A stretch of 63,902 nucleotides of DNA, counting the filler, from Collodictyon triciliatum (lineage: Eukaryota): the NCBI GenBank assembly GCA_043381765.1. It is 10 parts of 10 records of this genome, joined end to end, with 100 filler letters (N's around TTAATTAATTAA, not from the genome) between each part and the next. Parts side by side here need not be neighbours in the genome. Positions count along the whole stretch, not along the records: positions 46,777 to 53,354 come from JBHJMP010004366.1; positions 53,455 to 60,032 come from JBHJMP010004367.1; 8 more parts are not named here. One strand, written 5' to 3'. How positions within the stretch are numbered: position 1 is the first letter of the stretch; every line of letters begins with the position of its first letter. Below the pieces are notes generated by a model, which did not search any database, was not told the origin of the DNA, and worked only from the letters and a program-made list of their open reading frames with translations. The translations under genes were made by a program, and so were the position numbers. Shown in pieces: positions 1-63,902 of the stretch.

Positions 1-60
1 ATATGCTCATGTATTCATCTATTCATTGAGTTTACCTCACGTAAATAAAATTACAGACAG

Positions 61-1672
<1,612 letters not shown>

Positions 1673-2068
1673 TGTATATCGAGAGAGGAGGGGCAATTTT
1701 CAAAGATAGGAACAATCACAGGATTTCTACATATGTAACCTGCGCTCAATTGCGTTCCTGACTCAGATTACTGCTTTTTCCTTCGGCAGGTGTAGTTTTA
1801 TTGCATTCCTTCTCCTTGATTTCGTCTGAGCTTACATATGTTAATCAGAAAGAATAGGATGTCCTCGTCAATTATCGATCTTCATTGAATAAATATCGAG
1901 TAAAATCGCGATGAAAATGATTGAATATTTATGACTGGTTGATTTCAAGTCTACTTCAGGGGGTGCACTTTTTAATTTATTTGTGCTTTTTTTTTCTTTT
2001 CTTCTTTTCGATTTCCTTCGATATTGAAGTTTGCTCGTCAGGTGGAGATAACTTAAAAGTGACAAGCA

Positions 2069-5000
2069 TTATTTTGCAACAAGCATGTTTGATTGATTCA
2101 GAAAAGTAATGTTGATGATTGAGGAGCTTTGCCGCCATGGCTCTCCATCAACCTGCACGCCATCGCACGCAGGAAAATATATTCAGTTGAAATAGAAAGA
2201 AATATGTGCATATGTAAGAAATATCTTCGAATCAAAAATATATGCGCGTATGATAGCAACCAACACTCTCATCATTGAAAGAAAAACAGAAATACCTGCA
2301 CAGGGTAATCAGAATCCGGTTGTATTGTGATTTTGATGTTGGAGCCTTGGCAGAGACGCAAGGCACTTGCCAGATGAGCGCGAATTGCACCCTTTTAGAA
2401 TAGAATCAAGAGTGAAAGGAATGTGAGAAATGATTCATGGGATGACTACGAGTGAAAATATATATGAGTGTGATAAGTGGGTGTTTTAACCGTGATGAAC
2501 AGATATTGAAGCCAAATCAGATGAAGTTGTAAATAATATAACGGTATATAGAGATAATAAAATTGCCATTTGGATAGAGCCAGAGACACCGATGGCCTCT
2601 AAAAGACCATCAGCAAAAGATTGGGGTTTGTAGCCCTGCGATAATGGGAGGATAAACATGATTCATCTATTTCCTAATCCATTCATTCGTCCAGCAACGT
2701 ACATTGATTTGCATGGAATATTTTGTACAGCATCTCAAATTAAAGAAAAAAAAAGTATCTCTGGTTTGCAATTTATAAAAGACCATGTAAACGAATGATA
2801 AGTATGCACGAAGACATACAATGGAACCTGCTTTTTTCTTTACGTTGAGAAACTTACATTGCCCCTCGAACTCCCCCATAAATCAGTGCCACCGGCATAG
2901 CTTGGAATATTCATAATGATGATTCCTGTGGATATAAAAGCGAATATTCAAATGAAGTTAGCCACTTGGGCTTATAAATAGTGAATAGCATATGGGTGAA
3001 TAAGGGAGTGCATACAATATCAGCAGGTTTTATTCAAAATGGAAATAGATTTTGCTCACTTTTAAAAAAAGAGAAATTAAAAAAAAAGGGGGAGAAGAAA
3101 TCGACTAAAATCATCGGTATTATCTATTATGCGATTTATGTATGTAAATTCGCGTGAATATTTCTTATTTTAATATCCTTTTTTTTATGGAAATGTAACC
3201 TTCGATTTCTCCGTCTATTGGAATCAATTTTCCATCACACTCCAAAGTGACTTGTGTGTGGAGATGCGGGCATCCATTGAAAGCGGCTTTTGCACCAAAT
3301 TCTCCATACCTTTTGATTATTCGATGCGATTAGATTATATACACTGAAAGAACACACCAATGGAACCAAGTAGATTATGTGAGTTTTACCATATTTTGTT
3401 GCGAGTTCGGCTTTTGAACTTTTCTGGGTGTCGTTCTCTTTCCTCATGGAAGTCCAGGGCAATTTTTGCATCGACACCTGATTCATCATTTGAATAAATG
3501 GTTTATGAATAAAAAAAAATTATCTCTCGAGGCAATATTGACCAAAGAAGAAGAAAATGGAAAATTATGGACATGACAGCTGTCTTAAAAGCAACTTGAA
3601 GATGGCGAGAAATGGAATAGAACAAGAGAAGGCTTTTTTTTTTTTTGGTGCAGCTACCTATACTAAAATAATTATTCATAATCAATAATTTGTTCTCTGG
3701 CTTCGGTGAAGATGGAGAAGCAGGGGTAATGTGGACAATTTCTACTTTCCACCTGTGAAAAAATAACATAGAATCGCTTCATTATAAGGCAAATAAATGG
3801 CACCTTACCGCAGATATGGCAATAAGGATTCGTGGGGCGGTATATATTTTTCTCGATAATTACCTATCCAAAGGTGACTCTGTGGCAGTGATGGCTTTTT
3901 TCAATATGCGAGAAAGGTCTTCTCCGTCGTATCCACCGCCCCAACCCAGAACACGAGCAAGGTCATTGCCAGTACCGAGTGGGAGGATTAGGACCTATAT
4001 TTTTGTTAACAGATATGCATAAGGAAATGTGATGCATCTATTCTTTCAGATTAGTAGCGTATAAGATTGTATGTAATGCCCACGATGAGATTTTGATCGA
4101 TATATGTATGAAAAGACATCAGCATCTTGTTTTATCATTTGGGTTGTGAATGGTTGGAATCTTTACGGACGATTTAGTATTGATTTTACGGAACAGATAA
4201 TTTGATGATGTGATGATGTGATGTAAAACTTACGGGAGGTTTGTCGTATGGTGGCAGAACACGGTCCATAACCTGTAAAACCCACCCAACGGTTCCATCG
4301 CCTCCACAGGCAAGAATGATTTTAGATTTTATTTCCAGAAATTTTCTCAATCTACGCAACAGATAAAGTCATCAGGCAAGGAAAAAGAACGAGAAGTGGG
4401 CTCATCTAATAATTGGTTGACTGGGATATAAACATGCTAAAATAATGGGAATAATTTCAAAAAAGATGTGCTATTGATTGGAACCCGGGTTCCGGACCGC
4501 CTTCGGCTAAATTGAATATTTGAACAGGGTTTAAAAGTCGACTGAGTTTCTTTTGTATTTTGTCTCCCGCTTGTCCGCCACTTTTTCGATTAATGAAGAC
4601 GATAATTGGTGTGTGTTGCTCATCGTTGACAAACTAATCAAATTAATGAGGCGTAAAAAAAAAAAAAAAAGCAGTAATGTCAGCATATTCATGACAATTT
4701 AAGGGGGATTTTGGAAATGAAAAAAAATATATGTTATATGTTATATGTGACAAATTTTAGATGCTTTAGAAGCGCTTTTATAATGAAAAAAAATATAAAG
4801 GTTCTTGAATTACAATTATTTGATTAATTAAAGGTGATAATTAAAGCATTTGTATGGTTTGAAGGGGACAAATAAAAAAAATTCAGACGCGCAAGTCTCG
4901 AGATTCTTCCTCCTCAAATAGAATCACGCGATGTGGAGGCATTATAAATCGCTGGAATACTCCCAAATCACAAGGAATTCCATCGGCATCAAAGCAGTCG

Positions 5001-6323
5001 GTGTGGATGCATCTATGGCACCAAACACATCGAAATCCTGTGAGTCCTGATGATGACCCGACAGGACTGGTACATATAATGCAGTTAACTTCTTCGTGTC
5101 TGGTTTTGATGTTTCCTTCTGCCCATTGGTGCACTGTTTTCTACGGGATAGAGAGACATCAGTACACACTAATTGTAATTTATCAAAATTGAAAGAAAGA
5201 AAAGTCAAAATACAATGGAGTTGATGTCTCAAAGGAAAAATAAAGAATCATAAAAAAAAATAAGAGTAGTACGCTATGTACTCCTCTAAAAAAATGAAAA
5301 ATGCTATTTACTTAAATGAAAAACCTTGTGATTTGATGCCTCATGGAAAGTGTAAAATCCCTTTTTACATGTATGGGTGGCCTCATCTTTGCAAGTGTCA
5401 TGAACACTGTATCTACATACTGACATCATGGCAGTGATTATGGTTTAAATGTAGTGAGGAGAGAACCCCTCCAACTTCTTTGAAAGTGTATACAATTTAA
5501 CGTATAAATAGTGTGACTATTCTCGGATAAAAGCATGAAAAAAATAACGAAATGTGTGTTGAAAGGAAACCTTCGCATGAATAGCCTTGTTTTCTCACTC
5601 CTTTTAAAAGTTTGCGACATACGTTGCAATACTCTGGTTTGGAGAAGTTCTTTTTATAGAAATTGTGCGCACCGGCATACTAATAAACATTTGCTTTAGC
5701 CGAAATCGAATTTTGTCTGTAAATCAACTGATGGGAAAAAATTGACGGCGAACAAAGAGAAAAAAAAAACTACCCTTATTTTAACGAAAGAACATGGTTT
5801 GGCTCTTACATATTTGAAGTGTGTAAAAACATATATTGAAATAAAGATCAGGAAAAGTTTATTGGATATAGATGGTACTTTAATTTCATGAGATGAAGAA
5901 GCGCCAGATTTTGTTGCCGACCGCAGTCGTGGTCGACATTCAGTCCTTAGATTTTCTTGGCAGGAACTATGTGATAGAAATCCGCATCCTTTTGAATCAG
6001 ATAAGTGAGTAAGCGAGTCGGATGACCATATTTATTCTTTTGAGGACAAAATTGAGTGTGTAAAACATTCAAATTGGTATTAAAAGGGCATATAGGGAAG
6101 GTCAAGGGAAAAAATGTCTAGACAGTGGGCGCTCCCTGCAACCTGTGCATCGATATGCCGGTCCGCTGAATGGGTATATCATGTCCCCACACACTTCGCA
6201 CATGTCACTGAAGCGGATGCTAACTTTTTGGAAGGAGTGAATTCCACTTAATGAACGGCGCCCTGCTGCAGACGCACTGCTGCTCTCCTCGGAAAGAGTG
6301 TCGTGGGTGTGTCTTGTTCCCAC
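2069..6323 (-). CDS. Diacylglycerol kinase with three C1 domains (DGK-theta/DgkA-like), multi-exon
   Basis: C1 exons ([35 protein letters not shown]); catalytic exons [38 protein letters not shown]; accessory exons [31 protein letters not shown]; stop at 2069-2071. Confidence 0.92.
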
Positions 6324-6585
6324 AGTCGTGGGAAGTGTCTAGAATTTTTTGTTTTTTATTTGTTTGTTTTTTGTTTGTTTGTTTTTTGTTTGTTTGTTTT
6401 TTGTTTGTTTGTTTTTTGTTTGTTTTTTGTTTGTTTTTTGTTTGTTTGTTTGTTTGTTTGTTTTTTGTTTGTTTTTTGTTTGTTTGTTTTTGGTTTTTTT
6501 GGTTTTTTTGGTTTTTTTGGTTTTTTTGGTTTTTTTGGTTTTTTTGGTTTTTTTGGTTTTTTTGGTTTTTTTGGTTTTTTTGGTT

Positions 6586-6685
6586 NNNNNNNNNNNNNNN
6601 NNNNNNNNNNNNNNNNNNNNNNNNNNNNNTTAATTAATTAANNNNNNNNNNNNNNNNNNNNNNNNNNNNNNNNNNNNNNNNNNNN
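6586..6685. other. Artificial contig spacer (44N-TTAATTAATTAA-44N); repeated at 13270, 19954, 26637, 33317, 39997, 46677, 53355 and 60033
   Basis: Identical 100-bp structure nine times, with stops in all six frames; contig lengths between spacers fall monotonically from 6585 to 6578. Confidence 0.98.
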
Positions 6686-6899
6686 AAAACAAAAAACAAA
6701 AAAACAAAAAAACAAAAAAAACAAAAACAAAAAACAAAAAAACAAAAAAACAAAAAAAAACAAAAAAACAAAAAAACAAAAAAACAAAAAAACAATAAAC
6801 AAAAAACAAAAAAACAAAAAAATAAAAACAAAAGACAAAAAAACTACACAGATACAGCTGAGCAGAGGGTGCCATCGCATAAGATTGCTTCCCACCAAA

Positions 6900-9800
6900 A
6901 TGGAGGATGGAGCTGCACGCTTAGGAGAGCTTTGTAGCATAATCGGAGATGGTGTTGCAGTTACTCCAGAAAATTGCTCATTCTTAAATCTTCGTTGTAA
7001 GTCTTTGTCATCTGTGCCACCCGGAGTCTTTGACCTGACGCGTCTTGTTTTACTGTGGCTTTACAAAAATGAACTCTCATCGATGCCACCAGAAATATCA
7101 CGCTTGACAAACATAACAAGGCTTAATCTTCGAACAAATAAATTGCATATGCTCACATCAGAAGTGGCGCAACTTCCTAATCTTGTTGAGCTTTATCTCG
7201 GAGGAAACCAGATCAGGTCTATTTCGACTGAGCTATCGAAACTGGGGAATTTGAGACGGCTCGATCTATACTGCAACAGATTGATTTCTCTACCTTCAAG
7301 TATATCACACTTGGTAGGTCTTACCTGGCTGGATATTCAAAAAAATCAACTCTCAGTACTACCACCTGAAATATCACACTTGGCACTGCTCGTGGAATTG
7401 AATATCAGCATGAATCAGGTTTCCCCTCTTCCTCCTTTTCTTCTTCAGAAACCTTCGTTCTATTCGATACTGAACCCAAAGTTCACCCCATCTATATCTG
7501 TTTAGATCAAAGAGCTTCCACCCCAGATAACAGCACTCATCAATCTAAGGGAGCTTTGGATTGGATGTCATGAACATAGTGTGACAAAAGCACCGCGTAA
7601 AATTACAAACATTCCGTGCTGGAATAATGAGCAAATCTCGCAATATAGAATTATTCGTGAATTACAGTTCTTTGAAACTCCAGTAAGTTTTTTTTTTAAT
7701 TTTTGTGAATCATCTTTTATTTCGATAATATAATCTGATAATAGGATAATGAGATGCTAAAGCCAGAATGGACTCCAAAATCAGAGCACCTAGAGTTTCA
7801 ATCTCTTAATTTTTATGGACTGAAGCTTACTAGCCTCCCTGGAAATCTTTCTCAGCTAACAAACCTTTCAACTCTTGGCCTAAGCTATAACATGGTTACT
7901 ATCTTTGTTAAAATACACACTCAAAATGTTTCATTATTTTTTTTAAACAAAATGTAAAAGAAATTATTCAAAATAGTTTAAAACGGTTCCGGATGTTATT
8001 TCTAGCCTTACAAATCTACAGAGACTTGATATATCATACAATCAAGTAATAAATTATTTCAGTTACATTTTCTTTAAAATGAATTATATATTATCTTCCT
8101 AAATCGAAAATAATTATTCAGATAGAGAATTTGCCGACATTTATTGGGACTGTCACAACATTGAGGAGTGGACTGTTATTTCATGAAAATCCGATAAAAA
8201 ACATTCCTGAAAACGTAATAGAGCAAGGATCGGAAGCTGTTTTTGATTTCCTGGCTGCGTCAATTAATGGCATAGCTCAATGGAGACAAGGAAGAATCTT
8301 ATTACTTGGAGAAGGAGAAGCTGGAAAGACCACTCTTACCAAATCCATAATGCAACAGCACGGTGATTTGTACCCCACAGTGGATGATTCGAGGGAAAGA
8401 ACTGATGGTATTGAGCAGATTGACTTAGATATACACGATGTAACAATAGGTAGCTCAGAGAAGCCCATTTCTGTGAGAGTTTGGGATTTTGGAGGACAAG
8501 AAGAATTTCAAGTTACACACCCTTTCTTTTTCTCATATGGCGCCCTTGTCTTGATTATCTATAGGCTAGACAGATGCAAGAAAAAAAACAACCTCAGACG
8601 CTGGATGAAAATGTTGGATGATTTTGCGCCTGGTTCCAGAATCATTATTGCTGGTACCCACCGAGATTGTGAAAAAACAGAATGTTCGCATGCGATGAAT
8701 GAAGAAATAAAGTTTATCAAAAGAGATTACAGAAATCATACATTCTTTAGTACTGAGCTAAGAGTAAGCAACAAAGATGGTACAAGTATCAGAGAACTAA
8801 AGAGGGCAATATATGAAGGAATGCTGCAGCTGGAAAATATCAAAACAGGGATTCCAAAGTCTTACATTTCTTTTAAAGAATACATGGAAGCAGCAGGAAC
8901 AAACACAAAGTACGAAAATATTCGTAATACATTCGAAGCAGCAGAAAAACACCTGGGAATGGAGAGAAATGCATGTGAAAGTGCCCTAAAGTTTCTACAC
9001 GATCTTGGTTCTGTAATTTGGTACTCCTCTTTCGAGAATATCAAAGACTTTGTATTCCTGGACCCTATATTCTTAATTAACATTTTTAAATGCGTATTCA
9101 GCTTCAAAGGTATAGATAGTAGTTCAAATGGAATAGTCCTACTTTCTAGACTGAGCGAAAAAATAAAAGCTGCATTGAATATCGACTTGGATGAACTTGC
9201 TTTTGGTACAATCATTAACATATTCCAGCATTTTGGACTAGGAATTCATTTTAATAAAGAGTGCATAGCATTTCCATCTCTTATGGAGAATTGCCTTAAC
9301 ATGAATGCCTTATGGAACAATAATCCAGAGTCGAATTGTGTTGCTGAAATATCCGTAAACGTTGTGACCAAAAGTGATGTCCAACTGTCAGACAAAAGCA
9401 ACATTATAGCCCTTGCACTTCTTTTAACACAAGGATTACCCAATGGAGTTCAATATGAGGACCATTTTTTTAAGGATGTAGCCTTCATTCATTTGAAGGC
9501 AGAGTATAATGGGGTATCAAAGGACATTAAACTAACCCCCGGAAATGACCTGATAGTTTTGTTTCAAATCCATACAAATCGTGTATCTATCAAAATCAGA
9601 AAATATGAAAGTAGCTGCGAAGAAGTGGAAAGTGCCGATTCTGTTCATATATTCGATATATTATTGCATCTTGTGAAAAAGATATCATCCATTCGACCAA
9701 ACTTTGTTCATGCCTATCAATTTGAATGTCCCGATTGCCGGCTAAATGAATCAAATGGCTACATCCAAACGTCAACTAACATGGAAGACTGTGAGATGAC

Positions 9801-12589
9801 GTCTTGTTCGGAAAATCATCAACCGAACATTAGGACAGTTAAACAAGGGAGAGTATATAGAGAGGAAGGTAACATCTTTTTTATACAAAAAAAAATTATG
9901 CATTCATCATTTGAAGATTAAATTTTAGAATATTTTGATTTTTAACCTTACTTCATATTTATACATATGAAAGGTATTTCGAGAAAGTCTCAAGTGAAAA
10001 AAAGAGAAAAGATTGTTATCACACCAGAAAAAATCTTGGAGTTAACATCAATCGATAAAGAGCTTATGGATATTTGGATAAGCGAAAAAGTTGAATTAGT
10101 AGAATACATGGCCAGAGGTGCGTTCGGACGAGTATACAAAACAAAATATAAAGGAAAAGATGTTGTGGCAAAAATACAAACGATCAAGGCAACAGAAAGC
10201 CAAGGGTTATCAGAGATGATTGAATCACTTATTCTTGAAAGTAAATTTCTGAATGAATGTGATAACCATGAGAACATCGTGAAATTATATGGAGTTTATC
10301 GGGTAGATAATGATTTTTTCATGGTTATGGAAAACGCAGGAACCACTTTAAAAAAAATTGTTGAAAGAAATACAGAAAGGCTATCCCAGCACCAGATTCT
10401 TTCATTCACACGACACATATGTCATGGCCTTCTTTTCATGCAATCTATGAACCTCTTTCATGAGGATTTAAAAGCTGATAACATCATGGTTGTGAACGAA
10501 AAGGCTAAAATTGTAGATTTTGGAATCGTCAGTCGTCGTAGTCAAGATAAAGTGGGCTCTAACTTACCTACACGCTTTGGAGAAGACAAACAAGGAGGGA
10601 CAAAAAATTGGCAAGCACCCGAGATTCATGAAGTTGTTTGCAAACCATTTTATGAAGACGAAACAGTTTATGGTGAATCGTACATGAATATTGGCCATAG
10701 AGGAGAGCTGAGTAATACTTTTGCCGTAGGAATGCTAGTTTGGTATATGCTTGTAGGTATTGAGCCATTCCAAAACGAAACGCAACCACAAGGCTTCACT
10801 GTGAGAGGCTTAAGGCCTGAAATACCACAAAAAACACCATGTGAAGTCATCCATTTGATAAAATCGAGTTGGAAACAAAATTACAAACTTCGACCTAGTA
10901 TCAAGCAGATAGAGACCTATATAGATAGGTTGGTTTCTCATGAATCAACTCTATCGCAGGAAGAAATGGCCAAGTTACTTCCTATTCGATACTCAAATAT
11001 GCTAGATATGTACCGTGGCGAGTTTGTAGAATGGCTTCGCGATAATTCATTTACTAAGCTAAGTAAGAGGGTTGCTGATGAGACCTGGTTCACAGTTGAT
11101 GATAATAAAGAAAAGCTCAACGAAAATATTATGATAGGTAGGTACCACATAAGCCAGGAGGATGCCTCTAATTTTGTTCAACTATCCGAACATGCTGTTA
11201 GTACGGAAAGCTCCAACTCCCAAAAAAAAATTGTTAAAGAATTAAACCACTATCAGTTAGTGGGCTATTTACAAAAGAAAAACGATGAGTTATCAAAAAG
11301 GTTGGTCGAAAAAGTAAAGTATTTGAAACTCAACGGTGACACTATATCCAAGCTTGGAAAGTTGGAAATGAGAGAAAATTTATCTATCTCGGAGCAAGAG
11401 ATTTCCTTCGCAACTCAATGCATAAGTGATCAGATACAATTAGGCGAGCACGGAAAGCGGAGCTCTGAATTGAATGTAGATGATATACCAAAATTAAAAG
11501 AAATACAGCAACTTAATTTGCATTTCACACCATGTCGCCATGGCATTGAGGAAGCAACTTCTCTTTGGATGGGAAACATGGACTTTCAGAATATTCCCGA
11601 TTCTTTATCAATTTTAACAGGTCTTAGAAGAATTTACTTGCATTCAAATAAGGTATACTTTTTTTTTTAAGTAAAGCAAATATGGCGATCATTTCATTGG
11701 GATCTTGCGGTCAATTTCTGAATGATTTATTTAGTTTACATCGAATAAAGGGTACAAATTCTGAATTATTCTCTTAAAATGTTAATTTAATTAATATATA
11801 GCTTACATCGTTTCCTCAGCCTTGTCTTGTGTTGACTAATCTGATATCTCTGGACATATCGAACAACATGGTGGTTAATTATTTTTTTGTTTGAATTCAA
11901 GAGTATATTTGTTTTTTGTTTTTTGTTTTTTGTTTTTTGTTTTTTGTTTTTTTACTTTCGATTTTTTCTTTACAGATTTCATATTTGCCTCCTGAGATAT
12001 CACATTTGAATGCACTCTCACGTTTGGTCGTTCATGAAAATCCTGTAAGTCATTTCCCATAGCATAAATATTTTGTTGTCAAGTCAATCATTTCTAATGA
12101 CATTAAATATTCAGATACAGATATCTTCCACAGGATTTCATATGACATCGTTGGTCGGTTGCCCCATAATCATGCATGATACAGAGCATGAATTAATTGA
12201 GGCAGGCCCCATGAACGAACAAAATGATGCGTCAAGTGAAGAAGGCAAGCAAAGGGAGCCCATAGAATCAATTTCTATCGGCGAATCAACCAATTCAGAT
12301 CACGAAATTTCTGTACTATCACCAGAAGACCATGTCAGTTATTATTATTATTATTATTATTATTCCTTTCATTTTGCACCATGTTTTTTTTTTTTTTTAA
12401 AAAAAAAGTCGAATTATCGATTGAGAGCACGTTTAATGGAATGGCTGAAAATACCACCTAAATTTACCGCAGGTATTCGATAGTGTCGCGTCTGCAGCTT
12501 CATCTGACGGCTCCAAATGGATGAAAAATACATCGAAAGAGACGAAGAAAAAATCTGGAAGGAGAAAAAAAAAGTGCAATATCAGCTAA
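6900..12589 (+). CDS. Roco family protein: LRR-Roc-COR-kinase, then further LRRs and a polybasic CaaX tail; multi-exon
   Basis: LRRs at 6900-8120; Roc GEGEAGKT, WDFGGQEEF, GTHRD; COR (LKFLHDLGSVIWY..VFLDP); kinase RGAFGRV, HEDLKADN, DFG, WQAPE; phase-compatible GT-AG introns link the ORFs through to ...KKKCNIS*. Confidence 0.88.
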
Positions 12590-12934
12590 ACCCCGAAAAA
12601 TCAGCTCTGAAACCGAATCTTGGAAGAAGAAAAAAGAAAAGATAAATGCTTGCCCAACATAACTTTCCACCTGCATCACACTATACTTTGTCACATTCTT
12701 CCTTGGATACATTCAAAAAGAATTCATATCGTAGCTGCTTTATAACCTCACAATCACCTTCAACTAAAAGAATATCAGGCATTTGCCCACCCTGTCATTC
12801 CTTTTATTGAATCCTGAAGTATCTTAAGCAGTGAATAAAAATATAGTCTTGATGCATTAATTGACCTAATTTTCCTCTCTAGAATGGACAAGAATATCCT
12901 CATTACCAAATATTGAATAGATGTGATATATAAA

Positions 12935-13269
12935 AGAGGCTTCTGCACCGAATTCACCGATCTTATCAAGAAACTGCATGACAATGCAACAGCGAGGGCA
13001 CTCACGGCACACGGACCTACGGATGCAATTCAAAGACAGAGCGGGGTGTATCAAGGCTACCCACTTGCACCACTGCTCTTAAACTTTGTCACTGACTGCC
13101 TTGCAAACCACTTCCGAAACGAAAACAAGGTGCGCAACCAACTGCTACTTCAATATGCAGACGACACAGTATTCATCTTGCGGTCTCCCGAAGGCGCCAC
13201 ACTCGCCAACAAATGCATGCAAGAATACACACGAGCTGTCGGCGGGAAAATCAACTACGACAAGACAGA
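12935..13269 (+). mobile_element. Non-LTR retrotransposon reverse transcriptase fragment (L1/Tx1-like), cut by the contig end
   Basis: GVYQGYPLAPLL (GVRQGCPLSPLL-type motif), QYADD, KINYDKT. Confidence 0.85.
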
Positions 13270-13533
13270 NNNNNNNNNNNNNNNNNNNNNNNNNNNNNNN
13301 NNNNNNNNNNNNNTTAATTAATTAANNNNNNNNNNNNNNNNNNNNNNNNNNNNNNNNNNNNNNNNNNNNTTTTTCTTTTTCTTTTTCTTTTTCTTTTTCT
13401 TTTTCTTTTTCTTTTTCTTTTTCTTTTTCTTTTTCTTTTTCTTTTTCTTTTTCTTTTTCTTTTTTCTTGTCCATCACCTATCACCCACTACCCATTATCC
13501 GATTATTGTGTGTCTGCGCAGTAAGTAAAGGCG

Positions 13534-15928
13534 GTGCAAACTCTGGTCATAAGGTTATCAGAAAAACTCCTGAACTGCGCCGAGTGCAAGAAATGTGCGT
13601 CCGCTCCGCACTTACTCTCATGCGGACATACCATTTGCTTTGGCTGCATACCCAGTGCTGAAAAAGTTTCGTCAGATATGTTTCACGAGCTCCAAAGCTT
13701 GATTTCTTGTCGCCAGTGCAGGCAACCCACGTTGTTGAATCCAATACTTGAGGACTATCTGCCGTACGCCTACCTGCACGAGAGGCTGTCTGTTGCAGAA
13801 GCTGTTTGCGAAAGCAGAAAAAAGATGCCTTGTGTTGGGTGCTCAAGTGCTTCGGCATTCTATTGCGAATCGGGATGCGGTTCCTTGTGCGTTGTGTGCC
13901 TAGAGAAACACAAATATTTTGAGACAGACTATCCGCACAATGTAGTGTAAGTAAAGGGACTCCTTTTATTGAACCATAATCCAAACTATTAGGAAAGAAA
14001 TTGTATGAGAGTTTATTTAATCACAATAAAATAGCCCATATTTCAACCGATTTCCCAGCGAAACTGAATTCTGTATTACATCCAATTCACGTCATTCGCA
14101 TCCCAGTGAAACAGCACCATTCGAAGATGCAGAATATGCTTGGATATTACAACATTGTCCGAAGCATAACGAGTGTAAGATTGAATGGGCATGCTCATGC
14201 TGTCCTTCGAATCCTTACAAGTGCTCTGCATGTCTGGAAGTTGATAGAATTGCTGGTGATACTCACCTAAATGCTCCTTTGGACAGCGCTGTCAATGGGT
14301 TTATAAAGGAACTCCGTAATTCTATGTCACTTGCTCATTCAAAATTAATTGAAATCGAGAACCTGAGAAGACCGATTGAAAAGCATATACTATCGGTAAT
14401 GAAAACAGACATCGATTAATTGAATCATGAAAAATTAATCTTATTGTGGCTATCACCCAGTATGAATAAATTACCATATGTAACTTCGTTTCCTTGTTTT
14501 AGATAGAAGATGTTTTTTGGGTGAAGTTGAAGAAAATACAGGAGCGCTTTGACTTGTATCACAAGTATCTTCATGAAATGGAAGAGGAAGTCAAAGCAGA
14601 GGTTTTGTACCTTCCAATACCATAGATACAATTGACACTCCATATCTGAACCAGACCCTACACTCGTAATTTCTTTCTAATAATTGATAAATATTGATTG
14701 GTGATTTTTTGAAATAATTAATTACATACCCACTCACAAAAAAAAAAAAAATTGATGAAAGGCTCGAAACTTATGTAATTCTCTCCTGGAGGAAAATCGT
14801 CAGACTGTACAAAAACTAAAAGACTCTGAATGTAATCTCAAGGCATCTATGTGTGCTTGTCAGGAAGCTCTTGAGCTACACAAAAAGTACAACAGTCCGA
14901 TAATGATACCGCCTGTGATAGATTTAATCAATTCTGCAGTCCGGGCAGTATCTTCCTACGAATCGGTTGATATGCCTCAATATACATTCACCGAACATTT
15001 CTTAGATATCATCGTAGTAAGAGCAGAGTATTCCCGATTAGAAGGACACACCAGATGGATACAAGCTCATAAGGAGCCCAAATTAATTCGTGATGTTATG
15101 ACCATAAACAAAGAAATTCGTTCCGTCCGCATATTGCAAGAAACTTCACCAACAACAGCCATCGACGCATTTCAAAATAATAGTATTATTTGCGTCAGTG
15201 GATTTGCAGTAGACCCCAAAAACGGCAGCATATTTCTTACAGATGTCAACCACGGTCTTGTCTATGTCTTTGATTGCGACCTCTATCCCGTTTCAACATT
15301 TGGTGGACGTGGCAACGGACCTGGGGAGCTTACAAACCCCATATCTGTAGCTGTATCACGCGACGGAAGAATCGGGGTTGTAGACTATGGGAATAATCGA
15401 ATTCAAGTGTACGACAGGAACATGGAATGCCCAAAGACGTTGGAGCAGAAGTCTTTGAGAGTAGGCCCGCAGTTTATGATACCAAGGCACATGGTTTTCG
15501 ATTCGATGGGAAACGCCTTCGTCGCTGATTGTGAACTGGTGTCTATCCATAAATGGGATTTGGATGGAAACATGGTCTGCTCCTTTGGTGCCAAGAAAGA
15601 AAACTCTATACAAAGCTTAATGGTAAATGAATCAAATGAGATAATGGCTCTTCGTTACAGCAGTGATGTGGTTGAGTGTTTTTCTAACGATGGTGACTGG
15701 ATTCGCAATATCCCAATCCGAAAGGTCTGTAATATCAGTTTTATCTCACCGAGCGCAGATGGTGGGTTTGTTGTGACAGATTCAGGGGGCGATTGTATTT
15801 TGTTCTATTCAAGGGATGGGACACTCCTCAAATTTATCACAATCCAGAGTCCAATAGGCGCAATTTTTGGACCTTCTGGGGCTTTGTACGTAGTAGCCTC
15901 GAACCCTCAAAGGATTTTCGTTTATTAA
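13534..15928 (+). CDS. RING + two B-box-like domains + coiled coil + NHL beta-propeller (TRIM-NHL-like E3 ligase); multi-exon, 5' end uncertain
   Basis: CAEC..LSCGHTICFGC..CRQC RING; CVGC..YCESGCGSLCVVCLEKH and CPKH..CSCC..CSAC B-box-like segments; NHL repeats such as FGGRGNGPGELTNPISVAV..VVDYGNNRIQVY. Confidence 0.8.
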
Positions 15929-17424
15929 AAAAAAAAATTATAAAATAGAAGTTGATTTCTTGTTGGTTTCCTTTGTAAATGTTTCATACCTCCGACCCAT
16001 AATTACTTTTGGCTTCGTGTGCGATTGTTTTCTCTGCACCTACTCTCGATATAGATGCCAATAGCTACCATTTTACAGCAGAAAGCACATTCACGGATTG
16101 GTAGGAATGCCCCACCAGAAAGTTTTTTTTTACAGATAATAGTAAATGATATCTGACGAACACTTAACTCAACAAGAAAAAAGTGTTTCTTTGCTACTTT
16201 TACTTTTCTGAAAAACAAATCAAAAACAATCAGGTAGAGTATCATTCAAGCCTAAGATAGAACTCATCTTTATCCCCAGTAATCAGCAAAGTCAGCAAAG
16301 GGAAGAATAAAAAGAGACAGAACTAATAAGCACCATGGATGTAAAGTACCAAAGAGAATGGATAAGTAGAAAGAAAAACTCTACAAAGCCTTTCGCCTGT
16401 TCTTGTCTTTCTTTTGTGGCCATATTACTTCGAATAGCTCCATCCTCCCGTTTCCAAGTAGTACCCAATTACCGACAAATATGTTGATTTTAATTATCAG
16501 GGCTTTCCGTAAACAAAAACATTGAAAACGGCAGCATGAGTTTTAGAATCATTGGGTAGGAAGAAAATCGTAAAATCAAAATGATAGAACTGGAAATACT
16601 CTAAATATTCTTTTTTTTAAAAAAAAATGCATATATAATGTAATATAAGATACAGATATTATTGCATCCGTTTCTAGATTCAACGTTAGGTATTGTGTAA
16701 TTCCACGAGGATTCTAATTCTTGTGTTTATGTTTTTATTTTCGATGCATTTGTAAAGGCGATTCAGGTTGTTGAAAACCATTTGCTAGGTAAGATGAAGA
16801 AAGAGATGAGATAAAATATCGACGAGAAAATATTGGAAGCCTTGCAGCGAAACGAAGTAGAAAAAGGGGAAAAAAGGCTGCACACTCACAACGACGAATG
16901 CAAGAGAAATGCGATTAATTAGAAAGGATAGATTAAGAAAAATAAATAATCGGGTGAATGAACAAAAAAAAAAATCCCGAGAAGATTGTAGATGTAAGGT
17001 TATGCCGATTCCACACAAGGCCGGGGGTGGTTGGCTGAGCGTTTAGCGGTAATCGAGCATGCGCCTACGCCACTGCAAAATATCAGCCTGAGGCAATACG
17101 TCCCAAGCACCTTTCCGTGAGAGCGCAGCGTCTGCTGATCCAAAAGGACATCACCCAATTCCCCACGTGTCATCCCCACATTCTGCTGCCGACAAACTCC
17201 CCCGCCACTTGTCCGCCGAGACAAACCCAGACGCGCAGATAACAAAACAACCCGAACCCAAACCGAACCGAACCCGAACAAGAGAAGGGTTGTTTTGTTG
17301 TGGAATGCCATGCAAACAGACGGTCGCTTGTAGGGCTGCGCTTCCTCCTCAAGTCTCTCGCTTCCTCTCGCTAAGCTGCGATCGCATTTTGACAGGCAAC
17401 TCCGGCAACCTTTTCTGCTGAAGG

Positions 17425-19847
17425 ATGGCAACGGAGCGACGACGCACGATTTTCTACTCTGATGCGCAGCAACGAAACTCCATTATAAGAGGTTGCCCTT
17501 ACCACAAGCACACATACTCATAGACACTCATGGACGCATACTCGCACATACTTACACACACCGACGAGCAACTCCCTCACACGCGCAAAGTCTCTCTCCC
17601 ATATGAACCCAATCACCCTGCTGCTCTCTTTCCCACGGCGATATGTTCCTTACTTTTCCCTGTAGTTGTGCGCTTGACTCGCCCCGAGTTTTGGCAGTTT
17701 CCAAGCTTTGCAACGGATGCGGAGCTCTGCAGCCTCAGTCCCGGCGCTTCTCTTCCGGCCGCAGTACCTGCGTCGGCCCAGGAGACGCTTGCTCAAGACC
17801 CGGCCTCGTCGATCGCCTCATATGTGAATACTTTTGTCCTGGGAAACGCGCTAGTCTTTCCGGTGGCAACAAGGTTGTTTATTCTATCGTAATGCAGTTG
17901 GAACCTCACCAGAAGACCGGGTCATGAAAGTATTTGGTGGAATTAAATGTACAGTTTATATGTTTTCTGTTTGTTGCTTCTTTTTCTTTTTCTTCTTCAT
18001 CATCATCTTTCCTTATTGTTGCATAGTTTTTATGTTTTATGTGATGCGATACGTAGCAAGGAAACTGGCAAGGCTGTGGCGTCCGATTCTAGAAGAGCCT
18101 CGGAATCATCAAGAAACACAGTCGATGTTTTGAGTCCACAGGACCATCTCTTTGGGTCACAGGCAACATACATGGTCATCATCAAGAATACCACCGAGGC
18201 CGAACTCAAGATTTTAAGTCTGAAGGTGATTATCGAATCTGTCCAATAAACAGCGCCTGAATCTCGAAGAGAAATTGATAGTTCGGTATCTTTATATACA
18301 TGTACATAATGGAAATAAGATATTTTTTTTGGTTACTTAGGTTGCCTTGGAGAGTAATTCTCGGAAAGTGTTTCTCATCGATCCATCCAAGTTTGTTTCT
18401 GATAAACTGGCAAGGAATCAATTTAAGGAGTATATGGTAACCTTCGAGCTCCGTGAAATACACGACTATTTGTAAGCAGCTTATTCTGTATTTACACCAA
18501 CATAAAACATCTGATTCACATATCTATGTATAAAAAACTTTACATTCTTGATTATATTTTCTCTACTCATAGGGTTTGTTTTTACTCTCAGTAATTACCT
18601 TTTCTTTCTTTCTTTTTTTAATACGTCTAGTTTGCGCGCAGAGGTTACCGTTTCGAAAGGCGAAGTAGAAAAAAGACAACTTAGGTGTGATGTTCCGTTG
18701 AAAGTATCTCATCCGATCGATGTCAAATCCACAGTTTCTATAATCGAGGTATGCGATACCAAAGAAGAAAAGAAAGTACAGTTAAGTTATGTCGTTAGGT
18801 GATGACATAATTGTGTGTGATTCGTCCCACAAATAATGGAACTTTCTTTTACTGGATAGGACTCTGTCTTTTATGAATTTTGTGTCCAAAACAATACCAG
18901 AGCAATCATAACACTCAGAAACCCAATCTTCCATCCTACTGAAGGGCACTTATTTCGAGATTTTACCAAAATGAGTATATTGGAAGACCAAGGAAATAAG
19001 AGAGGGTCACCATCGTACTTATCTTCGCTAACCGGATCTGATGAGTACGAAAGAATGGACTTACATGATAACTAAAAGAATTTTTTTATTTTTTTTTAAA
19101 AAAAAGGAATCTTTGGTTGAATATAAAAATTATTTATATTACAAATGAATGTGAAAGGATGTGCGTGTTTGGATGGGGAAAATGACATAATACCGATAAT
19201 TGTACATATCCAGCAATTGGTTTGGAGATTCAACATTTTTGCTGCCTGGTCATATGAAGAATTACGTTTACGCGATGGACAAAAAGTTGGACCTGGGTTC
19301 CTATGACATAAGGGTTTTTATTTGATATTACATCGTAATTTTGCTCTATCCCGTAACATACATGATGCCATTCATTTATTATACATAGGGTTTTTTTTCT
19401 TATAAATGTCCATATTTATTTTGTAAACTTAGAGTAATTTGTATGGTAAATTCGAAGTATCGTGGTATTCAGCAACAGGAGAATTCGGTAGAGTTCAAAC
19501 AAAGAATGTCTCTGTGGATTTAAAGGTTTGGCTGAATAAATTGCATCATATATAATGATATTAATAACATTATTTTTTTTCGTTCAGGAAATTCTCTTTT
19601 TGAAGAAAAGAAAAGGAAAAACTTCACAAATTCTCGCTTTCTCTACCTCTGAAAAGTTCATCACCCACAGGAAATAGCTCCAGGAGTCGTTGCGAATATA
19701 TTCGACGTACCCAAAAACGTGTTTCTCGAGAAAGCTTTCACAGTAGGCCTGGAAATACAAAACGTGGACGTGTCGACCATAAAATATGCGATTCAGACAA
19801 ATCCTGGACAGATGACATCGTTTTTGATTACAGACATACTCGGACAG
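17425..19847 (+). CDS. TRAPPC13: TRAPP complex subunit 13-like, multi-exon, 3' truncated
   Basis: Colinear exon motifs VVRLTRP, VLGNALVFP, HPIDVKS, FYEFCVQN, GKFEVSWYSATGEFGRVQT and VPKNVFLEKAFTV match the TRAPPC13 pattern from memory. Confidence 0.7.
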
Positions 19848-19865
19848 GTTTGCTATTATTATTCA

Positions 19866-19920
<55 letters not shown>

Positions 19921-20053
19921 TTTTTTTTTTTTTTTTTTATTAAATTCTCTTTTNNNNNNNNNNNNNNNNNNNNNNNNNNNNNNNNNNNNNNNNNNNNTTA
20001 ATTAATTAANNNNNNNNNNNNNNNNNNNNNNNNNNNNNNNNNNNNNNNNNNNN

Positions 20054-20457
20054 ACTTCTTGAGGTTGTTTGTGTGCGGCACAAAGAAACTCATATTCGTT
20101 GGTGGCCTTCATTTTGGGACACGTCGTTGAGGTACAAAGCTCATCCAAATGGAAAACAAAAGATGTCAATTCCAGGGTGAATTGTCTATATTTCATGATT
20201 AGAAGAGTAACCTTTTGGAACCATTCGACATGGATTAGTGAAGTACTGGTGAGAATAAGTATAACCAGCTGTATGACGCAAACGAAAACAAAGCGAGAAG
20301 ATGACCAAATTAACGTTTCTTTCATTCAGCGGTTCTATCATTGAATCTTTTCCTTCATCCTTATTTTTATAGCTGTTTTTTTTAAAAAAAAAAAAACCTC
20401 AAGTGTTCATATTCCCAGACATGAGGATCTTGCCCTTCCGGAGGAGTGACGAGTTCT
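20054..20457 (-). CDS. MOB4: MOB4/phocein, two internal exons, partial
   Basis: LVTPPEGQDPHVWEYEHLR followed by QFTLEL..TCPKMKATNEYEFLCAAHKQPQE, characteristic of MOB4. Confidence 0.85.
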
Positions 20458-21395
20458 TTAGGTTATATCTTGCTTCCTGTGTTAAAGTTGTTATAATCGC
20501 TTGCAGTGAAATGTTTTTAATTTTTTTTTTTTTTTCCTTTATTCGATTCAAAGTGCAGCGAGGTTGTGCCATAAAAAAAAAAAGCTCTTTGAGGAATGAT
20601 TTATGGTCAAGGGAAACCTGTGACTTTGGGTATCTCAAAACAAGGTGCTTCGAGAATAAATAAATATAAAAAAAAAAAAACAAAAGGTTTTCTTTTCCGA
20701 TGCTGCTGATCTTACTGCTTTCCTGTGTTTTGCGAGAGGTATCATTGGAGAATATGGGGGTTCGAACACCCTCTTGAATTTGTAAGCATTTCACACAATG
20801 TCTGCGCCACTGCAATGAGATTATTCATCCCATAAACTAACGAAAAAAAATCGTCAAATAAAAATGGATATTATAATAGCTATAACTCATTTTAATACAA
20901 GGAGCATAATAATAATAATTAAGTACTAATTTAATCAAAATTATTATAATTATAAGATTTGGACATTATAATATGTACAAATTACACCGCACCAACAGAT
21001 TGGCAATTGTCAACGTGGCAATGCAAATGCAGACAGAAAAAATCATCCCAATATGGACATATAAACACCGGGATGAATTTGCCACATAAAGATATATCCA
21101 TAAATGGAAAATCTAGCAAACGAGATGCCTAATAAAGAGAAATCTATCGCGCCATATGCAGCTATATCCCATTGTGGTAATGGATAAAGACCAAGCGAAA
21201 AAAAAACAATAGAGCATATTAGGGTAAAACCTAGAAAGGCAGTGCTGGAGGCTTATTTAAACCGACCAGCTGCGCAGGCAGCGATTACCAGTGACAACCA
21301 AGCCAACACAACACAACTCTACAAGCACTCCACAGCAGTCCACAACGACGACGATAACGACCGCAACAAAAACAACTGCAACAAAAACAAGAGAA

Positions 21396-22202
21396 ATGCT
21401 CAAGATGCAAAGCCACCGCCACGACAGGAACAAAAGCAAGAGCGCCAGCAACCTTGGAAGCAAGCAGCACTCCCCACAGACGAGCCAGTGCAGCGCCGAG
21501 TCGAGCCCGCCACACGGATGCGAACACGGGACCCCGCTTCTGTCGCGCGTGCGCAGACTTCTCCACAAGGCTCTGCACCCGGGTACTGGCCACAACCACC
21601 GCCGCGCTGCGCAGGTCACCCCGGACGGCTGCGCAGAGGGGGAGGTGCTGGTGGAGGTGTCGGTCATCCGCGTGAGCCACAGCCACAGCCACAGCCACAG
21701 CCCAGTTCCCATCCTAGACGAGAGCGAGTGGGAGGAGGCCGAGGCGCACATGGAGCGCCTGCTGCACAGCCACACCCGGCGCCATAAGAAGACCGTGCAG
21801 CCGGAAAAGGCGACCGCAGAGCTCGGCCGCGTGCTGGGCGAGGAACTCCCGTGGGATGCAGTCCCGCTGCGGGGGGTGCTGCACGCGCTGCGGAGGTACC
21901 AGGTGCTGGACGCCAACCTGCTGCTTGTGGCCTGGGCGCTCGTGCGGCGGGTGCTGCCTCTGCTGGCTGCCGATGCGGCTGCGAGCTCTGTGGCGCGGCT
22001 GCTGCTCGTGTGCATCGTCCTTGCGGCAAAGGCCCACCTGGACAACACAGTCACCTCCGGGGTCTTTGCCCGCCTTGCCCGCGTCCCTGCCCCGTGGCTC
22101 GCCCGAGCAGAGTACGCCGTGTGGGGCGCCCTCTCCATGCGCTGCCTCGTCTCCCCGGCCGACTATGCCGCTGCGGCAAAGGAGCTCGCCCTCCCCATCT
22201 AA
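21396..22202 (+). CDS. PHO80/cyclin-U (PCL)-like cyclin; GC-rich and intronless
   Basis: LLVAWALVRR..RLLLVCIVLAAKAHLD..FARLARV..LARAEYAVWGALSMRCLVS..Y fits the cyclin P/U box; first ATG of ORF 21291..22202 is at 21396. Confidence 0.75.
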   Translation: MLKMQSHRHDRNKSKSASNLGSKQHSPQTSQCSAESSPPHGCEHGTPLLSRVRRLLHKALHPGTGHNHRRAAQVTPDGCAEGEVLVEVSVIRVSHSHSHSHSPVPILDESEWEEAEAHMERLLHSHTRRHKKTVQPEKATAELGRVLGEELPWDAVPLRGVLHALRRYQVLDANLLLVAWALVRRVLPLLAADAAASSVARLLLVCIVLAAKAHLDNTVTSGVFARLARVPAPWLARAEYAVWGALSMRCLVSPADYAAAAKELALPI

Positions 22203-23328
22203 GGCCTTCTGCTTCCTCTTCTTCTTCCTCTTCCCCATCAGATCCTGTCCTCTCCATACTTGTTGTATTGTACCTGCCTAAGTCTAGTCCGTTGTCCCCT
22301 CCCACCTTGTCCATTTCTTCTCCTGTCCCTCATCCCTTCCTTCCCTTGTGTGGGCGTGTCTGTAAGCAACCATTAAAGTCTCTAGAAGGATTACCCACGT
22401 TGGCGTGTCCTTGTGTGGGGGCGTATAGGAAGAATATAACAGTCTCTTCTCTTTGTCGCGGAGAGGCCACTGCATCTCCGTATCTCTTGAATTACACCCA
22501 CCCCATTCTCGCCCCTAATCTTTGGGCGAGTAGCACGGAGCTGTGGATCAAACCGGCTGGCAACGCGTCCTGTGTTGTAATTGTTGCATTTTACTAGAAG
22601 AGCATCAAGTCCAGTCTTTTTTTTTTCTTGTCCCTTCTCTTCCCCTCTCCTTTATGTCTGTGTCTATGATGTGTTTATTTTTTATTTTTTTATTTTTGAT
22701 TTTGTTGTTTTTTATTTTTGATTTATTGTTGTCTGTGTTGGACCAATTACTCCAGAGCATTCTCTTTGATCCCTTAGCTTCTAGCAGCAACAAGGGGAAA
22801 ATCTTTTTTGCTTTAAAGTCAAGGGTGCTTTTATTGCTCTTCTGTTTCTGAGACGGAATCCTTGCCGTTTGGTAGCGCCTTGATGACCTTATCGCTATAT
22901 ACATATAGAATTAGTCAAATACATCAACTGACACTGAGTGAATTGGCGAACAAAATAATTCAAGATTAAAAAAGAAAAAAAAAGAAAAAGAGGTCATATT
23001 ATACAAACAAACCCTATGATCAAGTAATCTCCGCAGCGAATAGGCTTACCCGAAGGTGAACACAAGCTACAAAGATATTCCCATGACTGCTTTGAAGATG
23101 TACGTCTAGTTATTACATATTCCCTCCCCCAAATGTAAATATGAGTACGCTTATATCCATTCAGATACCTCCTTTTTAACACCTACAATCCTCGGTATTC
23201 ACTTCTTCTCTTCCTTAACCTTCATCGATTTCGTGTTATTTTTATCTTGTTTATTGCTTAAATTAAATATACTTACCACAACAACACACAGCCTGGCTAA
23301 CTCACAACTTTCTTTGCTTTTACTCTCA

Positions 23329-26300
23329 GACTTGTTGTTGGAGACGTTTTGGGGCATTACGAGGATCTGTATGCCAAGGTTAGCGGCGCTCTTCAAAAAC
23401 ACACGTTTTCCGCTCTCTTTTGTGTTGGTGGTTTCTTTCCTTCAAAGACAGAAACAGATACCTTCCAAGCCTATCTGGAAGGCTCCAAGACAGGTATGTT
23501 TCTCTAAGAATTTACAAATAACAATATGGATATTTCATTCTTATGTGAATATTAGATTTATTTTCTCAAGTTTTCCCTTTTCATGGCTCCAATACGATAC
23601 TTTCAGCGAAGCACTCGCCAAAAGAAGGAAAATGAAGAAGGTTTCTGATAATTTAATCCGTTTAGCTCCCATTCCAACATACATTCTTGGTTTCTCACCC
23701 GATGATGCCCGCTTCCTCCGTGGTATGGGCAAAGGGGGACACATATGCCATAACATTGCTTATTTGGGCAAGTCTACAGATTTATTCAGATGAATTCTTT
23801 TCTAATACTGTGACATCCAAATCAATTATCAGTTGCACAAATCATCCCAGTGTGTCACTCAAAATTATGTTTCAATCATATACTCCCTATTCTCGCAAAA
23901 TAATTACATGCACTTAATAGTCGCTTCTTTTCTCTCTCTTTTGATTTCAGGTCATTCAGGGGTATTTCAATTCCAAGGATTAAACATCGCTTATATATCT
24001 GGAGTATACAACCCTCACCGCTATCACAACGCATTGTCTGCAAAAGATTCTGAAGAAAAAGTAAGAAGAGGGTCAATAATTTGTCTATATATGTATGTAC
24101 ACGTTGATATGAGAATAGTTGGTATATCTTAATCAATCACCACGACATCCCATCCAAACAGACATATTTTTATAAGATTTAACTCAAGTATAAGTAAAAG
24201 TCAAGACCTTCACTATCCTGCACAAAATTGAAAGGAAGAATAAAAAAAGTATAAGTCAAAGTATAAGTCAAAGTATAAGTCAAAGTATAAAAGAACAGAA
24301 AAGAACAGAAAAGAACAGAAAAGAACAGAAAAGAACAGAAAAGAGCAGAAAAGAACAGAAAATAAAAGAAAAGAAAAGAAAAGAAAAGAAAAGAACAGAA
24401 AATAAAAGAAAAGAAAAGAAAAGAAAAGAAAAGAAAAGAAAAGAAAAAAAAAGAAAAGAAAAAAAAGAAAAGAAAAAAAGAAAAGAAAAAAAGAAAAGAA
24501 AAAAGAAAAGAAAAAAGAAAAGAAAAAAGAAAAGAAAAAAAGAAAAGAAAAAAGAAAAGAAAAAAAGAAAAGAAAAAAAAAGAACAGAACAGAACAGAAC
24601 AGAAAAGAAAAGAAAAGAAAAGAAAAGAAAAGAAAAGAAAAGAAAAGAAAAGAAAAGAAAAGAAAAGAAACAATGCGAGGCTAGCTTTACCATCCTTAAA
24701 TTGCTCTCCAACTGTTATCCCAGTTCCAAAACTTCTACACTCCAGAGATCGTGTCGAATCTTTTAATGGAAGCAAAAAATTGCGGAGATGTTGATATCTT
24801 ACTCTCCTGTGAATGGGCTCGTGGTTTCGGAAACCTCCTAAAGTATTTTTATCTTGCTATTACTACATTCACCCAAACAATTTTGTGTCTCTACAGTATT
24901 AGCCCATATGAATAATTTCATCAATCATTTCACTAGTCATATTGAGATTCCCAAAGGCCCAAAATCAAAGGATGTTAGCCTTATTGGGAGTCCAGTGCTT
25001 GCTGCAGTTTTGCGGGACATCCGACCGAGGTTTATATTATATATATTCTTTTTTAAAAAGTCTACTCAACTCTACATATGAAAAACCATTTACTGAAATC
25101 AATGCTGGAGAAAGGGGAGGGGGTCTAAAAAACTCGCATGATTGAATCTGGCAAAAAATCATGTATTTACTAACAGAATATTGCTGTTTAGATATCACAT
25201 TTGTGGAAAAGAAGATATATACTATGAACGAATCCCTTACCAGAATATGGAAAGAAATGAGACAACCCCTAATATGCGATCAAACGGGAAACACACCTGT
25301 CGAAAAATATGCATGGCAAGAGTGAACAATCCTCGAGGGCAAAAAGTTGTTTTTATTACATTTCTATTCCACTCTTTATGTTGCAAAATAAGAAATCAGG
25401 CAGATTTTTTTAAATGCGTATTTTTTTTCAAAGCTTATATCATTTTAACTTTTTCCCTTCTCCCAAAGGGCTCATTAGCTTATATTTAATCTCCATTATT
25501 TGTTTGCAGTTCATCTACGCCCTGAATATAACTCCGATATCCAAAATGACTGATGACGAGCTCTACAATCTCCCAGAGAGGTGCACTGAGTGCCCTTATG
25601 AAACGTACGAACTTGAATTAAGAGACACCACCCAGGATGCCACTACTACAGAGGTTCTTGGAGATACTTTTACGAAAAAAATGTAGCAGAAAAACAATTG
25701 GTTATGTTGTGCAAATTTAGTATACACTAATTAATTCATTCAAATAATAGGCTAGGCAAGAGGGTGATATTCCTAAAAAGAGAGATAGGGATGAAGGAAT
25801 CCATTCAAAAAAACCGGAAGCACTACCAGACGGTAAGTTGCTTTAGTAACACAAAACCAATAAACAATATACATCGTATTGCACTGGTGTTCACGCAGTG
25901 CTCATATAGTACATCTCTACTTGTGTAGCCTTTTTTTTTTTTTTTTAATTTTTTAAACTATTATTATGATTTTTTTATTTTAGAAAATGGGGGATACGGA
26001 AAGAATAAAATATGAATAATTGCTGTTTTATCTATCGCCAGAGTGATGATATTAATCATATTTCTTTGAAGCCTACGCTGGATTGCCTCTGGAGTTTGGT
26101 AGCAATAAAATCAAAAAGAAGCCACCACCTGAAAAGCAGTTCACTCATCCACAAAATAAACCCGAGCCCAATGCACCACCTAGGCAACAAGTGTCTCAGA
26201 ATAGAGACTTTCATGGAAAAGCAAACAAAGCCCCTACAGGTTTCATAAATTAATATTATTTAGCAGTTGGTGAGGCTGACTCGGTTAAAACTGGATGACT

Positions 26301-26450
26301 AATCATTTGGTATATAATATGATAAGGAAAGGTATGTATGGCGATTAGCCCAATGCACTAACAAATAATCACTGATATTTTTAATAAACGAATAGATCCG
26401 CGAGCGCTTCATTGTTGGTTTTGCTTATCGAGCCCCCAGGTTGTCTATTA
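23329..26450 (+). CDS. CWF19L1: CWF19-like protein 1 (Drn1), multi-exon, partial
   Basis: LVVGDV..LFCVGGFF, APIPTYILG, NIAYLG, VDILLSCEW, IRPRYH..YYERIPYQN, CWFCLSSPQV. Confidence 0.88.
24246..24670. repeat. Intronic compound repeat: 12-bp AAAGTATAAGTC x3 followed by (AAAAG/AAAGAACAG)n
   Basis: Direct reading; explains the Phe-rich spurious ORFs. Confidence 0.9.
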
Positions 26451-26736
26451 ATTCTAAGACATATTTTCACCTGTTCAGAATATCTATGTTGGCATGACAG
26501 TATACCAACATGATATTCATATATTTGTTCTGTTGTCAGACTTTTTTTTTTTTTTTTTGTAAAAAATAATTTTTTTTTAATAATATGCCAGAGGGAAAAT
26601 GACACCACATTCTACCGTTAAAATATTTGGCCAATTNNNNNNNNNNNNNNNNNNNNNNNNNNNNNNNNNNNNNNNNNNNNTTAATTAATTAANNNNNNNN
26701 NNNNNNNNNNNNNNNNNNNNNNNNNNNNNNNNNNNN

Positions 26737-26828
<92 letters not shown>

Positions 26829-26886
26829 AAAAAAGAGTAAAAAAAAGAGTAAAAAAAAGAGTAAAAAAAAGAGTAAAATATTTTTT

Positions 26887-28319
26887 TTCTTAAAAGTGGC
26901 AGTACCGTTTGCACCCTCCTTCTCAACCAATTTCGTGGCACCGACAGAAGCGACCGCAGAGACAGACGCATCGGCAGGATTATTGTTTGGCAACGATGCA
27001 GTCAAAGGCAGTGACTCAGACAGCGTCTGCACCGGAGCAGAAGCATTCTCCTTTTTCGCTTGGGAGAGACCGTGGCCAAGGGACGGAATTTGCGAAGAAG
27101 GCACGTAGCGCAGCGCACCAGGAGCAAAAATCGGATACGGATGTTGCGCACCCGCAAAGGAATGCGCCTGCGGGTTGAACTGGACATACGTGTTAAGTTG
27201 CGGTTGTGAGTGTGCTTGAAGGAGAGATTGCGAATGCGGCTGCGCATTATAATGAAATTGGGAATTGAATTGGGCGAGAGCATTCGGTTGCGATTGCGAT
27301 TGCGATTGCGAATAAGGCTGTGGATTATAATGCAGTTGAGAATTGGACTGGACAAGCGAATTTGATTGAGAACTAAGTTGCGATTGCACACCATGGCGGA
27401 ATTGGGAGCCAGTCTGGACGAGCGAATTTGATTGTGATTGTGATTGTGATTGCGATTGTGATTGGATGAGCGAATTTGATTGTGATTGTGATTGCGATTG
27501 TGATTGGATGAGCGAATTTGATTGTGATTGCGAATGCGCGTAGACAAATGGGGCAGCCGAGGAGGCGAATTGGTGAGACTGCGGAGCCCTTTCCCACTCG
27601 CGCGCAACGGGCTTCACCGGGGGCGGAATGTCGATGGTGTCGGGGACGTTGGCGACGGGCAGGGATATCAGGACGTCCCTCTCCGCGCGCGGGCGGGCCT
27701 CAGCCCCTGGTGCGGCGTGCCTCGCATTCGCCGAAAGCGGGGCGAAAGACAGCAGCGCCGGCTGGAACTCGGGCCTTTGCGGAGTGGTCAGGCCACCCGC
27801 GGCTGTGGACGCGCCATGGCGGAATGCGAACGGCTCCGGCTCCGGGCGAAACGCGGCGTAGTTTCTGGCGGGGGAGGGCTGTGGCTGTGGCTGTGGCTGT
27901 GGCTGTGGCTGTGGCTGTGGCTGAGGAATGCGGGGAGAGGCGAGGGGATATGAGGAGGGGAAGGCCGGGGTGAGGCTGGCGGAGCGGGGGAGCGGCGCGT
28001 GGAGGGCGGAGGAGAGGGCGGGCGGGCGGGCGGAGTGGGTGTGCAGCAGCAGCAGCGACGGGGAGGGCGACGGCCGTGAGACGAGGCTCGGGGAGGCGCC
28101 CGGGTGTGTGCCGATCAGGCGGCCGGGAGAGGGCGAGGGCGAGGGCGAGGGCGAGGGCGGGGGTGGGCCGAAGGCATAGGCAGGGGCCGAGGCAAAGGCA
28201 AAGGGCGGGGGCCGCTGCACAAGGCTGGGCGAGTGGCTCGGGTGCGCCTGCGCGCTGGTCGGCCGCCACATGGCGGGGGCTGCGGTGGACGACGTCACTG
28301 CGCTCGTGGGGCCGTGCAT
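26887..28319 (-). CDS. Low-complexity Pro/Gln/Ser-rich protein, probable first exon of a truncated gene
   Basis: Long GC-rich open frame with (PQ)n, (SP)n and (QS)n repeats; no domain recognised. Confidence 0.55.
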
Positions 28320-28887
28320 CTCCTTTCCTTTCCTTTCCCTTCCTTTGCTTCTTCTTCTTCTTCCTCCTTTTCTTTTTCTGTTTTAGTCCATGGATGGTTG
28401 TATGTGTGTGTGTGTGTCTGGTTCTTTTCCATTTGTCTAGTCGAGTGGCGGACACGGCGTGAGTGTGATCGGAAGCGGGTGTGTTTTTTTTTTTTTAGCT
28501 TTTTGTGATGGCTGGGAGGTGGTGGTCGTAGGGTATGGTATTTTTTCCAGATGTGTGCTCATTGTGCGAATCCTTTTGTGGAGGCGAGGGCGTTAAGGCC
28601 TTTTCCTTCTCTTATCTTTCATTTTTTTTTTAAATATATTTTTATATATGTGTGTGTATGCTTGCTTGGAATGAGGTCAGAATCAGATTCCACGACGTAT
28701 TTCTTCTGGGGTGTGTTCTGCTCGGCGCTTGCTTTCGTTTTTGATCGCCTGCAGAGTCACTCAAGCTAAAGCAAGGGAAGTCAAAGTATACCTTTTTTCT
28801 TTTTCTTGTTTTTCTGTTTCGATTGGCCGCTGCTGAAGGTTCTGCTCGGGCGTAGATCCTGGAAGACCGGCTTTACGTTCCAGCAAG

Positions 28888-31800
28888 ATGGAGGCCGCAG
28901 TAAGAAAGTTGCCGCCAGCCCGACGTGTGAGAGTATATGCGATTCAGCCGGACGAGTGGGAGTCTGCAGTCAGCTTCGAGGCTGCACAGAGCGAGTCGCA
29001 AGCTACACGAATGACTGAAGCTGCGCTAGAAAATGTCTTTATTTTTATTTTATATTTATTTTTTTAATAGCATTACTAATTTGTTCTTTGTTTGCTTTGA
29101 GTTTCCTCTCCATTTTCTCGTTCGTTTATTTTTTTTTTATCTTGTCTTGCTGAAATGCTTCACCTCCGTACTAGTTGAAGGTCGAAGCACTACGCATCGA
29201 GAAAGAAAGTAAATGCGAGATTCCTGACTCAGCACCGGGGGAAACGCGTGGATTGTCTTGCATAACATGTGGGATGAGTTTTCCGAATGTCACAGCTCAG
29301 AGACATCACTTCAAGCTAGATTGGCATCGGTAATTCAACTGTCCTTTTTTATTTTTATTTTTATCGTAAGAATTCATTTTATTAGGTGGGCTTTAATTCT
29401 ACCATTTCCATAGATACAACATCAAAATGAAGCTGAAAAACTCGCCTGTTATAAATGAAGAACAGTTTGAAGTCCTTTCAGGTTGTTCATGCATATACTC
29501 TCTCCAGCTAATATAATGTGAAAATAAAGCAGAGGCAACCCGAGCGACTGCTCAAAAATAAATTTTTGTTTTAAAACCCAAAACAATCGCACATTTTGTG
29601 AATTGAATCTCAAGTTTCTTTATTTCTTTCTATCTTCCTCCCTCCCTCCCTCCCTTCTTCCTAATCTCCTCAGATATTTCTTCAATATCCGCATCTGGGT
29701 CAGAAGACAGCAGCTCTGATAATGAAGGTAGAGAAGATGGGAATGGATTTTTGGTTGAAAGCAGTACAGCAGAGACGGGGGGTTCTCCATTCGTCTCATT
29801 CCACAACAAGAAGGGACACATCATTCAATTATATCGTGTCCTTGTGGAGAACAGAAGAAATGATTTTGTAAGATATAAACTCGACCACACATATCTCAAT
29901 AGCAAACATCAGACTAAAAGCTCCAAAATTGTGATTTAATCTTCCAGACAATTATTTCTAGACTATTACAAAGTCAATGCGAAAGCCACAGTTTAAACCT
30001 TTTTCTTCTTAAATATTCTGCCTAGGAATCTCAACACAACCAATTAGATCAGTGGATTCAGTTTGCTATTCACGCATCCAGGTAAAACACCCATATACAC
30101 ACAGAAAAAAGAAGGAACAAGAACATGCGTTTTTTTCTCTTCTTAATTGGTGCTTGAAGATAGTTTCACGATTATTTTCTTTCAAAGACAATTCATCGAA
30201 GAGATTCATTAATTTATTATTTTCATAATTGTAATTTTCACTGCACTTAACTAGAAACACAAGGAGTTCTCCATACATAAAATCACTTCCTTTCCAGCCC
30301 TGGAAAAGTTTGATAATTCTATGTGGCGGTGGCCATTTTGCAGGGGCAATATTTCAACAGGTTGCTGGTCACTTTTTTCTTCAATTATTTTTTTGGTTTA
30401 TCCTTCCTAGCTAATTATTTTTTTTTTTTTTAAAGATGTTGCGAGGATGTGTCGGATTAAACTGATGTCTAAATTACCTCATCAAAGGACTCCACCATAT
30501 GCCATAAGACATTTCATCGGTACACAACTCGTAGAAAAGCTGGAGGCTCCCAATCAACACACGATAATAAGTCTGGAAAGGCAAAGTCTGCTGGTGCTTC
30601 ACTTCGCAGATACAACGAGCAGGCTTTGCAAACGGTTGGCTTCACTCAATAACAATTTCATTTATGCTTCCCTATTTTTCTTTGTTAAAAAAAAGAACGA
30701 TCTGATAAGGACACAAAACAAAAATCTTAATCAAAACACATTTATCTAAATATCTAAGACTTTCTTGAAAACCAGGATATCCATCAGTGGCTAATTTCTG
30801 TCGCCAAGGATATTAACGACTGTCAGTTTATTTTTATCCATGCAACTTCTACAATAAAAAGTGCCATATACTCCAACCCAGAAACGAAAATAAGGAAAGG
30901 TCAAGTCCGCTTCAATATAAACCTTTGTATAACTGTTGAAAAGAAACCAAAAAAAAATGAACTTTTGTAATTCAAACGAATTAAAACCTCCTGATTGTTA
31001 TTGCCGGTATCCTTCACAAGAATTCACAACAGGCCTATCCTTTTACCCCTTTAGACGACCCTCGGATTCGCTCCATACCTTTCACAACGAGGAGAGCAAC
31101 CTTCTCAGAGGTCCAGCGAGTGTATGAGAAGCTATCAACAGTTTCTATCTCTGAGAGAAATGATGACTCTGTTGCCATTCGGTTCTATCCAGGAATCCAG
31201 GTAACCCAATGCTTTGTCTTCTTAGAACCACATGTCGATTTTCACAATCCTTTCGACTTGATATACCGTATATTATTCTTTCAACTCACCCTCTATTTGA
31301 TGTTTTCATAGGACGAAAGTATCGAACAATCAAGTTCTGAATCAAAGACAGATGGTCCCATTCATGCGTGGAAAGAAAAAGATCCGAATCCCGACGATGA
31401 TATCGAAGATGATTTTGATGAAGACGATGATGAAAATGAGGAGGACATTCTCATCGCCTTGAAGGATTTGACCAGTGTCAGAGTGGATGACTCCAAATAT
31501 CCTTTGCATGCGGCATGTTGCGGACAAAGCAAAGGTATTATTTTTCTCTTCGCTCTTCCCTTTTATTTCAATTTATTGAAGTTTGTGCCTTTTATTTTTC
31601 TTTCGGCACATACATATCAAAAGAAACACCTCATGTACAAATCATAGATCCAAACTGTAGTAGAATAAAAGCATAAATATTCGAATATATGTATGACTAA
31701 GATATATATTCTTTCATATTCAGACCGAGTCAAGGATGCCATAGATTCAAATCCAGCATCGGTTAACACCCGCGACAATTTCTGCTATTTACCACTTCAC

Positions 31801-32842
31801 TATGCAGCCAGCCGCGGCAGTCCAACAGTAATCCATAAATTCTTGGTGTATGCATTTGTTTTACATGCTTTCCTTCTTCTTGTTCTTGCTCTTCTTCTCG
31901 TATATAAATTCTTGAGTAAATATGAGTCATTAACGAACTATAAATTATTTGAAAAGATTGTGAAGCTTTTGCTATCCCATGGAGCCGATCCGACTTTGTT
32001 GGACTTGCGCTCCCGACCACCATATTACCTTTCGCAGTCGAAAGTAATCTCAATTTTCCCTCTCTTTATGCACTTTGACAAAGGCGATATCTCTTAAAGT
32101 CTACTTTTCTTTTGTTTTGTGTTTCCTAAAAGAAAAATGGAAATACATTCAAATTATATCTCTTGCATTCCAATTTGTGACACACTTCTCTTCTCTCATT
32201 TCCTCCCTGCTTCCCAAGGCGACCAGGGATGCGTTCCGCCGTTTCATGGCCATTTACCCAGAGAAATGGGATTGGAGCGTTGCAAAGGTTCCCAGTGCAC
32301 TTTCTCAAGATGCCGAGTCAAAACGTAAAGAGGCTTTACGAAAAAAGAAACGAGAACAACGAAAGCGTGCCAGCCAGCGGAAGAAGGAGGAAAGAGAGAA
32401 AGAACAAGAGATGGAACGAGAGAGGGAAAAGGAGCGCGAAATACTGGCCAAGGAAGCACTTAATCACCCACCAACGGTTATTCCCACTAAGGCTCTCGCT
32501 AAAACCCTCACCAAAGGCTCGCTTGTTCCGAAGCTTTCATCAACAAATCATCACGAACCACACAAAGCTGCGCAAAAAACAAACATGCCGTTTACTCCAA
32601 CAACAGAGCCGAAGTCGACCTCGAAAAGCATCGTCTCGTCCGATGTTCTCTCTGCCCAGGAACGCCGTGAGCTGCATGCACGCGCAGCAGAGGCTAGGAT
32701 GGCCAAAATGGCGTTGCCTCCGAATCGTGCTTGTTATTTGTGCCAGAAAGGATATAACAGCAGCCAAGGCTTCACTTACATGGACTTTGGGTTTTGTAGC
32801 ACTTTGTGTTTACAGCAACATAAAAGACAAAATCCCTCATAG
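28888..32842 (+). CDS. ANKZF1: ANKZF1/Vms1 (ribosome quality control peptidyl-tRNA endonuclease), multi-exon
   Basis: CITC..QRHHFKLDWHR zinc finger; GGHFAGAIF; FHRYTTRRKAGGSQ..KSAGASLRRYNEQAL (VLRF1 domain); ankyrin repeats; C-terminal CYLC..FCSTLCLQQH. Confidence 0.92.
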
Positions 32843-33416
32843 AAATATAGTACATTCTGATTAAGGCTCTGGCATATGTCCTCAAAAAAATATGAATTCT
32901 GCCTTCTTTAAGAAATACAAGGATTAATGGCATGTTGATTTATAGCATTTCTTAAACCAGCTATCTATTTGTGTTAATATAGCAAGCCTCTAGCGGATTT
33001 TTTTTTATTTTAATTATATATATTCAATTTGATTTGTGCAAGATGATGGGATTTCGCGCTTTGAATCGCTAGCCAACGTTTGCACGGACGCTACTTGTTG
33101 GCCGGGTGGCAGAGAAGTAGTCGGTAATCAGGAATTGCATCCTGTGCTTTGGCCTGTAGCCTGTCTTGAGCTTGCATGAGACATACAAGGCGAGGTTTAA
33201 TCTCCTTCTCAGCTTCCTTCCACATGTCTCTTCTCACGGGGTCGGAGTAGTAGAGAACGTGCAGGTGGCGAAGGAAGCTATTGAGGAAAGAGATTTGTAT
33301 GATGTCATTCAGCCTGNNNNNNNNNNNNNNNNNNNNNNNNNNNNNNNNNNNNNNNNNNNNTTAATTAATTAANNNNNNNNNNNNNNNNNNNNNNNNNNNN
33401 NNNNNNNNNNNNNNNN

Positions 33417-33474
<58 letters not shown>

Positions 33475-33619
33475 CCTTTTGGTTTTCCGTGCGTTGTGTG
33501 CGTGTTTTCATTTGGGGTGCGCAGTTTTCTGCAGGTTTGTTGTGATTTTGTGCGCTTCTGGATGAATCATACCATTAGCTATCAACGGTTTCTGATCTGG
33601 AAAATATACATATTTCGTA

Positions 33620-33790
33620 AGTCTTTCACACGGTCATTTTTCTCGCATATCCCAACTTCTGAGCTTCGTTGATTTTCCATATTAGAAGGGATATACCATC
33701 TTTCGATTGGTAAACCTGGTGCGCTAGTATCCAAGGTCTCAATCCTTTTTTTAAATAAAGGCCGTGTGGTGGTGAAGGTTGCCAAGGAAA
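33620..33790 (-). ncRNA. Candidate Fanzor omegaRNA/fRNA scaffold
   Basis: Lies at and just past the Fanzor ORF 3' end; nested stems CACACGG/CCGUGUG and AUAUCCC-UUCU/AGAA-GUU-GGGAUAU, plus a GAAA-tetraloop hairpin; boundaries inferred. Confidence 0.5.
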
Positions 33791-35442
33791 GACCCGACAG
33801 CATGTTTTTTAGAGGAAGGTGTAGGCATTTTTTGAAGGATTAAGAGAACTTTGTAGAGTATATTATTAGCGCTGCTAAAGTCCCTTGTCAAGAATACACT
33901 TTGTTTGCTTTCTGAGCAATTGCACTCTTTACATATGAGACATCTACACAACTTTTTTGAGTTTCCTTTCAGTTTCATATATTCCAGTTCTTTTTCGCAG
34001 TTACAACACACCTTGGAGGTTCTAATTCATCTACACTAACTGTTTCAAAACGTTTGGATAGTATTTTTCGTAATCCTCTTCCAATTGTTGGCTTAAAATG
34101 TTTCATCGGAGATTTTCTGCTCCAGTTTTCATACACCAGTACAACATCCTTGCCAAATGTCTTTTCGATTCGGTCCATAAACAACTATACACTTTATGTA
34201 TTAACATACTGTCTCCATCTCATCTTTCGAAAAGCTACGTGTTCATAAAATCTGGATAGTTCTATCTGGTATCTTGAAATCATAGATACATATTCTCGAA
34301 GTTTTTCATAATCGACGTGCATGAATTATGTTTACTCAGTTCTGTCTCTAAATCGAATAAAGATGCTCTTGATGTCTCAAACTGCTGATTTTCTTCAATT
34401 GTTATGGAACCAAAAGAAATAGCACTTTGAAAATCTGTTACCGTGCATATCTCTGAAGCACTATACTTTTCTTTTTCGCGCAAGAGTATTTTGTGATTTT
34501 GAAGAGATTTGCTATCATGTCTTCTTTGGTGTGCCGTGTAATGTAATTTATTACACGTCTCATCCACCATGTAAACCAAATTAAACTTGCCTGCGTCCAC
34601 TCAAACTATTTTTTTGTCGCTAATAGAGATAACTGCTCTTCAGAAAGTTCATATATATATTGGGTCTTTTGATTATATTGGAATTTTGATTTTGAAAAAC
34701 CTTTCTTTCCAAACAATAATGACACCGCCAAGCCGTCTGTTTGTATCATGCATTTAAAATTGTAGTCTCTTTGCTGAAAGACCCTCTTCTTCATTTCAAA
34801 GAAGTCATCCCATAGTGTCTATTTGCATTCTGATATATTCTTCATTTATGATGTTTTTCCAGACAATACTAATAGATATATCAAACATGCAGTGTCTAGA
34901 GTAATGTGACATAGTATATTGTTAGTTCTTATAGGGATTGGTTGAAACAGTTTAGTTCAAATGTCCTCAAAAATGCGACTCATGTAAAAAAGCATCAGCG
35001 TACTTATTCAGATTGACTTTGACGTCATATTCGATATCATTTACAATATCGCTGGGAATGATACGATGCAAATGCATTCTAGCCCATTCTTTATATTGCT
35101 CCGGTATTTCGAGATTCTTGAAGAAGGCTTCTTTTTTAACTTTCGTAACTCTGCCTTTTTAATAGCATCCGTAATATTCTCATCTTTAGGAACTGTTTGG
35201 TTTATAAAGCGCAATAGCCTCTTCACAAAATGTTCCTTAATGTTATTATGATAAGTTGTTAACATTTGCTTCGCCAAGCGCGGTAATACATGAGACAGTC
35301 CAACCAACTGAAAGCATTCTTCTCGGAACAAAAGGTATCGAAAATCATTGAGATGAAAAGTCATCATGTCTTCTCTCATATCTGGTTGTTTTAATCTTGC
35401 GGGTCTATCTTGTGAAACTACTCCGACAGTCTTTAAAGAGTA

Positions 35443-35491
<49 letters not shown>

Positions 35492-35713
35492 ATTTCATTT
35501 CGTCGATTGTTGGGGGTTGTTGTGATTTGAATATGTAACATCTTGCAAACAGATAAGTGTCGGTAACCAAATTATGACACAATAAAAACTGTCGTTGATT
35601 TTGTCATAGTCATCCGCATTCTTTACAATCGACTTTAGAGGTGTTTTCACATTTCGATAGTCTGGTTCTACAGACTTTAGATTCTCAGACTCAAAACGTT
35701 TTCTTTTCTTCAT
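33751..35713 (-). pseudogene. Fanzor1-type (TnpB-derived) RNA-guided nuclease, disrupted
   Basis: Colinear fragments NNIKEHFVKRLLRFIN, FQPIPLRT, IQTDGLAVSLLF, RuvC-I VDAGK, YENWSRKSPMKHFKPTIGRGLR, RuvC-II VSVDE, Zn finger CCNC..CKEC, RuvC-III TRD; multiple frameshifts and stops. Confidence 0.85.
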
Positions 35714-37497
35714 CTGAAAGTTTTTGTTTTACTTTTTCTTTTAGAAAACTACCGAGTTTTGAATTTTTATAAAACTTTAGTCAATCAGTCAATTTATAAA
35801 AAAAAAAAAAACTGCACACAATCTATTTATGTAAAATTAAGCATATACTGAGACTCTCAAAATGTGCGCGTTGTGGCAAACAAACACACAAAGTTTTTTT
35901 TTACAAGTGATTTGAGACAAGACCGCTGAGAGCCGATTCGGCGAGTTCGAAAGGACGGCCGTGTAGCCATTTCAATTGAAAGTCAACATATCGGCCCCAA
36001 ACAACATGATTACCGCTACAAGCGTGGATAGTATGCTTTTTTGAAATGCGTGTTTGGTGGCAGTTTTATAGGGTGGGTTCTGTCTGGGCCAAGACCAGGG
36101 CTTGTTTGTTATTGGATTTTAATGCGAAACAATATATATAATGGGAAATAAAATATAAATTGGTTACGGGAATGGTATGAAATTATAAAGTAATTTAACC
36201 TTATTATATATATATATACTAATCGTACTGGTATATTATTCAGGTTGTTTCTTGGATTCATCAAAGCTCCTGCTTTTGGCAATCCAGATTTAATTCGATG
36301 GTTGTCTGTGTAATAAATCGCTATGTATGAGTGCACTTTCGTTGTATAAAAAGTGTTGTGACTTGAAAGGGGTAAAACCAAGTTCGTCACAACCTTTGTA
36401 ATTAAGTTTATCATTTACAGGCTGAATGAGACCGAAGAGAAAGGAGAGGAAAAAGAAAGAGGAAAAAGAAAGAGGAAAAAGAAAGAGGAAAAAGAAAGAG
36501 GAAAAAGAAAGAGGAAAAAGAAAGAGGAAAAAGAAAAGAAAAGCAGAAAAGATAAAGAAGAAAAAAAGAAAACGGAATCGGAAACGGAATCGGAAACGGA
36601 TGAATGATTTAGCAACTAATACTAAACACTATATTCATACTTTTCCTTTATTCGATTCAACACTGTATTCATACTTACCTCGCTGCCCGTGGGTTGATAG
36701 CTTGAGCTTAATCAGTCTCTCTTTTTTCCCCTTTATTGTTCGTTTCAAAGAGCCCGCTCCGTCTTACCATTAGTAAGTTGCTGTACTCAGAGGTTGGTGG
36801 TAGCTGGTGTCTTGATCGTCGGTGTGTTTCGGTGCATAACCTGCGTTACAAGGTATGTGGTAAAGTGACCTTTTCGCTCTCTGCGTTGGCTGCGTCGGCC
36901 TCCTGGCAGGCGTTCTCGTCCTTCTCAGGAACCCTCTTTCCAATCGCCTGCTTGTTTTTTTTTTTTTTTTTTTTTGTTTCCCAATTTTGGGGGTTGGGGG
37001 GAAAAGGGAATAAAGCCCGGGTATATTTTTTNNNNNNNNNNCTCAGGAACCCTCTTTCCAATCGCCTGCTTGTTTTTTTTTTTTTTTTTCAGGCTTCACA
37101 ATGTGGCGGGTTGGGAGAAGAAGGAAATAACGCCGGTGTAATATTATTATTTTCTGAAGAATGTGTCCTTTTTCTCTCTCAGTGTTTATTGTTTCTCAGC
37201 AAAGGAGACTCTTTTCTTATTAATTGTGTTTTTTTTATATTGTTCTCCTCAACTCTGTCTCTCAGTGTGATCACCACATTTCTTCACGCAGAGTGGGAAA
37301 GAATAGATTAATCCGAGAAATTTCGTCTTTCACATAAAATCAAACAAACGGACATACAAACATGCAAACAAACCCTGCAAATTTAATCTGTAGATAAAAA
37401 AATTGTGAAATTATTTTTACAATATATATATTCCGCTTTTGTCCCATCTTTTTGTGGATTGTTTCTTTTCGTTCTAGCGTTTGTTGGGGGTGGTGAC

Positions 37498-38956
37498 CTA
37501 GATTTGTTTATTCTCTGGTAACTTTCCTCTAGCTTTCTTCAAAACCCGAACGTGCCTGGCCTGTGAATCAATTTTGATATATTTTAAGATATTGAAAAAT
37601 CTACTGATTTAAGAATCTGTCTGACAATTCAAAAGTCACGAAATAAAAACCAAATGATAATAATAATGATTTTCTAATATCAAAATAAATTCACATACTC
37701 TTTTGTCTAGGCGAGAAACATAATCTTGTGTCTCTTGTGCTAAGTTTGGATACTTTTTCATGTTTCTCTCATAGTGTTTCAGACCCAACTCATATATTCT
37801 GTAATCCAAATAGTTTTTTCTTTTGAAAATCTGTTGTTCGCAGTATTTGGTTAGCTTGAGATATTTGCGTTCATAAAACATGAAATATATTTTTACGTCC
37901 CATAAAATATAACGTAAGGTCAAAGAAAAGAACAAGAATAGAAAGAATAGGAAGATATTTAGACATGTATGTGTGCAAACCCGGAGAAATTCTTCGCTTG
38001 GCTCAGAGGGCAAGTGGTGGGGATTGTAATGGCGATAAAAATATTCCATTGTTTTGAGATCCCAGTTTAATACATGCCCAAGGAGCACCATGCTTTCATT
38101 AAATCTTTCCTGGAACCCTATAAAGTTGTACCGCTTCTCCAAGCTGTATTTCAAATAAGTAAAAACAAAAATCAGACGTCTAATTTTTTCAGAAAACGAT
38201 ATCACACATACGGAAAGATGGAGGTGGGGTGGGGAATCATAGAAAAAAAAAGAAGTAATATATCACTGAGGCGATAATGCGCATCATGAAGACCTTTTGA
38301 ATGTGATATTTTTTTGTTGGCTATATCCCAAATAACTAGCGATGTGGTTATCTTTGTATCCCATGTATCCTCTTTGCTGTAAGGAGAAAAAAAATATAGT
38401 ATCATGTGATTATGAATTATATATGACATTGAAACAAATTAATAATTGGGTGTAATTGCAAAAGATATACACGACATACCTCGATAAATGATGAATTTGA
38501 CTTTAAGAAGTTTTCCATATAAAACCTCTCAAAAGTCTTATTTTTTGCCATCGGATTAAAATGATTATAATGGGAACTGGCACGGCGAAATGGGTCTCTA
38601 ATCATTGTTATGAAAACAGCATCTGGTACAACTTTTTTCATCCATGGGTGGAACTTTGCATGCTTTGTAATCATGTTGTAGGTGCCAGTCAGATTCATTC
38701 CGTATTGTCTTGGGATTGAGAAGGTCTTATCCCCTGGGCTCGGTACGATAGTAAGATTTCTTATCTATAACACATAAAAATCCTCTGGCAATCAGATTTA
38801 CATGTGAAAAATACTATAACGAATATTTTATCGGTTACTGAAATCCAGAGGTTGGTTGGTAAATGAAGTAAAATCCAAGAGTGGTTAGATTTTTTTGCAC
38901 GCATGATAAATGATGATATGTGTAAATTTTGAATTTGTCTCGTAATTTGGTCTTTC

Positions 38957-38989
<33 letters not shown>

Positions 38990-39498
38990 NNNNNNNNNNN
39001 NNNNNNNNNNNNNNNNNNNNNNNNNNNNNNNNNNNNNNNNNNNNNNNNNNNNNNNNNNNNNNNGCAATTCTCAAAGTAGAGCAAGAGGGAAAAAACGAAA
39101 TATTAGTTATTAAATGGATAATATGTTTGTCTGTGTGATTTTACCTTCGCCTGCTTTTCCAATATTCTCCTCAAGGTACCACCCGCAACTTTGAAGCATT
39201 TGACAAAAACCACATTACTGACTGGTTTTGTTGATCCTTTCTGTTTCCTATTCTTCCTTCGCTCTGCCCTAGGACGACCTTTATTCGCTGTGTTATTCCG
39301 GGGACCCTGAAGAGCGAGTCCGTGGAGCTTCTTTTGTAGGATAGGTTTGGGTGTGTTTTCCATTTTGCCCGCGACAATCGACGTTGCATTCTCGACTACG
39401 GAAAAACTTGCCGCAGAAACATCTTGCTCGACGGCCAACAGAAAAAGCACAAAGAACCCCAAGAATGTGCTCAGGCGAAGCCAACTACTGACTCTCAT
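37498..39498 (-). CDS. Golgi type II sulfotransferase (galactose-3-O-sulfotransferase-like), multi-exon
   Basis: N-terminal TM/signal anchor; 5'-PSB-like FVKCFKVAGGTL; 3'-PB-like ITMIRDPFRRASSHY; FIGFQERFNESMVLL; NYLDYRIY. Confidence 0.8.
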
Positions 39499-39647
39499 CC
39501 GATACTTACCTTTCGTTTTGCTTCCTTGCTTCCCTTTTTCTTATAATCCTTCTGTTTGTCTATTTGCCTGTGTAGTCGTGCGATGCGCTCTTTGTCTTAC
39601 GGAGTCTTTAACCCTTTTTTTTTTTTTTTTTTTTTTTGTGTTTGTTT

Positions 39648-39702
<55 letters not shown>

Positions 39703-40096
39703 TGGTTGGTTGTCTGTTTGTTAGTCCTTGAGTTTGTTTTGTTTTGTTTTGTTTTGTTTTGTTTTGTTGTTGAAAAACGACTTTTGTTGGGTGTGCGTCG
39801 ACTTTTGCCCGATCAATAATCCGAAACCGGTTGTCGTGCCCTTTTTTTCTTCTTTTGGATTTGGGTCTGTATCTGCACTGCGAAATCGTAAGTGTCAAAC
39901 GGTGGAGCACAAAGCGCCTCCCCAATTTTTTTTTTTTTTTTTGGTGGTGCGTGCAAGAGAAAGAGAAAGACACGGTTCAAAACATGGAAGAAGAGANNNN
40001 NNNNNNNNNNNNNNNNNNNNNNNNNNNNNNNNNNNNNNNNTTAATTAATTAANNNNNNNNNNNNNNNNNNNNNNNNNNNNNNNNNNNNNNNNNNNN

Positions 40097-43000
40097 AGGA
40101 ACTTGCTCGTGTCGATAGCCTGGCGGAATGAGATGAACATACGTATAAATATTTGCCCGCACGGGTTCGGATGGAATAACACCAAATAAATGATTTTTTT
40201 TATCTTTTTGTATAATAAATTTAAAAAAAGGAAGAAAAAAAGCAAAGAGGAATGCTGACTGCCATGTTTTAGATAAAATTTAGAGCGGTGACGAAGGCTT
40301 TACCTTCTTTATCGGCATGAATTTATTCAGCTCGAACTGGCGCTGTGTGCGAACGGATACATCATACTATCGCGATATCAGAGTCTGTTAGGCTCTTTTT
40401 TCCCCAAAAAAAAAAATCCACATAGTAGGATAAAATTGAACTTGTTTTTGTTCATCAATCATAACCCATATAGTAGAGAATGGTTAAAGCTTACAGGACT
40501 TCCCGATATGATCACTTTGTAGCCAGTATTGATGCGAGTCGGCACTTGAATAATGACTGTCTCGCCGTTGACGTTCAGTTTTACAATTGGCGTATCGAGC
40601 TTTAAAAAAATAAACATGTTAATCATAATGTCAACCTCGCAATAAATCTTTCCCGTACAAAGAAAAAACCTGATATGCAATTTAGACAAGGCAATCCAGA
40701 GAGCATCATGAGTAATATATCAAACCTTCCAGTCGGTGCTCAGTGTGACCCTCTTGCCATCAACATCCACGGCAAAGCTACAAACAATGCAAAGTAATTG
40801 ATTAGGGTGATATTTATTCATCTCAGTTTTAGGAAAATGGAGGGATTTAAAATCTGATTCATTTAGATTCAATGGGGTGAAATTACGTTTGGGCATCGAG
40901 GGGAGTAATAGTGACGGGCACGTCAAATCCAGAGGTACTGATAACATAGTCACCCCTACACATCAATACATTATTATTATTTTTTTAAAAAAAAAACATG
41001 GACGTTGGAATCGTTCACAACTCATCAATAAAAGAAGAAAAAAGAGAAAAGGGATGGCTTGGTTTACTTCTGCGTAAATGCAGCCGTCTTAAGTCTGCCT
41101 TCAATGTTTTCATTGCGGATTGTGTTAAGCATCGCTACAGCTGCAGTAGATACTACAAGGTTGTGGCGCTCTGCGTCAGTAAGGTCTTTTCCGTGGAAGC
41201 CCTTCGGATAAACCTGAATGATTTAATTAAATTAAGTAAATATATAAATAACAGTGTATTAATTTAAAACATTGATACAACAAATGCGCGAAAAGTACGC
41301 CAGAAACATGTTCATATAAAAGTTTGTCAACAACGTTATTATTGGATGGTGTTTTGCTGCGTAAGTGGCTTACCTTTGGGATGAATTTTGTGGAGATGTT
41401 ACCAGAAGCAAAGTCAGGGTGGGTCAACATGTCACGCAGAATGGGAATGTTCTGTTTGTTATATAAATGTTAGAATGAGACTCGCCAATTAAATAACTTA
41501 TACAGATCGTTATTCAAATGAAAAAAATTAAGTCGAAATAACTCACATGAGTAACACCACGGATGACATAGGAGTCAAGTGCTCGAACCATCTCTAGGCG
41601 AGCCTCATCTTGCATTAAAAAAATAAAAGAATGAAAATCAGTAAGGTGCATAAATAAGTTGATGATGTTTAGACGGTTTTATTAACCTGACAAATAATTG
41701 ATTTTTTGAAAAAAAAAAAAAGGACGTATATTTCTTTGAGATAAAATATTCTTACTTTATCGATGAAGGAAAAATTGAATGTATTAGATGTTGTCATATA
41801 TTTACCTCTGTTTCTTCCTGTGGTGACGAGCTTGCTAATCATCGGGTCATAGTAAATGCTAATGTCGCTTCCCTGAATAACACCGGTATCGACTCGTACG
41901 TGCTGACCTACAGGTATAAGTATTCGATTAGATTTTATTTGATTGATTATTGATTAGAGATAGAAAAAAATTCAGCAGGAACAAACCAGATGGCTCGATG
42001 TAGCGAGATAGCTTTCCGATGGATGGCAGAAAGTTTCTGTAAGGGTCTTCAGCGTAAACACGAGTCTCGAAGGCCCATCCGTCAATCTTGACATCATCTT
42101 GTTTAAAAGAGAGCTTTTCACCAGCAGCGACACGAATCATCTATGTGAAAAGAAATAATTAGGCTTCATAAATAATAAAAACCTTTATAGCTCATCAACC
42201 ACTATAGATTTGAACATATATAACAGGCAAGGAATCATTCATCGTCATGAAGAGGAACCTAAATCATATTATGGCATACGCTTGATTTGGGGGTATACCT
42301 GCTCAACAAGGTCAAGGCCAGTGACAGATTCTGTTACAGGATGCTCCACCTGAAGGCGTGTGTTCATTTCAAGGAAGTAGAAGTTTTTGTTGGGATCAAC
42401 CAAAAACTCGACAGTTCCTTAAATTCAGAGAGTATTATGAGAACAAAGTATACATAAGATTTCAATTCAGAGTCTACTTTTCGCATCACATTATGATAGC
42501 TCCAGGCACGAAAGAGGGAGTGATATTAGGTATGGCAAAGGAATACCAGCAGATTGGTATCCGACAGCCTTGGCAAGGGCAGCTGCTTGGGAGCCCATCT
42601 TGCGGCGTGTATCAGGGTCGATGAAGGAGCTGGGAGCTTCTTCAATGACCTTCTGGTTACGGCGCTGAATGGAGCACTCTCGCTCAGGAAGGTAAATCTT
42701 GGAGTTTATGAAATAGAGTCGATTATTATTCGACAGAAGCTTTACCCAACAAGCAAATATAACTCGATAAAAAAAGTGTATATGCCTATTTATTTATATT
42801 AAGGATAATTCAATATCTATGTATGACAACAAACAGTATTTCCAAACGAGTCAGCAATGATTTGGACTTCGATGTGTCGGGGATTGTCGATAAACTTCTC
42901 AACGAAGACACGGTCATCTCCGAAACTTTTTATTCAATCATTAGTTAATTAAGGAGATGTGTGTTTGGATGATTCCCAGAAGCTATCAGTCGTTAATCAC

Positions 43001-44855
43001 GAATAAAATAAGGATTTTGTGTCATCATATCCAAATGGGTGTCTTAAGAACTCGTGGCGCATGATTTTACCTGGATTTGGCCTCGCTCTTTGAAAGACGG
43101 AACCCTTCAAGGGCTTCAGCATCATTCCTGGTAATGAAAGTATTGAAGATTCAAAACGAGCTTTTATCATCAAGCAAACTAGGTATTTCGTCGCTTTAGT
43201 ATGAATGAGCAAGAATACGGTCCAGTTATTAAAAAAAAAAAAAAAAAGAGTCGGATAGATTTAAAGCTATCAGAACGTACCATGCGACACGCATTCCTTT
43301 GCCGCCACCTCCCGCGGATGCCTTAATCATGATGGGGTATCCGATGTCGTGTGCTTTAAATGAAAGTATCATTGAATGAGTATGGGAATTATGAAAAGCT
43401 TCAATACACAGTGAGGTAAAAATGAACAGTATCACAAGCAGTGCTAAAAAGACTATATGTATACTTTTACTCTGGTGTGGTTCGTACGTTCTGATTATCA
43501 AAGTTACTTCCAGATGAATAATGCTTACCAATCTTGAGAACCTCCTGAGGGTCGTCAATTTCAGCCAGGACTCCAGGGACGGAGTTAACTTTGGCACCAG
43601 CAGCGAGCTTTTTGCTCTCAATCTTGTCACCCATCGCATGAATGGCCTGTGAGGTAGATTGAAATAGAAAAGGAAGTATTAGCTGTCTAAATGTGTATCA
43701 ATAGAAGAGCGAATCCCGTAGCTTGGTAAAAAAATAAAATAAAATAATCAGTGGCATATGAGATATAATTATGGCATTCTGCCCTCCAATCCCTCTGTCG
43801 AGGCACAGTAGGATACAATTATATATAAGTGAAGGAGAAACTACTCACATATGAAGTGGGTCCAATGAAGGTCACCCCGATATCCTCAAGCTTCTTGGCG
43901 AACACTGAGAATGAAACAGGGGATTATCTGAGTAATTCCAATTGCAAAGAGTATGCTCCCATATTCGATGGGAAAGGCGCTATCGAAAAGGCACAATGTG
44001 AAGCATACCTGTGTTTTCGGAGAGGAATCCATAGCCAGGATGGACAGCTTGCGCACCAGATTCACGAATGACCTCTATGATTCGCTCCATGTTGAGATAA
44101 CTCTTTGAAGTTGGCGCAGGCCCCTACCCAATCAAACATATGTATTAATGCAAGCAAGACTTTTTTTTTAAAAAATCCCTATAAATTAAAATTATAGCAA
44201 GAAAACTGCCATGCGCATAGAAATCAACATGGAGAGGATATCCATCCCCAAAGTCAAGAGATAAGCTGCGGTAAGGACAAGCAACTAGTTCAGTCAACTC
44301 GACCAAAAGCCAAGTGAAGCGAAAAGGAGTATAGTTTCGATGGTGACAAACCACACAGTATGCCTCGTCAGCCATCTTGACATGCTCAGCAAACTCGTCG
44401 GCAGCAGAGTAAATGGCAACAGTCTTGATACCCATCTTGCGGGCAGTGCGCATCACACGGCATGCGATTTCTCCACGATTGGCGACGAGTATTTTGTCAA
44501 ACCACTTCACAGAATGAACACGCCATGAGAAAGGGGCCAAGTAAAAATAATATTAATAATATTAATAAGTTTGGAAGGACGAGCGAATAGAGATAAGAGG
44601 GAAGGGTGAGTTGAGGAAGGGGCCGCGTGTCTGTGGTTCATGCGGAGTGATATTCATATTCACACAGACGGGATTGTTGACCGGCTTCAGACGCGGGGCG
44701 GGCGGGGCAGCGGCAGTCGAAGAGGTGTGGATCAGGTTGGCGCGGGGAAGCGTATAGAGGAAGGCCGCCGTCTGCTGGCGATGAAGCAGGCGCAGAAGTC
44801 CGATGGGCGACGAGAACAGGGGCATTTTGTGCAGGTAGAAGGCTGCAAGTACCAT
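40097..44855 (-). CDS. PCCA: Propionyl-CoA carboxylase alpha chain (biotin carboxylase family), multi-exon, 3' truncated
   Basis: [89 protein letters not shown]; basic N-terminal extension resembling a mitochondrial presequence. Confidence 0.88.
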
Positions 44856-44889
44856 ACATTTGTTCTTGTTTGCTTCTCTTGTTCGCTTC

Positions 44890-45145
44890 GTGTGTTTGGT
44901 TCGTGTGTTTGGTTCGTGTGTTTGGTTCGTGTGTTTAGTTCGTGTGTTTAGTTTGTGTGTTTAGTTTGTATGTTTAGTTTGTATGTTTAGTTTGTATGTT
45001 TAGTTTGTATGTTTAGTTTGTATGTTTAGTTTGTATGTTTAGTTTGTGTTTTTAGTTTGTGTGTTTAGTTTGTGTGTTTAGTTTGTGTGTTTAGTTTGTG
45101 TGTTTAGTTTGTGTTTAGTTTGTGTTTAGTTTGTGTGTTTGGTTC
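44890..45145. repeat. 13-bp tandem repeat with a drifting unit (GTGTGTTTGGTTC to GTATGTTTAGTTT)
   Basis: Direct reading upstream of PCCA. Confidence 0.85.
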
Positions 45146-46776
45146 GAGGGTGTTAAATTCAGTGCTTCTGGATGTTATTCTTGTTGCTCTGATTGTTTTT
45201 TTGGAGTTTCCTTTATTTGATTCAAAGTATTGTTGTTTGGAGTTGTTTTCATTGGCGCGTTTGTTGCATCCCTTTCTTTTCTGTTCTCGTTGCTGAGTGT
45301 GAGACACGTAATTGTGTGTCAACGCCGATTGGTGGTTACGACACGTGACGTCACAATGATGCCGATGAAGGTGGTTCGTTTTTGTTCCAATTTTGGCCTG
45401 GCTGATAGGTTGTGGGTTGTCGTCACGAAAGAATAAGGTACGGTATAAGTTTAGGGTGTTGGATGGTGGAATCCGCATCTCGTTCGACTGTTCCATGAAC
45501 TAAAAAAAAGAAAGATTGATGAAGGATAATATTCATATGGGTTCTACACTGTTCATATCAACTTTTCAAACTCGATTTTCATGATTTCTGTAAAAAGATA
45601 ATTGGCATGATTCTCGATGTTACGAATATGTTTCTTTTTTAGTTCAAAAAGGCTCCTTTCAATCTAGAAAAGGGTCAGTATGAAACTTTTGAAAAAAAAC
45701 TCTTCATCTGGTTCAAGAGAAGGAAGAATTTTTCGATTTTTTCTACAGCCCGGCCTAACTGTATGTAACTTTTGCATATGCCCTGATAGATTTTGCATCC
45801 ACGCACCGGCCCTGATATATGACAATTTTTGTTTAAATTGCTCCTAGATATTAATTGGGCATGGAGAAACGGGGTTGGTCTTCGTTATGCACTCTAACAG
45901 GAAAGAGGTGGGTACCATGCGAAAAGTTCTTTTGAGAATCAACCCCGTGGATGTATGTCAAACAAAGACAATTAGCTGAAGATAACTCAAGTATCTGCAG
46001 AAGCATTGAAGATACTTGTGTCTCTAGATAATTCAAGCTAATTTTCGCATCTATGTGCGTTTGAGTGTCATGTTACGGACATAACTGGCCCCCTCAACCC
46101 ATAGATTCCAGGGCACTGCATGCGAACGTCGTAGTAATTTTTATAATTGTTAGGTATTCTCACCCTGTGACGGCCTGCGAAAGCGAAAGCAAATAACCCC
46201 ACTTTCCGATATATCTCTTGTGGAATTTACTATAATAATATCAATTGATGTATTTCTACCCTATATTACCATAACCAAGTATACATAATCCTTCAATATA
46301 ATACATATAATTATAAGTGCCCTCTTTAGTCGTTCCCAGAAGGACTTCGTCTTGTTTTCGTCCCATTTTGCTCGCTCAGATCAAACTGGCGGCAGACATA
46401 TAATTGTGTGTATATTTAAGGCTCCACTAGTGTGCGTGAACCAACAGGGAACAAAGCGATGGTCAAGCTTTACACACACCGGTCATCTACTCACCACGGA
46501 CACGGCTAATCAGCAAAGTACGTCGAAAGCTGATATTTTTTTAATCACCCCGACAGGGCGCGTGCTTTCGCACTTGCTATTTTGTTTTTGTTTTTGTTTT
46601 TGTTTTTGTTTTTGTTTTTGTTTTTGTTTTTGTTTTTGTTTTTGTTTTTGTTTTTGTTTTTGTTTTTGTTTTTGTTNNNNNNNNNNNNNNNNNNNNNNNN
46701 NNNNNNNNNNNNNNNNNNNNTTAATTAATTAANNNNNNNNNNNNNNNNNNNNNNNNNNNNNNNNNNNNNNNNNNNN

Positions 46777-48398
46777 TATTCAATAATATCGTCAAATCTA
46801 ACATTAGAATTAAAAGTATTATAAATTAAATCAGTATCAACATAAGAAGAAAATAAAGTGTTGACATCTCGATAATGTATTACATCATTACCTGTAAATA
46901 CAAACATTTTAGTTACAGGATTATAATAACTAGCATTTCCGGCTGCTGTAAATGTTAATGGTACATATGACCAATTAATACCATCTCTCGATACTGCCAT
47001 ATTATTATTTGTCTGTTCCGCGGATGCTATAAAAAAACCACCAAAATCATTAACCCAATTAATACATTGTGCAATAAATGGTAATGTTCCAGGTGAATGC
47101 CAATTAATACCATCTTTCGATATCATAAACGGTCCGTCCGCGGTGTTTGGTGATGTAGTAAATATACCTAATTTAGGACTCCATTCTACAGCCCTTAAAG
47201 GACCATCAACTGTTACTGCTGTAAAAAAATTAGTTAAACCTGTTGGTAAAGATGTACCATTATAATAAAATATTCTTGAACTAGTTCTAGATACTATTAC
47301 ATATCGTTGTAATTGTGGAGAATATGTTATATCAGATAAAAAATTATCAGTTGTATTAGTAATATTACCTTCAGTCCAAGTTAACATATCCGTGGAAATT
47401 TTAACACGTGATTCAATATCAAGTGTTATAAATTGACCATTTATAAATTCTATTTTTTGTACTTGTCTTGCATTTTGCCATGTCTGTGAGTTAACAACTT
47501 GCGTCCAACCTGTTTTAGCTGTTACGTCTGTGGTATAATATAATCGTCGTGCTTGGTTAGATGCTGAAACACAAGCCCATATATTATTACCAAAAGCTAC
47601 AGAGACCACTTGATTCATATTAATAATAGTATTTGTTAATTCTGTCCATGTAGTTAAATTATTAGGTTCTGAAATAAATAATCGCTGATGTCCTGATGTG
47701 GAACTATTACTACATATTACATAAACACCATTTGATGTATTACATGCTATATCTAACAATCTTGATGCTGAGCCTATAGGGTCTAAACCTGTACTAACTG
47801 TAGGTGTTAATATTAATGAATAATTGGGAGTATAAGCATTAAAATTACTAGGACCATTTACATTAACTGTTTTCATATTTGTATTATTAGAAGTATTTAA
47901 ACCAATATTAAAATTAGTTCTTGTTAATTCTGTTGATAAAATACCATTTACAATAGCCCATAATCGGGGATCTGTTGCGGCATTTGTTTGCTCGCCTGCA
48001 TATCCTGTATTAGTAGATTGAAAATTAAAATTTAAACCGGGAACTGTTGAAGATTGTGAACCATTATTACAATTAACGCGATTATAATATATTGATTGGT
48101 TAACATTCATTTCTTGAAGTAATGCGCCACCGATATTAAATCTTAATCTATCAATACCACTAGAAAATTCATATGATAAACCAGTATCGGCACCACTTAC
48201 AGATTTAAAGGAATAAGAGGGTAATAATGAAGTACCATCGCCCGCGTAAAAATTATTTGCTGATATTGTGCTGCTTGATAATTGATCTGACCAATTAACA
48301 AATAGACCGTTATTATCTATTTTTAATATTTTATTGGCATCAGTTGTTGTAAAGCTTGGTAAATCATTATTTGAATCTGATTGCTCGTAATATGACAT
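46777..48398 (-). CDS. Putative fibre/spike protein with a beta-propeller region, 3' truncated
   Basis: Tail-fibre-like GDGTSLLPSYSF..DTGL repeat; propeller blades VAFGNNIW, ITYSPQL, VEWSPKLG; Asp-box-like SKDGINW and SRDGINW. Confidence 0.65.
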
Positions 48399-48430
48399 AT
48401 ATATAATATATTTATATATTTTTATTTATT

Positions 48431-49168
48431 TTAAAATGCAATTACTTTTAATGTGAAATTAAAATCAATGTTATAATCTGTATTACTTATAGCTCTACCA
48501 TTTGGATATATTAATCTAAAATTCCATTGATATGGTATAACATCACAACTTAAATAATTTATTTCTGTTAATTCTTGGTATACATGACTGTTTCTATTTG
48601 TTAATAATGATATTTTAAATAATATATTATTACCTTGTATATTAGCCGAATTATTAGAACTATTTAAATTATTACTAACTAAATATACATAACTATAAGG
48701 CCTTAGATTTAATTGAAATGGTAAATATGAATTACTCGTAGATGTTGAATAATCAACAGAAAACCCTAAAACATCTTTAATGGTTGATGATGATTTTAAT
48801 ATAATATTACTTGATGAATTACCTTTAACAACTGTTAATTTATTATTTTTTTCATCATAACCCCATGATAAAGAATTACCAGTAAAAGTAATAGCATTTA
48901 AAACAACTAATAATTCATTTACTTTATATGTAGCATCTGATATATATATAACTCTATCTGTCGCACCTTCTAATATGTGAAGTTCATTATTAGTTGAATT
49001 AATTTGATAAAATGATGTTGATATATTTATTGATTTTAACCCAACTAAACCGCTATTTTTATTACCTTTATTTTTTGTATTTGTAATTATAGTAAAGTCA
49101 GTAGGTGTTCCATTGTTTCGAAATGCTGAATCAACATATAAATAATATTCATCGGTTTCTTTATTCAT
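48431..49168 (-). CDS. Putative minor capsid (penton) protein
   Basis: N-terminal YVDSAFR..DF, beta-rich, C-terminal FNFTLKV; typical of PLV single-jelly-roll pentons; homologous to 55524..56291. Confidence 0.75.
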   Translation of the reverse strand: MNKETDEYYLYVDSAFRNNGTPTDFTIITNTKNKGNKNSGLVGLKSINISTSFYQINSTNNELHILEGATDRVIYISDATYKVNELLVVLNAITFTGNSLSWGYDEKNNKLTVVKGNSSSNIILKSSSTIKDVLGFSVDYSTSTSNSYLPFQLNLRPYSYVYLVSNNLNSSNNSANIQGNNILFKISLLTNRNSHVYQELTEINYLSCDVIPYQWNFRLIYPNGRAISNTDYNIDFNFTLKVIAF

Positions 49169-49215
49169 ATATAAATATGTTATATAAAATTTTTTTATAT
49201 TTTATTAATATATAT

Positions 49216-49575
49216 ATGGAAGAAATACAAAAAGAAGAAATAAAAGAAGACACAATAGAAAAACCAAAAAAACAAAAAAAACAAATTTCAGAAAGACAAG
49301 CGGAAGCATTAAGACTCAATAGATTAAAGGCAACAGAAAAAACGAAAGAGAACGCACAATTAGTTAAAACAATTAAACAATATAATTTAATGCCTGCTTT
49401 AGCGCCTAAAAATAATAATATAGATGAATTAAAAAATGAATTAAAATATATTCGGGACTTTGTTGATGAAACTAAAAAACGAAAAGAAGAGAAGAAAAAA
49501 GCAAAAGAACTAGTAGAAAAAGATGAATATTATAACTATATCAATAATGTAAATAATGATATTTTTTTTAGATAA
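49216..49575 (+). CDS. Small basic coiled-coil protein conserved in both viral elements
   Basis: Start re-assigned to ATG 49216 after a TATATA run; SERQAEAL..KATE..KTIKQY aligns with 56326..56673. Confidence 0.75.
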   Translation: MEEIQKEEIKEDTIEKPKKQKKQISERQAEALRLNRLKATEKTKENAQLVKTIKQYNLMPALAPKNNNIDELKNELKYIRDFVDETKKRKEEKKKAKELVEKDEYYNYINNVNNDIFFR

Positions 49576-49584
49576 CTATTATAT

Positions 49585-50298
49585 ATGGATATACAAAAAA
49601 TAAATGATATTGAAATAAAACCAATAACAAAAGTAAAGAAAAAAAATAAAGTTATACCTGACCCATTATGTGACCCTCACGCTGAAAGACCATTTTTATA
49701 TATTATATCATCAAAAACAGGAAGCGGAAAAAGTGTATTAATTAGTAATATATTAAAGAATATATATTATCATTATTTTAATAATGTTTATTTCTGTTCT
49801 TCAAATGTTGATAATGGAATGATATATGATGTAGCATATGATAAAGTTAAAATATCAGATAAAAGAATATTTGATACTTTTAATGAAGAAATAATGGAAT
49901 ACATAGTTAATGATATAAGAAGCGATGAAGATTTTGAAGATAGCCAATATTTATTAATAATAGATGATTTACCGACAGAATTAAATAAAAGAACATCGCG
50001 AATAGTAAAGCATTTTTTAAAACATCGACATATACATTTATCTATTATTATTGTCACTCAGAAATTAAATTTATTAAATACTGCTATTCGTGGAAATGCT
50101 ACACATTTAATATCATTCTTTACAAATAATAAAAAAGAAAGAGAGACAATGACAGAAATGACAGATAATGATAATTTTTTAAAATATTTAGATTATGCCA
50201 CACAAGAACCTTATAATTTTTTATTTGTTGATTTATTAAAAAATCCCGCTAAATTTTATAAAAATTTTAACTTTGAGCTTAAAATAAATGATAATTAA
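49585..50298 (+). CDS. A32-like (FtsK/HerA superfamily) DNA packaging ATPase
   Basis: Walker A KTGSGKS, Walker B LLIIDD, A32-type RH..SIIIVTQ, IRGNA. Confidence 0.9.
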   Translation: MDIQKINDIEIKPITKVKKKNKVIPDPLCDPHAERPFLYIISSKTGSGKSVLISNILKNIYYHYFNNVYFCSSNVDNGMIYDVAYDKVKISDKRIFDTFNEEIMEYIVNDIRSDEDFEDSQYLLIIDDLPTELNKRTSRIVKHFLKHRHIHLSIIIVTQKLNLLNTAIRGNATHLISFFTNNKKERETMTEMTDNDNFLKYLDYATQEPYNFLFVDLLKNPAKFYKNFNFELKINDN

Positions 50299-50933
50299 TT
50301 ATTAAAAACTGAATTATATATTATTGGTAATTCATTTTTAAATATATCTTTTATTTTTTCCGCTATTAATCTATGTTCTTTTTGTGTGTGTTCATCTAAT
50401 CTAACATTTAAATAATGTATCCATGACCTTATATTACCATTCATATATATTCTTGATAGTTCATTCACTCCTAAAATTACCCTCGCGCTTTCACATGCTA
50501 CATTATCACTTATCATCTTATTATATAATTCGTTTATTTGTGAATATATTTTATAATATTCTTGTTTATATTCATCATTTTTAGGATGTGTTAAAAATGA
50601 TGATTGCCTATTTGTATTATGTTTTATTCTAAAATCCGGCTCAATAATATCACTAGATAATTTATTTTTATTTTGGTATCTCATAGAAAACATTTGAAAA
50701 CTAAAGCTTTTATGTCTTATAATCTGCGTTATAATATATAATGGTGCCGTTATTTCAATACACATATTACTCATTTCAAATATTGACCAATGACTATTTT
50801 TAATACAATAATTTATTAGTTTTGTATCTAGACTATCTGGATTACTAGATGATACACGGGCACATTTTAATATAATATTTTCAGCATTTGGTGTAACCCA
50901 TATTAAATTAACTTCATAATTAAATAATGACAT
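50295..50933 (-). CDS. thyX: FAD-dependent thymidylate synthase
   Basis: HWSIFE, QIIRHKSFSFQMFSMRY (ThyX motif), ESARVIL, RSWIHY..R..TQKEHR. Confidence 0.93.
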   Translation of the reverse strand: MSLFNYEVNLIWVTPNAENIILKCARVSSSNPDSLDTKLINYCIKNSHWSIFEMSNMCIEITAPLYIITQIIRHKSFSFQMFSMRYQNKNKLSSDIIEPDFRIKHNTNRQSSFLTHPKNDEYKQEYYKIYSQINELYNKMISDNVACESARVILGVNELSRIYMNGNIRSWIHYLNVRLDEHTQKEHRLIAEKIKDIFKNELPIIYNSVFNN

Positions 50934-50944
50934 TAATATAATTA

Positions 50945-51304
50945 TTATATATATTTTATAAAATAATTATAATTAACACGGTTAGGTATTAAAAATATTA
51001 TTTTATTGTATATTTCATTATTTGAGCATTTTATATCAACATTTTTTAAATATGGAACACATAATAAATCTAATAATATTTTATTATATTCTTCTTTATA
51101 ATAACAACATATAATATTTATTTCTGTTATTAAATGTAAAGGTATTTTTTTATTATAAAACTTTAAATTATAATCTAAAGGTAATATAATATTATTATCA
51201 TTAAATGATATTATTATTTCTATTGTTTCATCCATCATATATATTGTCATATATGAATTTGTATAATCAAGACTATCAAAATTATTATATAACACTCTAG
51301 GCAT
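50945..51304 (-). CDS. Hypothetical viral protein (119 aa)
   Basis: Open ORF in very AT-rich DNA, ending 11 bp upstream of the thyX start on the same strand. Confidence 0.55.
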   Translation of the reverse strand: MPRVLYNNFDSLDYTNSYMTIYMMDETIEIIISFNDNNIILPLDYNLKFYNKKIPLHLITEINIICCYYKEEYNKILLDLLCVPYLKNVDIKCSNNEIYNKIIFLIPNRVNYNYFIKYI

Positions 51305-51315
51305 AATAAAATATT

Positions 51316-51350
51316 TTTATAAAATAATTTTTAAAAAATTATTTTATAAA
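51316..51350. promoter_or_regulatory. 35-bp perfect AT palindrome (17-bp arms, 1-nt centre) between divergent genes
   Basis: TTTATAAAATAATTTTT-A-AAAAATTATTTTATAAA; function inferred only. Confidence 0.5.
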
Positions 51351-51377
51351 TTAATTATATATAGAATTATTTATTTA

Positions 51378-51761
51378 ATGAATAATTTAATTTATAATAA
51401 TATGCAAATGACAAAGTTAAGAAATGATATCCATAATATTATTAAAGATCTTAATTTAATATATCATAATATTCAAATGAATTTAAATAAAGAAAACGAA
51501 CTTTATAATAATAATAATAATGTTATTGATAGAACTATACATGAAAACACGCCGGAAATTAAAATAAAGACAAAGATAAATAATTTGTCTTTACAACTAG
51601 AAAATAAAATAGATGATCCATTTATTAAAAAAGAATTACCTAAAGAATTAAAAAAAAGAGGAAGAAAAAAGAAAGTAATTATAATAGATGAAGACACTAA
51701 TAATATATTAAAAGACAGTAAATATGAATTACTTATTGACGAAGGAATTATTAATACTTAA
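51378..51761 (+). CDS. Hypothetical viral protein with a KKRGRKKK basic (AT-hook/NLS-like) motif
   Basis: ORF track; N-terminal coiled-coil-like segment. Confidence 0.55.
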   Translation: MNNLIYNNMQMTKLRNDIHNIIKDLNLIYHNIQMNLNKENELYNNNNNVIDRTIHENTPEIKIKTKINNLSLQLENKIDDPFIKKELPKELKKRGRKKKVIIIDEDTNNILKDSKYELLIDEGIINT

Positions 51762-51980
51762 TGAATTTTCAAAATTTAAATAATGTTTTTTATTTTTTAA
51801 ATGTCTTGATTTATTAGATAAATCATAATCTTTATTACAATATTCACAATGAAATTTTTTATTTTTTGTTACTAACTGATAATAATTAATAAAATAACCT
51901 TCTTCTTTTATTTTGTTATTATATTTTTGTTTTGATGTTAATTTTATTTCATTAAATAAATCTTTATTATCAACATTCAT
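51729..51980 (-). CDS. Small C2H2 zinc-finger protein
   Basis: FHCEYC-x11-HLKNKKH. Confidence 0.75.
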   Translation of the reverse strand: MNVDNKDLFNEIKLTSKQKYNNKIKEEGYFINYYQLVTKNKKFHCEYCNKDYDLSNKSRHLKNKKHYLNFENSLSINNSFVNK

Positions 51981-52015
51981 AATAAATATATATACTATTA
52001 TATATATTTATTTCT

Positions 52016-53260
52016 TTAAGTTAATTTAATATTAACGAATTTTTCCCCTTCATATTTAAAATCTCCTATGTTGTCACTTATTGATAAATAATCATCTAAT
52101 GGAATTTTTGAATATAAACTGTCAGTATGAACATATACTATATTATTAATAATAGGGTTTAATATTTTTGTAAAATGTTTTCTTGAAGAACTATATAAAA
52201 AAGGTTTCATTCTTGGTAATGCGCCCTTATAAAAAAATGACTTATTATATAATGTTACTTCATATCCCCCACTATTCATTGGTTCAATTTTAAAATCTTT
52301 ATTATCATATATTATAAATTCCTCATCGCTTTTTATTTTTTTAACTACTTTATCAGATTCAACCAAAGCACCAAATAATATATTTAATAGATCTTTAATA
52401 ATATATTTTTGTTTAATGTTTTTCTTTTTTAAATTATATAAATATGTCACGTATTCATTAAATATGTCTGAACTATTAATACAATCTTTATTATCATATA
52501 TCAAAGCGTTATATTCTTCATCCATATTTAATTTAAATTTAAACCCTAGCTTATGAGCTTCTAATATATCAGTATGTGTATAAGTATCATTTTTATTTTG
52601 TTTAAATATTCCCGGTTTAAAATTAGAGATAGAACCTTTATAAATACCAATACTTATATTATTATAATCTATATCATCATCATTTAATTTATAAAATTTA
52701 CCTTCTTTAACTGGTATTTTAATATTTAATTGTGATAATACAAAAGGATAAAAGCTGTTTATATCATATGTATAAACTTTACCTGAATATTCTTTTTTAT
52801 ATTGAATGGCACCTAATACTGAATCTTCTAAAAAATTAACTTCTAGTTCTGATTTAACCGGTGATATTATTTTATATAGATCTTTATTAAAATCAAAAAA
52901 TAATTTAATAGCTAAGTTCTTAACTGAAGGATTAATAAATAAATTAATAGTTTCATTAGTAATTTTTTTTAATTCTATAGCATCATTATAAATTTGTTTA
53001 TGACAATCAATAATATTAATATGTTTATCCTCTTCTTTACAATATGAACAATATGAACACTTACTAACAATATTATATTGTGTTTTTCCTGCCATTGAAT
53101 CACTTATTAGCTTACGTCCTTTTATTAAATCTTCTTCAACTATAAACTTTTTATTACTTACTAAAAATAATACTTTATTATCTACAAATTCATAAAATAA
53201 TATTTCTTTCTCTTTATATAAGTTAATGCCATTTAAATAAATGTTTGTTTTACAATCCAT
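52016..53260 (-). CDS. Minimal family B DNA polymerase-like protein (pPolB-related)
   Basis: Motif A YDINSFYP, motif B KDLLNILFG, YSSSR, motif C variant YVHTDS, IGDFKYE; only 414 aa, with no recognisable Exo I-III motifs. Confidence 0.8.
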   Translation of the reverse strand: MDCKTNIYLNGINLYKEKEILFYEFVDNKVLFLVSNKKFIVEEDLIKGRKLISDSMAGKTQYNIVSKCSYCSYCKEEDKHINIIDCHKQIYNDAIELKKITNETINLFINPSVKNLAIKLFFDFNKDLYKIISPVKSELEVNFLEDSVLGAIQYKKEYSGKVYTYDINSFYPFVLSQLNIKIPVKEGKFYKLNDDDIDYNNISIGIYKGSISNFKPGIFKQNKNDTYTHTDILEAHKLGFKFKLNMDEEYNALIYDNKDCINSSDIFNEYVTYLYNLKKKNIKQKYIIKDLLNILFGALVESDKVVKKIKSDEEFIIYDNKDFKIEPMNSGGYEVTLYNKSFFYKGALPRMKPFLYSSSRKHFTKILNPIINNIVYVHTDSLYSKIPLDDYLSISDNIGDFKYEGEKFVNIKLT

Positions 53261-53454
53261 AATATATAATAAAATATAAAAATATTTCTTTAAGTCATTT
53301 TCAATTTATTATTTAAAATTTATATTTTAAAATCGCCCCTTCCTTCCCTCCATTNNNNNNNNNNNNNNNNNNNNNNNNNNNNNNNNNNNNNNNNNNNNTT
53401 AATTAATTAANNNNNNNNNNNNNNNNNNNNNNNNNNNNNNNNNNNNNNNNNNNN

Positions 53455-55508
53455 CACTTGTTTAATGTTTTTTGACACATAATTGTCCAGCATGACCCAA
53501 TTGGAATATTTTTAGATTCGCCAGCATTGAAAGCTGTTTGTGTGCCATCGGACCACAAATTTACACTATCTGAAGTAAATTCTACTTGAGCAAAAGCACT
53601 TGCGAACCCACCCTGGTCAAGGTGTATAATTTTAATAGTCCATCCATCTGGAATACTAGCAGTATTTGCAGACGGAAGCAATAATTTTGCGGTTACAGTG
53701 TGTTGCTGAGGACGACTAATAAAATATATCGGAGGACTATTAGTACCGAGAGTTATAATTCCTGACGTGTTATGGTTCGCATAATCTTGGATTGGGCATT
53801 TTGTTTGTTCAATATGTTTCTCAAATTCGGATCTATCAGGTCTAAAAATTACATTCCGACTCGTATTGACAGTAATACTTACAAAAAATTGTGAGCTCTC
53901 TGTCCCACCTCTGATGCAATTTGTTAACGAAGAAACAGTACCAAACCTAACTTCCTGCCCCGAAGGTAATTCTACACGAGTCGCCTCAACAGTTCCACCC
54001 ACGGTTAGATTATTTGTGATCGATGCGCTACCCGAAGAACTGAACCCGGTAGCTGTAACCGTCCCTGGAAAAGTTGCATTGCTTGCCATCCAATGTGAAT
54101 TAATGTACCAGATATTATTATGAAATGTACAGTGAAGAGATGCGCGTGTTGATACATCGACTGTCGTAGTAAAATTATTTGTTAGCCCTCCTTGATAAAC
54201 TCGTAAAGTAACACCCGCAATTGGCGTTAATTGAAGAACAGCGCCTGATAAATTGCTATTCGGCACAATATAAAATGACATTCCATTTGTAAAGCCAGAG
54301 CTAAGAAATCTTAATACCACAGGTGTAAAACCCCCCATATCAACTATAACATTGTTACTAAATGTTGCGCCCAGGTCGAAAGTTTGAGCGTTGGCAGTTA
54401 CAGTAATTACATTGGTTGGTTGAATGATCTGTTGAGATAACGTTAAATTTCCCGTAAGATTTGCGCCCGTATTATTTATATTCAGTCTTTCTACACCATT
54501 AGTTCCAATAAATATATTGTTGTCCGTGCCCCACAATCCACTGGGTGTTGTTGTGTCATTAAATAACAGAGACGGGGCAGCTGCCGATCCTGCTGTTGTA
54601 AGATTTAACTGTCCTGCTATGTTATTTGTTCCTGTGCCTTGTACAATTAAATTTGATGTAATTGTTAAATTACCAATGACTCCGTTTTTATCTGTACCGT
54701 GACGTATAATTAACCAGCTTGTTAAACTTGCAAAATACACACATTGGTAAATATAGCCAATTGTAATAATAACAGCTGGAGGTATTGTTCCACTGCCTGT
54801 ATTGGGAATTACATTCCTTGCACCATCATAATAAGTTTCCATACTAATGGATGTACTACTTGTAGTAAGCGTACAAGTGAATGTTCCGCCAGAAGCAAAT
54901 GGATTAAACCAAAATTGTGTCCCATTTGCTAAAGCTGGTAATGTATATGTTACATTATTATTTGTATAATTGATGCGTTGAAAAGTCGGATCGCTTTGAA
55001 CCACTGTTCTACTAGTACCAAATGAAGTAAAGGTGAAACAAAGTCCATTATTTATTACTAATGGAACAGACATAGTACTACCATTAGAATCCCACGTCTG
55101 TCTTGCAACATTTCCAGTAATTATTCCCATTACATTGGTCGATGAAAGCCCATAAAGGCCCGTATTGCTGGCACCAATTCTTAACCCCGAACCGCTTCCA
55201 GATCCAGTTCGAATAATATCTATAGTTGGGTTGTCAGTAAATGTATATGTACCGGCACCTGTTGAATTTAGAATTTGACCTGTAGCTGATGGAGTCGGGA
55301 CCTGGTTCACTACAGCCCACGACGGCACTGACCCGTTCGTCGTCAGAAAACGTCCAGCATTCCCCGTTTGACTAGGCAGCTCAGCCGGTGCTACTGTTTC
55401 CTGCAGCCACTGTAAATAAAGCCCACTTGAATCTACTTTCAAAATTTTGTTTGCGTCTGTATTGGAAAATTCCGGTAGTTCCTTTTCTTCTGTTATGAAA
55501 AAACCCAT
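53455..55508 (-). CDS. Putative fibre/spike protein, 3' truncated
   Basis: Thr/Gly/Ser/Asn-rich; tail-fibre-like motifs LPSQTGNAGRFLTTNGSVPSW and GSAAAPSLLF; N-terminus shared with the element A fibre. Confidence 0.65.
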
Positions 55509-55523
55509 ATTCTAGGCAAGAAA

Positions 55524-56291
55524 TTAAAAGTCTGGAATAATCCGCAGCGTGAAGCTGTAGTCCTGAATTTGATTAATTGTCTGCCCCAGTCTGTCGACCA
55601 ACCGGAAATTCCAGCTGAACGGAATATAACTGCAGTCCATCAGATTCTCTAGGATATTGTCATTTACCTCATAGTAACTCGAGTACCGTGAACCAACACT
55701 CAGCGGTATTTTTGCGATAATGCCATTGCCGCCGATGTTGCTGGCAAAACTTGACGACTGAATATTGGGGCTGACTAAATACACGTAATCAAACGGACGG
55801 ACATTGACCATATTCTGCAGCTCAACAAACGACGTATTGAACGAGAGATTGGCCGTCAGTCCAATCAGGTCCCGGCACGTCGACGAATTCACAAACAGTT
55901 GATATGATATACTAGCACCGTCTCCTTTGATAGCAATCTTTTGTTTGCCAGTAAGAAATGAAACTGAAACAACTGCATTAGCTGACTGGGATGCTGTGAC
56001 TGCGTTCATTTTTGTTCTAATGTCACTGACTATTTCATTGATGGTTTGTAATCCAGTTTCAAGTGACACATTGTATGAAACGGGGCTGCCTGCTCCGACT
56101 TGGCAAAGAAAAGCCAATTCATTGTTGGCGGATGTGACATTGTGCACGGCATAAGGTATTTGAATACTTTCAAGTGCGACCCTGGCACTGCTTGCCACGT
56201 ATCTGTTTTGAGTTGTTGCAAAATTAAAGTCTGATATACTGCCGCTTTCTCTGTTGGCTGAATCGACGTGAATGTAATAAGCTCTCTCCAT
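55524..56291 (-). CDS. Putative minor capsid (penton) protein
   Basis: YYIHVDSANR..DF, NVRPFDYVYLVS, WNFRL, YSFTLRI; homologous to 48431..49168. Confidence 0.75.
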   Translation of the reverse strand: MERAYYIHVDSANRESGSISDFNFATTQNRYVASSARVALESIQIPYAVHNVTSANNELAFLCQVGAGSPVSYNVSLETGLQTINEIVSDIRTKMNAVTASQSANAVVSVSFLTGKQKIAIKGDGASISYQLFVNSSTCRDLIGLTANLSFNTSFVELQNMVNVRPFDYVYLVSPNIQSSSFASNIGGNGIIAKIPLSVGSRYSSYYEVNDNILENLMDCSYIPFSWNFRLVDRLGQTINQIQDYSFTLRIIPDF

Positions 56292-56325
56292 ATTCTACCC
56301 CAGAAATTATTTTCTTGGGAATTGT
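56292..56325. promoter_or_regulatory. 34-bp candidate bidirectional promoter with inverted TTTCT boxes, each 10 nt from an ATG
   Basis: AGAAA-TTAT-TTTCT at 56302-56315; same spacing recurs at 55519-55523 and 56665-56669. Confidence 0.6.
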
Positions 56326-56673
56326 ATGAGTGATTCTGAAAACGAAATGAATACCATCGAAAAAAAAACGAAACCAAAACGAGTTGCATCGGAAAAACAG
56401 AGAGCGCATCTTGCGAAAATTCAGCCCAAGGCAACGGAGGCCAAGAAAAAAAATAAAGAAGTCATTCAGACCATAAAAACTTACCAAAAAGCCACAGCTC
56501 CATCAAACGAGCTAGGAGAACTAAAATCTGAAATGGCCAAAGTCGTAAAGTACCTGACACAGCAAGAAAACTATAAAATACAAAAACGCGCCCAGAAAAA
56601 AGCTCAAGCAGAAGCAATAGATAAAGAAACAACACAAGCTTACGCATATGATGTTAACAATTTATTTCGCTAA
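56326..56673 (+). CDS. Small basic coiled-coil protein (homologue of 49216..49575)
   Basis: SEKQRAHL..KATE..QTIKTY..ELKSE..NNLFR. Confidence 0.75.
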   Translation: MSDSENEMNTIEKKTKPKRVASEKQRAHLAKIQPKATEAKKKNKEVIQTIKTYQKATAPSNELGELKSEMAKVVKYLTQQENYKIQKRAQKKAQAEAIDKETTQAYAYDVNNLFR

Positions 56674-56679
56674 TAATAT

Positions 56680-57402
56680 ATGGAAGAAAAAAAAGTAAAC
56701 AACTTTAAGGTCGAGCCCCTGACTGTTATCAAAAAAAGCAAGCGACAAATTATGATTGAAGCATTACCAGACCCAGCAGAAACTCGGCCGTACTTAATGC
56801 TTATCAGTGCTAAGACGGGCTCAGGTAAAAGTATCTTGATCGCGAATTTGCTTAGAAAAAAAGAGCTGTATTACAAGTATTATGCAAAGTGTTATTTTTG
56901 TTCTAGTAATATGGTGGATGGTAAGATATCGGATGTGGCCTATCAGGGAATCAGATTTGCAAAGGCTCGTAGCTTTGATAATTTTACTGATGAAATATTT
57001 GACACAATTCTTCAGGACATAACCAAGGACGACGACTGGAAGGACGAGCAGTATCTGCTGGTGCTCGACGATTTGTCCACGGTGTTTGAACGGCCGACCA
57101 AACAGATGCTCAAAAACTTTCTTAAACATCGGCATTATAATCTCAGTATTATAATTGTGAGCCAGGCCATACGACTGATGAATCCAAAGCTAAGACAGAA
57201 TGCCACACACTTGATTTCGTTTTACACAAGTAATCAAAGGGAGCGTGAGGCGCTTAATGAATTGACGAATTTGTCGCAGAGCAAGTTTGATGAACTCCTG
57301 GAATATTGCACGGACGAGAATTATTGTTTTATGTTTATAGATTTGCTGCAGCCCAGGAAGCCAAAGATATACAAGAATTTCAACTCTGAAATCGTTTATT
57401 AG
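56680..57402 (+). CDS. A32-like DNA packaging ATPase
   Basis: KTGSGKS, LLVLDD, KHRHYNLSIIIVSQ, LRQNATH. Confidence 0.9.
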   Translation: MEEKKVNNFKVEPLTVIKKSKRQIMIEALPDPAETRPYLMLISAKTGSGKSILIANLLRKKELYYKYYAKCYFCSSNMVDGKISDVAYQGIRFAKARSFDNFTDEIFDTILQDITKDDDWKDEQYLLVLDDLSTVFERPTKQMLKNFLKHRHYNLSIIIVSQAIRLMNPKLRQNATHLISFYTSNQREREALNELTNLSQSKFDELLEYCTDENYCFMFIDLLQPRKPKIYKNFNSEIVY

Positions 57403-57888
57403 ATCAAATAAATTTGTCTGAACTAATATGTTCAAACTAATTATTAATGACACTACTTATGAATTTGAATCGTGGGAGGACCTGCAGGTTTTTCTGTATT
57501 CTCTGGAAAAAGCAAACAAGAAGAAGCAAAAGAAAAAGGTACTGGACGCAATATATAAAGTCGTGACCTATGATTCATTTCGCATTGTCTTTGAATGAAA
57601 GCCGGCCCCCTCCAACAATTTTCCGCCTCTAAATTCATTTAATTGATGTTGAGGTTGATGGTTAGTGGCTAAGAATTTTTCCTGCCCAAATCCTTTATAT
57701 ATTCTTCTTTTTTTTATTTTAAAATTTTAAAATTTTAAAAAAATAAAATAGAAAAATATAGGCGATTGGAGCCCGGGGTTTTTGCCTCCAGCTCCACCAT
57801 ACCGATCATCAAGCGGAGGCGGAAAGTTGTTGGAGGGGAGAGATTTTTTTTAAAATGTTGGCTTAAAACTATCCCCATATATAAGATT

Positions 57889-60032
57889 ATGAACGCAACA
57901 ATGGATCTCAAGACATTTATTGAAAAGCAAAACATCCCATATGCCTTTGCCTGGTATATGAAAACATCTGAAGGCGAAAAGATGACAGTTATTGAAAACA
58001 GTAATTGTAAGTTGGATGAATTAGAAAAGTGGAGGGACCAATCACGCAGTATGTTCAAGGACTATTGTTATGTCCTGAAACGAAATTTAAGAAAGGAAGA
58101 AAAGAAAGACTGTCAAAGAGTTTTTTCTTTGTTTTTAAAACACGACCCGAGTCTAGTGTGTATAGACTGTGACGATAAAAATATCCAAGACCCAGATGAA
58201 CTGGGTAAAGCTTTGGGTATTCCTGCAATCAATAATTCAATGTGTTGGACCAAGGGCAACACGAAAGGATTTCACATATATGTGCGAGATCCAAATTTTA
58301 ATAGAAGGTATGAGGGCATTAAAGTATTTGGCCCGGAGATTCCTGTTGATATCATCAAGTACGTAAGAAATGTTTGGGAAGACGAAAACAAGATTATTTA
58401 TAATGCAGAGTGCATTACAGAATTGAATTTATCGGAAATATTAATTCAAAAGAAACGCAAGGTTCACATTGAGGAATCAACTGAGGAATCAGCTAACGAA
58501 TCTGAACCAAAGTTGCCAAAACTTGGACTGGAGCAAAAAGAATTTCAGTCTGACTTCCACAGACAATGTTTTGTCGAATTCATGTTACAGAAGGCAGTTC
58601 TTAATCAATATTTTGCCAATATGCAAGGTGACTATGCTCAGTGGATAAAGATAGGTTACGCTCTAATTCACGAAAACATTTCATGTATAGACACTTACTG
58701 GTTAATAATTAGTCAGCAACTGCCCGACGACAAGCAATCTACCAACTTGGATAAATTACAGACTCTACGGGAATTACAAAGAAATGTAGAAATGAAAGTT
58801 TGCACAAAAGCTGTTTCTTACAAATACATTTTACAATTAATCAAAGACAGCCAACCACAAGTTGTATTTTCAAATTTTATGACTGATGTACAGGGGGGTC
58901 ACGTAGCACATTACCGGGAGCAGTATTATAAAAAAACAAAAGAAGAATTTGAAGCCAATCATTTTCAGTTCTATGGCAAAACAGTGCTTGTGATGGAGAA
59001 TTTCTCACTCAAGTTTTACAATCCATCTGACGCCAAGTTGCAGTATGCGCATTTGAATTTTTCTTTTCAAAAAGTTCATTTTAATTTCATGAATACATGG
59101 GTGGAAGACAAGAACAAGAGACAAATCACAAAATTAGTTTTGCGTCCTGACTGGCCCAAGAAATTAGAGTGCCCAAAAACCTACAATACATTTCAGGGAT
59201 ATGAGATTGAGAAAGTAGGAGATATTCGCCAATTGTTAAATAAGGAGGAGGAATTAGATTACAAAGAAAACAATCACATTCATCAGCTGATTGCCAAGTT
59301 GAGCAATTACAATTTCAAGGTGATGGAGGAGATAATTCAGTGGGTTGCGCATCTGATATTTGCACCGCAAGATATGGGTAGATTCCACACGGCGATGGTA
59401 TTTTATTCCCAGACAGAGGGCACAGGTAAGTCTTTGTTTACGCAAGATTTGTTATTGAAAAAAATTATTGGAACATGTTATGGAACAAAGACATCGAAGA
59501 TGGACGACTTGTTTGGAACCTTTAATGATATACTTGAAAACAAAGTTTATGTATTATTGGAGGAAGGTAAGAGAAAAGACGGGGTTGAATTTTCTGATGT
59601 TATGAAAGATTCTTTGGTTTCAGATACATTGGTGATTCATAAAAAAGGTTGCGACCGATATACAACTAATAATTGTGTGCATCTGATTATAAACACAAAC
59701 AATGAGACGGTTGTATCTGTGGACAATTCAAACAGAAGATATTTTTTGATTCACACAGACGAAAACAAATTATCAGTAAATGAAATTTTATTGAAAAAGG
59801 TTTTGGAAGATATATCAAGTCCTGATAAATGTTTACAGTTTGTGAGATATCTTTACACTAAATTTGATCCGAGTTGGAATAGTGAAAAATACATTGTGAA
59901 TGAGCAGGTTGAGCATGAGCATTTCAAAACTCATTTACAAGACCAGATTTCACAGACTGACCAGTTTTTATTAATTGCTTGTGAGGACGATGAAGTACGA
60001 ATTCAACACAAGTTAACTGATTCATTGAAAGG
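57889..60032 (+). CDS. D5-like primase-helicase (AEP/prim-pol + PriCT-2-like + SF3 helicase), 3' truncated
   Basis: CIDCD and KGFHIY primase motifs; YAQWIKIGYAL; Walker A EGTGKS, Walker B VLLEE, motif C IINTNN; first ATG at 57889. Confidence 0.88.
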
Positions 60033-60195
60033 NNNNNNNNNNNNNNNNNNNNNNNNNNNNNNNNNNNNNNNNNNNNTTAATTAATTAANNNNNNNNNNNN
60101 NNNNNNNNNNNNNNNNNNNNNNNNNNNNNNNNATCCTACCAACAAAAATAAAAAACAAAAAAAAAAAAAAAAAAATTAAAAAAAAAAAAAGAAGC

Positions 60196-60231
<36 letters not shown>

Positions 60232-61220
60232 GTCAAAAATCTGCTACTTCTCGCAAGTATTTATTCATCTTTTACGATTGCCCCCTTTTTTTGACGCGAG
60301 AAATGACATAAACCCTTTGTCAGTGAGTCAAGCATTTCAATCAGACTGAAACACACTCATCTGGCAGACTTAATTTGACTACATATACGTGAATCACAAT
60401 GTACATATACTCATGAAAATGTACCTAATAACTTCGCAAACTTGATAGGGATGATTTTCTTTGACAGATTGTATCACATTGTCCATCACGTCTCTGCGTG
60501 TTTTTATCTTGAGAAGAAGTTCCTGGCTACTTTCAACCTTGCCCTCCCATACATAGATACTCTCAATCTACTTATAGCCATGGGTGAAGAAATAGTTTGG
60601 TCTTACTCAAGAACAAAGTAATTTGTAAATGCGTATATCCCATTTAACGCATTTGATCTATTTTATCTTAATCTTTTTATCTTCTTTTTTTTTCCCTTCC
60701 AAAATCTCGTAAGTAGACAAACGAATCAATAATAATAAAAAAAAAATGAAATAGAATCGATGTGATAATAATCTCCTGACTAAGATCTGTCTACCCAGCC
60801 CGGCTCTGTCAAACAGCAAGACATATGAATCGGACAGGGCAAAGTCAAAGTACCTGGGGCACGATGTTTACACAAGCTGCCAGGCGCTGAGTCACCAGGT
60901 TACCCGCGATCTTCCGAGCAACTTCGATGGTCGGCACCGTGACAAAAGCCAAGCAATACCCAGCCGGACTCGCCATTCTCAGACGAATAGTCCTTTCCCT
61001 GTTGCACGAGAGATTGTTTGTGGGTGAAGGTTATGCGCCTGTCTGATGACAGGTTTGATCTGTGTCCAATCGAAGCACAAGCGGTTTGGATAATAACATC
61101 CCGCACCAAAGCCCAAAATTGCTATTATTGGAATTTAATAATAAACTATATTTTGATCATATGTAACTGATTAAACCTCCTATAGATATAATAATCGACA
61201 ATAATATATTCATAGTAAAC

Positions 61221-63500
61221 ATGATTTTTAACTCACAACCTCTGCTCAAATTGTGCGAATTGATCAACTCCGTCCCATGCAAAAGAGTCGAAAACAAAAT
61301 CAAACAGAAACACATTTACTCGCAGAGTCCAAACTTTGAAAACTTTAGAAAGACAAAAGAAGGAAAAAGCTACGGCCTCATGAAAGTCGAAGTGATCGAG
61401 GAGGAGGCTATATCTATGTCATTGCGCACGCGCCAAGAGGTTTGGGTACAGAGGGGCACGTCGCTTGCGGAACCAGGAAAGAGTGGGCCGTCAGACAGCC
61501 GAAACGGAAAAGGGTTTATCTGTTGCGAGTCTCCGCCATCCCAAACAGGAGCCATTCAAGAGAACTCAGTTCTCGTAAGTCATCAAGCTATCCCTCCGAA
61601 CAGCAACAAAAGACAGTCTACTGCTGTCGTGAATGAAGAGGAAGAAAAGGCTTGTGGGGTAGGCCTCCGTGATATTCTGGGAAACTCAAACACCCAAGAG
61701 ACCAAAATAGAGGGGGGTGGGAACCACGCTATTTCTAAAGAAAGCAATCACGGCCTACAGGCTAATAGAAAAGATACCACTTTAACAAAGATGTCCCTCA
61801 AGAGAACGGTCAAGATAATAGAGAAGAGGAAGACGATAGTCACGGTTTTGGTCACAAATCAGAAGCTGCTTAAGTTATACCTAGGCTTTTACAGGAATAA
61901 GGTTGTATCATATATAATTGCTTTGCTTTGGATCATCTGTACTGTCAACTCCCTGTCAATCAGCATGGGTAATCAATTAATCGGGGAATATGTCTATGTA
62001 CCTCTCCAAACAATCTGCACAGTGAATTACTTACTTCACCACGCTATTTTTTTCCGAATTTCAATTATCCAAGAGCTTTCAAAGTCATTTAACTTCTGGT
62101 TTACCCTCATTAATGTGATCTCTTTTCACATTTGCCTAGTACTACTATGTGGACCAACTTTGTGTAACTATATGGCTGCTTTCCATTCATGCTACAGTCT
62201 CGTTTTACTTCTATTACTTTATGACGCTCACGCAGCAAAGAATACAATCCAATTACGTTTTTCATTATTCATGGGGATACTAGCGTATATACCTGTCCTC
62301 GTATCATTGCTTTTCAGGTTGACTATTTTCAAGTATGAAAAAATATACTCTGAGACTATGGGAATCGAAATCATCGATTTAAGGCTCCAAGCTATTGATA
62401 ATCTCGCGACAATTATAGTGTACCTCCTCCGTATATTTTCTACAAATGTTGTGCTCAAGCGGCCCACAGCCATCGCCTTTGTGTCTCATTATTATGAAGT
62501 TCATGAAATCGAAGACAAGAGACGGCAAAAATACAAGATTAATAGATCGATTGTATCACCTAATATCGAAAATAAAGAACGTAGCGATGAGCTGGGAGCC
62601 CATCCATCCCCCCAGTCGTCACAAAAATCGTTGGATACTAATTTTTCGTCAAAAATGTCAAGTATGAAGAAAATCAATGAAAATCTCACAATGACACCAG
62701 ATAGAAATAACAATGACGCTGGTCCGTCCACCGAATCCTCGCAAATGAACGAAATTTGTGCAGAGAAACATCTTTTCATCGGAATTATGGTCGACCGGGA
62801 AGTTGAATATGACAGCCGCGATACAGTTTTTCATAAAATCGTGCTGAAGAGACACCCCGTTCTTGCAAAGTTCTTACTATCTAGGGCATATCATTATATG
62901 AGTATCATGATTTTCATTTTCTCATCCCTTTTTTCCCTCGCACAAGCCACAGGCGTTAGATTTAGTTTTGTTTTCAACATCATCGGTTCGTCTATCACTG
63001 TGATAGGCATATCGTCGATGATTATCCAGATAACGACGTCCTCTAATTTATTCATGACTCGTCGCATACTTCGGTCATTTGACTTTTGCTACATCATGTT
63101 CTTGATCCTAAAGGTTATTGTTTCATCAGGTGTCTTGTGTGACTGGGATATCCGCATGGTTTCATGGATGTTTTGCTCTGTTTCTATCATCCGGTGCACC
63201 ATGACAGATGCGCTGGCTGCAAAGTCGAGAAAACTGTCGAATTTGTCTTTGGTTGGATTTACATGGACACTTGTTGTTGGGTTTCTGTGCAAACTTAATT
63301 TAGGAACAACCTTTTTGCGGGATAGAGATATCAAAATCCTTGGCCTGGAATCCATATCGTCTCGAATAACATTATCTACCTCCCTTTTTTCAACCAGCGT
63401 CTTCGCCTTTCGTTTTTTCTGGAGCTATCAAAAGAATAAGAGACGTATATTTTTCGTCACAGAGAATGTGAAGGTAGAACCAGTTAACAACCCTCCGTAA
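61221..63500 (+). CDS. Intronless multi-pass membrane protein with an internal duplication, function unknown
   Basis: 759-aa ORF with two hydrophobic blocks separated by a polar linker; true start may be 61380. Confidence 0.8.
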   Translation: MIFNSQPLLKLCELINSVPCKRVENKIKQKHIYSQSPNFENFRKTKEGKSYGLMKVEVIEEEAISMSLRTRQEVWVQRGTSLAEPGKSGPSDSRNGKGFICCESPPSQTGAIQENSVLVSHQAIPPNSNKRQSTAVVNEEEEKACGVGLRDILGNSNTQETKIEGGGNHAISKESNHGLQANRKDTTLTKMSLKRTVKIIEKRKTIVTVLVTNQKLLKLYLGFYRNKVVSYIIALLWIICTVNSLSISMGNQLIGEYVYVPLQTICTVNYLLHHAIFFRISIIQELSKSFNFWFTLINVISFHICLVLLCGPTLCNYMAAFHSCYSLVLLLLLYDAHAAKNTIQLRFSLFMGILAYIPVLVSLLFRLTIFKYEKIYSETMGIEIIDLRLQAIDNLATIIVYLLRIFSTNVVLKRPTAIAFVSHYYEVHEIEDKRRQKYKINRSIVSPNIENKERSDELGAHPSPQSSQKSLDTNFSSKMSSMKKINENLTMTPDRNNNDAGPSTESSQMNEICAEKHLFIGIMVDREVEYDSRDTVFHKIVLKRHPVLAKFLLSRAYHYMSIMIFIFSSLFSLAQATGVRFSFVFNIIGSSITVIGISSMIIQITTSSNLFMTRRILRSFDFCYIMFLILKVIVSSGVLCDWDIRMVSWMFCSVSIIRCTMTDALAAKSRKLSNLSLVGFTWTLVVGFLCKLNLGTTFLRDRDIKILGLESISSRITLSTSLFSTSVFAFRFFWSYQKNKRRIFFVTENVKVEPVNNPP

Positions 63501-63902
63501 TGGTCTTTTCAAACGTCCCGTTCACCAGAAAAGTCGGATATTGGAGATGCAATAACCTCGGAAAGTATTTTTTTTTTATCATTGTTATTGGTTTGAAAGA
63601 AAATCCCCAAGTTTGCTGCGTTGTGTGGTGAAAAGGAACTTCATATCTATTCACTATCTTCCCAAAGGAATAAAAAAAAATTGCTGTTTAGAGATTACTC
63701 CTAGATATCCCTTATTTTATTTGGTTTCCCTTTCCTTTTCTTTTTTTCTTTTCTTTTTTTCTTTTCTTTTCTTTTTTTCTTTTCTTTTCTTTTTTTCTTT
63801 TCTTTTTTTCTTTTCTTTTTTTCTTTTCTTTTTTTCTTTTCTTTTTTCTTTTCTTTTTTTCTTTTCTTTTTTCTTTTCTTTTTTCTTTTCTTTTCTTTTT
63901 TT

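Follow-up and report, generated by a model that had tools for sequence, protein, structure and literature searches.

Probable Polinton-like virus genomes in a Collodictyon triciliatum assembly, with a proposed morphogenetic core between two recombination-prone positions

Two contigs of the Collodictyon triciliatum assembly are probably incomplete genomes of two related, non-sister freshwater Polinton-like viruses (PLVs, small viruses that infect protists; Polisuviricotina), in which a morphogenetic core lies between two recombination-prone positions. Contig A (46777-53354) and contig B (53455-60032), 6578 bp each, lie within a window of 63,902 nucleotides made of whole contigs strung together with N/TTAATTAATTAA spacers in between. 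ORF calling gives both a common order – fibre (-), penton (-), basic protein (+) and A32 ATPase (+) – and the shared cassette proposed in an earlier sequence-only reading is thus upheld, with ATPase, penton, basic protein and fibre N-terminus all alignable by BLASTP. The strings quoted in that reading (RPFLYIISSKTGSGKS / RPYLMLISAKTGSGKS, FLKHRH, NATHLISF, YKNFN, YVYLVS and WNFRL) were all seen in the ATPase and penton alignments, and its intact ORFs and visible difference in base composition (22.6% GC in A, 38.0% in B) were likewise recovered.

The A32-type packaging ATPases are the most similar of these proteins, with 48% identity over 238 aa (pairwise BLASTP, E 2e-80). Those of A (49585..50298, +, 237 aa) and B (56680..57402, +, 240 aa) match Pfam Pox_A32 at 43.1 and 35.9 bits (cutoff 22.8), the Walker A GSGKS and Walker B IIDD motifs of A are visible in the alignment, and the B protein is 100% identical to that of metagenome contig L001. 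The pentons (34% identity over 252 aa, E 4e-35) comprise a 245-aa single-jelly-roll vertex protein in A (48431..49168, -) and a 255-aa protein in B (55524..56291, -) that is 90% identical to those of L001 and L002; a profile of 14 homologues matches the PBCV-1 penton P1 (6ncl_a6, E 3.2e-5; 8h2i P1v1, E 3.3e-5). Between penton and ATPase lie the small basic proteins of A (49219..49575, +, 118 aa, pI 9.2), which matched no Pfam family, and of B (56326..56673, +, 115 aa, pI 9.7), 34% identical over 112 aa (E 8e-12). The fibre genes (A, 46777..48398, -, 540 aa seen; B, 53455..55508, -, 684 aa seen) are both truncated at the 3′ end by the left end of their contig, and align only over the N-terminal 58 aa (40%, E 2e-8). 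The A fibre is 43% identical over 515 aa to that of L026 and has three Asp-box-like S-x-D-x-x-x-W strings in its C-terminal half, and the distal 1 kb of the B fibre shares 84% DNA identity with the L012 fibre, despite ATPases that are just 59% identical. The conserved N-terminal ~60 aa would anchor the fibre to the vertex, and the distal part is probably freely exchanged.

Immediately 3′ of the ATPase the two contigs diverge, as had been proposed, with thyX, a C2H2 finger and a 414-aa PolB in A, and a DUF5906 (SF3) primase-helicase in B. The A thyX (flavin-dependent thymidylate synthase; 50295..50933, -, 212 aa; Pfam Thy1/ThyX 137.8 bits) is convergent with the ATPase and 67% identical to that of L028; DNA identity between A and L017 falls from 92-99% in the ATPase to 63-73% in thyX. 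We found no mention of thyX in the available portions of the PLV literature examined. Two further ORFs of 119 aa (50945..51304, -) and 127 aa (51378..51761, +) matched no family and had no homologue in the metagenome loci compared. Directly downstream of PolB is a C2H2-like zinc-finger protein (51729..51980, -, 83 aa) with a weak zf-C2H2_4 match (E 0.053) and a readable CxxC-x12-H-x5-H spacing; a homologous 96-99-aa ORF (family F15) adjoins PolB at the same place in L028/L029, where the set of thyX, zinc finger and PolB recurs.

The A polymerase (52016..53260, -, 414 aa; Pfam DNA_pol_B_2 36.5 bits, cutoff 25.8) had been read as a minimal PolB; it is indeed short, and can be refined to a mavirus-type protein-primed PolB lacking the terminal-protein (TP) and vOTU domains. 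Its structure model (pLDDT 92.2) aligns with phi29 polymerase over 349 residues (Z 20.3; model 15-414 to phi29 3-497), and its top BFVD match is the mavirus polymerase (E 2.3e-23, TMq 0.76). The PolB family includes 2184 representatives at E<=1e-3 and falls into two length classes, with motif C reading HTD in 130 of 154 members; the A protein spans positions 206-600 of the 612-position long-form HMM, so that ~205 N-terminal TP-vOTU positions are absent, and no conserved exonuclease carboxylates were present among 39 short-form PolBs. L028:2186-2569 matches long-form positions 31-112 (E 9e-6), giving a TP-like piece as a separate 127-aa gene. No description of the short form was found in the accessible parts of the literature examined, and one may exist. 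A promoter-like 13-mer, ACTTAAAGAAATA, lies upstream of PolB (53283..53295, -), with a second copy (52009-52021) upstream of the zinc-finger gene; these are the two exact copies in the window, and two or more occur in 6/100 shuffles, a weak statistical signal. The otherwise AT-rich non-coding leader upstream of PolB includes a GC-rich contig end (53329..53354), and L029 has GC-rich-armed repeats at the matching position.

On contig B, homology with L004-L008 extends through a conserved stretch 3′ of the ATPase (57403..57598), and the blastn alignments to all five of these contigs stop at B:4144, though the contigs run on; ~57598 is the left edge of a variable replicase slot. Just upstream of the primase-helicase is an inverted repeat (57607..57838) with GC-rich arms at 57607-57629 and 57816-57838 and an AT-rich palindrome at 57709-57756; its score of 20 was reached by 0/100 shuffles, and it is a candidate origin or regulatory element. 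An upstream inverted repeat outscores all 100 shuffles in four of eight replicase cassettes (B, L004, L012 and L014), is borderline in two more (L009, 1/100; L001, 4/100) and not significant in two (L007, 22/100; L010, 52/100). The primase-helicase itself (57901..60032, +, 710 aa seen) has its 3′ end cut by the right contig end, is 85.6% identical to that of L001, and matches phrog_1156 DNA primase (E 7e-14). It had been read as an AEP-SF3 primase-helicase, of which the SF3 part is confirmed by DUF5906 (56.9 bits); the AEP part had no Pfam match at E<=0.01 and 0 matches in a PDB profile search, and its assignment draws on a weak phrog_3022 match (E 0.0028), a PriCT_2 match under the Pfam cutoff (E 0.0038), and CIDxD and GxHIYV strings conserved in the N-terminal domain and read by eye.

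The proposed module exchange at the ATPase 3′ end corresponds to a real recombination boundary in both lineages. L001 and L004 are 82-89% identical in DNA over penton, basic protein and ATPase, and again from 6-16 bp past the primase-helicase stop, with no similarity across the primase-helicase stretch between these conserved flanks. Of the 11 rows in an ATPase clade with 100/100 support, all at least 92% identical to B, six are contigs that reach the slot; these carry five primase-helicase types, which are 24-33% identical pairwise and all have DUF5906, with the caveat that metagenome contigs can be strain chimeras. That capsid-sharing viruses shuffle modules with different DNA-copying genes is already well documented for PLVs, and switching between pPolB and AEP-SF3 modules within one PLV capsid group is described in the available parts of PMC7805220 and 10.64898/2026.06.19.733378; the best new point is that viruses whose ATPases share 92% or more identity with that of B have five primase-helicase types in one slot.

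We propose that A and B have kept a core of penton, small basic protein and A32 packaging ATPase, flanked by the fibre gene and a replication slot as recombination-prone positions, the slot probably beginning no more than ~200 bp past the ATPase stop codon. The B-lineage cassette would consist of the inverted-repeat element and an AEP-like primase fused to an SF3 helicase, and would be exchanged whole among genomes that are near-identical elsewhere; the inverted repeat may be the cognate origin or control region of its replicase, which would explain its travelling with it. The A-lineage slot would hold thyX, the small zinc-finger protein and the short mavirus-type protein-primed PolB, with thyX predicted to provide the dTMP that a genome of 23% GC requires. 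Without TP and vOTU domains or conserved exonuclease residues, this PolB would work with a separate TP-like protein and an SF3 helicase encoded outside the assembled part of the genome, on the pattern of L028+L029.

A virophage-like lifestyle, with dependence on a co-infecting giant virus and use of its transcription machinery, is a tentative possibility. The A PolB fold is closest to the mavirus polymerase, L028/L033 were deposited within a giant-virus MAG bin (by contig name), and mavirus-type pPolB elements co-occur with Nucleocytoviricota in the available text of Wei et al. 2026 (PMC13215967); there is, however, no giant-virus sequence in the window, neither lineage yielded a virophage-type protease or lipase, and at least one cultured PLV replicates autonomously, according to the accessible part of Barth et al. 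2026 (10.64898/2026.10.13.758929). An ATTTTCT...ATG string recurs upstream of B-lineage structural genes, and replication genes share a GGCTTAAA-like string, but such upstream motifs were read by eye, and the single one tested performed weakly (6/100 shuffles).

It is unlikely that A and B are endogenous PLVs integrated in the sequenced protist, as opposed to free virus or carry-over from the environment. In favour of integration, the same assembly includes eukaryotic contigs with Roc-COR and kinase ORFs and NHL repeats, the GC content of B falls inside the host range of 33-44%, and close B relatives – L004, L007 (by homology, F9) and L013 – have rve integrases. Nothing on either contig shows integration, however: host flanks are lacking, contig ends fall in viral genes or viral leader, the ORFs are all intact, and the GC content of A is far under that of every other contig. 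An undescribed lineage associated with this protist had been suggested, but this is not supported: near-identical sequence is common in public freshwater metagenomes. Thirty-two metagenome loci encode an ATPase relative, and public lake metagenome contigs contain DNA 82-100% identical to the A and B lineages, the closest being 82-93% identical to B and 84-93% to A. Sampled words of A occur in 20 runs, drawn from 10 studies of freshwater, sediment, aquaculture and riverine material, with up to 66% of words found. Judged by these sequence matches, neither lineage is private to this protist, and the two contigs may derive from free virions, from replicating episomes, or from environmental virus that contaminated the material sequenced.

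Rearrangement in place of a swap, with complete genomes of both lineages holding PolB and primase-helicase in different places, is improbable. It gains from L028+L029 (overlap 100% identical), the fullest genome with an A-type module, which encodes a D5-like SF3 helicase (phrog_1156, E 1e-23) alongside thyX and the short PolB, and the earlier view that PolB stands instead of a primase-helicase is not supported. L037, a mavirus-like element from IMG/VR whose PolB belongs to this family, likewise combines a long PolB with a stand-alone DUF5906 helicase, and in published pMVRE group 1 elements pPolB is usually accompanied by DUF5906 (available parts of PMC11161782 and PMC13215967); a third contig carrying this type of PolB, L035, had no helicase match within 10.3 kb. 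Because L028+L029 encodes both the helicase and a separate TP-like gene, A may carry a helicase off-contig. However, the L028 helicase has no N-terminal AEP part in the stretch examined and is located outside the post-ATPase slot, and the B-lineage contigs L001, L004 and L012 (12.9, 14.8 and 16.4 kb) have no BLASTP match to the A PolB and no DNA_pol_B_2 Pfam match.

The two contigs had been called sisters, a relationship that the ATPase tree does not recover: A and B fall in separate well-supported subclades joined only by a polytomy. Their PLV-type identity is corroborated by the PBCV-1 P1 match of the penton, the A32-type ATPase and the double-jelly-roll (DJR) major capsid protein (MCP) of relatives. 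The latter is a 533-589-aa protein common to L012, L004 (ATPase 97% identical to that of B), L026, L028, L023 and L030, whose low-confidence model (pLDDT 51) has a consistent set of 103 BFVD matches at E<=1e-3 with DJR capsid proteins at the top. Among the relatives, L004, L007 (by homology to family F9), L013 and L037 encode rve integrases, and L026, which has 69-nt TIRs, gives a weaker match. Neither A nor B itself has an MCP, integrase, TIR or host junction, and their assignment thus rests partly on these relatives, which carry the DJR capsid protein and rve integrases. An origin as tectivirus-like phages of contaminating bacteria is effectively refuted: Tectiviridae also combine a DJR capsid, an A32/FtsK-type ATPase and a protein-primed PolB, and a few phage capsid proteins appear low in the MCP fold list (ranks 41 and 46), but tblastn found no ATPase match in 50,697 phage records, MCP, penton and fibre matched no PHROG family, the penton matches chlorovirus P1, the top fold matches of MCP and PolB are eukaryotic viruses, and relatives carry rve integrases and TIRs.

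As probable PLVs, A and B can be compared with several known systems. Likeness to Mavericks/Polintons is seen in the large PolB-like proteins (F23) of L026 and L021, the latter matching a phage DNA polymerase family, and in the sub-threshold rve-like ORF and TIRs of L026; in contrast, contigs A and B show no integrase and no Ulp1-type protease, and B has a primase-helicase in place of pPolB. Mavirus PolB lacks the first Asp of motif C (available part of Krupovic et al. 2024, PMC11161782), giving the same HTD as in the PolB family of A, and mavirus and pMVRE group 1 have a stand-alone SF3 helicase beside PolB (accessible text of PMC11161782 and PMC13215967), as do L028+L029 and L037. Unlike mavirus-type pPolB, the A protein is a 414-aa short form without the ~205 N-terminal TP-vOTU positions, and the TP-like piece is a separate gene in L028. 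Aquatic-metagenome PLVs (Aquintoviricetes, Polisuviricotina), as presented by Bellas & Sommaruga in the available parts of PMC7805220 (2021) and 10.64898/2026.06.19.733378 (2026 preprint), resemble A and B and their relatives (with genomes of ~13-16 kb) in penton, A32 ATPase, a DJR MCP in relatives, freshwater origin, and pPolB to AEP-SF3 switching inside one capsid group; they differ in that the MCP is absent from contigs A and B themselves. Barth, Ha & Aylward 2026 (10.64898/2026.10.13.758929) describe, in the portion available, conserved morphogenetic modules of Polisuviricotina with differing replicases, repeats that bracket replication genes, and homing endonucleases near replicases, the last paralleled by a GIY-YIG gene between thyX and PolB in L028. 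Relative to that replicase turnover, the genomes compared here offer a natural series: five AEP-SF3 types occupy a single fixed slot in viruses whose ATPases are at least 92% identical, breakpoints are mapped within tens of bases, and each primase-helicase type is accompanied by its own upstream sequence.

The window (63.9 kb) is a series of whole assembly contigs ordered by length and parted by runs of Ns around a TTAATTAATTAA spacer. Two of them, both of 6578 bp, are viral: contig A spans 46777-53354 and contig B 53455-60032. Their adjacency in the window results from this equal size and is not biological, and no viral genes were found on the other window contigs. These are eukaryotic in appearance, with Roc-COR and protein-kinase ORFs, NHL repeats, and microsatellites, and have G+C contents of 33-44%, the values for A and B being 22.6% and 38.0%. 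On one of these host contigs there are two neighbouring long ORFs (8083-11670, forward strand) with Roc, COR-A, and protein kinase domains, which probably belong to a single gene interrupted by either an intron or a shift in frame, and this ROCO-type kinase fits a eukaryotic (protist) host. A (TTTTTG)n microsatellite at 46600-46676 reaches the end of the host contig preceding A, a separate contig with no junction to it.

The sequence-only reading described a structural cassette common to A and B, and this is confirmed under the standard genetic code: both have fibre (-), penton (-), small basic protein (+), and ATPase (+) genes in the same order. The ATPases share 48% identity (E 2e-80), the pentons 34% (E 4e-35), the basic proteins 34% (E 8e-12), and the fibres 40% over the first ~58 aa only (E 2e-8). 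An alternative code is ruled out, as every ORF is open under the standard one. Both genomes are incomplete: each fibre gene, and also the replicase of B, is truncated at a contig end.

A phage origin was rejected, as the ATPase matched none of 50,697 phage records. The interpretation of both contigs as fragments of Polinton-like viruses (PLVs) is well supported, partly through metagenome and IMG/VR relatives. An A32/FtsK-type ATPase is recognized in each (PF04665, Pox_A32; 43.1 bits in A and 35.9 bits in B, cutoff 22.8), with Walker A (GSGKS) and Walker B (DD) motifs invariant across 14 sequences. Alignment-based searching with the ATPase retrieved 32 metagenome loci; against IMG/VR the alignment found only two distant loci, and the ATPase as a single-protein query found none. 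Relatives of B include L001 (12.9 kb; ~90% DNA identity between the 5′ end of the fibre and the end of the contig), L004 (14.8 kb; ATPase 97% identical), and L012 (16.4 kb; ATPase 59% identical), and four short contigs (L016, L017, L025, L032) are 84-93% identical to A. A public contig of 14.3 kb (P0011) encodes an ATPase that differs from that of A by a single residue. [quoted passage not shown] The AlphaFold model of the L012 protein (L012:164-1765) is poor (pLDDT 51, pTM 0.53), yet 103 BFVD entries match it at E<=1e-3, with capsid proteins of ascovirus, adintovirus, adomavirus, ASFV, MELD-virus, virophage, and mavirus at the top. On the strength of these model matches the lineage would possess a DJR MCP, through its relatives and with the gene lying off the window contigs; the F7 candidate had no match in PDB sequences, Pfam, or PHROGs. 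A profile of 14 penton homologues matches chains of P1 (E 3.2e-5 and 3.3e-5), the penton of the chlorovirus PBCV-1, and a PLV-type penton is thus predicted. No Pfam family matched any of the 14 pentons beyond chance level, and an Atlas search with the penton returned unnamed viral clusters and a single DUF5901 lead in 13% of members.

Integrases of the rve type are present in L004, L007 (by homology, family F9), L013, and L037. Terminal inverted repeats (TIRs) were found in L026 (69 nt, 91%, at 50-118 and 15535-15603) and were absent from the other six of the seven loci scanned; no clear TIR was seen between the L029 tail and L028, a comparison that does not cover the contig's far end, and none of 15 loci tested has direct terminal repeats. 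A and B are 6.6-kb fragments and the relatives span 12.9-16.4 kb, next to a PLV expectation of about 14-40 kb of linear dsDNA, often with TIRs. The capsid matches in relatives, the P1-like penton, the rve integrases, the L026 TIRs, and the lack of a phage match together argue that these are Polinton-like viruses.

L026 (15.6 kb) also has an rve-like ORF whose match is weaker and sub-threshold (22.8 bits against a cutoff of 32.6). Its PolB-like protein of 1262 aa (L026:11095-14883, reverse strand) belongs to family F23, as does that of L021, and has an Endonuclease VII insert and no polymerase family match of its own. A further family, F11 (1188-1368 aa; L012:2174-5740, L001:424-4452, L004:1351-5457 (+)), is conserved between the MCP region and the fibre and matches no Pfam or PHROG family.

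Describing A and B as 'sister' viruses is an overstatement. In a maximum likelihood tree of 29 ATPase rows, A groups with L016 and L017 (support 100/98) beside an L018-L020 clade (86/93), and B falls in an 11-row clade (100/100) nested within a 15-row clade (98/97). The two clades meet only at a polytomy, which they share with L021, L027, and a clade of L023, L024, L026, L028, and L030.

Module exchange at the 3′ end of the ATPase gene, proposed from A and B, is supported most clearly by the relatives of B. ATPases of the 11-row clade are at least 92% identical to that of B, and the six contigs that extend to the next large gene carry five primase-helicase types (B/L001, L004, L007, L009, and L010), which all have DUF5906 and are 24-33% identical to one another. 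L001 and L004 have 82-89% identical DNA over the penton, basic protein, and ATPase genes, nothing alignable in the replicase slot, and similarity that resumes 6-16 bp past the replicase stop codon; L007 and L004 show the same pattern. Homology to B ends at a single base (B:4144, about 57598 in the window) in all five of L004-L008, and those contigs continue beyond it. The break on the A side, at convergent gene ends, was likewise borne out: identity between A and L017 is 92-99% through the ATPase and falls to 63-73% in thyX.

At the end of homology B has an inverted repeat whose 23-nt GC-rich arms, at 57607-57629 and 57816-57838, enclose an AT-rich palindrome, and the primase-helicase starts after it, at 57901. 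Upstream inverted repeats, differing in sequence, are better than all 100 shuffles in four of eight cassettes, borderline in two (1/100 and 4/100), and non-significant in two (22/100 and 52/100). We interpret exchange in the slot as the substitution of one unit, consisting of a control element or putative origin and its own replicase.

The large protein of B matches DUF5906 (56.9 bits, cutoff 27.6) and the DNA primase family phrog_1156 (E 7e-14), and has the SF3 helicase feature. For the N-terminal archaeo-eukaryotic primase (AEP) domain, residues 1-250 gave no Pfam match at E<=0.01 and no match in a PDB profile search; residues 37-146 match phrog_3022 weakly (E 0.0028), and PriCT_2 is sub-threshold (18 bits, cutoff 22). 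The invariant strings CIDxD, GxHIYV, and D150 fit AEP motifs.

The replication modules of A and B were also said to be unrelated. This holds for polymerase type, which truly differs – no PolB is present in B-lineage contigs of up to 16.4 kb – but to read A as having a PolB instead of a helicase goes too far. An SF3 helicase occurs alongside this PolB family in two of three larger contigs, and A may well therefore have one past its left end. The ThyX protein of A is predicted to contain a full-length Thy1 domain (PF02511, 137.8 bits; residues 10-203 against profile positions 2-190 of 191), and its string RHKSFSFQMFSMR resembles the ThyX signature, with R to K in the third place. The same trio of thyX, a small zinc-finger protein, and a short PolB is found in L028/L029, where the ATPase is only 42% identical to that of A, thyX is 67% and PolB 32% identical, and the zinc-finger ORF is in the equivalent place. 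L028 and L029 overlap by 4272 bp at 100% identity and so represent one virus of about 15 kb. At its other end is a D5-like SF3 helicase (phrog_1156, E 1e-23; D5_N), and beside this a 127-aa ORF (L028:2186-2569, forward strand) matching the N-terminal region of long PolBs (HMM positions 31-112, E 9e-6), a candidate stand-alone terminal protein (TP).

A search of IMG/VR for short-PolB genomes led through one alignment to L035 and through a degenerate pattern to L037 and an unrelated contig, L036. In L035 the PolB is partial and the 10.3 kb examined gave no helicase match. L037 (14.2 kb) encodes a long PolB and an rve integrase as well as a stand-alone DUF5906 helicase, with A32 and a Ulp1-like protease besides. 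Several other features of the A-type module were observed. Two ~145-bp direct repeats (L029:5800-6050) lie 5′ of the short PolB gene, each with GC-rich inverted arms (GGCGGCGG.../...CCGCCGCC) around an identical AT-rich core, a design that matches the repeat before B's primase-helicase; contig A stops where a GC-rich stretch starts, at the position equivalent to these repeats. A GIY-YIG endonuclease gene between thyX and the PolB module (L028:11472-11933, forward strand) is possibly a homing endonuclease at a mosaic boundary. The nearest thyX homologues, at 46-82% identity, are without exception unnamed metagenome proteins; many come from contigs 9-17 kb long, a hint that thyX is widespread among PLV-sized elements.

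The PolB family of A has 2184 cluster representatives at E<=1e-3 (599 at E<=1e-30), in length classes of about 350-500 aa and about 600-750 aa; the 414-aa PolB of A, which matches the Pfam family DNA_pol_B_2, is a short form. It is modelled with high confidence (pLDDT 92.2) and is predicted to have a phi29/mavirus-like fold, superposing on phi29 polymerase residues 3-497 (Z 20.3, rmsd 4.8, 349 aligned). Among viral models the mavirus polymerase comes closest (E 2.3e-23, TMq 0.76), followed by one giant-virus-MAG fragment and then an unrelated tier at E 1e-13; phmmer, run against the PDB with the PolB of L029, yielded matches at chance level only. Polymerase motifs A, B, and C are defined as DxxSxYP, KxxxNxxxG, and xTD, and the corresponding residues D166, S169, Y171, K289, G297, T379, and D380 vary little or not at all among 39 short forms, with motif C being HTD in 130 of 154 family members. 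Carboxylates of an active exonuclease (Exo I-III) were not found in the 39 short forms, which have no invariant or near-invariant acidic residue before E140; the N-terminal part of the model nonetheless overlies the exonuclease region of phi29. A's PolB spans only positions 206-600 of a 612-position HMM of 84 long forms, and no ORF of A matches the long-form N-terminal part with its TP and vOTU domains, a part with a vOTU-like Cys string in 76 of the 84 long forms.

The fibre side of the core is mosaic as well as the slot side. The distal 1 kb of the B fibre gene (53455-54455) has 84% DNA identity to L012:5799-6799, from a virus with an ATPase only 59% identical, and L001 has an ATPase identical to that of B, yet a different fibre body; distal fibre domains are swapped between lineages. 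Similarly, A and L025 are 100% identical through the basic protein and ATPase, and 60-74% identical in the 5′ part of the fibre. Fibre A residues ~335-480 (46777-47400) include three S-x-D-x-x-x-W strings (STDMLTWT, SKDGINWH, and SRDGINWS), similar to Asp-box/BNR repeats of beta-propeller glycosidases and without a Pfam match, and the L026 fibre is 43% identical to that of A.

Some upstream strings were noted by eye. Structural genes of the B lineage are preceded by A(T)TTTCT-N5-8-A-rich-ATG (55509-55530 and 56292-56325 in B, and in L001, L004, and L012), replication genes have common GGCTTAAA-like strings, and GAyTTAArGAAA is common to the PolB genes of A and L029. These may be early and late promoter motifs; a promoter-like 13-mer in A is weakly supported, with at least two copies occurring in 6 of 100 shuffles.

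The claim that these viruses are associated with this protist is too strong. Sampled words of A occur in 20 public runs from 10 studies, all freshwater, sediment, aquaculture, or riverine metagenomes and with no RNA run listed, at a share of up to 66%, implying roughly 1-2% divergence. Near relatives of B are in lake metagenome contigs (DNA 82-93% and ATPase 92-100% identical). Neither A nor B contains host sequence, and integration into the host is possible because relatives have integrases. As the contigs are viral, they should not be taken as host sequence without junction evidence, a practical message for the source genome project. The IMG/VR records L033 (the same as L028) and L034 carry names that place them in giant-virus MAG bins, so PLV contigs were binned together with Nucleocytoviricota.

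By themselves A and B contribute little. The relatives of B form an unusually clean natural series – one core, at least 92% ATPase identity, five primase-helicases, and sharp breakpoints – in which replicase-cassette movement, and whether each cassette carries its own origin, can be tested. The short PolB is common and compact, with at least 599 representatives at E<=1e-30, and its confident prediction makes it tractable for testing protein priming with a separate TP. We tentatively entertain a broader proposal, on balance a doubtful one, in which the post-ATPase slot is a hot-swap site for self-contained replicons (an origin-like inverted repeat and a replicase) moving between co-infecting PLVs as autonomous units, and in which, in parallel, the 400-460-aa PolB belongs to an undescribed split mavirus-type replisome of palm-only polymerase, stand-alone TP-like protein, and stand-alone SF3 helicase.

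Module exchange is evident in these data, but the pattern is already published and is not new. In the portions of these papers available, capsid groups are reported to include both Polinton-type and helicase-primase-type genomes (Bellas & Sommaruga 2021, PMC7805220), switches between protein-primed PolB (pPolB) and AEP-SF3 modules to be common in all PLV groups (Bellas & Sommaruga 2026, 10.64898/2026.06.19.733378), and replication and morphogenetic modules to reassociate, with several replicases in some genomes, and with repeats bracketing replicases and homing endonucleases nearby (Barth et al. 2026, 10.64898/2026.10.13.758929). PLV supplementary tables may already include the metagenome contigs analysed here, together with names for their groups. 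Within the literature searched, which extends to the accessible text and not to supplementary tables, we found neither thyX in PLVs nor the short TP-less PolB. Two details appear modestly new: one is the replicase slot with its five types and its inverted repeats, and the other is the split, short form of the mavirus-type PolB.

Compared with the Maverick/Polinton trio of pPolB, rve integrase, and Ulp1-like protease, A and B are without integrase or protease, and the B-lineage relatives carry rve without PolB. The mavirus PolB is described, in the text available, as having a TP-vOTU-palm layout with the exonuclease mostly lost, lacking the first Asp of motif C in an enzyme that is still active, and being accompanied by a separate SF3 helicase (Krupovic et al. 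2024, PMC11161782); the PolB family of A resembles it in exonuclease loss and in its HTD motif C. L037, in pairing a long PolB with a stand-alone DUF5906 helicase, is like pMVRE group 1, for which the accessible part of the account gives a mavirus-type pPolB paired with DUF5906 (Wei et al. 2026, PMC13215967).

Follow-up and report, generated by a model that had tools for sequence, protein, structure and literature searches.

A Mavirus-Type DNA Polymerase Lacking a Thumb in a Collodictyon triciliatum Assembly, Probable Catalytic Half of a Split Protein-Primed Replication Module

Gene Content of the Locus

The window analysed here, a stretch of 63,902 nucleotides from the Collodictyon triciliatum assembly GCA_043381765.1, consists of separate contigs of ~6.58 kb each, strung together by spacers of the form N44-TTAATTAATTAA-N44, and one of these contigs (46777-53354) carries the open reading frame (ORF) of a pPolB-type DNA polymerase (Table 1). 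An earlier note on this DNA had described a complete 414-aa ORF with recognizable motifs A, B and C, and both the ORF listing and the motif coordinates bear this out. The same note had placed the ORF fully inside its contig, which is right for the ORF itself, ending 34 residues past D380, but just 94 nt of the contig precede the start codon, which leaves any upstream terminal protein (TP) and helicase genes out of sight in the window. The sole Pfam match in the ORF is PF03175 (DNA_pol_B_2; E 3.4e-9, 36.5 bits, the cut-off being 25.8; residues 34-307), and PHROG 11768, annotated as "DNA polymerase," is matched at E 1.7e-4; sequence searches of the PDB, with the single protein or with a profile built from alignment A1 of the family, returned nothing relevant to it.

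Table 1. Features of the contig that carries the polymerase ORF (positions along the window).
Feature	Position	Strand	Remarks
Candidate 3' end of an upstream TP gene, NGGKEGAILKYKF, thirteen codons plus stop	53313..53354	-	Open at contig end
pPolB-type polymerase ORF	52016..53260	-	414 aa, ATG start
Exonuclease-domain remnant (model), residues about 17-100	52961..53212	-	Without conserved Exo I-III acidic residues
Cys/His cluster CSYCSYC..H..CH, residues 68-87, CSYCSYCKEEDKHINIIDCH	53000..53059	-	Lineage-specific insertion
Motif A, YDINSFYP	52745-52768	-	Catalytic D166
Motif B, KDLLNILFG	52370-52396	-	K289, G297
Motif C, YVHTDS	52118-52135	-	H378, T379, D380
Small Cys/His protein, 83 aa, directly downstream of the polymerase	51729..51980	-	Weak zinc-finger matches only, E 0.05-0.1
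ThyX, flavin-dependent thymidylate synthase	50295..50933	-	Pfam Thy1, E 4.8e-40
A32-type packaging ATPase	49585..50298	+	Pfam Pox_A32, E 4.7e-11
Penton-like (minor capsid-like) protein, 245 aa, name inferred	48431..49168	-	Similarity to an ORF of element B
Fibre-like protein, C-terminus cut by contig end	46777..48398	-	Runs into spacer 46733-46776

The remaining genes of the contig link it to another element, referred to as element B. The packaging ATPase is 48% identical to that of element B, and the penton-like protein is 34% identical to a 255-aa ORF of the same element (E 4e-35) and weakly similar to a 257-aa ORF preceding the DJR capsid gene of the related locus L001 (E 0.01), with no match in Pfam or PHROG. 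The fibre-like protein is likewise without a Pfam or PHROG match; by eye, its N-terminus resembles that of an ORF of element B. The small Cys/His ORF has no significant similarity to the small Zn-finger-like ORFs of loci L018 or L001. The element described here (element A) and element B therefore have related capsid modules and different replication genes, with element B carrying a large protein with an S3H domain in place of the pPolB-type polymerase. It had been proposed that the polymerase stands in for the AEP primase of element B; the replacement of one set of replication genes by another on a related capsid background is indeed seen, but it is a swap of replication modules and not of primase function.

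Fold of the Polymerase

The AlphaFold2 model of the 414-aa protein (pLDDT 91.5, pTM 0.89) was compared with known structures by Foldseek, a check that the earlier note had suggested, and has a pPolB-type fold: the closest solved structure is the phi29 DNA polymerase (E 7.3e-11), and among viral proteins the mavirus polymerase (A0A1L4BK92; E 1.8e-24, TMq 0.75, 423 columns) ranks first. The VIA alignment to the phi29 polymerase covers 338 residues with a Z of 20.4 and an rmsd of 4.3, compared with a Z of 9.6 over 244 residues for the best RNA-primed PolB, which places the fold nearer to the protein-primed type. Residues 17-414 of the model pair with residues 5-499 of phi29, the last residue falling at phi29 497-499, and no counterpart to the phi29 residues after about 499 is found in the structural alignment. 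Since the model ends where phi29 has its KxY motif, KxY and thumb are absent, as had been claimed from the sequence.

The lack of Exo motifs, also claimed earlier, is equally apparent, as among the positions conserved in at least 80% of 154 aligned proteins there is no genuine acidic one before E140. D2 enters this list only through the pairing by MAFFT of the MDC of the query with the NDC motif of the vOTU domain of relatives, and the idea of a vOTU remnant at the N-terminus was rejected as probably an alignment artefact, because other short forms begin at an equivalent boundary without MDC. In the phi29 exonuclease region, about 100 residues are without a counterpart in the query model; given that the N-terminus of the model aligns structurally to the start of the phi29 exonuclease domain, the N-terminal part is, as modelled, a remnant of this domain and not a new one. 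The family profile of this remnant ("exorem") does not reach the polymerase ORF at E<=1, so that the N-terminal segment of the query must be considered divergent. According to the model, the query keeps a palm that carries insertions where TPR1 and TPR2 are located, together with fingers and a dead exonuclease remnant; the two insertions correspond to the strand-rich segments 181-262 and 304-339, an indirect assignment made on the model. The overall description of a pPolB-type enzyme that has neither a functional exonuclease nor a thumb is thus supported.

The Cys/His cluster noticed earlier in the N-terminal part is present, but it is not conserved across the family and represents an insertion confined to the close cluster of the query. 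It is unchanged in seven close variants, whose variable columns all lie outside residues 67-89, and it is modelled at low confidence (block 71-80, pLDDT about 60). Its reading as a zinc finger is unsupported as a family feature, the stretch being an insertion with respect to the homologues, and is possible for the query lineage.

Conservation in the Mavirus-Type Family

At E<=1e-3 the family is matched by 3259 cluster representatives, 1248 of which are still matched at E<=1e-30. The 154 aligned proteins are mostly representatives of 50%-identity clusters, and pattern scans were done on smaller alignments, the larger ones being too diverse. The divergence of the family is also indicated by the fact that just two of the eight members of alignment A1 reach PF03175 at E<=0.1. 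D166, K289 and G297 are invariant (154/154), while T379 is found in 148 and D380 in 152 of 153 proteins, in agreement with the earlier statement that the Asp of motif A and the second Asp of motif C are retained. The query departs from near-invariant family positions at G103E, K109I, G111P, W296F and A349P, the family having W at the motif B position occupied by F296.

The His in motif C and the early stop had been regarded as features special to this ORF, which they are not. Position 378 is H in 136 of 153 family proteins (N in 7, Q in 4), and in the proteins with a pattern match (143/154) motif C is followed by a tail of 26-72 aa, with a median of 41. The HTD[GS] motif C, the absent exonuclease and the short C-terminus are, in other words, traits of the whole mavirus-type family; the absence of the thumb throughout the family is a point that we have not met as a subject of discussion in print.

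Most family members are single TP-vOTU-PALM polypeptides (148 of 166 collected proteins carry both the TP and the vOTU domains), and the vOTU protease is lost in the query lineage. Typical relatives are therefore much longer than the query, at about 600-650 aa, a difference that the earlier note would have taken as the sign of a truncated relic; the surplus, however, is the N-terminal TP and vOTU region and not the polymerase core, and the short form recurs intact.

A model of the N-terminal part of a fused relative (pLDDT 93.2) matches both the N-terminus of the mavirus polymerase (E 2e-13) and OTU domains, which make up most of its top matches (4boz_A, Z 6.4); Cys125 and His202 are invariant. 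The TP half of this model (residues 6-111) has no clear solved match, the best Z being about 5.5 with mixed folds, and the label "TP" is accordingly based on its position, its match to the N-terminus of the mavirus enzyme and published analysis.

Terminal Protein and Helicase Genes in Related Loci

The short polymerase form is found in 16 of 40 related loci, which fall in 9 of 27 assessable groups (90% identity), and in all 16 a TP-like ORF lies directly upstream. This ORF is 111-143 aa long in the complete copies measured and is cut by the contig end in three loci. In the nine locus groups the short forms begin at the same domain boundary, and in the relatives with a short polymerase and a separate upstream TP gene the vOTU is gone. 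As for the helicase, an S3H gene (DUF5906) is present upstream in 4/4 short-form groups with enough upstream DNA (L001, L013, the L018 group and L035/L040). The co-occurrence with helicases, which the earlier note had proposed to look for, extends to 14 of the 19 locus groups with scanned flanks, where a helicase gene is found near the polymerase. In relatives, genes for an rve integrase and S3H (DUF5906) adjoin the polymerase (see also PMC13215967), and in two groups (L020 and L027) the neighbours of the family polymerase include a Prim-Pol fusion protein.

No match to a TP or vOTU profile is found within the polymerase ORF, and the best match of either TP profile to the window is at E 0.1 or worse. 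Four small ORFs of the window (119, 127, 83 and 117 aa) were rejected as TP candidates, having no TP profile match. As neither a TP-like nor a helicase gene is seen in the window, the presence of an upstream gene is deduced from the relatives and from a fragment of thirteen codons, open at the contig end, whose stop codon is separated by 52 nt from the ATG of the polymerase. The stand-alone TP genes of L001 and L018 end about 45-65 nt before the polymerase start, and the TPs of relatives end in short hydrophobic strands similar to the fragment, thirteen residues being too few for any statistic. The fragment would then be the end of a cut-off TP gene, and the TP partner of the query would, by analogy with its relatives, come from a small gene of its own, lying immediately upstream in sequence that the contig no longer covers.

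Variants, Distribution and Phylogenetic Placement

Seven variants of the short polymerase, 412-414 aa long and 92-100% identical, were collected (Logan, NCBI, JGI/IMG, ENA). Longer contigs, of 14.3 kb and 9.3 kb, carry the cluster members P0159 and P0161. They differ at up to 32 residues, with one group having an in-frame deletion of 2 aa, and all of them keep the full ORF. The 47 variable columns include none of the 56 family-conserved positions, where 6.4 would be expected (hypergeometric P 7e-4). Words of the contig are found in 20 runs from 10 studies, which are freshwater, sediment and aquaculture metagenomes; no RNA dataset is among the runs listed, which says nothing on expression. A single-protein search gave no close relatives of the ORF in IMG/VR or in JGI metagenome contigs, and no match to the polymerase was obtained by tblastn against a phage collection. 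Judging from the sequence variants, the short form is a maintained gene, and both the invariance of the catalytic residues across the family and the intactness of the variants from other assemblies speak against a relic.

In the FastTree phylogeny the query lies inside a group made solely of short forms (support 92). A free quick search by IQ-TREE did not join the query to the other short forms, and a tree in which all 11 short forms were joined has a log-likelihood 34.8 above that of the free quick tree, with a p-AU of 0.88; the group used for this constraint was chosen after the FastTree result, and long-branch attraction could favour the constrained tree, the branch of the query being long (1.25-1.48 changes per column). 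The query may also have lost TP and vOTU independently, without having a separate TP gene.

Proposed Function and Alternative Explanations

The ORF is probably the catalytic half of a split TP and polymerase module for protein-primed replication, belonging to a polinton-like virus or virophage and to the mavirus-type pPolB family. The short polymerase is predicted from its conserved residues to be catalytically active: D166 and D380 would bind the catalytic metals and K289 the incoming dNTP, a free TP would provide the priming hydroxyl for DNA synthesis at the ends of the genome, and an S3H helicase encoded upstream would unwind the DNA and compensate for the missing thumb and processivity ring. 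On the history of the module opinion can be evenly divided: a mavirus-type sublineage could have returned to the phage-like arrangement of two genes, for a free TP and a polymerase, discarding the vOTU protease that cuts them apart and leaving a catalytic subunit of ~395-415 aa without proofreading site or thumb, of which the query would be a divergent, AT-rich freshwater member. If active, such a subunit would rank with the smallest known DNA polymerases of family B, reliant on the S3H helicase for unwinding and processivity.

An unlikely alternative is that the polymerase fold has been inactivated and reused, as a structural or DNA-binding factor or as an integrase partner acting at the ends of the genome, while DNA synthesis is carried out by a helper giant virus or the host. 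The substitution of the first motif C Asp by His and the lack of KxY, thumb and exonuclease site would fit this explanation, as would the dependence of virophages on giant-virus replication factories (PMC11161782), and the palm of the related Tlr1-like helicase was once published as "inactivated," according to a reference title in PMC13215967. Inactivation was, however, withdrawn by its proposers in a later revision, in which several PolBs without that Asp are described as active (PMC11161782). Moreover, residues that matter only for catalysis (D166, K289 and D380) are invariant across the 154 proteins, save for one lacking D380, and a TP domain and a helicase accompany the family, which is what one would expect of a replication module.

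It is also rather improbable that the protein is, as the earlier note had preferred, a non-processive initiator-only enzyme, either a de novo primase or an initiator of TP priming, acting in place of the AEP primase and leaving elongation to another polymerase. The architecture of phi29 leads one to expect that thumb loss lowers processivity, de novo priming is carried out by the pipolin PolBs, in which the first Asp of motif C is likewise missing, and element B, with its related capsid module, has a large S3H-domain protein instead. Against this, the TP domain or gene of the relatives points to protein priming and not to de novo synthesis, the KTRG motif that defines pipolin enzymes would fall beyond the end of the query, and no second DNA polymerase is found in the 21 loci with scanned flanks, with the exception of the Prim-Pol fusions in L020 and L027; since in these two groups the Prim-Pol and the family polymerase occur together, they are not simple alternatives. 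Less credible still is the idea that the ORF remains from a TP-vOTU-PALM gene that has lost its N-terminal part and is decaying within a dead endogenous element. The greater length of the typical homologues, the divergence of the query at some conserved positions and the eukaryotic genes held by the same assembly could be read in this way, but in all seven variants the ORF is complete and the conserved positions are untouched, words of the contig recur in metagenomes of 10 studies, and the short forms share their start boundary in nine locus groups, always with a TP gene upstream.

Comparison With Known Systems

The system nearest to the query is that of mavirus, whose PolB is a TP-vOTU-PALM protein without exonuclease, accompanied by a separately encoded S3H; the enzyme is without the first Asp of motif C and is listed, in a passing remark, among the active ones (PMC11161782). 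The published name "palm-retaining truncated pPolB," pMVRE group 1, covers the mavirus-type pPolB. Like the query, the mavirus enzyme has its exonuclease reduced to a remnant and keeps motifs A and B; in contrast to it, the query is without the fused TP and vOTU, and its identity to the mavirus model is just 22%. As exonuclease loss, the His in motif C and compactness are known traits of this type, the query adds a member to it and not a new kind of enzyme.

The phi29 polymerase shares with the query the order of motifs A, B and C and the insertions at the TPR1 and TPR2 positions, and its TP gene is separate, as in the relatives of the query; it differs in having an active exonuclease, KxY and a thumb, all three absent from the query. 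We know of no experimentally studied polymerase without thumb and KxY. The pipolin piPolB belongs to the pPolB clade and, like the query, lacks the first motif C Asp, but its exonuclease is intact and KTRG takes the place of KxY, whereas the query has neither exonuclease motifs nor any sequence beyond the KxY position. The pPolB-S1H fusions (Tlr1-like, found in PLVs and transpovirons) resemble the query in their palm without exonuclease and in the change of the first motif C Asp; they carry a C-terminal superfamily 1 helicase, whereas the query stops at residue 414 and its relatives use a separate S3H gene. The replication of phi29, for its part, needs no helicase (PMC11161782).

A TP encoded apart from the polymerase, as in the relatives of the query, is also known from adenovirus and coral-polinton (PMC11161782), whose polymerases keep a vOTU, inactive in the former and active in the latter, together with a full exonuclease, both of which the short forms lack. 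The split into TP and short polymerase is not a form met in the published text consulted, although the supplements of PMC11161782 and PMC13215967 may show it. The pairs of TP and short polymerase without vOTU, present in 9/27 groups, would extend the published TP-vOTU-PALM scheme and the account of TP detachment, and a polymerase core of ~330 residues without thumb and exonuclease would offer a natural minimal system for the study of what protein-primed synthesis needs and of how a helicase can compensate.

The Polymerase ORF and Its Predicted Structure

Translation of the query ORF gave motifs A, B and C (YDINSFYP, KDLLNILFG and YVHTDS) where the earlier note had placed them, with the stop 34 residues past D380. 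The protein matches Pfam DNA_pol_B_2 above the cut-off (E 3.4e-9) and, weakly, a PHROG DNA-polymerase family. For its AlphaFold2 model (105 aligned sequences; pLDDT 91.5, pTM 0.89), the Foldseek comparison that had been suggested returned phi29 DNA polymerase as the best solved match (E 7.3e-11); VIA gave Z 20.4 for phi29 (rmsd 4.3, 338 residues aligned) and Z of at most 9.6 for RNA-primed PolBs. Model residues 17–414 cover phi29 residues 5–499, and the KxY motif of phi29 lies at K498 and Y500, where the query ends; the thumb is without a counterpart in the query, and the absence of KxY and thumb read from the sequence holds in the model, which has nothing beyond phi29 position ~499.

The ~100 N-terminal residues align in the model to the first part of the exonuclease domain of phi29, and before E140 the positions shared by at least 80% of the aligned family include no genuinely conserved acidic residue, in agreement with the reported lack of Exo motifs. 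Because of this alignment and of the lost acidic residues, the N-terminus is regarded as a dead exonuclease-domain remnant and not as a new domain. Within the remnant is inserted a Cys/His cluster, CSYCSYC..H..CH, already recognized in the query but confined to its close cluster: it is the same in seven close variants, absent from the wider family and poorly modelled, and might bind a metal.

A word-based search with the query found seven homologues (29–37% identity), most of 567–663 aa and all ending soon after motif C. Against 1.84 billion cluster representatives, the profile search gave 3259 matches at E<=1e-3, of which 1248 also pass E<=1e-30, with a typical length of ~600–650 aa (cluster representatives), and the end of the query-family profile reaches the C-termini of the matched proteins. 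Across a 154-protein alignment D166, K289 and G297 are invariant, D380 is kept in 152 of 153, and at position 378, 136 proteins have H, 7 have N and 4 have Q; the tail past motif C is 26–72 aa long (median 41; 143 of the 154 proteins matching the motif C pattern). His in motif C and the short C-terminal tail, which the earlier note had singled out in the query, are thus common in the family. Among the viral structural matches of the query, the 617-aa polymerase of the mavirus virophage ranks first (E 1.8e-24, TMq 0.75).

Coordinates of the features in the window and in related loci (L)
Feature	Position	Strand	Description
Query polymerase ORF	52016–53260	-	414 aa
Cys/His cluster	53000–53059	-	CSYCSYC..H..CH
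Element A contig	46777–53354		contains query
Fibre-like gene, element A	46800–48400		~30% GC
AT-rich stretch	48400–53600		15–25% GC
ThyX thymidylate synthase	50295–50933	-	beside packaging ATPase; Pfam Thy1 E 4.8e-40
Element B	53455–60032		polinton-like virus contig; 35–44% GC
Element B replication gene	57766–60032		>755 aa, DUF5906 S3H domain; cut by contig end
Spacers	6586–60132
ORFs read across spacers (examples)	46725–48398; 53403–55508		cut genes read through N
Roc-COR GTPase, protein kinase, LRR, NHL repeat	8131–11670; 6885–7505; 14849–15928		eukaryotic-type genes, other contigs
L001 TP-like ORF	3542–3910		stand-alone
L018 TP-like ORF	2259–2627		stand-alone
L020 Prim-Pol fusion	577–3174		~860 aa
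L027 Prim-Pol fusion	2947–5520		~860 aa
L034 polymerase	4409–6220		adjacent ORFs 4409–5782 and 5786–6220

The Putative Terminal Protein Region and the Split Forms

The query is shorter than the family by ~200–250 N-terminal residues. The corresponding region of a fused relative (L017), modelled at pLDDT 93.2, matches the N-terminus of the mavirus polymerase (E 2e-13). Its second half resembles OTU protease domains (vOTU; 4boz_A Z 6.4, 3by4_A Z 6.3, several viral OTUs), which fill most of the top rows, and one Cys and one His are invariant. The first half, for which no clear solved structure was matched, is putatively labelled terminal protein (TP) from its position and from the accessible text of PMC11161782.

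Forty loci carrying homologous polymerase genes, three from IMG/VR and 37 taken from the 338 metagenome-contig matches to a pattern, were scanned with four segment profiles plus one built from stand-alone TP ORFs. A short polymerase without vOTU is found in 16 of the 40 (~392–413 aa where complete, one copy reading longer), and directly upstream of all 16 lies a TP-like ORF (111–143 aa in the complete copies measured; a contig end cuts three). The TP profile was trained on eight of these ORFs and the other eight match at E<=2e-6, three of them being near-copies of training loci. At 90% polymerase identity the loci form 28 groups: 9 have a short polymerase and a TP gene, 2 a TP gene and a vOTU-polymerase, 12 the fully fused form, and 4 a vOTU-polymerase whose N-terminal part is beyond the reach of the TP profile; one group is beyond assessment.

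Nearly all stand-alone TP-like proteins open with MP(P/K)K and then a basic tail, and their last element is a short hydrophobic strand. Y102 (L001 numbering), the sole invariant residue in their alignment, is a candidate for the priming residue. In L034, a fused relative, two adjacent ORFs span the profile end to end; the frame break is either a stop/frameshift or a sequencing error.

The rows of a FastTree tree, 109 after removal of near-duplicates and short fragments, were taken from one half of the representatives, from the loci whose polymerase ORF was usable and from the query. This tree places the query and a cluster mate inside a 12-row group of short forms only (support 92), with a second split form (L007/L008) arising elsewhere. 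An IQ-TREE quick search on 49 rows does not join the query, which sits on a long branch, to the clade that the other nine short forms make (SH-aLRT 94); holding all eleven short forms together gains 34.8 log-likelihood units over that quick tree (p-AU 0.88). Among the trees obtained, the best has a single origin for these eleven short forms, query included, and the AU test does not reject it; but the group was named with a tree already in view, and long branches may attract each other.

Gene Neighbourhood in the Relatives

Flanking ORFs were scanned with Pfam (12 of L001, 86 of 103 listed and 19 more; 17 of L030, a near-copy of L027, were omitted). Co-occurring helicases, which the earlier note had proposed to look for, are encoded close to the polymerase in 14 of the 19 scanned groups (DUF5906-type S3H in 11, Prim-Pol fusion in 2, Herpes_ori_bp-like in 1), often with an rve integrase gene in between; in the remaining five scanned groups, four of them with little upstream DNA, no helicase was seen. 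S3H is present in all four short-form groups with enough upstream DNA. Capsid genes of the DJR or Sputnik type and an A32 ATPase gene also occur in several related loci, hence the assignment of the loci to polinton-like viruses and virophages. The virophage-like contigs L020, L027 (with Sputnik-type capsid genes) and L030 have both a Prim-Pol fusion and a vOTU-pPolB, therefore two replicase types within one element.

Elements A and B

The 12-mer TTAATTAATTAA, between paired 44-N runs, repeats about every 6.68 kb in the 63.9-kb window, which is therefore made of ~10 separate contigs of ~6.58 kb and is not a single molecule; ORFs read across these spacers were rejected as artefacts. Since eukaryotic-type genes and virus-like contigs occur together, the assembly mixes eukaryotic with virus-like DNA.

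The element A contig is very AT-rich, with a sharp composition shift at the fibre-like gene. Downstream of the query it encodes a small Cys/His protein, two small ORFs of no named function, ThyX, an A32 ATPase, a penton-like and a fibre-like protein. On the upstream side, where relatives carry TP and helicase, the contig ends 94 nt from the query ATG. Read on the minus strand, it begins at that end with 13 codons followed by a stop that lies 52 nt ahead of the ATG; the spacing of this fragment fits the relatives, and its hydrophobic ending is like their TP ends in style, although far too short for testing. Elsewhere in the window, profile scans found neither a TP-like nor a vOTU-like ORF, nor a second one resembling a polymerase.

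Element B has the gene order of element A (fibre-like, penton-like, small basic protein, A32 ATPase), with 48% identity between the ATPases and 34% between the penton-like proteins. Part of the comparison with element B in the earlier note stands, as the two elements share capsid-module genes and differ in their replication genes; the reading of the query as a primase or initiator that substitutes for the element B primase is not supported. The pair is a replicase exchange of the kind described in the available part of bioRxiv 10.64898/2026.10.13.758929.

Function and Comparison With Known Systems

The query is probably the polymerase half of a split, protein-primed TP + polymerase module, working with an S3H helicase. 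Its enzyme would synthesize DNA from a TP partner of its own, would lack proofreading and, alone, would probably be poorly processive, for which the helicase may compensate. That the gene is instead a relic is very improbable. Its 90% cluster has seven members (412–414 aa, four sources, contigs up to 14.3 kb) with up to 32 residue differences from the query and a single deletion of 2 aa that keeps the frame; of the 47 columns that vary, none coincides with any of the 56 family-conserved positions (6.4 expected, P 7e-4). Words of the element A contig occur in 20 runs of 10 studies (freshwater, sediment, riverine and aquaculture metagenomes; shares up to 0.66). Both the conserved positions kept by the variants and this occurrence in many metagenomes argue against decay.

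A polymerase fold that is inactive and reused is unlikely because the catalytic residues are invariant. The primase or initiator role proposed in the earlier note is improbable too, as Prim-Pol fusions co-occur with a polymerase of this family in two groups, a TP is present in relatives, and the scanned loci showed no further polymerase.

The query gene belongs to a family already known from the literature. In the accessible text of PMC11161782, mavirus PolB, a TP-vOTU-PALM protein that has no exonuclease, also lacks the first motif C Asp, like several PolBs counted as active, and the S3H helicase of mavirus is encoded separately; that of PMC13215967 names such enzymes 'palm-retaining truncated pPolBs' and links one group to DUF5906 S3H helicases. 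As far as these texts go, exonuclease loss and His in motif C are thus already published. The word 'thumb' is absent from that of PMC11161782, and thumb loss in mavirus-type pPolB was not found in the literature searched. A form reduced to the polymerase core (PALM), its TP encoded separately and the vOTU absent, was not found described in the main texts of the pPolB literature searched; it is a variant of the described family.
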